Shown: positions 1-64,000 of the stretch, one piece after another | Layout of the letters: each line of letters begins with the position of its first letter | How positions within the stretch are numbered: position 1 is the first letter of the stretch | DNA from: Octopus vulgaris | Lineage: Eukaryota | Direction: 5' to 3' | Assembly: GCA_951406725.2 (NCBI GenBank) | Contig: OX597815.1 | Coordinates: forward strand, 193,378,001-193,442,000 | DNA: 64,000 bases | Program-made: the position numbers and the translations under genes | Notes under the pieces: generated by a model | The model's input: only the letters and a program-made list of their open reading frames with translations | Database searches by the model: none | Told to the model about the DNA's origin: nothing

Positions 1-7
1 AATAAAT

Positions 8-75
8 TTCCCACGTTAGTAACAAAACCTGTCAAGCTACTTATATAGTTACTGCTAACGTTACACTCAGATCGC
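8..75 (+). promoter_or_regulatory. Putative core promoter of paralogue 1 (TATA-like plus Inr-like); homologues near 19682-19750 and 40690-40750
   Basis: TATATAG at 42-48 and TCAGAT about 25 nt downstream (TCAGTT in copy 3). The block is conserved upstream of all three first exons. Confidence 0.35.
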
Positions 76-190
76 ACAAAGTGGAATAATAATACCACTG
101 CGAGTAAGAAGTGTAGGACCCCAACATTTGCGGATTTTACCATTTCTGTCTTCTATCGCTAGCTGCACGAAACAGTGGGGGTTCACAATC

Positions 191-200
191 ATGCAAGCCT
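191..200 (+). CDS. Dispanin/CD225 paralogue 1, coding exon 1 (ATG CAA GCC T, phase 1)
   Basis: ATG followed by a GTAAGT donor. The same ATG+10 nt+GTAAGT layout is conserved at 19864 and 40865, and the phase matches the downstream phase-1 acceptors. Confidence 0.75.
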
Positions 201-549
201 GTAAGTATTATATGTTATGAATTTTCATAAGTATATATTCATGAATTTTCCAAAGTATATGTTAATGAATTTTCGTAAATTCTCACTATATGTCCGCGTC
301 TATAATTTCTTTTTTTTAAGCACACACCCTGATTGGCTTGATAAAGTGTTAAGAAAATTAATCATCTCCGTTCTTTCAGCGCGCAAATGTTAATTAAATA
401 CTAGTTTAAGCACACTTGTAATACACGCTGCAGTAATTGAACCCAAGAAACAGGCCTCTGTAGCTGTTACTTTAATTTTCAGCCACTATATATGCATACA
501 TGAACACACACATAAAGACACACACACACGCTCGCCGACGCACATGCAC

Positions 550-612
<63 letters not shown>

Positions 613-639
613 CAGATAGATAAAAAATATTTCTTTATA

Positions 640-1005
640 TTCTTATATTCGTTTACTTGTTCAGGCATTTGACTACGGCCATGCTGGAGCACCGACTTGA
701 AGATTTTTATTCGAAGAAAATTAGCCCAGGTCTTATTCTTTGTAGGCCTGGTACATAAACCAACTTACCGAACCGCTAAACCCATTAATATCGATTCTCG
801 ATAAGGGATAGTGGGGGGACAAACACAGACACAAAAACACACAGACATACATATATATGACGGGATTCTTTCAGTTTCCTCTATCAAATCTATTCACAAG
901 GCTTTGGCCAAACCGAGGTTACAGGAGGAGACACTTGCCCACGCTGCCATGAAGTAGGAGTGTACCTGCTGCAAGCTTAATGCCTAACAACCACGCCTGC
1001 GCCTC
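640..1005 (-). mobile_element. tRNA-derived SINE (family A, internal CA/TA microsatellite)
   Basis: Matches the repeated ...ggcggtgctccagcatggccgcagtcaaatgactgaaac family at 41282, 47390, 49135 and 53350. Confidence 0.75.
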
Positions 1006-1013
1006 TCTTTCTT

Positions 1014-1045
<32 letters not shown>

Positions 1046-1047
1046 CC

Positions 1048-1111
<64 letters not shown>

Positions 1112-1112
<1 letters not shown>

Positions 1113-1512
1113 TAGCAGTATCGCCCGGCGTTGCTCGGGTTTGTTTCGACCCTTTAGAATTGGAACTTTTGAAAAGTAAAAGTTTTGCATTATGTAGCGT
1201 GTTATATATATAGTGAACATTTAAGTGAACATTTTTCTGGTTGAAATACAGCGAAAAATGGCGACACAGCAGTCAAAAATCGTAAAAAGTAGGGATTTTC
1301 ATAGAAAAAAAGCACCTTTTTGATGTAAATAACTTTTGGTATTAACATGGTCCGATTTGAATTTTTTCTTCTACAGAAGGCAGAGCAAGCCTTTTTCTAT
1401 CATACTCTCAATTTTGGTCAACTAGCACTGTAGGGTCTCGAAGGAGATAGTGTTAGTTGAAGGCTACCAAACCTGCCATACACAAACAACTTCAGCTATA
1501 TATATAGAGAGA
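1112..1512 (-). mobile_element. Non-autonomous Helitron-like element
   Basis: Minus strand begins with TC and ends with a GC-rich hairpin (cccgagcaacgccggg) followed by CTAG; inserted between A and T with no TSD. Confidence 0.7.
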
Positions 1513-1576
1513 TATAGTGAAAAGTAAAAAGTAAAAAACTCAAAAGGAAGAGTAAATACGGTTAGACAGCTTTTTA

Positions 1577-1698
1577 ATCTCTACAAATGTTTCGATAGAT
1601 ACAGATCTTCGTTTACACAGGATTTAAAGTTATGTTTAAATTAAATTATTTAACGATTTACCTATACAAGAAGATCTATATGTATCTCCTCAGGCGAT
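1577..1698 (-). ncRNA. Minimal type I hammerhead ribozyme motif with long stem II
   Basis: Minus strand: atcgc-CTGAGGA-gatacatatagatcttc...gaagatctgtatctatc-GAAACatttGTA-gagat. One mismatch in stem I. Confidence 0.65.
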
Positions 1699-1931
1699 AC
1701 TCAGTTGCTGTCTCCGTAAGTAAATTTAGATTTCCATGCTACAACATCCATAGTTTCTTCTTTGAAACTAACAAACGTTGCTGGTTTCAATTTTTATTTT
1801 CTATTTTAACACACGAGGAATACCTAGGACTAGAATTGGTAGCATACCATGTGAATACTACCGGCTATTTGGTAATTCTAAGGGTGAACGAGTTCTATTT
1901 GTACTCTTATACGTTCTTAACAGAACACACC

Positions 1932-1966
<35 letters not shown>

Positions 1967-2069
1967 AAGGGATTAAGTATATATACTGGACTTAATTTAT
2001 CGACCCGAAAGGATGAAAGGCAAAGTCGACCTCGGCGGAATTTGAACTATATATATATATATATATACC

Positions 2070-2127
<58 letters not shown>

Positions 2128-2507
2128 GTAAAATGTATAGGGTAGTGAATATTTATAGAAATTTCACTACCAGTGGCCTTGCATGTATAAAAAGTCAATA
2201 AACAACATATTCTCAATATAAAGTAGTACACTATATATATCAACCACACACATAGATTAACAGCCACAACCACACACACATACACACACACACACGCGCG
2301 TGCTATCATTACACACACACACAGACATGCGCGCACGCACATTTTATACACTTACACACACATACCTCCCTCTCTTGCATTCACCTGTCTTTGAAAGAAC
2401 TTTTTCTCCACCCATTACCTTCCAGTCATTCAAAATGTGACCGTGTGTGTACCGTTGGCGATTTTTTTTCCTCCGTCTTGTCTTCCTTGGATCTTTCCTT
2501 TTCCTAT

Positions 2508-2542
2508 GTTTCTGACGAAGAGCTCCGCTCGAAACGTTAAAT
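2508..2542 (+). ncRNA. Minimal hammerhead motif within a ~200-bp Penelope-like repeat (about 2435-2625)
   Basis: gttt-CTGACGA-agagctccgctc-GAAACGTT-aaat. Confidence 0.6.
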
Positions 2543-3140
2543 TCTCCTTCTTTCTTTCCTTTCCTGGGCGTCCAATAACACTATACGTGTTCCACATCCT
2601 CGCGTTGTTGTGTTTTCTTTTTGTGACGAGTATGTAAACAACATACAGATGTATTAGTTCAACGCTCGGGAAGTGAGAAAGTCTTTTAACAGAAAAAGCT
2701 ATAGTCGCTAGCGATCTGTGTGTGCGTGGGTGCGTGCGTGCGTGCGTGCATGTGTGTGCGCGTGTGTGTGTGTGTGCGTGTGTGTGTGTGTGTGTTTGCG
2801 TGTGTCTGCGTGTGTATGTGTGTGTGTGTCTGTCTATCTATACATTTATGAAGGTTAAGGTAAAATCGGGTACTTGAAAAGATATGAACCGTGTAGGGTT
2901 GGATAAAACTACGGTCACCGCATTTCATTTGATAATTACGGTTCTTTTTTCCAATGATGTAACATTCTCATTCTTCTATCTAAGAAAATGCGAAAGAAAC
3001 ACACACACACATACGAAAACACGCACACACATTCACACACACAAAAGTATATATATAGAGAGAGATCGCCATGTTGAATCGCTAGCTTCTGCACGCATTT
3101 TTTTCTCTCCTTGTTTCTCTCCGTGTTTCTTTTCTGTGTA

Positions 3141-3178
3141 TCTTTCTGTTGAAGAGCGTAGGCTCGAAACGTAAAAGA
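3141..3178 (+). ncRNA. Minimal hammerhead-like motif, core variant CUGUUGA
   Basis: tcttt-CTGTTGA-agagcgtaggctc-GAAACGTA-aaaga. Perfect 5-bp stem I; non-canonical residue at core position 6. Confidence 0.5.
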
Positions 3179-3275
3179 CTTGTTTTATTTATATTCCTGA
3201 GCGCCATACTAATACAATTGTTTGTTTGTACTCCACCTGCCTTCGTCTTTTGTTTATTTTCATAAAGCTTCTCGT

Positions 3276-3376
<101 letters not shown>

Positions 3377-3957
3377 AAAACACCTAGTCAAGGCATACTA
3401 TTTGTTATATTAACGGTAGCTCTATTTCCTATCATTTCCTGTTTCAGCAACCTCGTATTCAATAGATGCTCTCCTCACTGTTCTGAGTTAGATTATGAAC
3501 TAAAGTTTCGCACATAATCATTACATCCTTGTAATCTACTTACCTATAAACCCTCCGTAGCACCTAGTTCCTTTTGAACTGTAGCATTATATTTCCTTCA
3601 GCACTTGGCTCCTTTAATTTCCTTATACTTAAACTCAGTAATTAAACGTTCCTACTCTATCCATTTAATTATTTTATCTATATCTACATTTACCCCACAC
3701 CGATTAACTTCGGATTTGTGGTCTTAATTAATTTTATCCCTTGAATTTCAATTAAAAATATATATATATATAGTCACTTAGCGGTTCGGCCGTCACTTAG
3801 CGGTTCGGTCGTCACTTAGCGGTTCGGCAAAAGAGACCGATAGAATAAGTACTGGGCTTACAAAGAATAAGTCCCGGGGTCGATTTGCTCGACTGAAGGC
3901 GGTGCTCCAGCATGGCCGCAGTCAAATGACTGAAACATGTAAAAGAGTAAAAGAGAG

Positions 3958-4162
3958 TTAATCCAAACAAGAAAGCACAAAAAACACATCAACGCGAGGA
4001 CGTGGAACAAATATAGTATTATTGGACGCTCAGGAAAGAAGGAAAGAAGGAGGGTTTAACGTTTCGAGCGGAGCTCTTCGTCGGAAACATAGGAGAAGGA
4101 AAGATCCAGAGAAGGGAAGACAGAGGAAAAGAAATCGCCAACGGTACACACGTGGTCACGAT
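3958..4162 (-). mobile_element. Penelope-like repeat fragment with HHR-like motif (CCGACGA core, 4054-4088)
   Basis: Inverted copy of 2435-2625; a near-identical copy lies at 44350-44552. Confidence 0.55.
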
Positions 4163-4185
4163 TGTATGTATGTATGTATATATAT

Positions 4186-4222
<37 letters not shown>

Positions 4223-4303
4223 AACATATTGATACACACACACATATATACATATATATATACATACTTACACACATACATATTTATGTATATATTCATA
4301 TAT

Positions 4304-4577
4304 ATATCAAACTAAAATCATTGAACAAGCAAATACAAAGTCAACCGCATGTCATTTCATAATTCGAACATTTAATTATAGAATAAACATATAACCCGCA
4401 AGTTTTAATGATAAGAATTTTTCTCGCACCATACCATATTATTATTATTACGTGCTGTATATATGAATTTTGTTCCATCTTGCGGGTTATATGTTTATTC
4501 TATAATTAAATGTTCGAATTATGAAATGACATGCGGTTGACTTTGTAGTTGCTTGTTCAATGATTTTAGTTTGATAT
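4304..4577. repeat. Inverted repeat, 99-bp arms (4304-4402 and 4479-4577), 76-nt spacer
   Basis: Arms are reverse complements with one mismatch seen; the left arm abuts a (TA)-rich tract. Confidence 0.9.
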
Positions 4578-4665
4578 TTTTGTCTCTTCCAATAGAGCAC
4601 TTCTATTGCAGTCCTATTAAACCTTTTTTTGTTCCTGACAAGAAACAATTATTGTATCGATATTC

Positions 4666-4750
<85 letters not shown>

Positions 4751-5157
4751 CATGTGTGTACATATATATGTATATAGGGAAACATTCATATATAAATGTA
4801 CACACTCATATGTATATATATGTGTGCATATGTATCTACAGAGAAGTCGAGAGAGAGTTAGAGGGAGTCAGAGAGAGCCCGAGGGAAAGAGAAACAGAGC
4901 GAGTGTGAATAAGCTTTTTTATTTGTGTGAACTTCCGTAAGTTATAATAGGGAAGAAACTAATTTTGTTGCTTTTGATGTTTTAATTGTTTCTTTTATAA
5001 AATTTGCTATTATGCTAATAAATATGTCTTGAAAACTAGTATTCATTTCGAGCTTTTGCATCAGCACCCAGAGATTTCACAAATGCTCAGTTATAAATAT
5101 TGTGCTTATAGCCTAACTTCTGATGATACCCATGGCGATAAAATCGTTCTTCCACAG

Positions 5158-5175
5158 ATGCCCGTCGTACGAAAG
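5158..5175 (+). CDS. Dispanin paralogue 1, 18-nt symmetric micro-exon (adds 6 aa; reads YARRTKD across the junctions)
   Basis: CTAAC branch-like motif near 5113, ttcttccacag acceptor and AAG|GTGAAT donor. Phase 1-1 keeps the frame between exons 1 and 3. Homologous sequence at 48483-48500. Confidence 0.55.
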
Positions 5176-5724
5176 GTGAATCTCTAGTTCGTATATACAC
5201 ATCCACATGCACATTATTTATGAAGGGTTTTATACGGTTTCATGCAAATTAAAGTTTCATCGTAGGCTTCTGAGGCGAACCTTTGTATGAGACAAGTCTC
5301 GGATGTCTTCTATATGTGGAAGATTTTTGTCCAAGGTGACCAAACACGAAGGTTCCTAGCCACATATTAATGCCTATATATATATATGTATGTGTGTGTG
5401 TATGTACATATTTCTATATAAATGTAATGTTATGTAGATAAGTATGTGTGTCTATGTAAATATACTTGTGTGTGTGAATTTATGTTGTATGTGTGCGAAA
5501 ATAGATATAAATATGTACATAGAAATCTGTTCATACATATAAGTATGTACATATAAATTTGTATATATATGTACATATATATTTGTATGTATTTATGTAT
5601 GTATGTATCTTAGTATGTACGTACGCATGTATGTATGTGTGTGTGTGTGTGTATGTATGTGTGTGTGTATGTATGTATGTATGTACATATATATGTATAT
5701 AGGGAAACATTCATATATAAATCC

Positions 5725-5990
5725 ATAACACCACAAATCCTTTGAAGTCTGCCATAGTCAGAGCAATGTCCAAAATGAACCAGGACCACTTGATTCGAGC
5801 ATGTAGAGGATTTAGATCTCATATAGAAGCAGTTGTTGAAGATGAAGACAGCTTTATTGAACAACATTATAGAAAAGAAAGTTTAGATTTATCCTCATAT
5901 TATTTTTTGACAAATATATTTATTATTTGTTATATATTTGCTTCTTTTATAAACATAAATCTGTCCTTAATTATCTTACGCACACTGAAT
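5725..5990 (+). mobile_element. Tc1/mariner (maT/DD37D-like) 3' remnant
   Basis: [21 protein letters not shown] transposase C-terminus; a longer copy lies at 23985-24800. Confidence 0.6.
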
Positions 5991-6510
5991 ATAATATATA
6001 TATATAGTAGTAGCAGTATTAACAGAAAGAAGGAATTTCGAGTATCCCCATGTGGTGAGTTGTAATATATATATGAGAAATTAAAAAAGGAAAATACGCA
6101 CACTTCACATAGTTTTAATATAAGTTTTAATATATCGACCGGTTTCGCAATCGCTATTCATGATATTATGTTTTACTTACCTGAATATGTATTTTCTTAA
6201 GGAGAAATTTTGTCCATGTAATTTACGAGTGATTCACTCGTAAATATCATCAACAACTGGCTCTCTTATTTGAGGTACTTTGTTTTAACAGCACTAAGAG
6301 TTATCAAGAAACCAATTGATCCAGGGATGTCAATTTTCCCGTTCTGCGGCTTTCTTTCGTTATAATGTGTTAATTTCTTTCAAATTTAAGCAAATTGTCA
6401 TAAGAAAATTTACAGTCAGCAACCAGCATATAACATTTGTTGATTAATTAGATATATGAGGAATGTACACTTTGAAATATTGCTGGTGGAATCTAATTTC
6501 TTTTTTACAG

Positions 6511-6860
6511 ATAACACAAAACCTGCTGAGCGGAACGATGAACCACCTGGATACTATGAGTACCATGGATACACAACTGATTTCTATAATGCTTCAACAT
6601 CTGGACATTCCGAACAACCTATGTATCTACCATCAACAGCATATACACCACACTCCGAATATCCACCACCACCAGCATATACACCACAACCCGAAAATCC
6701 ACCACTATCCGAATATCCACCACAGTGTGGATGTCCACTACAAACGGGTTATCCACCACTACCTGGATACCCGTCAGAACCATCACCTGTCCTACAACAA
6801 CCATCACAACAACAACAACAGCAACAACCACAAAGACAACATCAGCAAGTGTCTGATACT
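6511..6860 (+). CDS. Dispanin paralogue 1, Pro/Tyr/Gln-rich N-terminal exon
   Basis: ttttttacag acceptor and GTAAGC donor. Open frame (D)NTKPAERNDEPPGYY...EYPPPPAY...QQQVSDT; phase 1 in, phase 0 out. Confidence 0.85.
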
Positions 6861-7559
6861 GTAAGCAAATATCTTTTCGTTTCATTTTACGTCTTTATTA
6901 TTCTTCAAGCATTTATCCTGAACAGAGATCTTATCTGTAGCAAGTTTTAGTCATCAAAAGGTGAATATTCTAGGAAATCCCCTTTAAGAGATTTTAGCCA
7001 TTCATATCATTATATGGAGCAGAATAAATGATTTAGAACGATAATGGTAACAGTAGCAAAGGGAGTACCTGGCTTGGAAGATATATACACACGAATATAT
7101 GCATGTGTGCGTGTGTGTTTGTGTGCGTGTATGCACGTATGTGCGCTTGTGTGCGTTTATGTATGTGTGCGCTTTTGTGCATGCGTACACGCATGTACGC
7201 TTATGTCAGTGTATGTGTCTGTGTGTGTGTATGTTTGCATGTGTGTGTGAATGCATGAAGGGCTGCCTCAAATATTCCATCAGCTAAATTCAACTCACAA
7301 AATATTTGTCAACTCAAAACTATGGTACAGCCTAGCTTCCTCTTCTGCAAGTTATGGTGCAGCAGGATCAAACCTGGAGACGTCTGCAGGGAATTTCTTA
7401 ACTACAAAGTGATGTGTTCACATACAAACGTAACATCATTTCTTGTGGTCGTCTCACATCTTTCCCTCTCGTTCAGAACACCTACTACAAAATATAATGA
7501 TTACTATGGTTTAGAAGGAAACGTGTATTCCGCTTGACCATGCTACCTTGTAAGAATCT

Positions 7560-8010
7560 GGAGATAACAGAAGAGATCTTATGTATTTCAAGGGCATTGA
7601 GTAGCCTTGAGTGTGGGACACTATCAAACGCTTTCCGTAGTTATCCATCTATATTCAGGTTCTCCTTGTTGTTTCGGCAATTCTCTACAAAATGAATTCC
7701 TCTTATAACCTTTTGTAGCGTGTGGAAGGATAGATTTCCGTTCCAAGAAATTGTATATTCTTTAGGCTAGTATGTATGTGATGATCTTGTAGGTGGTCTT
7801 CAGATATGTAATTGGGCTGCAGTTCTTTGGATTTTTCCTCTTGCAATTTCATCGAAAACTCATATATCCGCCCATAAAAATTCCAGCCCTCTATTGCTAC
7901 ATTCCACTTTGGAGGTCTATTGACATGGTTGGTCCTTCTCTGTGACGTCCTGATACCTAATTCAGCGGTAACAATTTTAGCAGTGAAATAAATACGGTTA
8001 TTAAACATTG
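7560..8010 (-). mobile_element. Degenerate Penelope-like endonuclease remnant (duplicate near 27560-28010)
   Basis: EDHLQDHHIHTSLKNIQFLGTE...YKRL resembles the C-terminal part of PLE GIY-YIG domains; weak match. Confidence 0.35.
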
Positions 8011-8411
8011 TTTGGGCATTTCCTTTATTACTAAAAACCTGTCTAAGAGCAACACTCTATATCATGATCATGTTGTTATTTTTAATGTTGCTTCTAAACA
8101 TTAGCATGTTCACATAGACGAATGGAGAGTTGCATGTGAAGGTAATTATTCAATTTACGTACTTACTGTGTAATTAGTGCGTTGTACCAAGTTACCTTGT
8201 GTTGAGATATCATGCATTTAAAAAAGAAACTACACTTTATGTAACGAAAATCCTTCCGAATTTTTCATTGCTGTATCACGATGTTTTCCTTCCATTGCAC
8301 CGTCGTTACTGGATTAAGTTTTCTTTGTGGAGTTCGTCCAAGTTGTGCTCCTCATCAACATAAACATCACTAGATAATTATATTAACTTTTTTGATATGT
8401 TCTCTTTCCAG

Positions 8412-8519
8412 ACAGAAGACCAACTAAAAGAATCTGTAATTAACATTAGACGAACAATTATTGCTACTCTTTTCTGCTGTTTTCCATCAGGTATTGTTGC
8501 TCTTGTTAGTGCAGTTAAA
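8412..8519 (+). CDS. Dispanin paralogue 1, CD225 domain exon A (TEDQLKESVINIRRTIIATLFCCFPSGIVALVSAVK)
   Basis: ttccag acceptor, AAA|GTAAGT donor. LFCCFPxGIVAL motif typical of CD225. The phase-0 intron after ...VK matches the IFITM-type intron position. Confidence 0.9.
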
Positions 8520-8879
8520 GTAAGTAAATACAAACATTTCTCGCAAGAACTTCTGTTTGTTCGCATACCTTTTATCCAACCGTTGATGTATGTGAAGAAA
8601 TATGCTTACCAACCACATGGTTCCGGCTTCGGTTCTACTGCACCTGGAGTAAGTGATCTGTACAATAGACAGGTGCTGATCAAAGCCATGTGAACGGATT
8701 AAGCAGATGAAAACTGAAAGAAACCCATCATGCACACAAATACATGCACACATATATATATATATATATACATAAAAACATGTGAGAGTGTGTATGTGTA
8801 TATGTGTGAGTGTATCGAAAAGAAAGAGAGTATCTATGTTTGTGTTTATCAAATACAACCATAGATAAGCGATGTTGAG

Positions 8880-9560
8880 ACGACCACCAAAAATGGCCTT
8901 TGAAAAGTCTACGGCCAAATCACCTAAACAAATCAAGATACAGTGTTTCAAAACAGAAAAAATGTCTATAATGAAAATTTATATAATGTTCTTTTCAAGA
9001 AGTTACTGTACATTGTTGATATTTCGTGTGGCTACTCCTCACCTTGAATGATTGCTTCAATGCACTTAGGAAGAGATGAGTACAAATCCTTCACCAGCTT
9101 CACAGGCATTTAATGTCATTCTCTGTGGCTGATCTCTCACAACACTTCAAGATTAAGTGGATTCTTCTGACAAACTCTTCTCTTTAGTTCTGTACACATT
9201 TGTTCGATTACATTTAAGTCAGGTATCTGAGCTGGCCAATCTTTCAATATGGTAACACCTTCATCAGAAGACTCTGTTATGTTGCAAACAATCTGTAGCA
9301 TTGCGCTACGTCTTGCTGAAAATCCTCAGTATGCGATGTGACCTGCTTTTGTGCCATGGGTGGTCTTGCTGAAAGTGTTTGTTCTCTCAGAACAATTAGG
9401 TAACGGCAAACAGTCAAGCCCTCTTATCATTATAAGACATACACTCTCTGCATCAACAAATTTTAACAACAAGAATTTGGTATTTTCGTGCTAGGCTCAC
9501 CATCAAATCATATCCAGAACTAATTTATGATAGTCTAGACATTTTGTCAAACTGTGTTTG
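8880..9560 (-). mobile_element. Degenerate Tc1-like transposase remnant (duplicate near 29170-29860)
   Basis: Minus-strand fragments FQQDVAQ and WPAQIPDLNVIEQM resemble Tc1 FQQDNAP and WPxQSPDLNPIE. Confidence 0.55.
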
Positions 9561-10469
9561 GATTACGTTATCCAATGTGTTATTATAAAATATTGTTTTT
9601 TAAAAGAGAATGCTGTGATTTGAGGAATTTAGCTGCTCTTTCAAGCAGTTTTAGTTGTCTCCTTGTGGTTGTGTCATAGACTGTTTGAGGTTCCCTCATG
9701 GAGTTGATACGCATTTAGTTGATGGGGATTATAGAGGAGAAGCACAATTAAAGGTCCTAAACAAGATCAAATGAACATCATGATTATAATAGTTGTGAAA
9801 ATGGTTCTTATATAAAGGCTTACCTCTAATGCGTGTTTGCTCCATTATGTCTAACAATAACCGTTTCAAGTATTCCAAGCACAGCAGTCTTATTTTAACT
9901 CATCTTTAATATCTGTCAACTCACCATATCATTGTAAATAAGGTTTCTATTAATCCAGTCTACATAAAATAGCTTAAACCCCAAAGTAGCAATTGGCTAA
10001 GAAACAGCATAGCATTGATCAGCGTTGATAAAACATCTGCTTTTATAAGAGCAATGGTTATGAAACTGACGAAATATCACTTCACCACCCCCGGAACAAC
10101 ACACACATTACAAAAATATTGGTAGAATTTGTGGTCACACCAGCTCCCCTCCATTCACTCCTTTAGTAAAAAGAAATTCTATTGTTCATCCATATAATTC
10201 CATATAATTGCTACGACGCATAAAATATTTAGCTTTATTTTGTCCGTTTTTATGTTCTGAGTTCATATTACTTCTGCTCTACTTTGCCTTTCATCCTTTA
10301 GGGATACATAAAATAAGTAATTGTTTGAGTACTGGGATCGATGTAATTCACTTATTCATTCCTCCGAAATTGCTGGCCATGTGACAAAATAAAAATCAAC
10401 ATATTTGTTGTTGTTCAGTTTTATTGACGTGTTTAAATATAAACTAATTCTTGTCTTTCTGTCTTCTAG

Positions 10470-10613
10470 GCATACAAAATGGCCAAAAATGGAAATTTAG
10501 AAGGTGCAACCCGCGCAAACAATACTGCAAAACAATTCATCAAACTATCACATTTTGCTGCTTTTCTTGCGTATATTTTGTATGTGATTTTAATCCTCAT
10601 TAACTTTACTTAA
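10470..10613 (+). CDS. Dispanin paralogue 1, CD225 exon B with C-terminal TM helix (AYKMAKNGNLEGATRANNTAKQFIKLSHFAAFLAYILYVILILINFT*)
   Basis: tcttctag acceptor. G-N-L-E-G-A...A-K motif of the CD225 loop, hydrophobic C-terminus, TAA at 10611-10613. Confidence 0.9.
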   Translation, partial: AYKMAKNGNLEGATRANNTAKQFIKLSHFAAFLAYILYVILILINFT

Positions 10614-11149
10614 AAAGTCACTAGATAATGATATATTCTGACCGGTGAAATCTAACACTTCAGCCTGATAGCATGAACCCATAAAGCAGTAAAATTATGA
10701 GAGTATACAGATATTCCTGCACCTCTTGTAGCATTCCTTCGCTCCAATTTAATCACCCACGAAATCAACGGGTAATGTTGTTGCATTTTGGCTTTAATTC
10801 AATCTTCTTGATCAGGAATGGTCAAACTTTAAAATCGTTTTTAAAATATATTTGTGAAACAAAGCAAATTTTTTAACTCTTTCATAGTTTCAAAGTATTT
10901 CCTTAAAATAAGTTATTTGAAACTTTAATATTTATATAAGTGCTTAAGCTGTGTAACATAAATTAAACACTACATACACAAAGAGTAAACAGTTGTACTC
11001 GTATACTGACAAATATCGCTATACATGTCAACACAAAAGATTAGATAATGGTAGAGAGATAAGGCTAAAAGTGAAAACTACATTCAAATATTGACAACGA
11101 GTGTAGTGGAATATTTCTTGTAGCTTTCATTTATAACTATTTGGGTTAA

Positions 11150-11385
11150 TATTTTTCTTTATTGCACACAAGGGGCTAAACATAGAGAGGACAAAGAAGG
11201 ACAGACAAAGGGATCAAGTCGATTACATCGACCCCAGTGCGAAACTGGTACTTTATTTATCGAACCCGAAAGGATTAAAGGCAAAGTCGACCTCGGCGGA
11301 ATTTAAACTCAGAATGTAACGGCAGACGAAACACTGCTAAGCATTTCGCCCGGCGCGCTAACGTTTCTGCCAGCTCACCGCTTTG
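11150..11385 (-). mobile_element. tRNA-derived SINE family B (Nin-domain-like); recombinant of the two SINEs at 31420 and 32555
   Basis: Contains a variant of the family core gcctttcatcctttcggggtcgataaa. Its left flank matches 31400 and its right flank matches 32790. Confidence 0.75.
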
Positions 11386-12070
11386 TACGTTATGAAATAT
11401 AGCCGAAAGAATTGATTCGGAACAGGACTGGGAGATTTATTAGACGAATCTAGAACAGCTTGTAAAAAGATCTTCACTTATTACAGCTCACAAACAAGGC
11501 AGACCTTCACGTCACGCCACACACAAGATGGATGAAAAAAGTTTTCCTTAAGAAAATACGTATTTAAATAATTTTTAATGTCATCAATAGTGAAAGTGCA
11601 ACCGGTCGACAAACACAATAAATGATATATTAAAAAACAACTTTGATCTCTTTACATATTTTAATACACGATTACATCACTGTACATATATCTACCCAAT
11701 AAATTAGTTATCGAAATTTGTGTATATATATATAATCCCAACACCCTACCGAGAGCTGAACAGTTATCTCCCTTCCCCACTTTCATAACGATAACGAATT
11801 ACCACCCCTTCCTCTTCTACTTGTTGAATCATTCACTCATAAATTTCCCACACAACATGTACCAAAAAATTTCTTCTTAAGAAAATACTATCTAAATAAA
11901 TCTTAATGTCATGAATAGTGAAAGCGAAACCGGTCGACAAGCACAATAATTGATATATTAAAAATTATATTAAAACTATGTAATGTGTGAGCATTTTTCT
12001 TCTTTAATTTCATATATATATTACAATTCACCACTTGGGGATAATCAAAACCCCTCCTTTTCTGTTACTG

Positions 12071-12162
<92 letters not shown>

Positions 12163-14329
12163 TTCTGTGTAGAAGACGAGTTTTCTTTAAAGCTCCTCGT
12201 AGAATGACATAAATCAGCCTGCTTCCTGAATGCAATATTTTCCCACGAGAGTTCCGGACCCTAGTCGAACGATCTCCAGCTTCTGCCTGGTTTTTGGAGG
12301 CAAATAATTAGATTGATTTGCATCCATACCTATTATCGGATTTTGTTAGTGCCCCGTAAGTTAAATATGTGCATGGGAAAAATATGGATTGAGGGTGATG
12401 TACTAGCAACCCTCTCCCCTCACTGATTTACAAAGTAAGCAAGAACACAAATAACTACGCAGAGGCAGCCATGGTTGAAACTAGAACAATATCAAAAATC
12501 ATTATTAAAAGGGAAAAGAAGCATGGTGATTCCTTACCCAACTGACCTTATCGTATCGCCCATCACTTGTTATGCGCCCATAAATTTGTTTGATTGTTGA
12601 GCTCTGGGTGGCTGTATGAAAACGAGTTTATAACTGGGATCCGGAACTCTCGTGTGAAAAAGAAATCTCTTCCCGTACACTTGATAAGTAAATTCTATCC
12701 CGAGTGGTATTACTAGATATTCGCTACGGTGCATATGTAGGAGATATAAGGGTAAACACAAGTTTATATCATAGTTTCTTGGCGTATTTCACCTTTTCAC
12801 CATTAGGATTGTTTGAAACCCAACGATTAGATGGTCGACACTTATCTGCAGCTTAATATTCTCGGATCATTTGTTAGTTTTGGGCATCTAAAATGCATTC
12901 TGAACACCAATTGCTGGGCTCCAAACGTGCATAACGTTGGAACACGCGTAAGAACGATTATATAAACTTGCATTTGTCCTTAGGCCTTACTCTCCTATTT
13001 GTACACACGCACGCGCATACAAACAGTCAAACAATTATTTCTTAAATACAATATGGAAACAACGTGTTTGTACGCTAATTTGTAAATAATATACATGCGT
13101 ACGCTTACAAAAACAAGAAAAAAACATTTAACGTTATTTTGCTGCTCATTACTAATTCATGAGTAAAGTTTATTTCGTTCGACAAAGATAGAAACGTAGC
13201 AAAAAGGTGGAGAGAGAGAGAGAGTTTTTAACTGCTTATATGGATACTGCAATGAGTAATACACACAGTGATGCATACAAATACACATATACACACTCAC
13301 ATAAATACATCGTTGCGAATTTAGTCCCAGTGCATGACACCTTCGAGTCGGCTCGACCAAAGCTTTGTGAGTAAATTTGGTAGACAGAAACTGAAAGAAG
13401 CCCGGCGTATATATATATAGAGCAATCTCGAGTATAACCAGCCGAAATTGCAAAGATAATCTGGAACTCGGCTGAGGATCCATCTTTGTTTTCCTTGTAT
13501 CATCTGTCTGGATATTTTGTTGTCCCTTTTTTGTTTCACATAATCGTATGAATGTTTTGCGTTCTTGTCCCAGTTTTGTATATATATATATATATAAGAA
13601 AATTTCCGAGAGGGAAGTTTTGGAAAATTTACACTATCTGACATTTTCTCTCGTTACTTTTAGGAAGACGGGTATCTTATTATGAAAATTTATTCAAATC
13701 CATTTCAAACGACATAGATTACAATTATAAAGAAATTTGTGGGGAAAAGTTTTTAGGGGATTTTCCCCATTTTTTTTTTTAAACCACAGCCTTCGAAATG
13801 GTGGAGTTTGAGCGTTTTCGATAAAATCAAAAAAATTGTTATATTTTCAGACGGAAAAGTCAGTGATTTAATGGTGATTTGGCTGTTATTTCTAGCACAT
13901 GCAAACAAAAACTCTCCTCGTTTCTGTATCACACTCGCATGTATTGATGTTTTTCAATATTTTTTCTCCATAAATAAAAATTATATGCTACAAAAACGAA
14001 AATTTGAGAAATTATGAAGTTTTTACAAACCCACTTTCTACCTCCGATTAAAATATTGAAGAGCCTGAGAAGGTCGTTGCTGGTATTTATCCACAATGAT
14101 TTGAAAAATTTACGGAGAAGTATTCGCATGTCAAGTGACTTGATCTGAGAATGTGTGCTGAAACAAAACAATTACAACGTGGAGGATGTTTGTAAGCCTT
14201 TCAAAAACACGCAAAAATAATTAGTTTCACTTTAACATTAAAATTTCATCTGTGTCAAAACATTTTCGTCGCTTTGAAACCGAGTCCGGTCCACTAAAAA
14301 AACTTCACAAAAGTGATACAAAGTTTTTT

Positions 14330-16760
14330 CAGTGAACATCAATCACACACTCACACACGCATTCATTGCCTTTTATTTGCATTACACCCAAACCGAACAG
14401 CACCTCTCCGCTTCTTCCGATCTAGAGCATCATTTTCCCAATCACTTTTGTTCATATCTAGTTTCTTCAGGTTTTCCTTCACACAGTCTTTATAACTTTT
14501 CTTCGGCTTATGTTGTGGTCACTTACCAGAGTTGAGCTCACCATAAAAAAGATGCTTTAGCAAACGCTCGAATTTCATTCTAATAACATGTCCAGTTCAT
14601 CTCATTTTCAGCCAAGGTAACATGCTGTTCAATTGAGCTGCTACATACCATGCGCAAAACCTCTGTATGTGGTATGGAACATTGCTTGACTCCTAAGATA
14701 CGTCTGAGGCACTTTTGATGAAATCTCTCCTGCATTTGTATGTGATGCTTGTAAGTGGTCCATGTCTCACTTGAATAAAGAAGTGCAGACAATACACACA
14801 CTATATAGACCTTGAATTTTGTCTGCAGGGAAATACCTCTATCCGCCCATACTCTCTTTTAGAGCTTTCCAAATGCAACACCTCCCTTCCCTATTCGATA
14901 GTATATCTCTGCATCAAGACTACCATCTCTTGACAGTGTACCTCTTAGGTAAACAAAGGAATCAACGACTTCTAACATTGTTCCATTCACAAAAATATTT
15001 GGTTCAGAATATGTTTGTTCTGGCACGGGAGTAAACATTACTTTGGTTTTCCCCAAATGTACATAAGCAGTGGAAAATCTCTCCATTAAATGTTGCATAT
15101 CCCCCTCTGAGTGTGCCAACAAATCAGCATCATCAACATAAAGATATTTTCTAACAAGTATTTTGAAAGTATTTGCAGTTAAACCGGTTCGAATTAAAAA
15201 TACGACCAGACATCTGAAATCTGATTCTGATTCCCCTGTTGCAACCCTTCAAAGTATACCAAAGTAATGCAGCAAAATAAATAGAGAAAAGCGTAGGGGC
15301 CGGAATATCTCCCTGTTTGACACCGTTGTCCACCGAAAATTCATGAGATGGACCACCATTAAAGACTACCTGATCTTTCGTGTTTCTGTGTAGTTTTATA
15401 AAAATGCTCACAAAATGTGTTGGACAACCAAGTCTACACAAAACAATCCACAGTGTCTTCCTGTTTACCGTGTCAAATGCCTTAGTTAAATCTATGAAGA
15501 CCTTGTATAGTGGAATTTGTTCCACTAAGCATTTCTCTTGAACCTGCCTCACAGAAAATATCATGTCCATGGTTCCTCGTTCGGGTCTGAAACCACGTTG
15601 TTCTTCAGGAATCACATGCGGACACACATTCTTAACAAGATGATCTAACATGATCCTTCGAAGTATCTTCCCAGTATGTACCAGAAGAATTGTCACTCTA
15701 GAATTACCACACACTACTTTGGGGCCCTTACCTTGTATACAGAGATTAGAATGACTTTTAACCATTCTTGTGGGACTGAAATCTTGTAAGTCAGCTTTCC
15801 GAGTTAATACAAAGTAACTCATATGACCTTGCTGTGATCTTGAGTGAATCCAGGTAACTTTATGTTTCATCTTATGATGAAAGAAAGTATTCCCAACAAT
15901 CAGCCCTAGCTCAGAGCACATTTTCAGCAGATGCAACCCATTGTTGTTCACCTTCTCAATTCCATAACGCCCATGTACATTCCAAGCACTATAGCTTCTA
16001 TCAACACGTGCATTAAAGTCACCAAGCACAACCAGCTTCTCATTCAAAGGGACACACAGAATACTTCTTCTAAGCTCCTCATAAAACACATGGATACTTT
16101 CGTCACCAGCTGAAAGTGTAAGAGCATAAATAGAGAAAACAGTTACAAAACGTCCACAAGAAAGAGGGATCTAGAGTTTCATTATGCGTGTATTTATGCT
16201 TTGTGGTTGTTCTGTGTCCTTTAGCCAATCACTTCCAATTGCAAACCAAACATCACTTTCCCTTTTCTCTCTCTCTCTCTCCCCGGCTTCCCAACACAGA
16301 ATAACGTGAAACCTGTCGCTCTTTCGACAAGATGATCTTCATCTGAACATCTTGTTTCCGAAAGAGCTGCAATATCAAGATTAAGACGCCTTAGCTCCTT
16401 AGTTACTAGAGCTGTTCTTCTCTCAGGTCTTTCTGCTCGATCTAAAAGAGTTCTTACATTCCAACAGACCAGGTTAAGAGAAACCTTATTCCTCGCATAC
16501 TTGCAATAATTATTTTCATCAATTCTTTGTTCATTCCTGCTAAACTGATTCACTGTTAGCCACAGTAAACTTACCAGCAGAGAGAAGTCAGACAATTTTT
16601 AGTGCACCTTTTCTAGCACTTTACCAATTTATCCAGGTAAGCAGTATTCTCCTTAAAAGGGCTGCTCAGACGCAGGATTCTTCACCGAAAACTTTTTTTG
16701 CCCATAAAAATATTAGCGATGTTAAGATAAGAACCCTGTCGGCTTATGTGCAGATTTCTA
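14330..16760 (-). mobile_element. Degenerate RTE-clade LINE (AP endonuclease plus RT), internally deleted and frameshifted
   Basis: WNVRTLLD...DIAALSETR, LGDFNARV, EEQRGFRPERGTMDMIF, FIDLTKAFDTV, GVKQGDIPAPTLF, YVDD, RLLKHLFY.ELNSGK. Confidence 0.9.
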
Positions 16761-16897
16761 CGTTTGTAACTGTATACTTCCAACTGGTCAAATCTGAAAA
16801 CGTGGCATATATGAATAAATAAATACATTCGCAATTAAAACTTTAATAAAGTAAAATAAAATAAAAAGATATAAATATATACAAATATATAAATATA

Positions 16898-17750
16898 CTA
16901 GCAGAAATACTCGGTGCTGCCCGGATTAAGGAAAACAATGGATTTTTAAAACGCCATCTAGATTATGCAGGCCTCAGCTGCTAGTAACTGATATACCAAC
17001 TTTCTACATTAACAACTCTCCAACCCATGCAAACATGGAACATAGACGTTAAGTGAAATGTTAAAAGTAAGTTTTCAACTTATATATGTATATAAAGTAA
17101 ATACACGTAATTCAAGAACACATTTTGTGTAGCTTAATTCGTAAACGGAAAACAGGTACAGATTATAAAAAATGAAAGGCCGAATTTTGGTGATTCATTT
17201 GACAGAGGAAGTAGAAAGCCAATCCGATGATAAATCTAATCTTGAATCTTGAAATTGTAGTGTAATCTGCATAATGAACTGCTGGATTATAACTGAGAGC
17301 TGCTTCATAAAAGTTACTTCTCTCAGCTGTTGCAACTGCTCTTCGTTCTGCAGTGGAGATCCTATTCCTTTTCAGCAGTGCATATCTCTGTTCATCGCTT
17401 TGATATGCTGTGTCCTTTGTAATGGACAGTCTCTTCGTTTCTTGGTATGCTTCCTTTTATGCAGATGTCTCTCTTTCCTTGGACAGGGACATTCTTTTGG
17501 CTGACCTTGACATTTTCATTCTAGGGATAGTTATATACGTATACAGAAATACACGGTTGCAGAAGACAGTAAACAGTGAAAATATTTGGGTAACGGAAAT
17601 TATATTTCTTAATACGACGGGTAAAGCAAGAAATTTTAAAGGAAAATAAAGCATTCTACGGGTTGAAGCGAAATTTGTCAGTCAATCAGGGCCAGTATCG
17701 AAGGAACTAGATAGACAGATATGGAGAGATAGAGATGGATAGAGATAGAT
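16898..17750 (-). mobile_element. Helitron-like non-autonomous element (duplicate near 38626-39470)
   Basis: CTAG terminus with an adjacent GC hairpin (ctcggtgctgcccgg), as at 1112; the other end runs into (GATA)n. Confidence 0.45.
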
Positions 17751-17756
17751 AGATAA

Positions 17757-17812
<56 letters not shown>

Positions 17813-17837
17813 GTAGGTAGGTAGGTAGGTAGGTATG

Positions 17838-17900
<63 letters not shown>

Positions 17901-17917
17901 GTAGGTAGGTAGGTATG

Positions 17918-17993
<76 letters not shown>
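17710..17993 (+). repeat. (GATA)n/(GGTA)n microsatellite
   Basis: Read directly from the sequence. Confidence 0.95.
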
Positions 17994-17994
<1 letters not shown>

Positions 17995-18283
17995 TTTAAC
18001 GTCACTGATGCTAGTAAACCGGTAGTAAATATATTTTAAAGTTTTCAATGACGTGAATATAATTTAAAAAGTAATTTGTTTTCATCAGCAATGGATGTCA
18101 GGGTGATAATAAATTTCTGAAAGTTACTTCACAAAGATTTACTTCTGTTCTCCAAGTAACCAAGGAACAGGAGTTTTCTGCCACGGGAGGCCTATTACTT
18201 ATTATGCGAAACATCTTAAGAGTCTAAAATAACCCATAGAACGTAAGTAATATATGTGCTCTCAAATTTAAAATCTTGAAATG

Positions 18284-18365
18284 CTGTGCTGAGGAGCAAA
18301 TTGATCGAATGAAAGTGTGATCTTTGCATTTTTCATATCGATCTAATTCCGAAACGCGTCCACAG
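18284..18365 (+). ncRNA. Minimal type I hammerhead ribozyme, intact core
   Basis: ctgtg-CTGAGGA-[55-nt stem-loop II]-GAAACGCGTC-cacag. Palindromic stem III (ACGCGT); predicted cleavage after C18360. Confidence 0.75.
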
Positions 18366-18822
18366 GTAATCAAATACCGAGTGAATTTCGTTGTTTTTTT
18401 CTCTCTGCCTACGTGAATTGTTTTGAGTATATGTTGTCCGGGAGTTTCTCCTTATAGTAGGAGAAATAGCTAAGTACTTTGGCTGCTATTTCTAAAGTTC
18501 GGTATGTGGTGAAGCAAATTTTTTGGCTGAACACTAATTATAATTATACTAATAATTATGAAATATATATATATATACAAATATACACACACAAACACAC
18601 ACACATATGTACACATAATGCTGGATGGCCGTTGACTAAACATGAGTTCTTCTGCCCTACAACAGGTCATATTTTCGTCCTGCAGGGTGTCCAACAATTA
18701 CCGTCCTCCCCAAGTAAGGTTGGTGGAGTTTCCAGTTTAGTCGCCGAGGACCCGACCATGTGAAATATTGTACTGGGTTACATGTTACCAGCAGCGCTCA
18801 AGAGCGATTTGACCTAACATAA

Positions 18823-19034
18823 ATACATACATACGTACGTACGTACGTACACACATACATACATACATACATACATACATACATACATACATACATACAT
18901 ACATACATACATACATACATACATACATACATACAGACATACATACATACATACATACGCACATACATACATACATACATACATACATACATACATACAT
19001 ACATACATACATACATACATACATACATACATAC
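18823..19034 (+). repeat. (TACA)n microsatellite
   Basis: Read directly from the sequence. Confidence 0.95.
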
Positions 19035-19863
19035 TTACTTGTGCCTTCTGAAGGACATGAACACCGATTTCCAAAAGTTCTTTTTAAGGGAAGATTCAGG
19101 GCCTTTATGAAGATATACATTTTGTTTGGCTATTAAATACTTGCTATCATGTTTTGATCATATGTAAGTTCCGTTTAACACCATTTGAAGCCTACGTAAA
19201 TATATCGCCGTTGGGGAGGTCTCAATAAATAGATTACTTTTTTCTTTTAGGCGTTCACTACATTAAACTTCATGCGATATAATTTTTTGTATCTCAAATC
19301 TGTACGATGTGGTTTAGTGCAAATTTCCCTGGAATTTGTTCACAAGTTGAGCAACTACGCAGCGTTAGTCTTCATACTAAAAATAAACTGCATCGAACGC
19401 TATTGTCAATGTAGGTCTTGTTAAATATAATGCTCTTCTTTCTTCCATGACTGATAATTCTATCATAAAATAGAGACAACAGTTCGAAATTCTTTATGGG
19501 CCCAAGAGGAATGCAATTCCCAAGAGTAGCAACGTGTCTTCAACCTTAAAGTTACCTAACAAAAAGATAAGGATTGCAACTTTTGAATATACAACGGTTT
19601 ACGTATAAGCTATTAACGAATTGCTATAAGCTGCAAGGAAAGTATTTCATAAACAAAACTGTTGCACTCCACAAAATAAATTTCCCACGTTAGTGACATA
19701 ACCTGTTACACTGCATATATAGTTATGCCATCACTGCCCTCAATTCGCACAGAGAGGAATAAAAGTACCACTGCGAGTAAGGCGAGTAGGACCCCAACAT
19801 TTGCGGATTTTACCATTTCAGTCTCCTATCGCTAGCTGCACGAAACAGTGGTGGTTCACAACC

Positions 19864-19873
19864 ATGGAAGCCT
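19864..19873 (+). CDS. Dispanin paralogue 2, coding exon 1 (ATG GAA GCC T)
   Basis: accATGG Kozak-like context, GTAAGT donor, homologous to 191-200. Confidence 0.75.
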
Positions 19874-20335
19874 GTAAGTATTATGTTAATGAATTTTCAT
19901 AAGTATATATTAATGAAGTTTCCAAAGTATGTGTTAATGAGTTTTGTAAGATCTCACTATATGTCCGCTTCTATAAAGTTTTTAAAGCACACACCCAGAT
20001 TGTCTTGATAAAGTGTGAAGAAAATTCCACATTTCCGTTCTGTCAGCTCACGAATGTTAATTAAAGACTTGTATGAACATCTTTGCAACATACACTGGAG
20101 TAATTGAACCGAATTTCAAGAAATGTTCATGAGTTCTGATAAAAATATTTTAAAAACCATACGTGCATGTGAGTATGTATATATGTAATCAAACGTTTCT
20201 CATACTATGTATAGCCGTACATGCTCGCTTGTGTGGAGATGAACGGAGAAAAATTCATTACGTAAAAAATAGAACTTTGTAACTGTTACTTAAAACTTCA
20301 GCTACTTTATATACATACTTGCACATACACATAAA

Positions 20336-20369
<34 letters not shown>

Positions 20370-20371
<2 letters not shown>

Positions 20372-20815
20372 TAGATAAATATTTTTTGTTTATTAGCCAC
20401 ACAGAACTGAACACATAGGGGACAAATTACAAAGTAGAGCTTTTCTTTTGGGGGAGAAAAAAGGGGGTGTAGGTTTCCGATCAAAAGGGAACGTAAAAAA
20501 AAACGTTCAATAGTAATCGTGTATCACAGAAATGTCATGATGTAAAGTGTATAGGGGGAAACAGATAAACTTTATCCGTGGAAAGAAAAGCCTACGGAAA
20601 AGACCACGGGAACCTCGATCAATAATGTCACATGTTAACACATTCATTTGCAAGTAAGTAACTCTCTCTTTTCCGGATTCATAGGATTATGCTCAAGGTG
20701 GCTTCGTCATTCATATGTGCCGTTCTTGCTACATTCACCCATGTTTTTTGTTTTTGAAACATTCGCTACTCTCTCTTGCCTCTCTACTCTCACTTTCCCT
20801 TTCAAGTGATACTTA
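20370..20815 (-). mobile_element. 3' fragment of a Tx1/L1-like LINE
   Basis: Homologous to 42558-43287 (ORF2 C-terminus and 3'UTR ending tgtgtggctaataaa). Confidence 0.55.
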
Positions 20816-21381
20816 ATACCTAAACATCTACTACATCAGATTCTATTATCTTTTAACGACCGATTTATTCCCTCCACTACATCCTCCCTCCCACTGCTAC
20901 CCAACCTGAAGATCTAAGATTTGCTTTCCTTCAGCCCTTATACATTCGTCTTTGAACATACATCCCCAAACCCTTCCTAACATGAGTACACCCCACTATA
21001 CTGATTAGTATATATTTAGTACGCAGCATCTATCTGCTACTCCTCTTCATTTTGCTATAGTGAAATACACTCATTTTTGAACCAGTCTTTCTCCAAGATT
21101 GGAACTGGTAACACCTGATTCTCTTCGCTCTGGATTATAAACAAGTATCTTTCACAATTTTGATTCTAGTAATGGTCATTACTGATTTTTCTCATTTGTA
21201 CACAGATCTAACTAAGGAATACGTATTTTAATTGGATTTTAATTGGATTTCTCCTCCTTTTCTCGACAAAATTAACTACAAAATCATTGATGAGTAATGC
21301 TCTTCCACCTGTATATCTGTTTAAACCCCTCATTTTCTGATGTAATTTGTCTTTGTAAAAGTCTTACCACACATTTTGCCT

Positions 21382-21464
<83 letters not shown>

Positions 21465-21807
21465 GGATTCAGTTGAATTAAGTGCATACAGGAAAGTACC
21501 AAGCCACCAAGCCAGTTCGGTATAGTACGCGCAGTTCGAAATTACATGAAATTAAAAAGTAAATAAGTAAAAGGAATGACCGTTTCAAGTGGCTCCATTT
21601 AATCGATGATGAAAACTTTACATCAGTTTGAAATAATCCGCTCTCTCCAGACGCAGACGATCATATAGATTTCAAACATAAAGCATAAGCCATTAATTAT
21701 TAGGAAAAATTCCACAAGAACCTAAGACAATTACAATTTTCCTTTTGCTACTCTCTGCCACAAGAATAGCAAAGGGAAGCTTTGTCACTTATTTGCTTTA
21801 TGTACAA

Positions 21808-21883
<76 letters not shown>

Positions 21884-22064
21884 ATGTGTATGTATGTAGG
21901 TACAGCACCAGTAACAGTTAAGCTTCGTGCAATGGCCATACTCGATTTCGAGGGGGAAGCCATAATGTATGTATGTATATATATGTATATACAAACACAG
22001 ACACAGACACACACACAAACACGCACGCACACACACACACACAAACACACATATATATATATAT

Positions 22065-22101
<37 letters not shown>

Positions 22102-22484
22102 TATAATTACAAATTGGGATAGGGGTTGAGAGTGTAACCCACCATGGGATAACATATATCCAATATACTGCCAGTAAAGCACCCAACAAAGTTAATACAT
22201 AAATGTTAAGAATTGCGATGCAATTAATTCATTTATTGTATTATATGGGGAAAGGTAAAATGTTTTACCACAAATTAATAATACAAAATAAGAAAATGGA
22301 GAAATACACCTTAATCAATAATCAACTACCAGATAGTACCCAATCACATAATTTATTAAACCACTACATAAGAACATCAAGGTCAAACATAATAGTATAG
22401 AACAAAAAACAATGCACATCAATGAGTAATATGATACAATAAGTGCAATATGTATAAGTGAATATAAATAAATATAAATATAAA

Positions 22485-22617
22485 TATAAACTACAGCTGT
22501 TTCAGTCATGCAGATATGGGTATCTCATTATGTTCATATTAGCCAGGTGTGATAAGTTAATATGTGGTTATAAATGAGACACTTACAGAAATATCCCAAG
22601 GCCTCTTCAGAGATTAT
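22485..22617 (-). ncRNA. Hammerhead motif with intact core, very long stem II and degenerate stem I
   Basis: Minus strand: CTGAAGA...gtgtctcatt...aatgagatac...GAAACAGCTGTA; palindromic ACAGCTGT. Confidence 0.55.
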
Positions 22618-22959
22618 AAAGTACAAACTAAACTAAATATGAATATCAGAGGAGGTACACCCATACAAGAGTGGGCACATACCCATAATATATAATATAC
22701 ACATACATAAGAGTGCATATACCCATACTTCTATATATATATATACATATACATAATAATATACAACATTATACATACATATGTTCTATATTCAAGTTTA
22801 CAGTTGGTCAAACCAATATATTAGAATATTACAATATACAAACATACACATATCTATATTCAAATGAACATATACAGATTCAAGAGTTCATTATATTAAG
22901 TTACAAAGTGCCATTAATATTACCATCATTATTATTACCATTGCCACTATTGCTACTAA

Positions 22960-23023
<64 letters not shown>

Positions 23024-23284
23024 AATAATACCAGCAAAACAATATATGCATCACGCGGTTCACAGTACATATTATGTGGGAAAAAATCAGGTGGAATACA
23101 TCAATATCATAGTATATTGGAATAGCAATATAATAGCAACAACAACAACAACAATAATACAATACAATGCATTTTTCGTAAACATTCATAGTGCTGAGAA
23201 ACCTTCCAGATAAACACAATTTCGAAAGTGTTCCCACTCAAACCTCCGCCAAAAAACATTCACAGGCATGGGAAAACTGCACCA

Positions 23285-23398
<114 letters not shown>

Positions 23399-23653
23399 GC
23401 ACACAGACATATACATATATACACTCGAATGCAATGCATCCGCAAACATTGGTATACACATACATACACACTCATATATATATTCATATATATAAAAAAC
23501 ATATACACACATATCCACCCATGAATATATATATATACATATAAGTATACACATGAACATATGTAGACATATCCACATACACGATCGAAATTACAGATAT
23601 ACATGTCTGCACACAGCTTTGCATATACATACATTCATATATATATGTATATA

Positions 23654-23780
<127 letters not shown>

Positions 23781-23984
23781 TGGTACATACACATATATGT
23801 GTGTGTGCGTCCCGGATGTCTTCTATATGTGGAGGAATTTTGTCCAAGGTGACCAAACACAAAGTTTCCTAGCCATATATTAATGCCTATATATATATGT
23901 ATGTGTGTGTATGTATCTATTTCTATATAAATGTAATGTTATGTAGATAAATATGTGTGTCTATGTAAATATACTTGTGTGCAA

Positions 23985-24795
23985 GATATAATTCTTATAC
24001 GATAAGGAAATGTCTATTTGTCAGAAAAAGTAAAAGAAAATTACTTCATCTAATCTAAAAGGTTCTGAAAGAAACTGAAAAATGCAGCAGAAGATTATTT
24101 TTTTTCTCAAACGAGAAAACCTTCGGCCGGGATCAAAACGTCACAGGAAGAAATGACAGATGGTTAAATGCAGGCCCTTCTGAAGTGTTATATATACAAG
24201 ATTTCGTGCAACTGTCATAGTTTTAGGGGTTGTTAGCAATGAAGGACTTGAGATGCCTCCTTACTTCTTTCCACAAGGCCTTAGAGTTAACTATGCGGGA
24301 TACGTTTAGATCATGGGACAAATTGTTAAGCCCTGGATAGACAGTGAATGCAATAGAAGGCCATATGTATTTCAGTAAGACTCTGCACTATCACACATGG
24401 CTCTAGTAACAAAGGATCGCCGATAATGTTCATGATCACAACTCCTAGCGTTTGGGAGCCTTATATCCCAGATCTCAATCCATTGGACAATCACATGTGG
24501 AAGGTTGCTGAGAGAGAGGTCAATGAACACACACATAACACCACAAAAACCTTTGAAAGCTGACATAGTCAGAGTAATGTCCAGAATGAACCAGGACCAC
24601 TTGATTCAAGCATGTAGAAGATTTAGATCTCATATAGAAGCAGTTGTTGAAGCTGAAGGCAGCTTTATTGTACAACATTATAGAAAAAAAGTTTAGTTTT
24701 ATCCTCGTAGTATTTTTTGACAAATATATTTATTATTTGCTATATATTTGCTTCTTTTATAAACATAAATCTGTCCTCAAGTATCTTACGCACAC

Positions 24796-24800
<5 letters not shown>
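23985..24800 (+). mobile_element. Degenerate Tc1/mariner (maT/DD37D-like) transposon
   Basis: [62 protein letters not shown], with stops. Confidence 0.75.
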
Positions 24801-24866
<66 letters not shown>

Positions 24867-24890
24867 GTGTGTATGTATGTATTATGTATG

Positions 24891-24924
<34 letters not shown>

Positions 24925-24951
24925 TGTATGTATGTATGTATGTATGTATTA

Positions 24952-25017
<66 letters not shown>

Positions 25018-26486
25018 GTAACAGAAAGGAAGAATTTCGATTATCCCCATGTGGTGAGTTGTAATATATATAAGAAATTAAAAAAGGAAAATACGCACAC
25101 TTTACATAGTTTTAATATAAGTTTTAATATATCGACCGGTTCCGCTATCGCTATTCATGATATTATGTTTTACTTACTTGAATATGTATTTTCTTAGATT
25201 TTGTCCATGTTGTGTATGATGATATTTACGAGTGATTCACTCGTAAATATCATCACGCAACTGGCTCTCTTATTTGATGTACTTTGTTTTAACAGCACTA
25301 ACAGTTATCAAGAAACCAATTGATCCAGGGATATCAATTTTCCCATTCTGCGGCTTTCTACCGAGATTATGTATTAATTTCTTTGCTATTCGCCCGCTTT
25401 TTGTTGTGCCTATAGCATTTCCAGTAAATGGTGGTTTATTATCGGATTTTTCGACACTGACGGAAAATGTATAACTAATTCACTACAATTTTGTATTAAA
25501 TTAGGGGTTATAATACATTCTCGATTTTGCTACATAAAAAAAATCTAAATTTGTAATATTAAATTGTTGAAGTCTTAACTTATAGGCAAATATTTTAAAT
25601 TTACAGACACTATATACTATTTCTTTTCCGTTTATTAAACTGAAAAAGAAAAGATGATTGTCCCTTTCAATTTCAGCTATTATGTAAAAATATAAAAGGA
25701 CATGAATGACCATTGAAATCTTTAAACTCTATCTTCAACAGCAATATTTTAAGTTTGTTTACTTCTTGGTCTCGCTTAATGTATTTGCAAAGAAAGAAAA
25801 TATCTTGGTATCTGCATGAGAATTTGTGAACGACTGCAGAATTACTTAATTCGGAATGAAGACGATTTGTACATCTTTATATTGAAGATTTGCTGTTAAG
25901 GGAGGTCTACATATAGCAAGTTTTATTCGTCTAAATATATAACATGATCATATTTAGATAGCTGTGAATTATCATTATCAGCTACAGCATTTGTAAAATA
26001 GTTGGCTTTTAGCAAAATCCCCAATGAGAAATGTAAAGGTGGACAATTTACTCGTGTATTTTAATAGGTTTTACCTTTAAAATCTAATCTGACCTCATCT
26101 TGGAGCAATGAATTAAAAACTGAAAAAAATTACAAAGACAATAACTGCATTAACTCCAGCTTAGCATCTTTTCAGGCAGATTATCGTTATATATATCATA
26201 CCAGCAATGTGTTCTTGGTAATCAGTTAGAGGGAATTCTGTTTTCATCTTATATGTTTCAGCTATTAAAGAAAAGCAGAAGTGAAAACATATAAAAGTAT
26301 TTAACTATCCTGATGATTTCGTCAATGTGTTAGTGATGATATTAATTAATTTTTACAATTTTAAGCAAATTGTCATAAGAAAATTTACAGTCAGCAACCA
26401 GCATATAACATTTGTTGATTAATTAGATATATGAGGAATATACACTTTGAAATATCGCTTGTGGAATCTAATTTCTTTTTTTACAG

Positions 26487-26908
26487 ATAACACAAAACCT
26501 GCTGAGCGGAACGATGAACCACCAAGATACTATGATAACCATGGATACGCAACTGATTTCTATGATGCTTCGACATCTGGACATTCCGAACAACCTGGGT
26601 ATCCACCACTACCAGCATATACACCACGCTCCGAATATCCACCACCACCACCATATACACCACAACCCGAATATTCTCCACTATCCGAATATCCACCACA
26701 ACATGAATATCCACCACTATCCGAAAATCCACCACTATCCGAATATCCACCACTATCCGAATATCTACCACAGTCCGGATATCCACTACAAACGGGTTAT
26801 CCACCACTACCTGGATACCCGTCAGAACCATCACCTGTCCTACAACAACCATCACAACAACAACAACAGCAACAACCACAAAGACAACATCAGCAAGTGT
26901 CTGATACT
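26487..26908 (+). CDS. Dispanin paralogue 2, Pro/Tyr/Gln-rich exon
   Basis: Same splice sites as 6511-6860. 72 nt longer, equal to four extra 18-nt EYPPLS-type units; frame intact. Confidence 0.85.
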
Positions 26909-28415
26909 GTAAGCAAATATCTTTTCGTTTCATTTTACGTCTTTATTATTCTTCAAGCATTTATCCTGGACAGAGATCTTATCCGTAGCAAGTTTTAGTC
27001 ATCAAAAGGTGAATATTCTAGGAAATCCCCTTTAAGAGATTTTAGCCATTCATATCATTATATGGAGCAGAATAAATGATTTAGAACTATAATGGTAACA
27101 GTAGCAAACGGAGTACCTGGCTTGGAAGATATATACACACGAATATATGCATGTGTGCGTGTATGTGCATGTGTACACGTATGTACGCTTATATCTGTGT
27201 ATGTGTATGTGTGTGTCTCTGTGTGTGTATGTTTGCATGTGAGTGTGAATGCATGAAGGGCTGTCTCAAATATTCCATCAGCTAAATTCAACTCACAAAA
27301 TATTTGTCAACTCAAGACTATGGTACAGCCTAGCTTCCTCTTCTGCAAGTTATGGTGCAGCAGGATCAAACCTGGAGACGTCTTCAGGGAATTTCTTAAC
27401 TACAAAGTGATGTGTTCACATACAAACGTAACACCGTTTCTGGTGGTCGTCTCACATCTTTCCCTCTCGTTCAGAACACCTACTACAAAATATAATGATT
27501 ACTATGGTTTAGAAGGAAACGTGTATTCCGCCTGACCATGCTACCTTGTAAGAATCTGGAGACCACAGAAGAGATCTTATGTATTTCAAGGGCATTGAGT
27601 AGCCTTCAGTGTGAGACACTATCAAACGCCTTCCTTAGTTATCCATCTATGTTCAGGTTCTTCTACTTGTTCCGGCATTCTCTACTAAAGTTTTATTCAT
27701 GGATTCCTCTTATAACCTTTTGTAGCTTGTCGAAGTATAGATTTCTGTTCCAAGAAATTTTATATTCTTTCAGTTAGTATATATGTGATGATCTTGCAGG
27801 TGGTGTTGTGACATGTAATTCGTCGGGTATTCTTTGGATTTTTCCTCTTGCAATTTCATCGAAAACTCATATATCCGCCCATAAAAGTTCCATCACTCTA
27901 TTGCTACATTCTACTTAGGAGGTCTATTGACATGGTTGGTCCTTTTCTGTGACGTCCTGATACCTAATTGAGCAGTTACAACTTTAGCAGTGAAATAAAT
28001 ACGGTTATTAAACGTTGTTTGGGCATTTCCTTTATTACTAAAAACTTGTCTAAGAGCAACACTCTATATCATGATCATGTTATTTTTAATGTTGCTTCTA
28101 AACATTAGCATGTTCACAAAGATGAATGGAGAGTTGCATGTAAAGGTAATTATTCAATTTACGTACTTACTGTGTAATTAGTGCGTTGTACCAAGTTACC
28201 TTGTGTTGAGATATCACGCATTTAAAAAAGAAACTACACTTTATGTAACGAAAATCCTTCCGAATTTTTCATTGCTGTATCACGATGTTTTCCTTCCATT
28301 GCACCGTCGTTACTGGATTAAGTTTGCTTTGTGGAGTTCGTCCAAGTTGTGCTCCTCATCAACATAAACATCCCTAGATAATTATATTAACTTTTTTGAT
28401 ATGTTCTCTTTCCAG

Positions 28416-28523
28416 ACAGAAGACCAATTAAAAGAATCTGTAATTAACATTAGACGAACAATTATTGCTACCCTTTTCTGCTGTTTTGCATCAGGTATTG
28501 TTGCTCTTGCTAGTGCAGTTAAA
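28416..28523 (+). CDS. Dispanin paralogue 2, CD225 exon A (...IIATLFCCFASGIVALASAVK)
   Basis: 108-nt homologue of 8412-8519 with intact AG/GT sites. Confidence 0.9.
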
Positions 28524-30748
28524 GTAAGTAAATACGAACATTTCTTGCAAGAACTTCTATTTATTTGCATACCTTTTATCCAACCGTGGCTGTATGTCAA
28601 GAAATATGCTTACCAACCACATGGTTCCGGGATCGGTTCTACTGCACCTGGAGTAAGTGATCTGTACAATAGACAGGTGCTGATCAAAGCCATGTAAACG
28701 GATTAAGCAGATGAAAACTGAAAGAAAGCCATCATGCACACAAATACATACACACATGTATATATATATGCATAAAAACATGTGAGTGTGTGTATGTGTA
28801 TATGTGTGAGTGTGTGGAAAAGAAAGAGAGTATCTGTGTTTGTGTTTGTCAACTACAACCATAGATAACCGATGTTGGCGTGTTTACGTTCTGGTAGCGT
28901 TTCGGCAAAAGAAATGATAAAATAAGTACCGGCCATAAAAATAAAATATGTACAGGTGTCGATCCGTTCAACTAGAATTCTTTAAGGCGATGCTCCAGCA
29001 TAGCCACAGTCTAGTGACTGAAACAAATACTATGCCCTGTTAAAGCCTTCGGCCAATTAAAATTGTTGTAAATTACTATAAATTGCCAACCTATAAGGTG
29101 ATGTTTCGCATTGTGCTTATGGCAGATGAAACATTATATTTTGTAGTAGGGGTCTGAATGAGAGGGAAAGATGTGAGACGACCACCAAAAATGGCCAAGC
29201 AAAAGTCTACGGTCACTTCACCTAAACAAATCAAGATACAGTGTTTCAAAACAGAAAAATGTCTACAATGGAAATTTATTATATAATGTTCTTTTCAAGA
29301 AGTTACTGTTGATATTTCGTGTGGCTACTCCTCACCTTGAATGATTGCTTCAATGCACTTAGGAAGAGATGTGTACAAATCCTTCACCATCTTTACAGGC
29401 ATTTGATGTCATTCTCTGTGGCTGATCTCCCACAACACTTCAAGATTGAGTGGATTCTTCTGACGAACTCTTCTCTTCAGTTCTGTACACATTTGTTCGA
29501 TTATATTTAAGTCAGGTATCTGAGCTGGCCAATCTTTCAATATGGCAGTACTTTCATCAGTCAGACTCCGTTATGTTGCAAACAATCTGTGGCATTGCGC
29601 TCCGTCTTGCTGAAAAACTCAGTGTGCGATGTGACCTGCTTTTGTGCCATGGGTGGTCTTGATGAAAGTGTTTGTTCTCTCGGAACAATTAGGTAATGGC
29701 AAACAGTCAAGCCCTCTTATCATTATAAGACATACACTCTCTGCATCAACAAATTTTAACAACAAGAATTTGGTATTTTTGTGCTAGGCTCACAATCAAA
29801 TCATATCCAGAACTAATTTATGATAGTCTAGACATTTTGTCAAACTGTGTTTGGATTACGTTATCCAAAGTGATATTATACAATATTATTTTTTAAAAGA
29901 GATTGTTGTGATTTGAGGAATATGGCTACTATTTACTTCCTTGTGGTTGAGTCATAGACTGTTTGAGGTTCCCTCATGGAGTTGGTACGCATTTAGTTGA
30001 TGGAGATTATAGAGGGGAAGCATAATTAAAGGCCCTAAACAACACCAAACGAACATCATGATCATAATAGTTGTGAAAATGGTTCTTATATAAAGGCTCA
30101 CCTCTAATGCGTGTTTGCTCCATTATGTCTAACAATAACCGTTTCAAGTATTCCAAACACAGCAGTCTTATTTTAACTCATCTTTAATATCTGTCAACTC
30201 ACCATATCATTGTAAATAAGGTTTCTATTAATCCAGTCTACAGAAAATAGCTTTAACCCCTAAGTAGCAACTAGCTAAGAAACAGCATGGCATTTAACAG
30301 CGTTGATAAAACACCTGCTTTTATAAGAACAATGGTTATGAAACTGACGAAATATCACTTCGCCACCCCCGGAACCACACACACACTACAAAAATATTGG
30401 TAGTATTTGTGGTCATACCAGCTCCCCTCCATCCCCTCCTTTATTAAGAAGAAATTCTATTGTTCATCCATATAATTCCATATAATTGCTACGACGCATA
30501 AAATATTTAGCAGTATTTTGTCCGTTTTTACGTTCTGAGTTCAGATTCCTCCGGGTCCACTTTGTCTTTCATCCTTTAGGGATAAGTAAAATAAGTACTT
30601 GCTGAGTACTGGGATCGATGTAATTCACTTACACACTCCTCCGAAATTGCTGGCCTTGTGACAAAATTAGAAATCAACATATTTGTTGTTGTTCAGTTTT
30701 ATTGACGTGCTTTAAATATAAACTAATTCTTGTCTTTCTATCTTCTAG

Positions 30749-30898
30749 GCATACAAAATGGCCAAAAATGGAAATTTAGAAGGTGCAACCCGCGCAAACG
30801 ATACTGCAAAACGATTAATCAAAATATCATGTTATGGTGCTATTCTTCCGTATATTTTGTATGTGGCATTATTCCTCAATTACTTAAATATATTATGA
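30749..30898 (+). CDS. Dispanin paralogue 2, CD225 exon B/TM (AYKMAKNGNLEGATRANDTAKRLIKISCYGAILPYILYVALFLNYLNIL*)
   Basis: Homologue of 10470-10613 with intact acceptor; TGA at 30896-30898. Confidence 0.9.
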   Translation, partial: AYKMAKNGNLEGATRANDTAKRLIKISCYGAILPYILYVALFLNYLNIL

Positions 30899-31419
30899 TA
30901 TATTCTGACCGGTGAAATCTAACACTTCAGCCTGATAGCATGAACCCATAAAGCAGTAAAATTATGAGAGTATACAGATATTCCTGCACCTCTTGTAGCA
31001 TTCCTTCGCTCCAATTTAATCACCCACGAAATCAACGGGTAATGATGTTGCATTTTGGCTTTAATTCAATCTTCTTGATCAGGAACTATCAAACTTTAAA
31101 ATCATGTTAAAAATATAATTGTGAAATAAAGCAAAATTTTTAACTCTTTCATAGTTTCAAAGTATTTCCTTAAAATAAGTTATTTGAAAGTTTAATATTT
31201 ATATAAGTGCTTAAGCGGTGTAACATAAATTAAACACTACATACACAAAGAGTAAACAGTTGTACTCGTATATTGACAAATATCGCTATACATGTCAACA
31301 CAAAATATTAGATAATGGTAGAGAGATACGGATAAAAGTGAAAACTACATTCAAATATTGACGACGAGTGTAGTGGAATATTTCTTGTAACTTTCATTTA
31401 TAACTATTTGGGTTAATAT

Positions 31420-31650
31420 TTTTTCTTTATCGCACACAAGGGGCTAAACATAGAGAGGACAAAGAAGGACAGACAAACAGATTAAGTCGATTACATCGAC
31501 CCCAGTGCGAAACTGGTAGTTTATTTATCGAACCCGAAAGGATGAAAGGCAAAGTCGACCTCGGCGGAATTTGAACTCAGAATGTAACGGCAGACGAAAT
31601 ACTGCTAAGCATTTCGCCCGGCGCGCTAACGTTCCTGCCAGCTCGCCGTC
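31420..31650 (-). mobile_element. SINE family B with target-site duplication
   Basis: ctatttgggttaatat is repeated on both sides. Confidence 0.85.
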
Positions 31651-32554
31651 TGCTATTTGGGTTAATATCGGTTGAAATATTTCTTGTTATCATGTCAAAC
31701 AATGGGAAGTGGAGTTCACAACAAACAAACTGATATCATTTTGCAGACGCGAAAGTAAACCTTCAACGCAGTAAGTCTGCTAGGACGGCAGCTAAAGACT
31801 TATAGCACGAAAGAAAGAAAAATCCTTGCCAGCGGGTGTCTAGAGGACTCGAACACGCACCGCCTAGATATTGTCTACCGACAATACCATTACGCTGGAC
31901 AGCACAGTGCGGTAAATTATCGTCAAATTTAAAGCTACTTCGAATGCAATAACACTTTACAAACAAACTTTGGAAGCTCAGATATGGCTGCTGTTCTGCA
32001 GACCAGAAAATAACGATTTTATTGTACTATCGTCTGTAGAACAATATCTAAAAGTATTTTCCGTTAATAAAATTCAATATTTTAAATAATGAATTTTATA
32101 ACAAAATAGTAGTTGTTTAAAATTGTAGATACATCAAGAAATCAACTGGTATATTCTATGACGAGTGGCAGCAGCAGTAATAATGACAACAACAATAACT
32201 ACTACTACTAATACTGCTGCTGTGTTTGCTGTTGCTACTATTGCGACTACTACCACTACGTGCCAAACACTCAAGTGGAAAGGCACTAACAAGAAATGTA
32301 GGCAGATATAGACTTCATCAACCGAGACTGATCAAAAGACGTTGCCCAGGTGCAATTCTTAAATGTGACCCTCGTAGTAAATCATTCTGCTGACTTCTGT
32401 AGAAGTGAAGAATTTGGCTTTATTCCCACTTATCTTAGAAAACGGAGAGCGAGGATAAATATATCCGGTGTGCCACCGGAAGTGGTCATCTGGTGAGTAG
32501 TAGTTTGTGAAGATCTGGCGGTAAGTGATATTCTCCTGAACGTTAGGAAATATA

Positions 32555-32790
32555 TATTTATTTACTACTCACAAGGGGCTAAACATAGAGGGGACAAACA
32601 AGGACAGATAAACAGATTAAGTCGATTACATCGACCCCAGTGCGAAACTGGTACTTTTTTTATCGATCCCGAAAGGATGAAAGGCAAAGTCGACCTCGGC
32701 GGAATTTGAACTCAGAACGTAACGAGAGACGATATAGCGCTAAGCATTTCGCCCGGCGCGCTAACGTTTCTGCCAGCTCACCGCCTTGTA
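32555..32790 (-). mobile_element. SINE family B
   Basis: Full-length match to the 31420 copy. Confidence 0.85.
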
Positions 32791-33134
32791 CGTTATGAAA
32801 TATTGCCGAAACAATTGATTCGGAACAGGACTGGGAGATTTATTAGACGAATCTATAACAGCTGGTAAAAGGATCTTCACTTATTACAGCTCACAAACAA
32901 GGCAGACCTTCACGTCACGCCACACGCGACATGGACGAAAAAAGTTTTTCTTAAGAAAATACGTATTTAAATAATTCTTAATGTCATCATTAGTGAAAGT
33001 GCAACCGGTCGACAAACACAATAAATGATATATTAAAAAACAACTTTGATCTCTTTACATATTTTAATACACGATTACATCAGTGTACATATATCTACCA
33101 CTAAACTAGTTATAGAAATATGTGTATATATATA

Positions 33135-33310
33135 TAAACTTAGATATGTTTCAACCAAAGATTGGTCCAGGCCATGTCTAACTTAATACCACCACCTGAT
33201 AGGATAATTCGAATCCTGTTTAAGTCAAGGTTTGTTTAAGTCAAGTTTTGTTCAAGTAGTGAGTTCTTGTTGGGTGAGTTGTATCCTATTTATATATATT
33301 GTATCCAATA
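33135..33310 (-). mobile_element. Short 3' fragment of a CR1-like LINE inserted in (TA)n, present only in copy 2
   Basis: The 3'UTR (ggtggtggtattaagttagacatggcctgg) matches 51310-51345; the empty site is near 11725. Confidence 0.6.
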
Positions 33311-33667
33311 TATATATATATATATATATATAATCCCAATACCCTACCGAGAGCTGAACAGTTATCTCCCCTCCCCACATTCATAACGATAAATAATTAC
33401 CACCCCTTCCTTTTCTACTTGTTGAATCATTCACTCATAAATTTCCCACACAACATGTACCAAAAGATTTCTTCTTAAGAAAATACTATCTAAATAAATC
33501 TTAATGTCATGAATCGTGAAAGCGAAACCGAAACAAGCACAATAAATGATATATTAAAAATTATATTAAAACTATGTAATGTGTGAGCATTTTTCTTCTT
33601 TAATTTCATATATATATTACAATTCACCACTTGGGGATAATCAAAGCCCCTCCTTTTCTGTTACTAA

Positions 33668-33746
<79 letters not shown>

Positions 33747-36024
33747 TAGGGAGATAGATAGAGAGATAGGTAGAGAGATAGATATTTTGTGTAGAAGACG
33801 ACTTTTCTTTAAAGCTCCTCGTAGAATGACATAAACCAGCCTGCTTCTTGAATGCAATTTTTTCCCACGAGAGTTCCGGACCCCAGTAATGAATTCATTT
33901 GCATATAGCCAATCGGAGCTCACCATGACCTTGTTGTCAAGTTAACAAACACACTCCATCATTTAATCCCAAGACTAAGAACCGGGTTGAAGTCGAACGA
34001 TCTCCAGCTTATAATTAGATTGATTTGCATCCATACCTATTATCGGATTTTTTTAGAGCCCTGTAAGTTAAAGATGTGGATGTGAAAAATATGGATTGAG
34101 GGTGATGTTCTAGCAACCCTCTCCCCTCACTGATTTACAAAGTAAGCAAGAACACAAATAACTACGCAGAGTCAGCCATGGTTGAAACTAGAACAATATC
34201 AAAAATCATTATTAAAAGGGAAAAGAAGCATGGTGATTCCTTACCCAACTGACCTTATCGTATCGCCCATCACTTGTTAGGCGTCCATAAATTTGTTTGA
34301 TTGCTGAGCTCTGGGTGGCTGTATGAAGACGAGTTTATAACTGGGATCCGGAACTCTCGTGTGAAAAAGAAATCTCTTCCCGTACACTTGATAAGTAAAT
34401 TCTATCCCGAGTGGTATTACTAGATATTCTCTACGGTGCATATGTAGGAGATATAAGGGTAAACACTAGTTTATATCATAGTTTCTTGGCGCATTTCACA
34501 TTTTCACCATTAGGATTGTTTGAAACCCAACGATTAGATGGTCGACACTTATCTGCAGCTTAATATTCTCGGATCATTTGTTAGTCTTGTGCATCTAAAA
34601 TGCATTCTGAACACTAATTGCTGGGTTCCAAACGTGCATAACGTTGGAACACGCGTAAGAACAATGATATAAACTTGCATTTGTCCTTAGGCCTTTCACT
34701 CCTATTTATACACACGCACGCGCATACAAACAGTCAAACAATTATATCTTAAATACAATATGGAGACAATGAGTTTGTACGCTAGTTTGTAAATAATATA
34801 CATGCGTACGCTTAGAAAAACAAGAAAAAAAACATTTAACGTTATTTTGCTGCTCATTACTAATTTATGAGTAAAGTTTATTTCGTTCGACAAAGATAGA
34901 AACGTAGCAAGAGAGGTTGGGAGAGAGAGAGGGAGAGTGTTTAACTACTTATATGGATACTGCAATGAGTAATACACACAGTGATGCATACAAATACACA
35001 TACACACACTCACATAAATACATCGTTCCGAATTTAGTCCCAGTGCATGACACCTTCGGGTCGGGTCGACCAAAGCTTTGTGAGTAAATTTGGTTGACAG
35101 AAACTGAAAGAAACCCGGCGTATGTATATATGGAGCAATCTCGAGTATAACTAGCCGAAATTGCAAAGATAATCTGGAACTTGGCTGAGGATCCATCTTT
35201 GTTTTCCTTGTATCGTCTGTCTGGATATTTTGTTGTCCCTTTTTTGTTTCACCTAATCGTATGAATGTTTTGCGTTCTCGTCCCATTTTTGTATATATAT
35301 ATATATAAGAAAATTTCCGAGAGGGAAGTTTCGGAAAATTTACACATCTGACATTCAGGAAGACGGGTATCTTTTCATGAAAATTTATTCAAATCCATTT
35401 AAAATGGCATAGATTACAATTATAAAGAAATTTGTGAGGAAAATTTTTTAGGGGATTTTCCCCATTTTCTTTTAAACCACAGCCTTCGAAATGATGGTGT
35501 TTGAGCATTTTCGGTAAAATCAAAAAAATTGTTAATATTTTCAGAGGGAAACGTCAGTGATTTAATGGTGATATGGCTGTTGTTTCTAGCACATGCTAAC
35601 AAAAACTCTCCTCGTTTCTGTATCACACTCGCATGTATTGATGTTTTTCAATATTTTTTCTCCATAAATAAAAATTATATGCTACAAAAACGAAAATTTG
35701 AGAAATTATGAAGTTTTTACAAACACACTTTCTACCTCCGATTAAAATATTGAAGAGCCTGAGAAGGTCGTTGCTGGTATTTATCCATAATGATTTGAAA
35801 AATTTACGGAGAAGTATTCGCATGTCAAGTGACTTGATCTGAGAATGTGTGCTGAAACAAAACAATTACAACGTGGAGGATGTTTGAAAGCCTTTCAAAA
35901 ACACGAAAAAATAATTAGTTTCACTTTAACATTAAAATTTCATCTGTGTCAAAACATTTTAGTCGCTTTGAAACCGAGTCCGGTCCACTAAAAAAACTTC
36001 ACAAAAGTGATACAAACAAAGTTT

Positions 36025-38460
36025 TTCGGTGAACATCAATCACACACTCACACACGCATTCATTGCCTTTTATTTGCATTACACCCAAACCGAACAGCAC
36101 CTCTCCGCTTCTTCCGATCTAGAGCATCATTTTCCCGATCACTTTTGTTCATATCTAGTTTCTTCAGGTTTTCCTTCACACGGTCTTTATAACTTTTCTT
36201 CGGCTTATGTTGTGGTCGCTTACCAGAGTTGAGCTCATCATAAAAAAGATGCTTTAGCAAACGCTCGAATTTCATTCTAATAACATGTCCAGTTCATCTC
36301 ATTTTCAGCCAAGGTAACATGCTGTTCAATTGAGCTGCAACGTGCCATGCGCAAAACCTCTGTATGTGGTATGGAACATTGCTTGACTCCTAAGATACGT
36401 CTGAGGCACTTTTGACGAAATCTCTCCTGCATTTGTATGTGATGCTTGTAAGTGGTCCATGTCTCACTTGAATAAAGAAGTGCAGACAATACACACACTA
36501 TATAGACACTGATTTTTTCTGCAGGGAAATGCCTCTATCCGCCCATACTCGCTTTTAGAGCTTTCCAAAATGTAACACATCCCTTTCCCTATTCGATAGT
36601 ATATCTCTGCATCAAGACGACCATCTCTTGACAGTGTACGTCTTAGGTAAACAAAGGAATCAACGACTTCTAACATTGTTCCATTCACAAAAATATTTGG
36701 TTCAGAATATGTTTGTTCTGGCACGGGAGTAAACATTACTTTCGTTTTCCCCAAATGTACATAAGCAGTGGAAAATCTCTCCATTAAATGTTGCATATCC
36801 CCCTCTGAGTGTGCCAACAAATCAGCATCATCAACATAAAGATATTTTCTAACAAGTATTTTGAAAGTATTTGCAGTTAAACCGGTTCGAATTAAAAATA
36901 CGACCAGACATCTGAAATCTGATTCTGATTCCCCTGTTGCAACCCTTGAAAGTATAACAAAATAATGCAGCAAAATAAATAGAGAAAAGTGTAGGGGCAG
37001 GAATGTCTCCCTGTTTGACACCATTGTCCACCGAAAATTCATGAGATGGACCACCATTAAAGACTACCTGATCTTTCGTGTTTCCGTGTAGTTTTATAAA
37101 AATGCTCACAAAATGTGTTGGACATCCAAGTATACACAAAACAATCCACAGTGCCTTCCTGTTTGCCGTGTCAAATGCCTTAGTTAAATCTATGAAGACC
37201 TTGTATAGTGGAATTTGTTCCACTAAGCATTTCTCTTGAACCTGCCTCACAGAAAATATCATGTCCATGGTTCCTCGTTCGGGTCTGAAACCACGTTGTT
37301 CTTCAGGAATCACATGAGGACACACATTCTTAACATGATGATCTAACATGATCCTTCGAAGTATCTTCCCGGTATGTACCAGAAGAATTGTCACTCTAGA
37401 ATTACCACACACTACTTTGGGGCCCTTACCCTTGTATACAGAGATTAGAATGACTTTTAACCATTCTTGTGGGACTGAAATCTTCTAAGTCAGCTTTCCG
37501 AGTTAATACAAAGTAACTCATATGACCTTGCTGTGATCTTGAGTGAATCCAGGTAACTTTATGTTTCATCTTATGATGAAAGAAAGTATTCCCAACAATC
37601 AGTCCTAGCTCAGAGCACATTTTCAGCAGATGCAACCCATTGTTGTTCACCTTCTCAATTCCATAACGCCCAAGTACATTCCAAGCACTATAGCTTCTAT
37701 CAACACGTGCATTAAAGTCACCAAGCACAACCAGCTTCTCATTCAAAGGGACTCACAGAATACTTCTTCTAAGCTCCTCATAAAACACATGGATATTTTC
37801 GTCACCAGCTGAAAGTGTAAGAGCATAAATAGAGAAAACAGTTACAAAACGTCCACAAGAAAGAGGGATCTGGAGTTTCATTATGCGTGTATTTATGCTT
37901 TGTGGTTGTTCTGGGTCCTTTAGCCAATCACTTCCAATTGCAAACCAAACATCACTTTCCCTTTTCTCTCTCTCTCTCTCCCCGGCTTCCCAACACAGAA
38001 TAACGTGAAACCTGTCGCTCTTTCGACAAGATTATCTTCATTTGAACATCTTGTTTCCGAAAGAGCTGCAATATCAAGATTAAGACGCCTTAGCTCCTTA
38101 GTTACTAGAGCTGTTCTTCTCTCAGGTCTTTCTGCTCGATCTAAAAGAGTTCTCACATTCCAACAGACCAGGTTAAGAGAAACCTTATTCCTCGCATACT
38201 TGCAATAATTATTTTCATCAATTCTTTGTTCATTCCTGCTAAACTGATTCACTGTTAGCCACAGTAAACTTACCAGCAGAGAGAAGTCAGACAATTTTTA
38301 GTGCACCTTTTCTAGCACTTTACCAATTTATCCAGGTAAGCAGTATTCTCCTTAAAAGGGCTGCTCAGACGCAGGATTCTTCACCGAAAACTTTTTTTGC
38401 CCATAAAAAATATTAGCGATGTTAAGATAAGAACCCTGCCGGCTTATGTGCAGATTTCTA
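36025..38460 (-). mobile_element. Degenerate RTE-clade LINE, duplicated copy of 14330-16760
   Basis: Same EN/RT motifs and the same internal deletion, so it was copied with the segment. Confidence 0.9.
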
Positions 38461-39477
38461 CGTTTGTAACTGTATACTTCCAACTGGTCAAATCTGAAAA
38501 CGTGGCATATATGAATAAATAAATACATTCGCAATTAAAACTTTAATAAAGTAAAATAAAATAAAAAGATATAAATATATACAAATATATAAATGACATA
38601 TAAATATATACAAATATATAAATATACTAACAGAAATACTCGGTGCTGCCCGGGTTAAGGAAAACAATGGATTTTTAAAACGCCATCTAGATTATGCAGG
38701 CCTCAGCTGCTAGTAACTGATATACCAACTTTCTACATTAACAACTCTCCAACCCATGCAAACATGGAACATAGACATTAAGTGAAATGTTAAAAGTAAG
38801 TTTTCAACTTATATATGTATATAAAGTAAATACACGTAATTCAAGAACACATTTTGTGTAGCCTATTTCGTAAACGGAAAACAGGTACAGATTATAAAAA
38901 ATGAAAGGCCGAATTTTGGTGATTCATTCGACAGAGGAAGTAGAAAGCCAATCCGATGATAAATCTAATCTTGAATCTTGAAATTGTAGTGTAATCTGCA
39001 TAATGAACTGCTGGATTATAACTGAAAGCTGCTTCATAAAAGTTACTTCTCTCAGCTGTTGCAACTGCTCTTCGTTCTGCAGTGGAGATCCTATTCCTTT
39101 TCAGCCGTTCATATCTCTGTTCATCGCTTTGAGATGCTGTGTCCTTTGTAATGGACAGTCTCTTCGTTTCTTGGTATGCTTCCTTTTATGTAGATGTCTC
39201 TCTTTCCTTGGACAGGGACATTCTTTTGGCTGACCTTGACATTTTCATTCTAGGGATGGTTATATACGTATAAAGAAATACACGGTTGCAGAAGACAGTA
39301 AACAGTGAAAATATTTGGGTAACGGAAATTATATTTCTTAATACGACGGGTAAAGCAAGAAACTTTTAAGGAAAATAAAAGATTCCACGGGTTGAAGCGA
39401 AATTTGTCATTCAACCAGGGCCAGTATCTAAGGAACTAGATAGACAGATATGGAGAGATAGACACAGATAGAGAGAT

Positions 39478-39568
<91 letters not shown>

Positions 39569-39857
39569 TTAACGTCACTGATGCTAGTATACCGGTAGTA
39601 AATATATTTTTAAAGTTTTCAAAGACGTGAATATAATTTAAAAAGTAATTTGTGTTCATCAGCAATGGATGTCAGGGTGACAATAAATTTCTGAAAGTTA
39701 CTTCACAAAGATTTACCTCTGTTCTCTAAGTAACCAAGGAACAGGTGTTTTCTGCCACGGGAGGCCTATTACTTATTATGTGAAACATCTTAAGAGTCTA
39801 AATCAACCCATAGAACGTAAGTAATATATGTGCTCTCAAATTTAAAATCGTGAAATG

Positions 39858-39939
39858 ATGTGCCGAGGAGCAAAATGAACGAATGAAAGTGTGATCTTTG
39901 CATTTTTCATATCGATCTAATTCCGAAACGCGTCCACAT
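39858..39939 (+). ncRNA. Hammerhead paralogue of 18284-18365 (core CCGAGGA)
   Basis: atgtg-CCGAGGA...GAAACGCGTC-cacat; stem I pairing is kept by a double change. Confidence 0.55.
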
Positions 39940-40130
39940 GTAATCAAATACCGAGTGAATTTCGTTGTTTTTTTCTCTCTGCCTACGTGAATTGTTTTGA
40001 GTATATGTTGTCCGGGAGTTTCTTCTTATAGTAGAAGGAATAGCTAAGTTCTTTGGCCGCTATTTCTAAAGTTCGGTATGTGGTGAAGCAAATTTTTTTC
40101 CTGAACCCTAATTATAATTCTACACATAAT

Positions 40131-40169
<39 letters not shown>

Positions 40170-40254
40170 AATATACACACAGAAACACACACACAGGCGT
40201 TCACTACATCAAACTTCATGCGATATAATAGCTGAACCTTGAAAATTATTTATT

Positions 40255-40562
40255 TATTTATGCACCCTTTTCAAGCCTAGCCAGGCTCACGGGCCCGGTT
40301 TCCCGGTTTCTATGACGTATGTGTTCCCCCCAGCTGGACGGGACGCCAGTCTATCGCAGCGTTACTTAAGAAACAGGAAGAAAGAGTGAGAGAAAGTTGG
40401 GGCGAAAGAGTACAACGGGGGTCACCCCCACCCCCTGCTGGAGCCTCGTGGAGCTTTGGATGTTTTCGCTCAATAAACACACACAATGCCCGGTCTGGGA
40501 ATCAAAACCGCGATCCTCCGACCGCGAGCCCGCTGCCCTAACCACTGAGCCATTGCGCCTCC
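40255..40562 (-). mobile_element. tRNA-derived SINE family C
   Basis: Head ggaggcgcaatggctcagtggttagggcagcg...gattccc (A/B boxes); related copies at 44600-44895 and 61240-61610. Confidence 0.75.
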
Positions 40563-40864
40563 GAACCATGAATATTCGTAACGAAAAGGTAAGGATTGTA
40601 ACTGTTGAATATACAGCTGTGTACTGCTATATGCTGCAAGGCAAGTATTTCACAAAGAAAACTGTTACACTCCATAAAGCAATTTTCAACTTTAGTGACG
40701 TAACCTGTCTCGTTGCTCATATAGTTACTACCAACACCGCCCTCAGTTTACACGGCTGAATAATAATACTACTGCGAACAAAGCGAGTAGAAACACGAAT
40801 AATTTCGGATTTTAGCATTCCGGTCTTCTATCGCCAGCGGCACGAAGCAGCGGAGCTTCAAAAC

Positions 40865-40874
40865 ATGGAAGACA
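40865..40874 (+). CDS. Dispanin paralogue 3, coding exon 1 (ATG GAA GAC A)
   Basis: Homologous promoter/5'UTR block, ATG and GTAAGT donor in phase 1. Confidence 0.7.
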
Positions 40875-41223
40875 GTAAGTATATATTAATGAATTTTCAT
40901 AAGGTTATATATTGATGAATTGTCCGAACTACATGTTAATGGATTTTCCCGAGTCTTCACTATATATCCGCTTCTATAACTCTTCACTATATATCCGCTT
41001 CTATAATTCACGATTTGCTGATAAGGTGTTAACAAAATTCCAGTTTTCAGTTTTGTCAGTTCACGAATGTTAATTAAAGACTAGTATAAAAACGCTAGTA
41101 ATATACGCTGGACTTGAACCCAACATCAAAAAATATTCTTTAGTACTGATAGAAATATTTTTAAAGCCCTATGTTTTTAGTGTGCGTATGTACATGTATC
41201 TGTATATGCCTGTATACACACAC

Positions 41224-41281
<58 letters not shown>

Positions 41282-41283
<2 letters not shown>

Positions 41284-41434
41284 GTGCAAGATTGGCTGTG
41301 GGGTAAGTAGTTTTCTTACCAAGCATATGGTACCTTGGTCAAGTGTCTTCTACTATAGCCTCGGGCCGAATAAAGCCTTTTGAGTGGATTTGGTAGAGGG
41401 AAACTGGAAAAAGCCTGTCGTATATATATGTGTG

Positions 41435-41482
<48 letters not shown>

Positions 41483-41680
41483 TGTTTGTCCCCCCAACAT
41501 CGTTTGACAACCGATGCTGGTGTGTTTGCGTCCCCGTAGCTTAGTGGTTCAGCAAAAGAGACCGATAGAATAAACACTAGGCTTACAAAGAATAAGACCT
41601 GGGGTTGATTTCCTCGACTAAAGGCGGTGCTCCAGCATGGCCACAGTCAAATTACTGAAACTGGTAAAAGAGAGAGTGTA
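41282..41680 (+). mobile_element. SINE family A
   Basis: Match to the family consensus seen elsewhere in the window. Confidence 0.75.
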
Positions 41681-41971
41681 TATGAATGTATGTGTAAGTG
41701 TGTGTATACAGGCATATATATATGAATTTTTAAAATTTTGTTATATCTCATTCTTTTAATTATATTATTTATATTTATTTTTCCTCAATCATTTCTATTT
41801 TTACTTTATTTATTTTTCTAGTTTTATTTATTTTACTTTACCCCCCAATCATATTCTAATTAACCCGTAAACATTCCACCCGAACAGATAATAATACAAT
41901 TTATAAACCCTAATATTTAATCTGCTGAAATGAACTGATAGATCCGTATATAACATCTCAACGTATGAATT

Positions 41972-42069
41972 TTTCTCTGATGAAATTATGCTCATGTCAC
42001 ATAAATGTAAATTTGATGTACAAATTTGTAATTAAATTATTGAGCATGAATTGAAAGAGTTGTAAGAAG
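41972..42069 (+). ncRNA. Hammerhead motif with long stem II, in intron 1 of paralogue 3 (sense strand)
   Basis: tttct-CTGATGA-aattatgctca...tgagcatgaatt-GAAAGagttGTA-agaag; one stem III mismatch. Confidence 0.6.
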
Positions 42070-42278
42070 CAAAGATGACCAATTTGTTAATAATAAATAA
42101 ATATTAACTTCCTACTCTCCATTTTCTTTTCTTTATTTTACTGGACATAAACTATATGCTTAATATATATGTATTGCTTTAAGGGACTTTCATTCCCCAG
42201 CACTACAACCTATTGAACCAGTATTTCCTTCGATGTAACTGCCCCTTTACGAGGTTAACATATCCTCTGTTTAAATTT

Positions 42279-42330
<52 letters not shown>

Positions 42331-42359
42331 GTAGATAGATAGATAGATAGATAGATAGG

Positions 42360-42390
<31 letters not shown>

Positions 42391-42424
42391 GTAGATAGAT
42401 AGATAGATAGATAGATAGGTAGAC

Positions 42425-42474
<50 letters not shown>

Positions 42475-42475
42475 G

Positions 42476-42557
<82 letters not shown>

Positions 42558-42558
<1 letters not shown>

Positions 42559-43287
42559 GTTTCTTTATTGGCCACACAGGGCTGCACACAGATGGGACAA
42601 GTTACATGGTAGAGCTTTTCTTTTGGGGGATGAAAAAAACAAAAAACAAAAGAAACAAAAAAAGGAGGTGGCGTAGGTTTTCGATCAAGAGGGATCGTAA
42701 AAGGGAAGAAAAGAACAAAAAAAATAAAATAAAAAATAAAAAATAAAAATAAAAAAAGAAGAAAAGGAGAAGGAACAAAAGAAAAGAGAAATGAAAAAAG
42801 AAGAAAAAAGAGGGAAAAAAGGGGGAAGAGGAAAAAAACGATCAATAGGGATCGTGTATCACAGCGTCATGATGTACGGTGTAAAGGGGAAAGCAGATAA
42901 GGTTTATCCGTGGGAAGAAAAGCCTACGAAATAGACCACGGTAACCTTGGTCAATATTGTTATATGTAACCACATTTGTTTGCAAGTGGGTAACCCTCTG
43001 TTTTCAATTTCTGGGTTCATAGGATTATGCTCAAGGTGGCTTCGTCATTCATACGTGCCATCCTTGCTACATTCACCCATCTTTTTTTAAAACATTCGCT
43101 CGACAAAACTTGCCTCTCTACTCTCACTTTCCTTTTCAAGTGGTACTTGAAGAAGTTGATGAGAGATTGACCAGAGAGGAAAGTGTTTGTCTCTAATCCC
43201 TTCAGACGCGTCCACCAGATACATTCCTTCGCCATAGCCACAAGGATGATGAAAATAGCTCTTCCTTCCCGTTTGAAGGAAGGAGGC
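42558..43287 (-). mobile_element. 5'-truncated Tx1/L1-like LINE embedded in (GATA)n
   Basis: ORF2-like C-terminus (MAKECIWWTR...FKKRWVNVA); (GATA)n on both sides. Confidence 0.6.
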
Positions 43288-43315
43288 AGATAGATAGATA
43301 GATAGATAGATAGAT

Positions 43316-43523
43316 ATGTTTCTTTATTAGCCACACAGGGCTGCACACAGATAGAACAAATTACAAGGTAGAGCTTTTCTTTTGAAGGTTTAAAAAAAAA
43401 AAAAAAAAAAAAAAGGAAGGGGGAGTTTCGATCAAAAGGGATCGTAAAAGGAGAGAAAGAGGACAAAAAAAGGGGGTTAAGAAAAAGGGGGGAGAGAAAA
43501 AAAAAATTGATCAATAGGGATCG

Positions 43524-43525
<2 letters not shown>
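43316..43525 (-). mobile_element. Second short 3' fragment of the same Tx1-like family, in (GATA)n
   Basis: Same 3' terminus cagccctgtgtggctaataaagaaa; flanked by GATA repeats. Confidence 0.6.
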
Positions 43526-43563
<38 letters not shown>

Positions 43564-44291
43564 TGATTGATAGATAGATACGAAGAGTTTTCGTGAAAGT
43601 GTCTGATACTTACAGGTATGCATTCTGGATGCTCATTTTCGCATGCCAATAATATTACGGCTTTAACTGCTGTTGAACATGTGTGATGTGAATGTCCTTG
43701 TGAAGTGGCTAGACGTGGCTTCCGCTTGAGCTAGTTAGTATAGATTAGAACGGAAACAAAAAGCAAGCAGTTAAGTAAGACTTAAGAAGGACTTTTAATT
43801 TAGCTACGTAGCGATAAAAAGCTAACTATCAGTAACATTTAATCTAGATATACTACCTATTTGGTAAATCCACAGTAGCTGTGTTTCCTACCCTTCCTTC
43901 GTAGATCTTCATCCTCTCCTTTATTTGCTCACCAAAAGCATATCTAATATTTCTTTTATGTAGCAGCACCCTCGTATTTAATAGAATACCACTGGGACTC
44001 TCTTCTCATTATTCTGGGCTAAATTAGGAATTAATGATTCGCACGAAATCATTACATCATTCTCACTTTACTTACCTGTCCACCTACCATGGCATCCAGT
44101 TCATTTTGTACTGTAGCATTGTACTTCCATCAGTCCTTGGCCCCAGTAATTTTACTATACTTCGATTTCCTCTGAAAAGAATGTCAGACACCTATTTACA
44201 TATATATATATAAAATATATAAATTAGAGATAAAACCATTATTATGCAACTCAAACAGTGATAGACATAAACCAAAACATAAATAATCAAT

Positions 44292-44349
<58 letters not shown>

Positions 44350-44552
44350 GTTAATCCAAACAAGAAAGCACAAAAAACACAACAACGCGAGGACGTGGAA
44401 CAAATGTAGTATTATTGGACGCCCAGAAAAGAAGGAAAGAAGGAGGGTTTAACGTTTCGAGCGGAGCTCTTCGTCGGAAACATAGGAGAAGGAAAGATCC
44501 AGAGAAGGGAAGACAGAGGAAACAAAATCGCCAACGGTACACACGAGGTCAC
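44350..44552 (-). mobile_element. Penelope-like repeat with HHR-like motif (44447-44481)
   Basis: Near-identical to 3958-4162. Confidence 0.55.
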
Positions 44553-45399
44553 ATTTTGAAAGACCGGAAGGAAAAGGTTAATACATATACACATGTTTGT
44601 TCCTTCTCGAGCCACGCCTGGCTCATAAGGGCCGGTTTCCCGGTTTCCTTCGTGTATAGGTTCCCCACCTGGACGGGACGCCGGTCTGTCGCAGGTGAGC
44701 TGCAAGATGCAAGAGGAAATAGTGAGAGAAAGTTGTGGCGAAAGAGTCAGCAGAAGTTCGCCATTACCTTCTGCCGGAGCCGCCTGGAGCTTAGGTGTTC
44801 CGCTCATAACATACACACCACGCGATCTGAGATTCGAACCCGCGATCCCTCGACCACGAGTCCGCTGCTCTAACCCCTAGGCCACGTACCTCCACTTTTA
44901 CTCATTACTGAGTTTAAACTCAGTAATTAAACGTCCCTATTCTATCCATTTGACTATTCATTTATATCTATGTATACTCTTGATTAACTTCGGATTTGTG
45001 ATCTTAATTATTTAATTCTATCCCTTGATTCTCAGTGGAAGTACATCTTTATTGAAACCACAAAACATTAAAACTTTATTTTTATATTTATTATTAAATT
45101 TTAAATTTTATATATTTTGTTTGCCAGTACGAACATCTATTTCTAACACTATAACCAAGCTACTCCATTAATATCTAACCACTTACAACATCAGACTTCT
45201 ATTACCTTTTTAAGACGGCTTTATTACATCCACTACACCCTCCCTCCCATTGCTACCCATCCTGTAGGTTTAACTTTTTTTTCTTCATCCCTTACCTATT
45301 TGTCTTCGTACACGCATCCCCTAACCTCTCCTAATATCAGTATCACTCACTATACTGATTAGTATATCAATAATACCCAGCATCTATCTCCCTTTGCCA

Positions 45400-46730
45400 T
45401 TAACCATCGAGCTTCGGCCGCGCCACCAACTTGCAGTCGCCAAAGAACCACGAAGGTAAACGATTGTCTCCCTTCGGCCTTCGATATTTGCTTCCGGCTG
45501 TAGCGTCACCTTGTGGATTCCAAAAGGCCACCAGGACTCTTTTAAAATGTAAGCATGGCCCGAAAAATTCCGCCCTGAAGTTCAGGATGCTCCGTGACAT
45601 GAGCGAGTCTTTTAGGATTCTCACGCGTTCGGCAATGCATAACTTGCAGCGTTTCGTCCCGTTGATGTCGGGGCCTGGCTTCTAGCGTATTTTCCATGTT
45701 ATCGCGTATGGTATCCTTTCGTCTCTTAGTTGCCAGATATGGTTGGCCAGCGATGTCCCGTATCTCCTTTCCAGGACTCTGAAGGAGGATAAATGATTGG
45801 AAAGACACTGTTTGAAAGAATTCCCAGTGCATCACACGTATTTTTGTGGGCGCGTGATGTCGGTGCCTCTGCAAATGTTGTTCGTGCTGATACTGGTGCT
45901 GTTGCTGCTGCTGTTGTCACTGATGCCACGAGTGGTGTTGTTGCTGATGGAGTTAGGGCTACTGCTGTTGGTGTTGTTGTTGGCGTCGCTGGGGTGGTGG
46001 TGGTGGTGGTGGTGGTGCCAGTAATATTTTCGTCCCTGCGCCTGTTGCCTGTGCTGCAGTCGTTGTTTTTGCTGCTGTTGTCGTCGATGCTGCTGACGCT
46101 GCCGCCGGCATTGTTGTTGTTGATGGAGTTGGAGTTGCTGGTGTTGTTGTACCCGGGGTTGTTGGTGCTGGCGATGGTGGGAGAGGTGGTGGTGGTGGTG
46201 GTGGTTTTAGAGGAAGTGCTGGTGCTGTTAATAATGTTGCTGCTGTTCTTGTTGCCGTTATAGCCAGTGGTGGAATGGGCCCTTTTGCTTCTGCTCCTAC
46301 TACTATAGTCTGGTTTTGAGGACATCGGGGAAGTTATTCGTAAGGCTGGTGGTAGTAGCGAAGCTGCTACTATTGTTGTTAGCGATGTTGCCATCATTAG
46401 ATGGCGGTTGTGGTGATGGTGGCTGTGTTACTAGCTGTCTTCTCATGCCTACGGTGGCTACTGCTTCTACCAGTGTTAATGCCATGTACTGCCAGAACCT
46501 CGACTTGATGGACGACCCCTTTTCTTTCGCAGTGGCCTCCTCCTGGGCAACTGCTTCGGGTTCTGCATGAACAACCCGCCTCTTCCTGTCTTATGGACGC
46601 TAACTGGGTGACTCTTAATGTTGAGGGTACAGCTAAACAAGACCTTAACGTTGTAACTGTTGAAGATGGGCCCATACCTATCAGAGCGACTGAAATGCTT
46701 AGCTCGATGGCCAATGGCCAGAGGAGATAA
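45400..46730 (-). mobile_element. Degenerate Penelope-like element (Naiad-like): RT thumb end, Cys linker and split GIY-YIG endonuclease
   Basis: IFNSYNVKVLFSCTLNIKS; CSCRTRSSCPGGGHCERKGVVHQVEV; KYV*CTGNSFKQCLSNHLSSFR...TSLANHIWQLRD...KRCKLCIAER...LNFRAEFFGPCLH, with stops and frameshifts. Confidence 0.75.
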
Positions 46731-46882
46731 TCACCTAGTATTTACATTTATAGCGAAATATTTTCCCTCTATATTTTGAAGTGTTAGACCAGCAGTGTTT
46801 GGGGTCTAAAGATACGCCATAAGGTTAACCACCTTATGAGCAATAAACCCAGGGTAACACAATAAGCCAGCCTCCCCCATTA

Positions 46883-46971
<89 letters not shown>

Positions 46972-47073
46972 TAGGGATAATAGGGATAAGAATGTGCATT
47001 GTCCGTTTAATTGGAAAATTCTATATGTGGCTGAAGATTGCTCGACATTGTAAAACTGATGTAATACTTACAG

Positions 47074-47108
<35 letters not shown>

Positions 47109-47389
47109 GAAGGTGTATCCCGTTAAGAACATAGAGTACAAAATAGAGCTCGTTCACCCTTAAAATTGCCAGAAGCATGTGTAGTGGCCATTAAACAGCA
47201 GTCGAATCGTACTCCCTCTTACTTTTGACCCTATTACTTCTTTCCTTTATAAGTGTGTGTATGTGTGTGTGTGAGTGTGTGTGTCTGTGTGTATACAGAG
47301 TAAGGAAGAGGGAAGAAGTGTGAGTATGTTTCTATGTGTGTGGTGAACGTCTATAAGGTATACTCGAAGCGGAAGTAACTGCATTTATA

Positions 47390-47860
<471 letters not shown>

Positions 47861-48482
47861 TGTATTTCTTTAGATTTGTCGCAAGGACATTATACAGATG
47901 TAGCTTGTGGGCTGGACAACGGTTGGCTCGCAAATTCTTCACCCTCTGCGGGGGTATCAAACAGTAACCACACCGTTGCGTATTTGATACCTCTTGCAAT
48001 AAATTTAATAGTTGGCAGGTATCCTGCCAACTCCATTTTCATATCTGTCTGCGAGAACACAGCGATGGTGTCGAGGGACCTAGAATACGTTCTCAACACC
48101 ACCGTTCTCGCATTAAAATTTTTCAGCCACTGCTTGGGGGCCACAATTTGCCACTCCAACACAGTGTTTTGCTTTTTAGTTGCCATTTTTTTTTTTTGCA
48201 AAATAAGGAAAAAATGTTCAAAACAAAAGTGGCTGTCTGGTAAGTCTATACTTACCACACAGCCACTCCTACGCCTATTTTAAAACATTTTTAACACTCC
48301 TACACCTATTTTTTAACATTTTTTACGTGTTTTATATCATAGTAATAAATATGTCTTGAAAACTCGTATTCAATTCGACATTTTGCAGAAGCAACAAAAG
48401 ATTTGACAAATGCTCAGTTATAAACATTGTACTTACACCCTAACTTTTAACGATGATCATGGGACAAAGTATATTTCCACAG

Positions 48483-48500
48483 TTACCCGTCATACGAAAG
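48483..48500 (+). pseudogene. Inactivated micro-exon of paralogue 3 (donor GT changed to CT)
   Basis: ttccacag|ttacccgtcatacgaaag|ctgaat compared with ttccacag|atgcccgtcgtacgaaag|gtgaat in copy 1. Confidence 0.55.
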
Positions 48501-48790
48501 CTGAATCTCTAGTACGTATTTACACACTCACATACACATTATTTACGAACTGTTTGGTTCGGTTTCATGCAAATTAAAGTTTCTTCGTAGCTTCTGGAGT
48601 GAACCTTTGAATGAGACAAGTCCCGGATGTCTTCTATATGTATAACCCTAACCCTAACCCTATATGTGGAGGATATTTGTCGAAGGTGATCAAACCCTAA
48701 AGCTCCTAGCCACATATTCATGCCTATATATGTATCTCTGTTTGATTTGTGTGTCTGTGTATATACATATATTTTAATAAACAACATATG

Positions 48791-48839
<49 letters not shown>

Positions 48840-49134
48840 TAGCTTTAATTCACATATAAGATAACGGCTCAACTACATGTACTTGTTGCGCTAGTAACAT
48901 TTTCCCGTACAGGCGTACGTTCATCAGGCGCCAATCGTACTATATCCCTAAAACTTTACATAAAACAGAGGAACAGTTTTAGCCGAAAACGCGCAAGGCG
49001 TATTAAGATCTGAGATTTCACGCTCAATTTTGAATTCGCGATCCGAAATATTTGGTGGATGTAGACATATGTACAGGTACATACTATAAAAATTGGAAGA
49101 TCCTACCGCCACCAAATTGACCGACTTTCATTTC

Positions 49135-49550
49135 AGGAGTGGCTGTGTAGTAAGTAGCTTGCTTACCAACCACATGGTTCCGGGTTCAGTCCCACTGAGT
49201 GGCATCTGGGGCAAGTGTCTTCTACTATGGCCGCGGGCTGACCAAAGCCACGTTAGTGGATTTGGTAGACGGAAACTGAAAGAAACTCGTCGTATATAAA
49301 TATGTATGCGTGTGTGTGTGTGTATGTTTCTGTTCGTGTGTCTGTGTTTGCCCCCCCACCCCACCCCGACATCGCTTGAAGAGTGATGCTGCTGTATTTA
49401 TGTGCCCGTCACTTAGCGGTTCGGCAGGAGAGACCGATGGAATAAGTACTAGGCTTACAAAGAATAAGTCCTGGGTGCGATTTGCTCGACTAAAGGCGGG
49501 TCTCCAGCATGGCCGCAGTCAAATGACTGAAACAAATAAAAGAATAAAAG
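49135..49550 (+). mobile_element. SINE family A
   Basis: Family match. Confidence 0.8.
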
Positions 49551-50158
49551 AATGTTTTTCCTATATTTTCTTAACTCTTCGTAATTATTCGTTCATTTTA
49601 TAATACGATTTTATGGAGTCATATCTTATTATTTAGTTATACCAACTTTTTTCCATCTTAACATTTTCTCGAGTAAAGTATCTTCGCCTTCAAACGATAT
49701 TTAAGAGGATTTAGATGTTTTACTTATACGGTTTATGTATATATCGATTTCTATAACTTGTGGCTTTTACGACCATTTGAGAACATTTTTGGTCTTTGTT
49801 AAAAATTTTGCCTTTTTTCCTTATATTTATTTTCACAAATTCATTTAAAATTTGATATCCTTCATACGTTGACATTCCATGACACGACCACAGGTCTTCA
49901 CAATTTTAATAATTTGTACATTTTTAGTGATGATTCGTTTTTATTTTATCCTATTATTTATTATTTTTTAAATTTTATTTTATTCATTTTCTTTTATTTC
50001 ACTTATCAAGGTGGTATCTTTCATTAAACATGCTTTGTCTTTGTACCAGTTCTAAAACTGTTCCTCTATTTAAAGTAAGGTTTTGGAGGTATAGTGCGAT
50101 TGGTGCCTGATGAACGTACGTATGTACAGGAAACTAAGTACATGTGGCTGAAACGTTT

Positions 50159-50236
<78 letters not shown>

Positions 50237-50365
50237 ATGTATATATATATGCACATATATATATACATATATATACATATATATATGTATATATATATAT
50301 ATGTATATATATATACATATATATACATATATATATGTATATATATATATATGTATATATATATA

Positions 50366-51383
50366 CGACATTAATGACATCATCAAGCACAGCAACATAA
50401 AAATCTTTGCAGATGACTCCAAGCTACAGAAGGTCATAAATGAGGCGAGTGACCGGACATGCCTTCAGTCAGATCTACTGGCTGTTATCCAATGGGCAGA
50501 AAAAAACAATATGCTGCTGAACGAGGATAAATTTGAGCTAATCCACTTTGGAAAAGAGGATGCCCTGAAACTCCCATACTCCCTTCCTTCAGGTGAAACT
50601 CTCGCGGCGTCCAACAACATCAGAGACTTGGGAGTAATTGTGGACAACAACGTAAGCTGGGCCACTCATATAAACACCAAAGTTGACATGGCCCGCAGAA
50701 TGTGTTCCTGGATTCTCAGAACTTTCCAGTCGAGAGATATCCACACCATTATCCTTCTCTTCTCCACTTTTGCCCGACCCCACCTTGAATACTGTTGTCC
50801 ACTGTGGTCTCCCCACACAATACAAGGTATCAAAAAAGTCGAAGCACCTCAAAGGGCAATCACAAAAAAGATAGATGGCATGACAGGCCTCGACTATTGG
50901 GGTCGACTAGAAAAGCTAAAACTCTATTCTCTCCAACGTCGTCGTGAGCGCTACATCATCTGCATGATGTGGAAAATATTCCATCAGCATTGCCCAAATG
51001 ATGTTGGCATCACCTTTAAGGTACATCCAAGGCTTGGGCCCCGTGCCATCCGCCCAAAACAAAAATCGCACTCTCATCTCATAACAACAATACGGCACAA
51101 TTATTTCACCTCAATTGGCCCCGCTCTCTTTAACATTACACCAAAACACATTAAAACAGAAACTGACCCTATAGGGTTCAAGAAGTCTTTGGACAGATTC
51201 CTTCAAGAAATCCCGGATAAACCCCCTACACCCGGATATGTCTCTGTAAACAATAACTCCCTACTTGAGTGGGCCATAGTGCCCAAATTCTGACTTGAAA
51301 GACTTCACCAGGTGGTGCTATTAAGTTAGACATGGCCTGGGCCAATAATGGCCGAAAACTATCAAAGTATCAAATTATCAAAG

Positions 51384-51385
<2 letters not shown>
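50366..51385 (+). mobile_element. 5'-truncated CR1-clade LINE (RT C-terminal part, uninterrupted ORF to 51293) inserted in (TA)n
   Basis: [63 protein letters not shown]; (TATCAAAG)-type tail. Confidence 0.9.
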
Positions 51386-51433
<48 letters not shown>

Positions 51434-51465
51434 AGAAGAAAGCAACAAGAATGGATCGGCGGTAG

Positions 51466-51552
51466 TTTAGTACAATTGTTTCATACTATAAACATTTTAT
51501 TTAAAGCTGCAAATATTACAGCAAATATAATGTCAAGTATTCTTCAGCTAAA
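51466..51552 (-). ncRNA. Minimal type I hammerhead ribozyme, fully canonical core
   Basis: Minus strand: tttag-CTGAAGA-atact...agtat-GAAACAATTGTA-ctaaa. Perfect stem I; palindromic stem III ACAATTGT. Confidence 0.8.
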
Positions 51553-51749
51553 TTTCATAGAGGTTTTCCAAACATCTTAGAAAGTGTAAATATCCTTATG
51601 AAGTTATAGGAGTGAGTTCCATGAATTTGAAGTAATATTCCAAGCAGACTGTATATGTTTTCCAATAATACAAAGTTTTTAAATTAATTATTGACATCCC
51701 AGAGAAGATAAATCTACTCATAAAGATGTGGGTATAAGTTCCAAGAAAC

Positions 51750-51780
<31 letters not shown>

Positions 51781-51782
51781 TA

Positions 51783-51908
<126 letters not shown>

Positions 51909-52009
51909 TATATATACATAATATACATAAATATATTCATATATATATATATATATATATAAATATATATACGTATATACATAAATATATTCATATATAT
52001 ATATATATG

Positions 52010-52080
<71 letters not shown>

Positions 52081-52086
<6 letters not shown>

Positions 52087-52463
52087 AATATAAGAGAGTG
52101 GTCACTATATTGATCACTCTAGCACCAGTTAATCCAAAAGGTTTCAACCACGAAAATACATGTTTCCCATGAAAGCCAGTACGACTGTTAGCTCACACGG
52201 ACAGGGCAAATAAAAAATAACAAAAATACAGATTATTTTGGGACAATTGTTTCGCTATTAATGAATTAAATGTAATATGAATTAAATAGCGAAACAATTG
52301 TCCCAAAATAATCTGTATTTTTGTTATTTTTTATTTGCCCTGTCCGTGTGAGCTAACAGTCGTACTGGCTTTCATGGGAAACATGTATTTTCGTGGTTGA
52401 AACCTTTTGGATTAACTGGTGCTAGAGTGATCAATATAGTGACCACTCTCTTATATTTATTTT
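52081..52463. repeat. Long inverted repeat, 179-bp arms, 25-nt loop
   Basis: 52081-52259 is the reverse complement of 52285-52463 with no mismatch noticed; abuts a long (TA)n. Confidence 0.92.
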
Positions 52464-52636
52464 GTGAAAATATTATAATATGTTATAAAATATTATAATA
52501 ATCCAGGTTTCTCGTAGCACTAGGCCACTTGGTGTGGAATAAATATACTATTAAATTAGTATCTAATTCTCTCACCCTTATTAATTAATTATATATATAT
52601 ATATATACTTATATACATAAATATATACGTATATAC

Positions 52637-52712
<76 letters not shown>

Positions 52713-53349
52713 TGTATGTATGTATGTATGTATGCACTTATGTATGTATATATATATATATAGTTGTGTTCAGACGTTTATATACTCTCGTGATAAAGTG
52801 AAATAATTATATTTGGAACACTGGATCTCTGAAGGTCATCAAATAAAGTTATATATAATAGCCTGTAAGTATTTGGTTGAGAATTCATTTTAGATTGAAA
52901 AAGTCCATATCTTCAACTTTAGTCAAGACTGATATTCTGTCACTAGACCAAAGTTATATAATAGCTAAATGTGACGGAAGGGTGTCCGTTGAAGTGATAA
53001 GGAAACACGGCTTTTGCGAGTAATGGCTTGATAGACACATATTAGGCAAATGGCTCAGAGACGTGCTTGCAGAACATAGATACGCAGGTCTTTTTCGAGC
53101 ACTGCGCATCTCCAATCATTTTTGGCGTTTGTTTTATCATCTCCTCCATAGACTTAGCAGCGTGAGATAGGTCTTCACTCTCTTTGCCTCATATCTGTCT
53201 TGCTTTTTCAAATTGTCTGCATTCAGATCCTATATCTTCCGCATTCATGAGTCACTATTAAGTTGCATTGCATTTCATACACAAGAATCATACAGGTATA
53301 GTCCATAAAATTTAAAGATAACTGTAGAGCAAATAGTTGTATTATTTAG

Positions 53350-53512
53350 AGGCGTAGGAGTGGCTGTATGGAAAGTAGCTTGCTTACCAACCACATGGTT
53401 CCGGGTTCAGTCCTACTGCGGGGCACCTTGGGTAAGTGTCTTCTACTATAGCCTCGGGCCAACCAAAGCCTTGTGAGTGGATTTGGTGGACGGAAACTGA
53501 AAGAAGCCCATC

Positions 53513-53549
<37 letters not shown>

Positions 53550-53745
53550 CCTGTGTTTGTCCCCACCCCACCCCCACATCACTTGACAACCGATGCTGGT
53601 GTGTTTACGTTCCCGTAACTTAGCGGTTCAGTAAGAGAGACTGATAGAATAAGTACTAGGCTTACAAAAAATAAGTCCTGGAGTCGATTTGCTCGACTAA
53701 AGGTGGTGCTCCAGTATGGTCACAAGTAAAAGAATAAAAGAAAAA
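53350..53745 (+). mobile_element. SINE family A
   Basis: Family match. Confidence 0.8.
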
Positions 53746-54604
53746 GAAAGAATTTTTTGTTTAAGCAAAGACACTCTGCTTTTGCTAATTCAGTAGCTCA
53801 TGTGAAACAATAAATTTTGAATCAGTAAAAACGATTGAACTATTTCAGAACATTCCTTTGATATTCCAAAAGTTGGAGTAGATTTTTTTTTTTTCCATAA
53901 CAGTCAAAAAGATTTCTCCACGAAATAAGATGTCAACGAAATAATTAAGCCTGGAAAAGTACAGGACAAGAAGAGAACACGTAAAATGTTGCTGCTGGAG
54001 GTAGAATTACCGAAATATATTTCTGAAATTGTTGAACATGTATTTTTTAAAATGATATCAAATGAACAAATTGAGCGCAAAGTGTTCAACTAGCTTACTT
54101 TTTTTTATATAAAATTAGGGGTTATCATACATTGTAGATTTTGTGTGTTTTTCTAAATAAAAAGCACAAAATTTTAATAGTAGATTTTTGATGTCTAAAC
54201 TAACAGGCTATTAGTCTTTTAACTGAGAAAATAGCTTACTGTACCTTTTAATTTAAACTTATGTAAAAATATTGAAAGGACATTTATTAATATTTAAATT
54301 TTTCTATTGTTACATCAACAGCAACACTTTAAGTTCTTTTTCTTTTCGTTTTTTTTTTTTGTGGGGGGCTGCTTATTATCCTGAATTTCCCTGGCCTAAT
54401 TACTGTTTGTCTTGTTTATTTCTAGACCATTCTTGTACATATTTTAGAGCATTCTAGCAATCTGTGCCTACATTTTTCTTTTATTACTGCGTGTCCTGTG
54501 CGCAGATATGAAACTTGAAGGTGTTTGCAAAGAAAATATCTAGGTATCTGCGTGACATTTAGTGAATGACTGCAGTAGTTCTTAGCCCTTTATGACGACT
54601 ATTT

Positions 54605-55005
54605 GTGGCAGAAACGCTAGCACGCCGGGCAAAATGCGTAGCCGTATTTCGTCTGCCGTTACGTTGTGAGTTCAAATTCCGCCGAGGTCGACTTTGCCTT
54701 TCATCCTTTCGGGGTCGATAAATTAAGTATCAGTTACGCACTGGGGTCGATGTAATCGACTTAATACCTATGTGTGTCCTTGTTTGTCCCTTCTATGTTT
54801 AGCCCCTTGTGGGTAATAAAGAAATACGTATTTCGTCTGCCGTTACGTTCTGAGTTCAAATTCCGCCGAGGTTGACTTATCCTTTCGGGGTCGATAAATT
54901 AAATACCAGTTACGCACTGGGGTCGGTATAGTCGACTTAATCCGTCTGTCTGTCCTTTTTTGTCACCTCTGTGTTTAACCCCTTGTGGGTAGTAAAGAAA
55001 TATAT
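54605..55005 (+). mobile_element. SINE family B dimer (one head, two bodies)
   Basis: Body tatttcgtctgccgttacg...cccttgtgggta.taaagaaata occurs twice. Confidence 0.8.
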
Positions 55006-55390
55006 ATTAATGATTTGCTGTTAAGTTTTATCTACCTATAGTAAGTGGTTTTTGACTAAATACATAATAGGATTGGAGTAATTGATATAAATTCGTGGCC
55101 ATTGAGATAGTTGACAAGCATCCAGCACCATATTCAGCTACTTCATTTGTTAAATAGTTGGATTTTAGCAAAATTTCTAATGAGACATATAAAAGTGAGC
55201 GATCTGCTTCTGACATTTTAGATGTTTTTAAGTTTAAAAACTGGTCTGTCTTCATTCAACAGTGAATCAGAAGTAATTACAAGGATTATAGTTGGATTAA
55301 CTCTAGTTTTGCATATTTTTGAAAGGAAGGAGGTCATTAAGCGTATCACACTCTCAATGTATTCCTCGTAGCCTGACAAAAGGAATTCTA

Positions 55391-55517
55391 CAGGGTGTCC
55401 ACAAAGTCTGGGTATATAGGAATTAACACATACTTTAAGAAATTATTATTTTTTATATTTAATTCTTTATGTTATGATTTTATTTACTCCATGTTCCCAG
55501 ACTTTTTGGACACCCTG
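55391..55517. mobile_element. Tc1/mariner-type MITE
   Basis: TIRs cagggtgtccacaaagtctggg and cccagactttttggacaccctg with TA on both sides; absent at the homologous site near 26240. Confidence 0.85.
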
Positions 55518-55757
55518 TATTTTCTTCCTATGTGCTTCAGTTATTAAGGAATTCCAGAATAGAAAACTTATAAAATTATTTAGATATTCTGTTTTTCGTT
55601 AATGCAACAGAAATGATATTAATTAATTCTTTTTTTTAATGATGAGCAACTTTTCACAAGAAATTTAAAGTCACCAATTAGCAGTTGTTGATTAATTAAA
55701 TTTATGAGGAATGTGCACTTTGAAATATCTCTTATGGAATCTAATTTGTTTTTACAG

Positions 55758-56212
55758 ATAACACAGAAACTGAGGAACCGAGCGATGATCCACCAGGATA
55801 CTATGAAAACTATGGATACTTATCGGATTGTGAGATTCCTACATCTGAACATCCCGTACATCCTGGAAATCCACCACTACCAGCATACCAATCACAACCA
55901 TCACAATCCAGATACCAGTCACAAGCCCCACCACCCGCATACCAGTCACAACCCCCATCACCCGAATGCCAGTCACAAGCCTCACCACCCGAATACCAGT
56001 CACAACCCTCACCACCCGAATACTCGTCACAACCCACACCACCCGAATACTCGTCACAACCTACACCACCCGAATACTCGTCACAACACACACCACCCGA
56101 ATACTCGTCACAACCACCACCTGATTACTATTCACTTTATCCAGAACTACAACAACCACAACAACGACCGACTATACAAGAACTACTACAATCACGACAA
56201 GACACTAATTAT
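55758..56212 (+). CDS. Dispanin paralogue 3, Pro/Tyr-rich exon with 9-aa (27-nt) repeats; downstream CD225 exons not found in window
   Basis: tttttacag acceptor, GTAAGT donor. Open frame NTETEEPSDDPPGYYENYGY...(YQSQPSPPE)n...QDTNY; phase 1 in, phase 0 out as in copies 1 and 2. Confidence 0.8.
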
Positions 56213-56359
56213 GTAAGTAAACAGCTTTTCTCTTTCTACAACCATTTATCCTAAACAGAGATCTTATGTTTAGCAAGTTTTAGTCATCAAAATGTGACTG
56301 TACTTAGAAATCATCTGTAAGAGTTTTTAGTCAGTCAAATAATTATATGGAGCACAATA

Positions 56360-56960
56360 GGGCGGCGAGCTGGCAGAATCGTTAGCACGCCGGGAGAAAT
56401 GCGTAGCCGTATTTCGTCTGCCGCTACGTTTTGAGTTCAAATTCTGCCGAGGTCAGCTTTGCCTTTCATCCTTTCGGGGTGGATAAATTAAGTGCCAGTT
56501 ACGCAGTGGGGTCGATGTAATCGACTTAATCTGTTTGTCTGTCCTTGTTTATCCCCTTTGTGTTTAGCCCCTTGTGAGTAGTAGAGAAATAGGTATTTCG
56601 TCTGCTGCTATGTTCTGAGTTCAAATTCCGCCGTGGTCGACTTTTCCTTTCATCCTTTCGGGGTTGATAAATTAAGTAACAGTTTCGAACTGGGGGTTGA
56701 TGTAATCGAATTAATCCGTTTGTCTGTCCTTTTCTATCCCCTCTGTGCTTAGCCCCTTGTGGGTAGTAAAGAAACAGGTATTTCGTCTTCTGTTATGTTC
56801 TGAGTTCAAATTCCGCCGAGGTCGACTTTGCCTTTCATCCTTTCGGGGTCGATGAATTAAGTAAGAGTTAGGAACTGGGGTCGGTATAATCGACTTAATC
56901 CGTTTGTCTGTCCTTGTATGTCCCCTCTGTGTGTAGCCCCTTGTGGGTAGTAAATAAATA
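56360..56960 (+). mobile_element. SINE family B trimer (one head, three bodies) with a single TSD
   Basis: tatatggagcaca flanks both ends; empty site at 7011 and 27059. Confidence 0.85.
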
Positions 56961-57371
56961 TATATGGAGCACAGTATATGTTTTAGCTTGGTATCTATTT
57001 TATCAATCTTTATCGAAAGGCCGAGTGGTTGTACAGAAGTACATTGGTAGCAGTAGCAATCGGAGTATGTGACATGGAAGATACACACACACGAATATAT
57101 ACGTGTGTGTGTGTATGTGTGCACGCATGTATGCTTGTTTGTGTCTATGTGTACGTGTGTGTATGTGTGTGTGTGTCTGTATGCATGTGTGTGAAGGAAT
57201 GATTAGTTCTCTCAAATTTTCCATCAACTGAATTAAACTCACAAGCTAATTCTCAACTTAGAACTATGGTAGAGCATAGATTTCTATTGTTCTAGGTGCT
57301 GGGCAATGGCATCAAACCCGGAGCCTTCTGGTTCTGAAGTTTCTTTATCATAAAGTGATGAGTGCTCCTGC

Positions 57372-58607
57372 AAATACCAGTCACAACCCACACCACCCAA
57401 ATACCAGTCACAACCCTCACCACCCGAATACCAGTCACAACCCCCACCACCCGAATACCAGCCACAACCCCCACCATCCGAATACCAGTCACAACCCCCA
57501 CCACCCGAATACCAGTCACAACCCCCACCACCCGAATACCAGTTACAAAACCCCACCACCCGAATACCAGTCACAACCCCCACCACCCGGATACCAGTCA
57601 CAACCTCCACCACCCAAATACCAGTCGCAACCCCCACCACCCGAATACCAGTCACAACCCCCACCACCCGAATACCAGTTACAAAACCCCCACCACCCGA
57701 ATACCAGTCACAACCCCCACCACCCGAATACCAGCCACAACCCCCACCATCCGAATACCAGTCACAACCCCCACCACCCGAATACCAGTCACAACCCCCA
57801 CCACCCGGATACCAGTCACAACCTCCACCACCCAAATACCAGTCGCAACCCCCACCACCCGAATACCAGTCACAACCCCCACCACCCGAATACCAGTTAC
57901 AAAACCCCACCACCCGAATACCAGTCACAACCCCCACCACCCGAATACCAGTCACAACCCCCACCACCCGAATACCAGTCACAACCCCCACCACCCGAAT
58001 ACCAGTCACAACCCCCACCACCCGAATACCAGTTACAAAACCCCACCACCCGAATACCAGTCACAACCCCCACCACCCGGATACCAGTCACAACCCCCAC
58101 CACCCAAATACCAGTCGCAACCCCCACCACCCAAATACCAGTCGCAACCCCCACCACCCGAATACCTATTTCTTTACTACCCACAAGGGGCTAAACACAG
58201 AGGGGACAAACAAGGACAGACAAACAGATTAAGTCGATTACATCGACCCCAGTGCGTAACTGGTACTTAATTTATCGACCCCGAAAGGATGAAAGGAAAA
58301 GTCGTCCTCGGCGGATTTTGAACTCAGAACGTAACGGCAGACGAAATACGGCTACACATTTCGCCCGGCGTGCTAATGTTTGTGCCAGCTCGCCGCCTTG
58401 TATACCACCCGAATACCAGTCACAACCCCCACCACCCGAATATCAGTCGCAACCCCCACCACCCGAATACCAGTCACAACCCACACCACCCGAATACCAG
58501 TCACAACCCCCACCACCTGAATACCAGTCACAACCCCCACCACCCGAATACCAGTCACAACCCCCACCACACGAATACCAGTCACAACGACCACCACCAG
58601 AATACCA
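57372..58607 (+). repeat. Intronic 27-bp minisatellite (gaataccagtcacaacccccaccaccc)n, about 37 units, interrupted by a SINE at 58167-58399
   Basis: The unit equals the coding repeat of exon 55758-56212; some units carry indels that shift the frame. Confidence 0.95.
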
Positions 58608-58999
58608 TGAAAGGCTTAAATTAATCAGTTTTACTTCTCCCATGAAATTAATATAGTTTAGGATTAAGCACGTGACGAAGGAGGGTAGGTTTGGAAAAAA
58701 GTTTGAAATATATGGCAAAACTATGTGCTTGTGATATTCAATTTTGCTGAGTTTAACCGAGCTTAGAAACAATTAAATAAGTTCAATATAAATGGGTTAA
58801 TTCAATCAACTACATTCCTCTGTTCAAAATTTAATCTTGCATCAAAGTCAAACGAAAATAATGTTTTAATAACTGAATCAATACTCAGAATAGTCAGAGC
58901 AGCTATTATAGAATGCTTAAGCTGTTCACCTCGCAATCATAAGATCCCTGTTCTGGGCACAATGTATACAATTTTGAGTAGATATCTTTTACTATAACC

Positions 59000-59220
59000 T
59001 ATTTCTTTACTACCCACAAGGGGCTAAACACAGAAGGGACAAACAAACAGATTAATTCGATTATATCGACCCCAGTGCGCAACTGGTACTTATTTAATCG
59101 ACACCGAAATGATGAAAGGCAAAGTCGACCTCGGCGGAATTTGAACTCAGAACGTAGCGGCAGACGAAATACGGCTACGCATTTCGCCCGGCGTGCTAAC
59201 GTTTCTGCCAGCTCACCGCC
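59000..59220 (-). mobile_element. SINE family B with TSD ttttactataacc
   Basis: Family match and flanking direct repeat. Confidence 0.85.
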
Positions 59221-61239
59221 TTTTACTATAACCGCAGATCGCTACAAATCTAGTGGGTGAAATTGTTTAGACGGAAACTATGTAGAAGTACTTTCGTTTG
59301 AAGTGTAACTGTAATCCAGAGGTTCAAATTTGTCTCATACTGTGTCAAGTTGATTTGGTCTGAAAATTGCATTAAGCATACACGTGTTTCGGTGAAATAT
59401 TCAGCCAGTTACTCATTAATGAATAAGTAGCTCTGTTAACTATACAACTGAATGCTGATTTGAAAACTGGTTAGGGTTCTATCATCACTCAAGTTAAGTC
59501 AGTAATCTTTTAGATATCCCTAAATAGGGAGATAATCTTAATGATAAACCAGATTTCTATTTAGTTTTCTATTTAAGCTATTTGTTTTTGTAATTGTTAA
59601 GATGCTGTTTTAGCCAATCGTGTGTCTGCGAAGACTAGGATTTGAGAACCTTAGTGTTGTGGACAGTGAGAAACACATCCGAACAGAGACAAGAAGAAGA
59701 ACGATTTTTCCCCAAATAATAAGACTAACATAAATTAAAGTTTTATTGCAAATTCATCATTTGGGAGTTTCGAATTTTAATGTGCACAGAGTTTTGTTCA
59801 AAAGATGAGAGATTTCCCACTTTCACAAGAGAATCTCCAATCGCCACATTAAATGTCATAGAGCACTGATCTTCATTATTTGATGTTCTAAATTTAGATT
59901 TTACGGGATCAACTTTGTCATCATTCCAAGGTTGACAAATTAAGTTCCTGTCACATAATCAGCCTGATATATTTCTTCCTATGTCTGTTTGCAGAGTTGT
60001 ACCAATGAGAGAAATTATTATTTACAAAAAATTTCAAATTTAAAAAAGTTCTCATTTTAATTTAAATTTATACATTTTTTTAATATTCAAAACAACATTT
60101 AATTATATTAAACATTTCAATTCAAATAAAACTTGTTTAAAATGTAATATTGACGACTGGTTTGTCATGCTAGAAACTCCGGTTATTCCTTCAATCGTAT
60201 TCTCGACACACATTTTGAAAGGGTAACACTCAAGCGCATACAATGTCTACAGAAACGATATTAAAGATTTATTGTCAACTTGGGACCATGATGCTTTCGA
60301 GGTGATTGAAACTAGGGGGAGGAAGAGAACAAATGGCAAACAGACAAGAGAACTAACCGGAATGCTTACAATGCTGCTGAAGGATGGTTTAATCCAAAAG
60401 CAAAGCCGGTTTCCTCTGATGGGAACGCACAGAGCTTCTATTAGATTTTACTCAAGAATTGGTTGGCTCTGAGCTATGGTTAATGACATCTGATCATAAC
60501 GCTGTGAAGTGGGATTAAATCTGAGACCACGTGGTTGAGATGGAAGCTATTGAACCACGTGGCCATGCCTGCGCTTTATCACATTGAGCAAATTATCAGA
60601 CAACACTGAATGGATGATACGGCAACTGTTCATGTTACACTTGATATAATTATAGCCCTTTGTACTTAAATAAAGAGAACCCAATATTCTATTTATTCAG
60701 TTGAACCACAGAAATAGAGACTGCAGGTGGAACCCTTTCGCCGGCGAAGGCTGATTCAGTCCTCGCTGCCCCACTCAGTGAAGCATACAAGATTAGAAGG
60801 GAAATGTCCGTGGCCCTGAGACACCTGATGATATTACAGAAGGATTTCCAATATTGCAATAGTTTCAGATATTACAATACTTCCTACAGTTTCTGCATAG
60901 GAAAAACATTTATGGTGTTAATTCTACATATATTCAGTTGTATTATCGAGTCATGTTGAATAAATATATATTCTTGTAAAATAAGGATCGTTGTTGTTGT
61001 TCCCCTTTTATTGACCAATCATATAATCAAAGGACATAGTTATAATCATCCAGTCTTTTTATAAGGCATTCTATCAGTACATTATCCTATGTCTTATTTC
61101 TCCAAAAGAATATAGAATTTTATCTAAGGAAGACGTAGTTATTGTCACTAAGAAAAATACCATATACAGGCTTATTCTTTGGTTTGCTTTTAGTTTATTA
61201 TTATTTTCCTCTTATCATATATTATTATTATTATTATTG

Positions 61240-61610
61240 TGGATGCGCAATGACCCAGTGGTTAGGGCAGCGGACTCGCGGTCGTAGGATCGCGGTTTCG
61301 ATTCCCAGACCGGGCATTGTGAGTGTTTATTGAGCGAAAACACCTGAGGCTCCAGCAGGGGATGGTGGCGAGGCATGCTGTACACTTTCACCACAACTTT
61401 CTCTCTCACTCTTACTTCCTGTTTCTGTTGTACCTGTATTTCAAGGGGCCGGCCTTATCACTCTCTGTGTCACGCTGAATATCCCCGAGAACTAAGTTAA
61501 GGGTGCACGTGTCTGTGGAGTGCTCAGCCACTTACACGTTAATTTCACGAGCAGGCGGTTCCGTTGATTCGGATCAACCGGAACCCTCATCGTCGTAACC
61601 GACGGAGTGC
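61240..61610 (+). mobile_element. tRNA-derived SINE family C
   Basis: tRNA-like head ggatgcgcaatgacccagtggttagggcagcggactcgcggtcg...ttcgattccc. Confidence 0.7.
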
Positions 61611-61620
61611 AAAGAAAGAG

Positions 61621-61675
<55 letters not shown>

Positions 61676-61699
61676 CGTTATTATTATTATTATTATTAT

Positions 61700-61884
61700 T
61701 CAGTAGTTTTATTTTTATAGCGTGCTTTCACTTCACTACCGAGTGCAGCTCTGTGTGCCTTAAGTATGTGCTGAAGTTTGTTGGGATGCTCTGATGATTA
61801 CTGTATTGAAAGTGTTTTACGTAGGATGTGTGCAGTGCCCAGTAGTGCAATTTTCTGTATGTTGTATGTGTTTGTAAGTCCCGG

Positions 61885-61887
<3 letters not shown>
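61700..61887 (-). mobile_element. 3' end of an R4/Dong-like non-LTR element within (TAA)n
   Basis: Minus strand PGLTNTYNIQKIALLGTAHILRKTL, typical of the end of RLE-type ORFs; (ATT)n on both sides. Confidence 0.6.
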
Positions 61888-61969
<82 letters not shown>

Positions 61970-62245
61970 TAGTGAGAGAGCAGCGCATACCAACAAAGTG
62001 ACACTGGGGTAAAATATACGTAGCCCAGTATACACATTATGACTACCCATCTGATAAGGGTACACCAGACACCTGCATCACAACCATATGTGCGCGACAT
62101 GGTGATCTCATATCGAGATTAACAGCGCAAGGCTTTGCAGGTGGGGCCCAGTTAGAATTTTCTTCAGGTCGAGTAACCCATCCCTTTGTCTGTCCTTGTT
62201 AGTCTCCTCTGTGTGTAGCCCCTTGTGGGCAGTAAAGAAATAAGA

Positions 62246-62455
62246 TTATTATTGTTGTTGTTATTATTATTATTATTATTATTATTACAATTATTATTAT
62301 TATTATTATTACTATTATTATTACTATTATTATTATTATTATTATTACTATTATTATTACTATTATTATTATTATTATTACTATTATTATTACTATTATT
62401 ATTATTATTATTATTACTATTATTATTACTATTAATATTATTATTATTATTACTA

Positions 62456-62519
<64 letters not shown>

Positions 62520-62540
62520 TATTATCATTATTATTATTAC

Positions 62541-62579
<39 letters not shown>

Positions 62580-62645
62580 TATTATTATTATTATTATTAT
62601 TACTATTATTATTATTATTATTACTATTATTATTATTATTATTAC

Positions 62646-62696
<51 letters not shown>

Positions 62697-62697
62697 C
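62246..62697 (+). repeat. (ATT)n/(ACT) trinucleotide array
   Basis: Read directly from the sequence. Confidence 0.95.
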
Positions 62698-62949
62698 ATC
62701 ACTTTTAGTCAATGAACTGACGTTGGCATGACAGGCGAAATACTTAGCGTTGTTTCATGCCTCTCTACGTTCTAAGTTCAAATTATGCCGGAGTCGACTT
62801 TATCTTTCATCCGTTCGGGGGCCGATAATATGCGTACCGTTAGTCCTAGGGGTCGATATAGTCGACTATCCCAGTTCTCCAGCTTTCAATTATTGTGCCT
62901 ATAGTAGAAAGTATTATTACTCACTGTCATTACATCGTATTTGTTGTCG

Positions 62950-62958
62950 TCATCATCC

Positions 62959-62999
<41 letters not shown>

Positions 63000-63160
63000 T
63001 TTATCTTCATCCTTTTTCCAATTTATCAGCAGCAGCAGCAGCAGCTGTAGCAGCAGCAGCAGCTGTAGCAGCAGCAGCAGCTGTAGCAGCAGCAGCAGCT
63101 GTAGCAGCAGCAGCAGCTGTAGCAGCAGCAGCATTATCATCAGCATCAGCATCGTCATCA
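62950..63160 (+). repeat. (CAT)n plus (CAG)n(CTGTAG) compound microsatellite
   Basis: Read directly from the sequence. Confidence 0.9.
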
Positions 63161-63451
63161 TGAATGTCCTCATCACCATCCTAAATGATTATGTTATGTT
63201 TTTGGTATCTCACCATTTCAGAGACTACACCTCGAACCAAGACACATTGAAAGTAAAATGAAGGCGGCACTTTTCGTCACAATTTTCTGCTTTTTTCCAA
63301 CCGGCCTTGCTGCTATTTTTTATGCACATAGAGTAAGTACTTTTTATCCAATTGTGGGTGTGTGGTAAGATGTTTGCTTCCCAACTACATAGCTCCGAGT
63401 TCAGTTCTGTTGCATCTTTCGCGAGTGTACACATACACACACACACATACA

Positions 63452-63485
<34 letters not shown>

Positions 63486-63820
63486 AATTTTTGCGTGGGA
63501 ATCTATGGGGATTGGTGTTAGGCGAAGAGAAGTGGTGAATTGCCACATTAAGGAGCAAAGGAATGGAGGGAGAAGATTAATTCTTGTTCACGACGAAGGC
63601 GGGAGCCCAGATGGCTCCTGTGCAGAGAATTCGAACACAGACAGATGTTGCAGAGAATGACCGGTGGAGCGGAGTTGGTGTGAGACCGGAGTGTCATTGC
63701 CAAGTCTTGATGAGACCTTATACCTTGTGTATGTGTGTTCGATACTGTTTATATCCCTTGAGTTGCTTCTAGTTCATATTTGATTATATATATGTGTGTA
63801 TTTTGTGTGTGTGTGCATGT

Positions 63821-64000
63821 ACGAGGGGATACCCGTAAGTAACCGGAAAGGTTCTCTGAGGGTGAAACCATTTGTAGTTCAGGATACCAATGCTAGAAGC
63901 CACTTCATGTGACCCCCCAGACATCAATTTGCCAACTGGCGGCTTTCGGTGGGGGTCGTACTTCCACGTCGTGCTCTTTGTTTTGCAGTGCTTTACCCAT
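63821..64000 (+). mobile_element. Possible mariner-like 5' terminus
   Basis: tacgaggggatacccgtaagtaaccggaa resembles mariner TIRs; no partner end in the window. Confidence 0.35.

Follow-up and report, generated by a model that had tools for sequence, protein, structure and literature searches.

Amino-acid-changing divergence of the last coding exon between tandemly duplicated CD225 genes of Octopus vulgaris

The window analysed here, a stretch of 64,000 nucleotides of the Octopus vulgaris genome (assembly GCA_951406725.2, contig OX597815.1, positions 193,378,001 to 193,442,000), carries two closely related genes of the CD225/dispanin family, gene A (191-10613) and gene B (19864-30898), with four coding exons each, which lie within a tandem duplication of approximately 20 kb. 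A third, more distant paralogue, gene C, follows downstream. The features on which our analysis relies are the following.

191..200, + strand: gene A coding exon 1 (ATG, 10 nt); GT donor, in frame with the later exons, N-terminus matching the O. sinensis protein P0001
5296..18605, + strand: tandem duplication unit around gene A; its copy lies at approximately 23809-40195, with blocks 88-96% identical, and 1-446 also matches 19675-20113
6511..6860, + strand: gene A exon 2, encoding the Pro/Gln-rich N-terminus with two PPxY motifs (gene model, motif scan)
8412..8519, + strand: gene A exon 3, first half of CD225 including the Cys-Cys motif (gene model, domain scan)
9570..10469, + strand: 3' part of gene A intron 3, likely converted, with about equal divergence among A, B, D1 and D2 (5-7.5% in the last 470 nt)
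10470..10613, + strand: gene A last coding exon, with GNLEG and the A-X6-A loop, the long C-terminal helix and the stop (gene model, domain scan, predicted structure)
10521..10598, + strand: divergent tract of gene A (codons 18-43), 14/78 nt unlike gene B
10632..10800, + strand: 3' UTR block, near-identical between A and B, close in D1/D2 and alignable in many distant paralogues
19864..19873, + strand: gene B coding exon 1 (gene model)
26487..26908, + strand: gene B exon 2, rich in Pro and Gln, with 24 codons more than its gene A counterpart (gene model)
28416..28523, + strand: gene B exon 3, first half of CD225 (gene model, domain scan)
30749..30898, + strand: gene B last coding exon, divergent tract at 30800-30877 (gene model, domain scan, match in other organisms)
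40865..40874, + strand: gene C coding exon 1 (gene model)
55758..56212, + strand: gene C exon 2, Pro-rich repeats (gene model)
63222..63332, + strand: gene C exon 3, CD225 (domain scan); the last exon lies approximately 5 kb past the end of the window

The model of gene A comprises 203 amino acids, the same length as P0001, which is identical to it over the domain and scores 49.8 bits on PF04505 (cut-off 27.1); the single exons of A, B and C, when scanned alone, give CD225 matches below that cut-off. That gene B might be a pseudogene was considered and rejected, given that its reading frame and splice sites are intact and its sequence is kept in other organisms. We also rejected the notion that A and B are allelic haplotypes or an artefact of assembly. 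Namely, their introns are 5.5-6.2% apart, as compared with a heterozygosity of 1.22% reported in the O. vulgaris genome preprint (10.1101/2023.05.16.540928), and both types are found within one run of another organism.

In their overall architecture, A and B look like dispanins with a PRRT1-like build, and they fail the gene-structure test for IFITMs. The features reported for dispanins in the family survey include Cys-Cys, A-X6-A and G-D loop motifs, a conserved intron between the two hydrophobic segments and a conserved glycine in the second helix (PMC3282796). The Cys-Cys motif lies in the first hydrophobic helix (residues 142-143 in A, 166-167 in B), the A-X6-A loop is present in both genes, and the G-D position reads G-N, a variant; among 20 genes of the cluster, 11 have N and 7 have D there. 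What is more, intron 3 splits the CD225 domain in 20/20 genes analysed and may correspond to the conserved vertebrate intron. The conserved glycine is absent from A and B, where codon 31, Gly in 18/20 cluster genes, encodes Ala (B has a Gly at codon 30), but this loss is a change at the subfamily level and does not outweigh the other dispanin features; the survey itself reports invertebrate dispanins as hard to place (PMC3282796). In the structure predicted by AlphaFold2 from a 100-sequence alignment, residues 1-102, corresponding to the N-terminal part of P0001, have no regular structure, residues 144-162 form a helix and residues 166-202 form a second helix, predicted with confidence. A Foldseek search of the PDB returned no match at E 0.001; the best match to a solved structure, and the only related one, was PRRT1 (9zks_M, residues 136-200 against 228-292, E 0.007), with whose C-terminal helix the predicted C-terminal helix aligns.

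It is in the exon encoding this helix that genes A and B differ in a peculiar way. Both last exons begin directly after a TTCTAG acceptor. As given in a preliminary description of this DNA, their codons 1-17 are identical (0/51 nt), after which 11 of the 26 codons 18-43 differ, every one of them with a change of residue (codons 18, 22, 23, 26, 28, 29, 30, 32, 34, 40 and 42, with the A/B pairs N/D, Q/R, F/L, L/I, H/C, F/Y, A/G, F/I, A/P, I/A and I/F, respectively). No codon differs only synonymously, as was also claimed, with the refinement that codon 40, which carries three changes, includes one synonymous nucleotide; in total, there are 14 nucleotide differences in the exon (Nd 13, Sd 1). The remaining points of that description were reproduced as well: the tail and the stop differ, with gene A ending after codon 47 and gene B after codon 49 and a 12-nt indel between them, the preceding exon (8412-8519 against 28416-28523) has four changes, two of each kind, and the 3' UTR is near-identical, with 4/200 nt differing. 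Its placement of the changes in the transmembrane helix holds for seven codons in the hydrophobic part, but the remaining four, within codons 18-26, belong to the cytosolic stretch leading up to it; all 11 (residues 174-198) are within the predicted last helix, where no clustering of the changed codons on one face was detected (Rayleigh p 0.28).

How unusual is this pattern? Taken by itself, and having been picked by eye, the A/B pair exceeds chance only marginally, with a one-sided Fisher p of 0.09 for codons 1-43 and 0.07 for codons 18-43, and a codon-model likelihood ratio p of 0.05 and 0.03, respectively. As for density, when 11,688 overlapping windows of 78 nt are taken from non-coding DNA of the A/B duplication, 154 have at least 14 mismatches (1.3%, at three places), while the 13 changes at 58 non-synonymous sites compare with a divergence of 6.2% in intron 3. 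The idea of a faster gene B lineage was tried and rejected (6:1 in the exon versus 29:30 in the intron, p 0.11).

The two genes belong to a tandem CD225/dispanin cluster of approximately 24 genes, with 24 full exon-3 matches and 23 last-exon matches in 1.06 Mb around the window. Our family analysis covers the 20 genes with both exons intact, leaving out one gene with a premature stop, three whose last exon was not located and two orphan last-exon-like matches. Another gene of the cluster agrees at 73/73 residues with a protein named as O. vulgaris dispanin family, and genes of the cluster have matches of 61-93% among O. bimaculoides proteins, three in number; for this reason, the cluster is older than the split from O. 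bimaculoides, which the genome preprint places at approximately 34 Mya, as against 2.5 Mya for O. vulgaris and O. sinensis (10.1101/2023.05.16.540928).

The cluster contains further young pairs. The next two genes upstream of A/B, D1 and D2, agree in the first 27 codons of the last exon; codons 28-43 then carry 8 changes that alter the amino acid, mostly L/I/F swaps in T/A-rich sequence, and none that is synonymous. For E1/E2 and F1/F2, the corresponding ratios are 1:0 and 2:0, which is to say that two of the four young pairs contribute just 3 changes together. Pooled over the four young intact pairs, the last exon gives 24 non-synonymous changes to 1 synonymous (exact p 0.005), the three pairs other than the discovery pair give 11:0 (exact p 0.036), and codons 1-38 of all four, which are clear of the slippery tail, give 16:0 (p 0.008). 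In other words, 1 change in 25 is synonymous, as compared with a neutral expectation of approximately 26-28%, and the pooled codon-model omega is approximately 10, with a lower bound of 1.8 (p 0.002). Exon 3 of the same four pairs stands at 5:5, and the contrast between the two exons is significant (p 0.004). Going by flanking divergence, A/B and D1/D2 together should have 9.2 non-synonymous changes, and they have 21 (p 0.02, allowing for overdispersion). That said, the Pro-rich exon of these two pairs is rich in non-synonymous changes too (21.5:4.5), its ratio not differing significantly from that of the last exon (p 0.2); the density of change in the A/B Pro-rich exon is about half that of the last exon (18 in 348 nt versus 14 in 129).

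Across all 20 genes, codons 27-43 have an omega of 1.6-1.9 under a shared synonymous rate, falling to 1.0-1.2 if this segment is given its own rate, which is approximately twice as high. The likelihood ratio statistic of M8 against M8a decreases in a similar fashion, from 41 to 26 with segment rates and to 6.5 with site-level rate variation. However, with site-rate variation allowed, the last exon only still yields a statistic of 7.7 (p 0.003, omega approximately 1.7), as against 0 for exon 3 only; these models are our own implementations, run on an ungapped alignment and one tree despite conversion, with branch lengths fixed up to scale. Support for an omega above 1 among paralogues in the last exon is thus real but moderate. 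In this sense, the diversifying selection on the exon proposed in the preliminary description is supported by the independent pairs and by the site models, and weakened by the drop in omega once rates are allowed to vary.

A different kind of evidence comes from comparing A/B with the older D1/D2 along the sequence. Over the final stretch of intron 3, of approximately 470 nt, divergence is 5-7.5% in each of the six pairwise comparisons of A, B, D1 and D2, the pairs joining A/B with D1/D2 showing 28-35 differences. In three successive 50-nt bins of the exon, the latter pairs show 10, 19-23 and 25-26 differences (20%, approximately 40% and 50%), and in the UTR 1-2 differences per 65 nt (approximately 3%). 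Even among the codons that encode the same residue in A/B and D1/D2, between 4/18 and 7/23 differ (22-30%; p 0.02 for A-D2 and 0.0005 for A-D1), and the remaining intronic DNA of A and D2 is mostly 75-88% alike or unalignable. Going by these sequence comparisons, the patches on both sides of the exon have likely been homogenised by conversion between the older paralogues, with the exon kept distinct, and we infer that this island of divergence was likely made by selection resisting gene conversion. Constraint may also contribute to the similarity of the UTR block, which aligns at approximately 70-82% with distant paralogues. Because the flanks are likely converted, or else constrained, the UTR is not a neutral yardstick, and its near-identity between A and B, offered originally as the contrast for the exon, loses that role, the block being close in D1/D2 as well and alignable in distant paralogues; intron 3, at 6.2%, is the better baseline, and the exon exceeds it.

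The UTR is no better as a clock between species. Namely, in the A-length contigs of two organisms, C and D, three UTR letters jointly match only the paralogue at C2:193134780, which is more distant, and a conversion tract from that paralogue would account for 9/12 differences in organism D. Could the divergent tract in A or B itself have been imported in such a way from another, possibly lost, paralogue, the differences then being old rather than selected here? Conversion evidently acts in this cluster, but genome-wide DNA searches with each tract return A and B only, with the nearest other paralogue 28/78 nt off. Moreover, an old tract should carry synonymous changes, of which only 1 is present, and D1/D2 would need a second event of the same kind. 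We therefore regard such an import as very improbable.

If the helices were engaged in a continuing race, one would expect them to change between species, and it is here that the picture is one of stasis. Gene A and P0001 of O. sinensis do not differ at any of 83 residues in exons 3-4, as compared with 7/120 in the N-terminus (p 0.023). The gene B exon was compared with four runs; across 161 nt, organisms B and C match it without a difference. Organism D has both types: its A-type contig retains 14/14 of the A letters, with one synonymous change near the stop (as read from the table), and its B-type sequence has a single change, at codon 30 (Gly to Val), which is among the codons where A and B themselves differ. 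In these three organisms, which may be very close taxa, the A/B-type helices thus have 0-1 amino-acid changes, and an omega above 1 recurring among orthologues was not found over these few, close comparisons; in the one run of organism A, only a D-type piece, from a gene like D1/D2, was found. In all, there are 3 changes at approximately 159 putatively neutral sites between organisms versus 1 at approximately 190 non-synonymous sites, and on these 4 changes a continuing omega of 5 is rejected (p 0.01), while neutrality is not (p 0.25). Protein searches for orthologues of B or D returned P0001 only, and a further search gave 0/16 candidates, which is weak evidence of absence, since orthologues recognisable mainly by their Pro-rich N-terminus, a part outside the queries, may have escaped. 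Thin as they are, coming from few and close taxa, the data point to a burst of change after duplication, followed by stasis.

Taken together, our preferred reading, to which we assign a probability of roughly 0.55, is that selection favoured different versions of the C-terminal helix soon after duplication and then likely kept each of them while conversion homogenised the intron and the UTR. Directly observed are the gene models and substitution counts, the recurrence of the pattern in another pair, the island of divergence and the near-identity of each helix in related octopuses; the role of selection and the function of the helix would follow from these only by interpretation. A possible, though clearly less probable, alternative is relaxed constraint combined with uneven mutation and conversion: the helix would put up with exchanges of hydrophobic residues, divergence elsewhere would be reduced by patches of conversion, and the missing synonymous changes would be a matter of chance in small numbers. 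Such an account would fit with an omega of about 1.0-1.2 for codons 27-43 at their own rate, with the 1.3% of non-coding windows that are as divergent, with the prevalence of L/I/F swaps in D1/D2, with the non-synonymous richness of exon 2 and with the fact that neutrality between organisms is not rejected. On the other hand, it has to contend with the single synonymous change in 25 (p 0.005), and it can neither lift the rate above that of the intron nor explain the drop in divergence at the exon edges; also, once rate variation is allowed, it is only the last exon that retains the signal of the site models.

Finally, in terms of alternatives, the preliminary description suggested a host-pathogen arms race. 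If ongoing, and acting on an IFITM-like restriction factor, such a race would have the helix and tail turning over in each lineage. The proteins do belong to the same superfamily as the IFITMs, they share with them Cys-Cys and GxxxG-type motifs, they carry PPxY motifs, and the tandem expansion is large; vertebrate immune IFITM clusters are reported to have expanded in tandem, with gene conversion and with positive selection on the duplicates (PMC3499546), and the one B-type change in organism D falls at a codon that differs between A and B. Nevertheless, the gene A helix is unchanged in O. sinensis and the helices are static or nearly so in organisms B, C and D, and the four coding exons with 120-145 Pro-rich residues resemble PRRT1 and not the IFITMs, reported as two-exon genes (PMC3282796). 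An ongoing arms race is, consequently, an unlikely explanation, and that part of the earlier interpretation is not supported.

Under the preferred reading of selection followed by preservation, what could the helix versions be for? The closest likeness is to PRRT1/SynDIG4 (subfamily D), which also has a Pro-rich N-terminus on its own exon, a C-terminal CD225 domain, a long last helix and a short tail, and O. bimaculoides relatives of the cluster are named PRRT1-like. PPxY motifs bind NEDD4-type ligases, and the PPxY-bearing N-terminus may steer trafficking. In PRRT1, the long tilted TM2 is described as lying in a groove between GluA1 M4 and CNIH2 (10.64898/2026.06.24.734257), and in IFITM3 and PRRT2 the loop GxxxG is reported to drive oligomerisation (PMC7665892); by its position, GNLEG, which falls within the 17 shared codons, likely corresponds to this GxxxG. 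By analogy, a shared oligomerising, palmitoylated core might be combined with a helix adapted, copy by copy, to a distinct client membrane protein, such that every gene of the set would have its own receptor or channel to escort or modulate; granted selection, we would put the odds of this about even. An IFITM-like role against enveloped viruses, with specificities fixed in past bursts, would be a second and weaker option. More speculatively, the whole 24-gene array could be a set of auxiliary subunits resembling PRRT1, in which the last helix would serve as a specificity code shaped by selection. Each copy would then grip a different member of an expanded receptor or channel family, or, IFITM-like, a different viral fusion pathway, with selection protecting the exon from conversion. 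The likeness has its limits, as PRRT1 is reported as one gene per vertebrate (PMC3282796), whereas here there are approximately 24 tandem copies with fast-diverging helices.

The type of pattern as such is already known. Namely, exon 5 of the red and green opsins, as treated in the Teshima-Innan model, also diverges beyond its flanks between paralogues and is conserved between orthologues (PMC3924837); the selected residues and the phenotype are known there, while here conversion is deduced from one assembly and short contigs. The octopus CD225 cluster, on the other hand, was not found in print: our literature search, which did not extend to genome supplements with gene-family tables or to subscription journals, turned up no paper on octopus CD225 or octopus dispanins, and the O. 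vulgaris genome preprint does not use the word dispanin in its main text (10.1101/2023.05.16.540928). The invertebrates reported in the family survey have few, unclassified CD225 copies (PMC3282796). In Aplysia, there are 10. CD225 proteins control receptor trafficking, vesicle fusion and virus entry, and the array could show whether their expansion serves the nervous system or immunity. In particular, pairs such as those described here are natural variants differing at 8-11 residues in the helix segment that binds partners in PRRT1, and helix swaps could be used to test the specificity of CD225 proteins.

As to expression, run X3, one of three runs guessed to be RNA, contains contigs of low depth for the two types, A (1 difference) and B (18 differences and a 12-nt gap), as well as an exon-3 contig that ends at the donor site, with the non-repeat intron uncovered. 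This suggests, without proving it, that both genes are transcribed, rather than one copy being silent; none of the listed runs is recorded as RNA. In run X4, exon 3 and codons 4-32 are uncovered, and run X17 contains one unspliced A-length contig.

The CD225 cluster, in which the tandem paralogues A and B lie, comprises approximately 24 genes on both strands between 192.98 and 193.81 Mb of the contig (G000:C2), including four young pairs or triplets. Decayed copies are found as well: in contig coordinates, the copy whose last exon lies at 193551983 on the minus strand carries a premature stop and a frameshift, while an exon-3 match at 193726437 is degenerate. The paralogue at 193706783 is 93% identical over 68 residues to the O. 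bimaculoides protein P0005, and most of the mismatches lie in the tail and in the outer half of its final helix. In O. sinensis, gene A's orthologue (P0001) bears the database name 'serine/threonine-protein kinase atg1-like', which is a misleading annotation, as CD225 is its sole domain and a kinase domain is absent.

Over the 140 nt spanning the exon 2 donor, genes A (window 6780-6920) and B (26829-26968) do not differ at all, and close to where exon 2 ends both depart at three residues from gene A as modelled in O. sinensis; this is possibly another recent conversion tract. The 3' UTR segment at 10627-10890 aligns at approximately 70-82% with more than 10 distant paralogues and is a possible regulatory element common to them.

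The repeats in the window are as follows.

Repeats and LINE remnants (window coordinates)
4304-4577: long near-perfect inverted repeat, arms 99 nt, 99%
52090-52454: long near-perfect inverted repeat, arms 170 nt, 100%
15151-16170 and 36464-37484: decayed LINE reverse-transcriptase-like frame, identity by eye
50366-51293: decayed LINE reverse-transcriptase-like frame, identity by eye
57373-58166 and 58404-58607: intronic arrays of a 27-bp unit, 29 and 8 copies

The LINE-like frame at 15151-16170 and 36464-37484 is common to both duplication units, whose divergence over 15000-17835 is only 2.1%. The 27-bp unit is that of the Pro-rich repeats (55874-56121) in exon 2 of gene C, the more distant paralogue, recurring here within an intron. 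A SINE-like sequence separates the two arrays, which might be partly spliced, and the reading frame changes inside the array.
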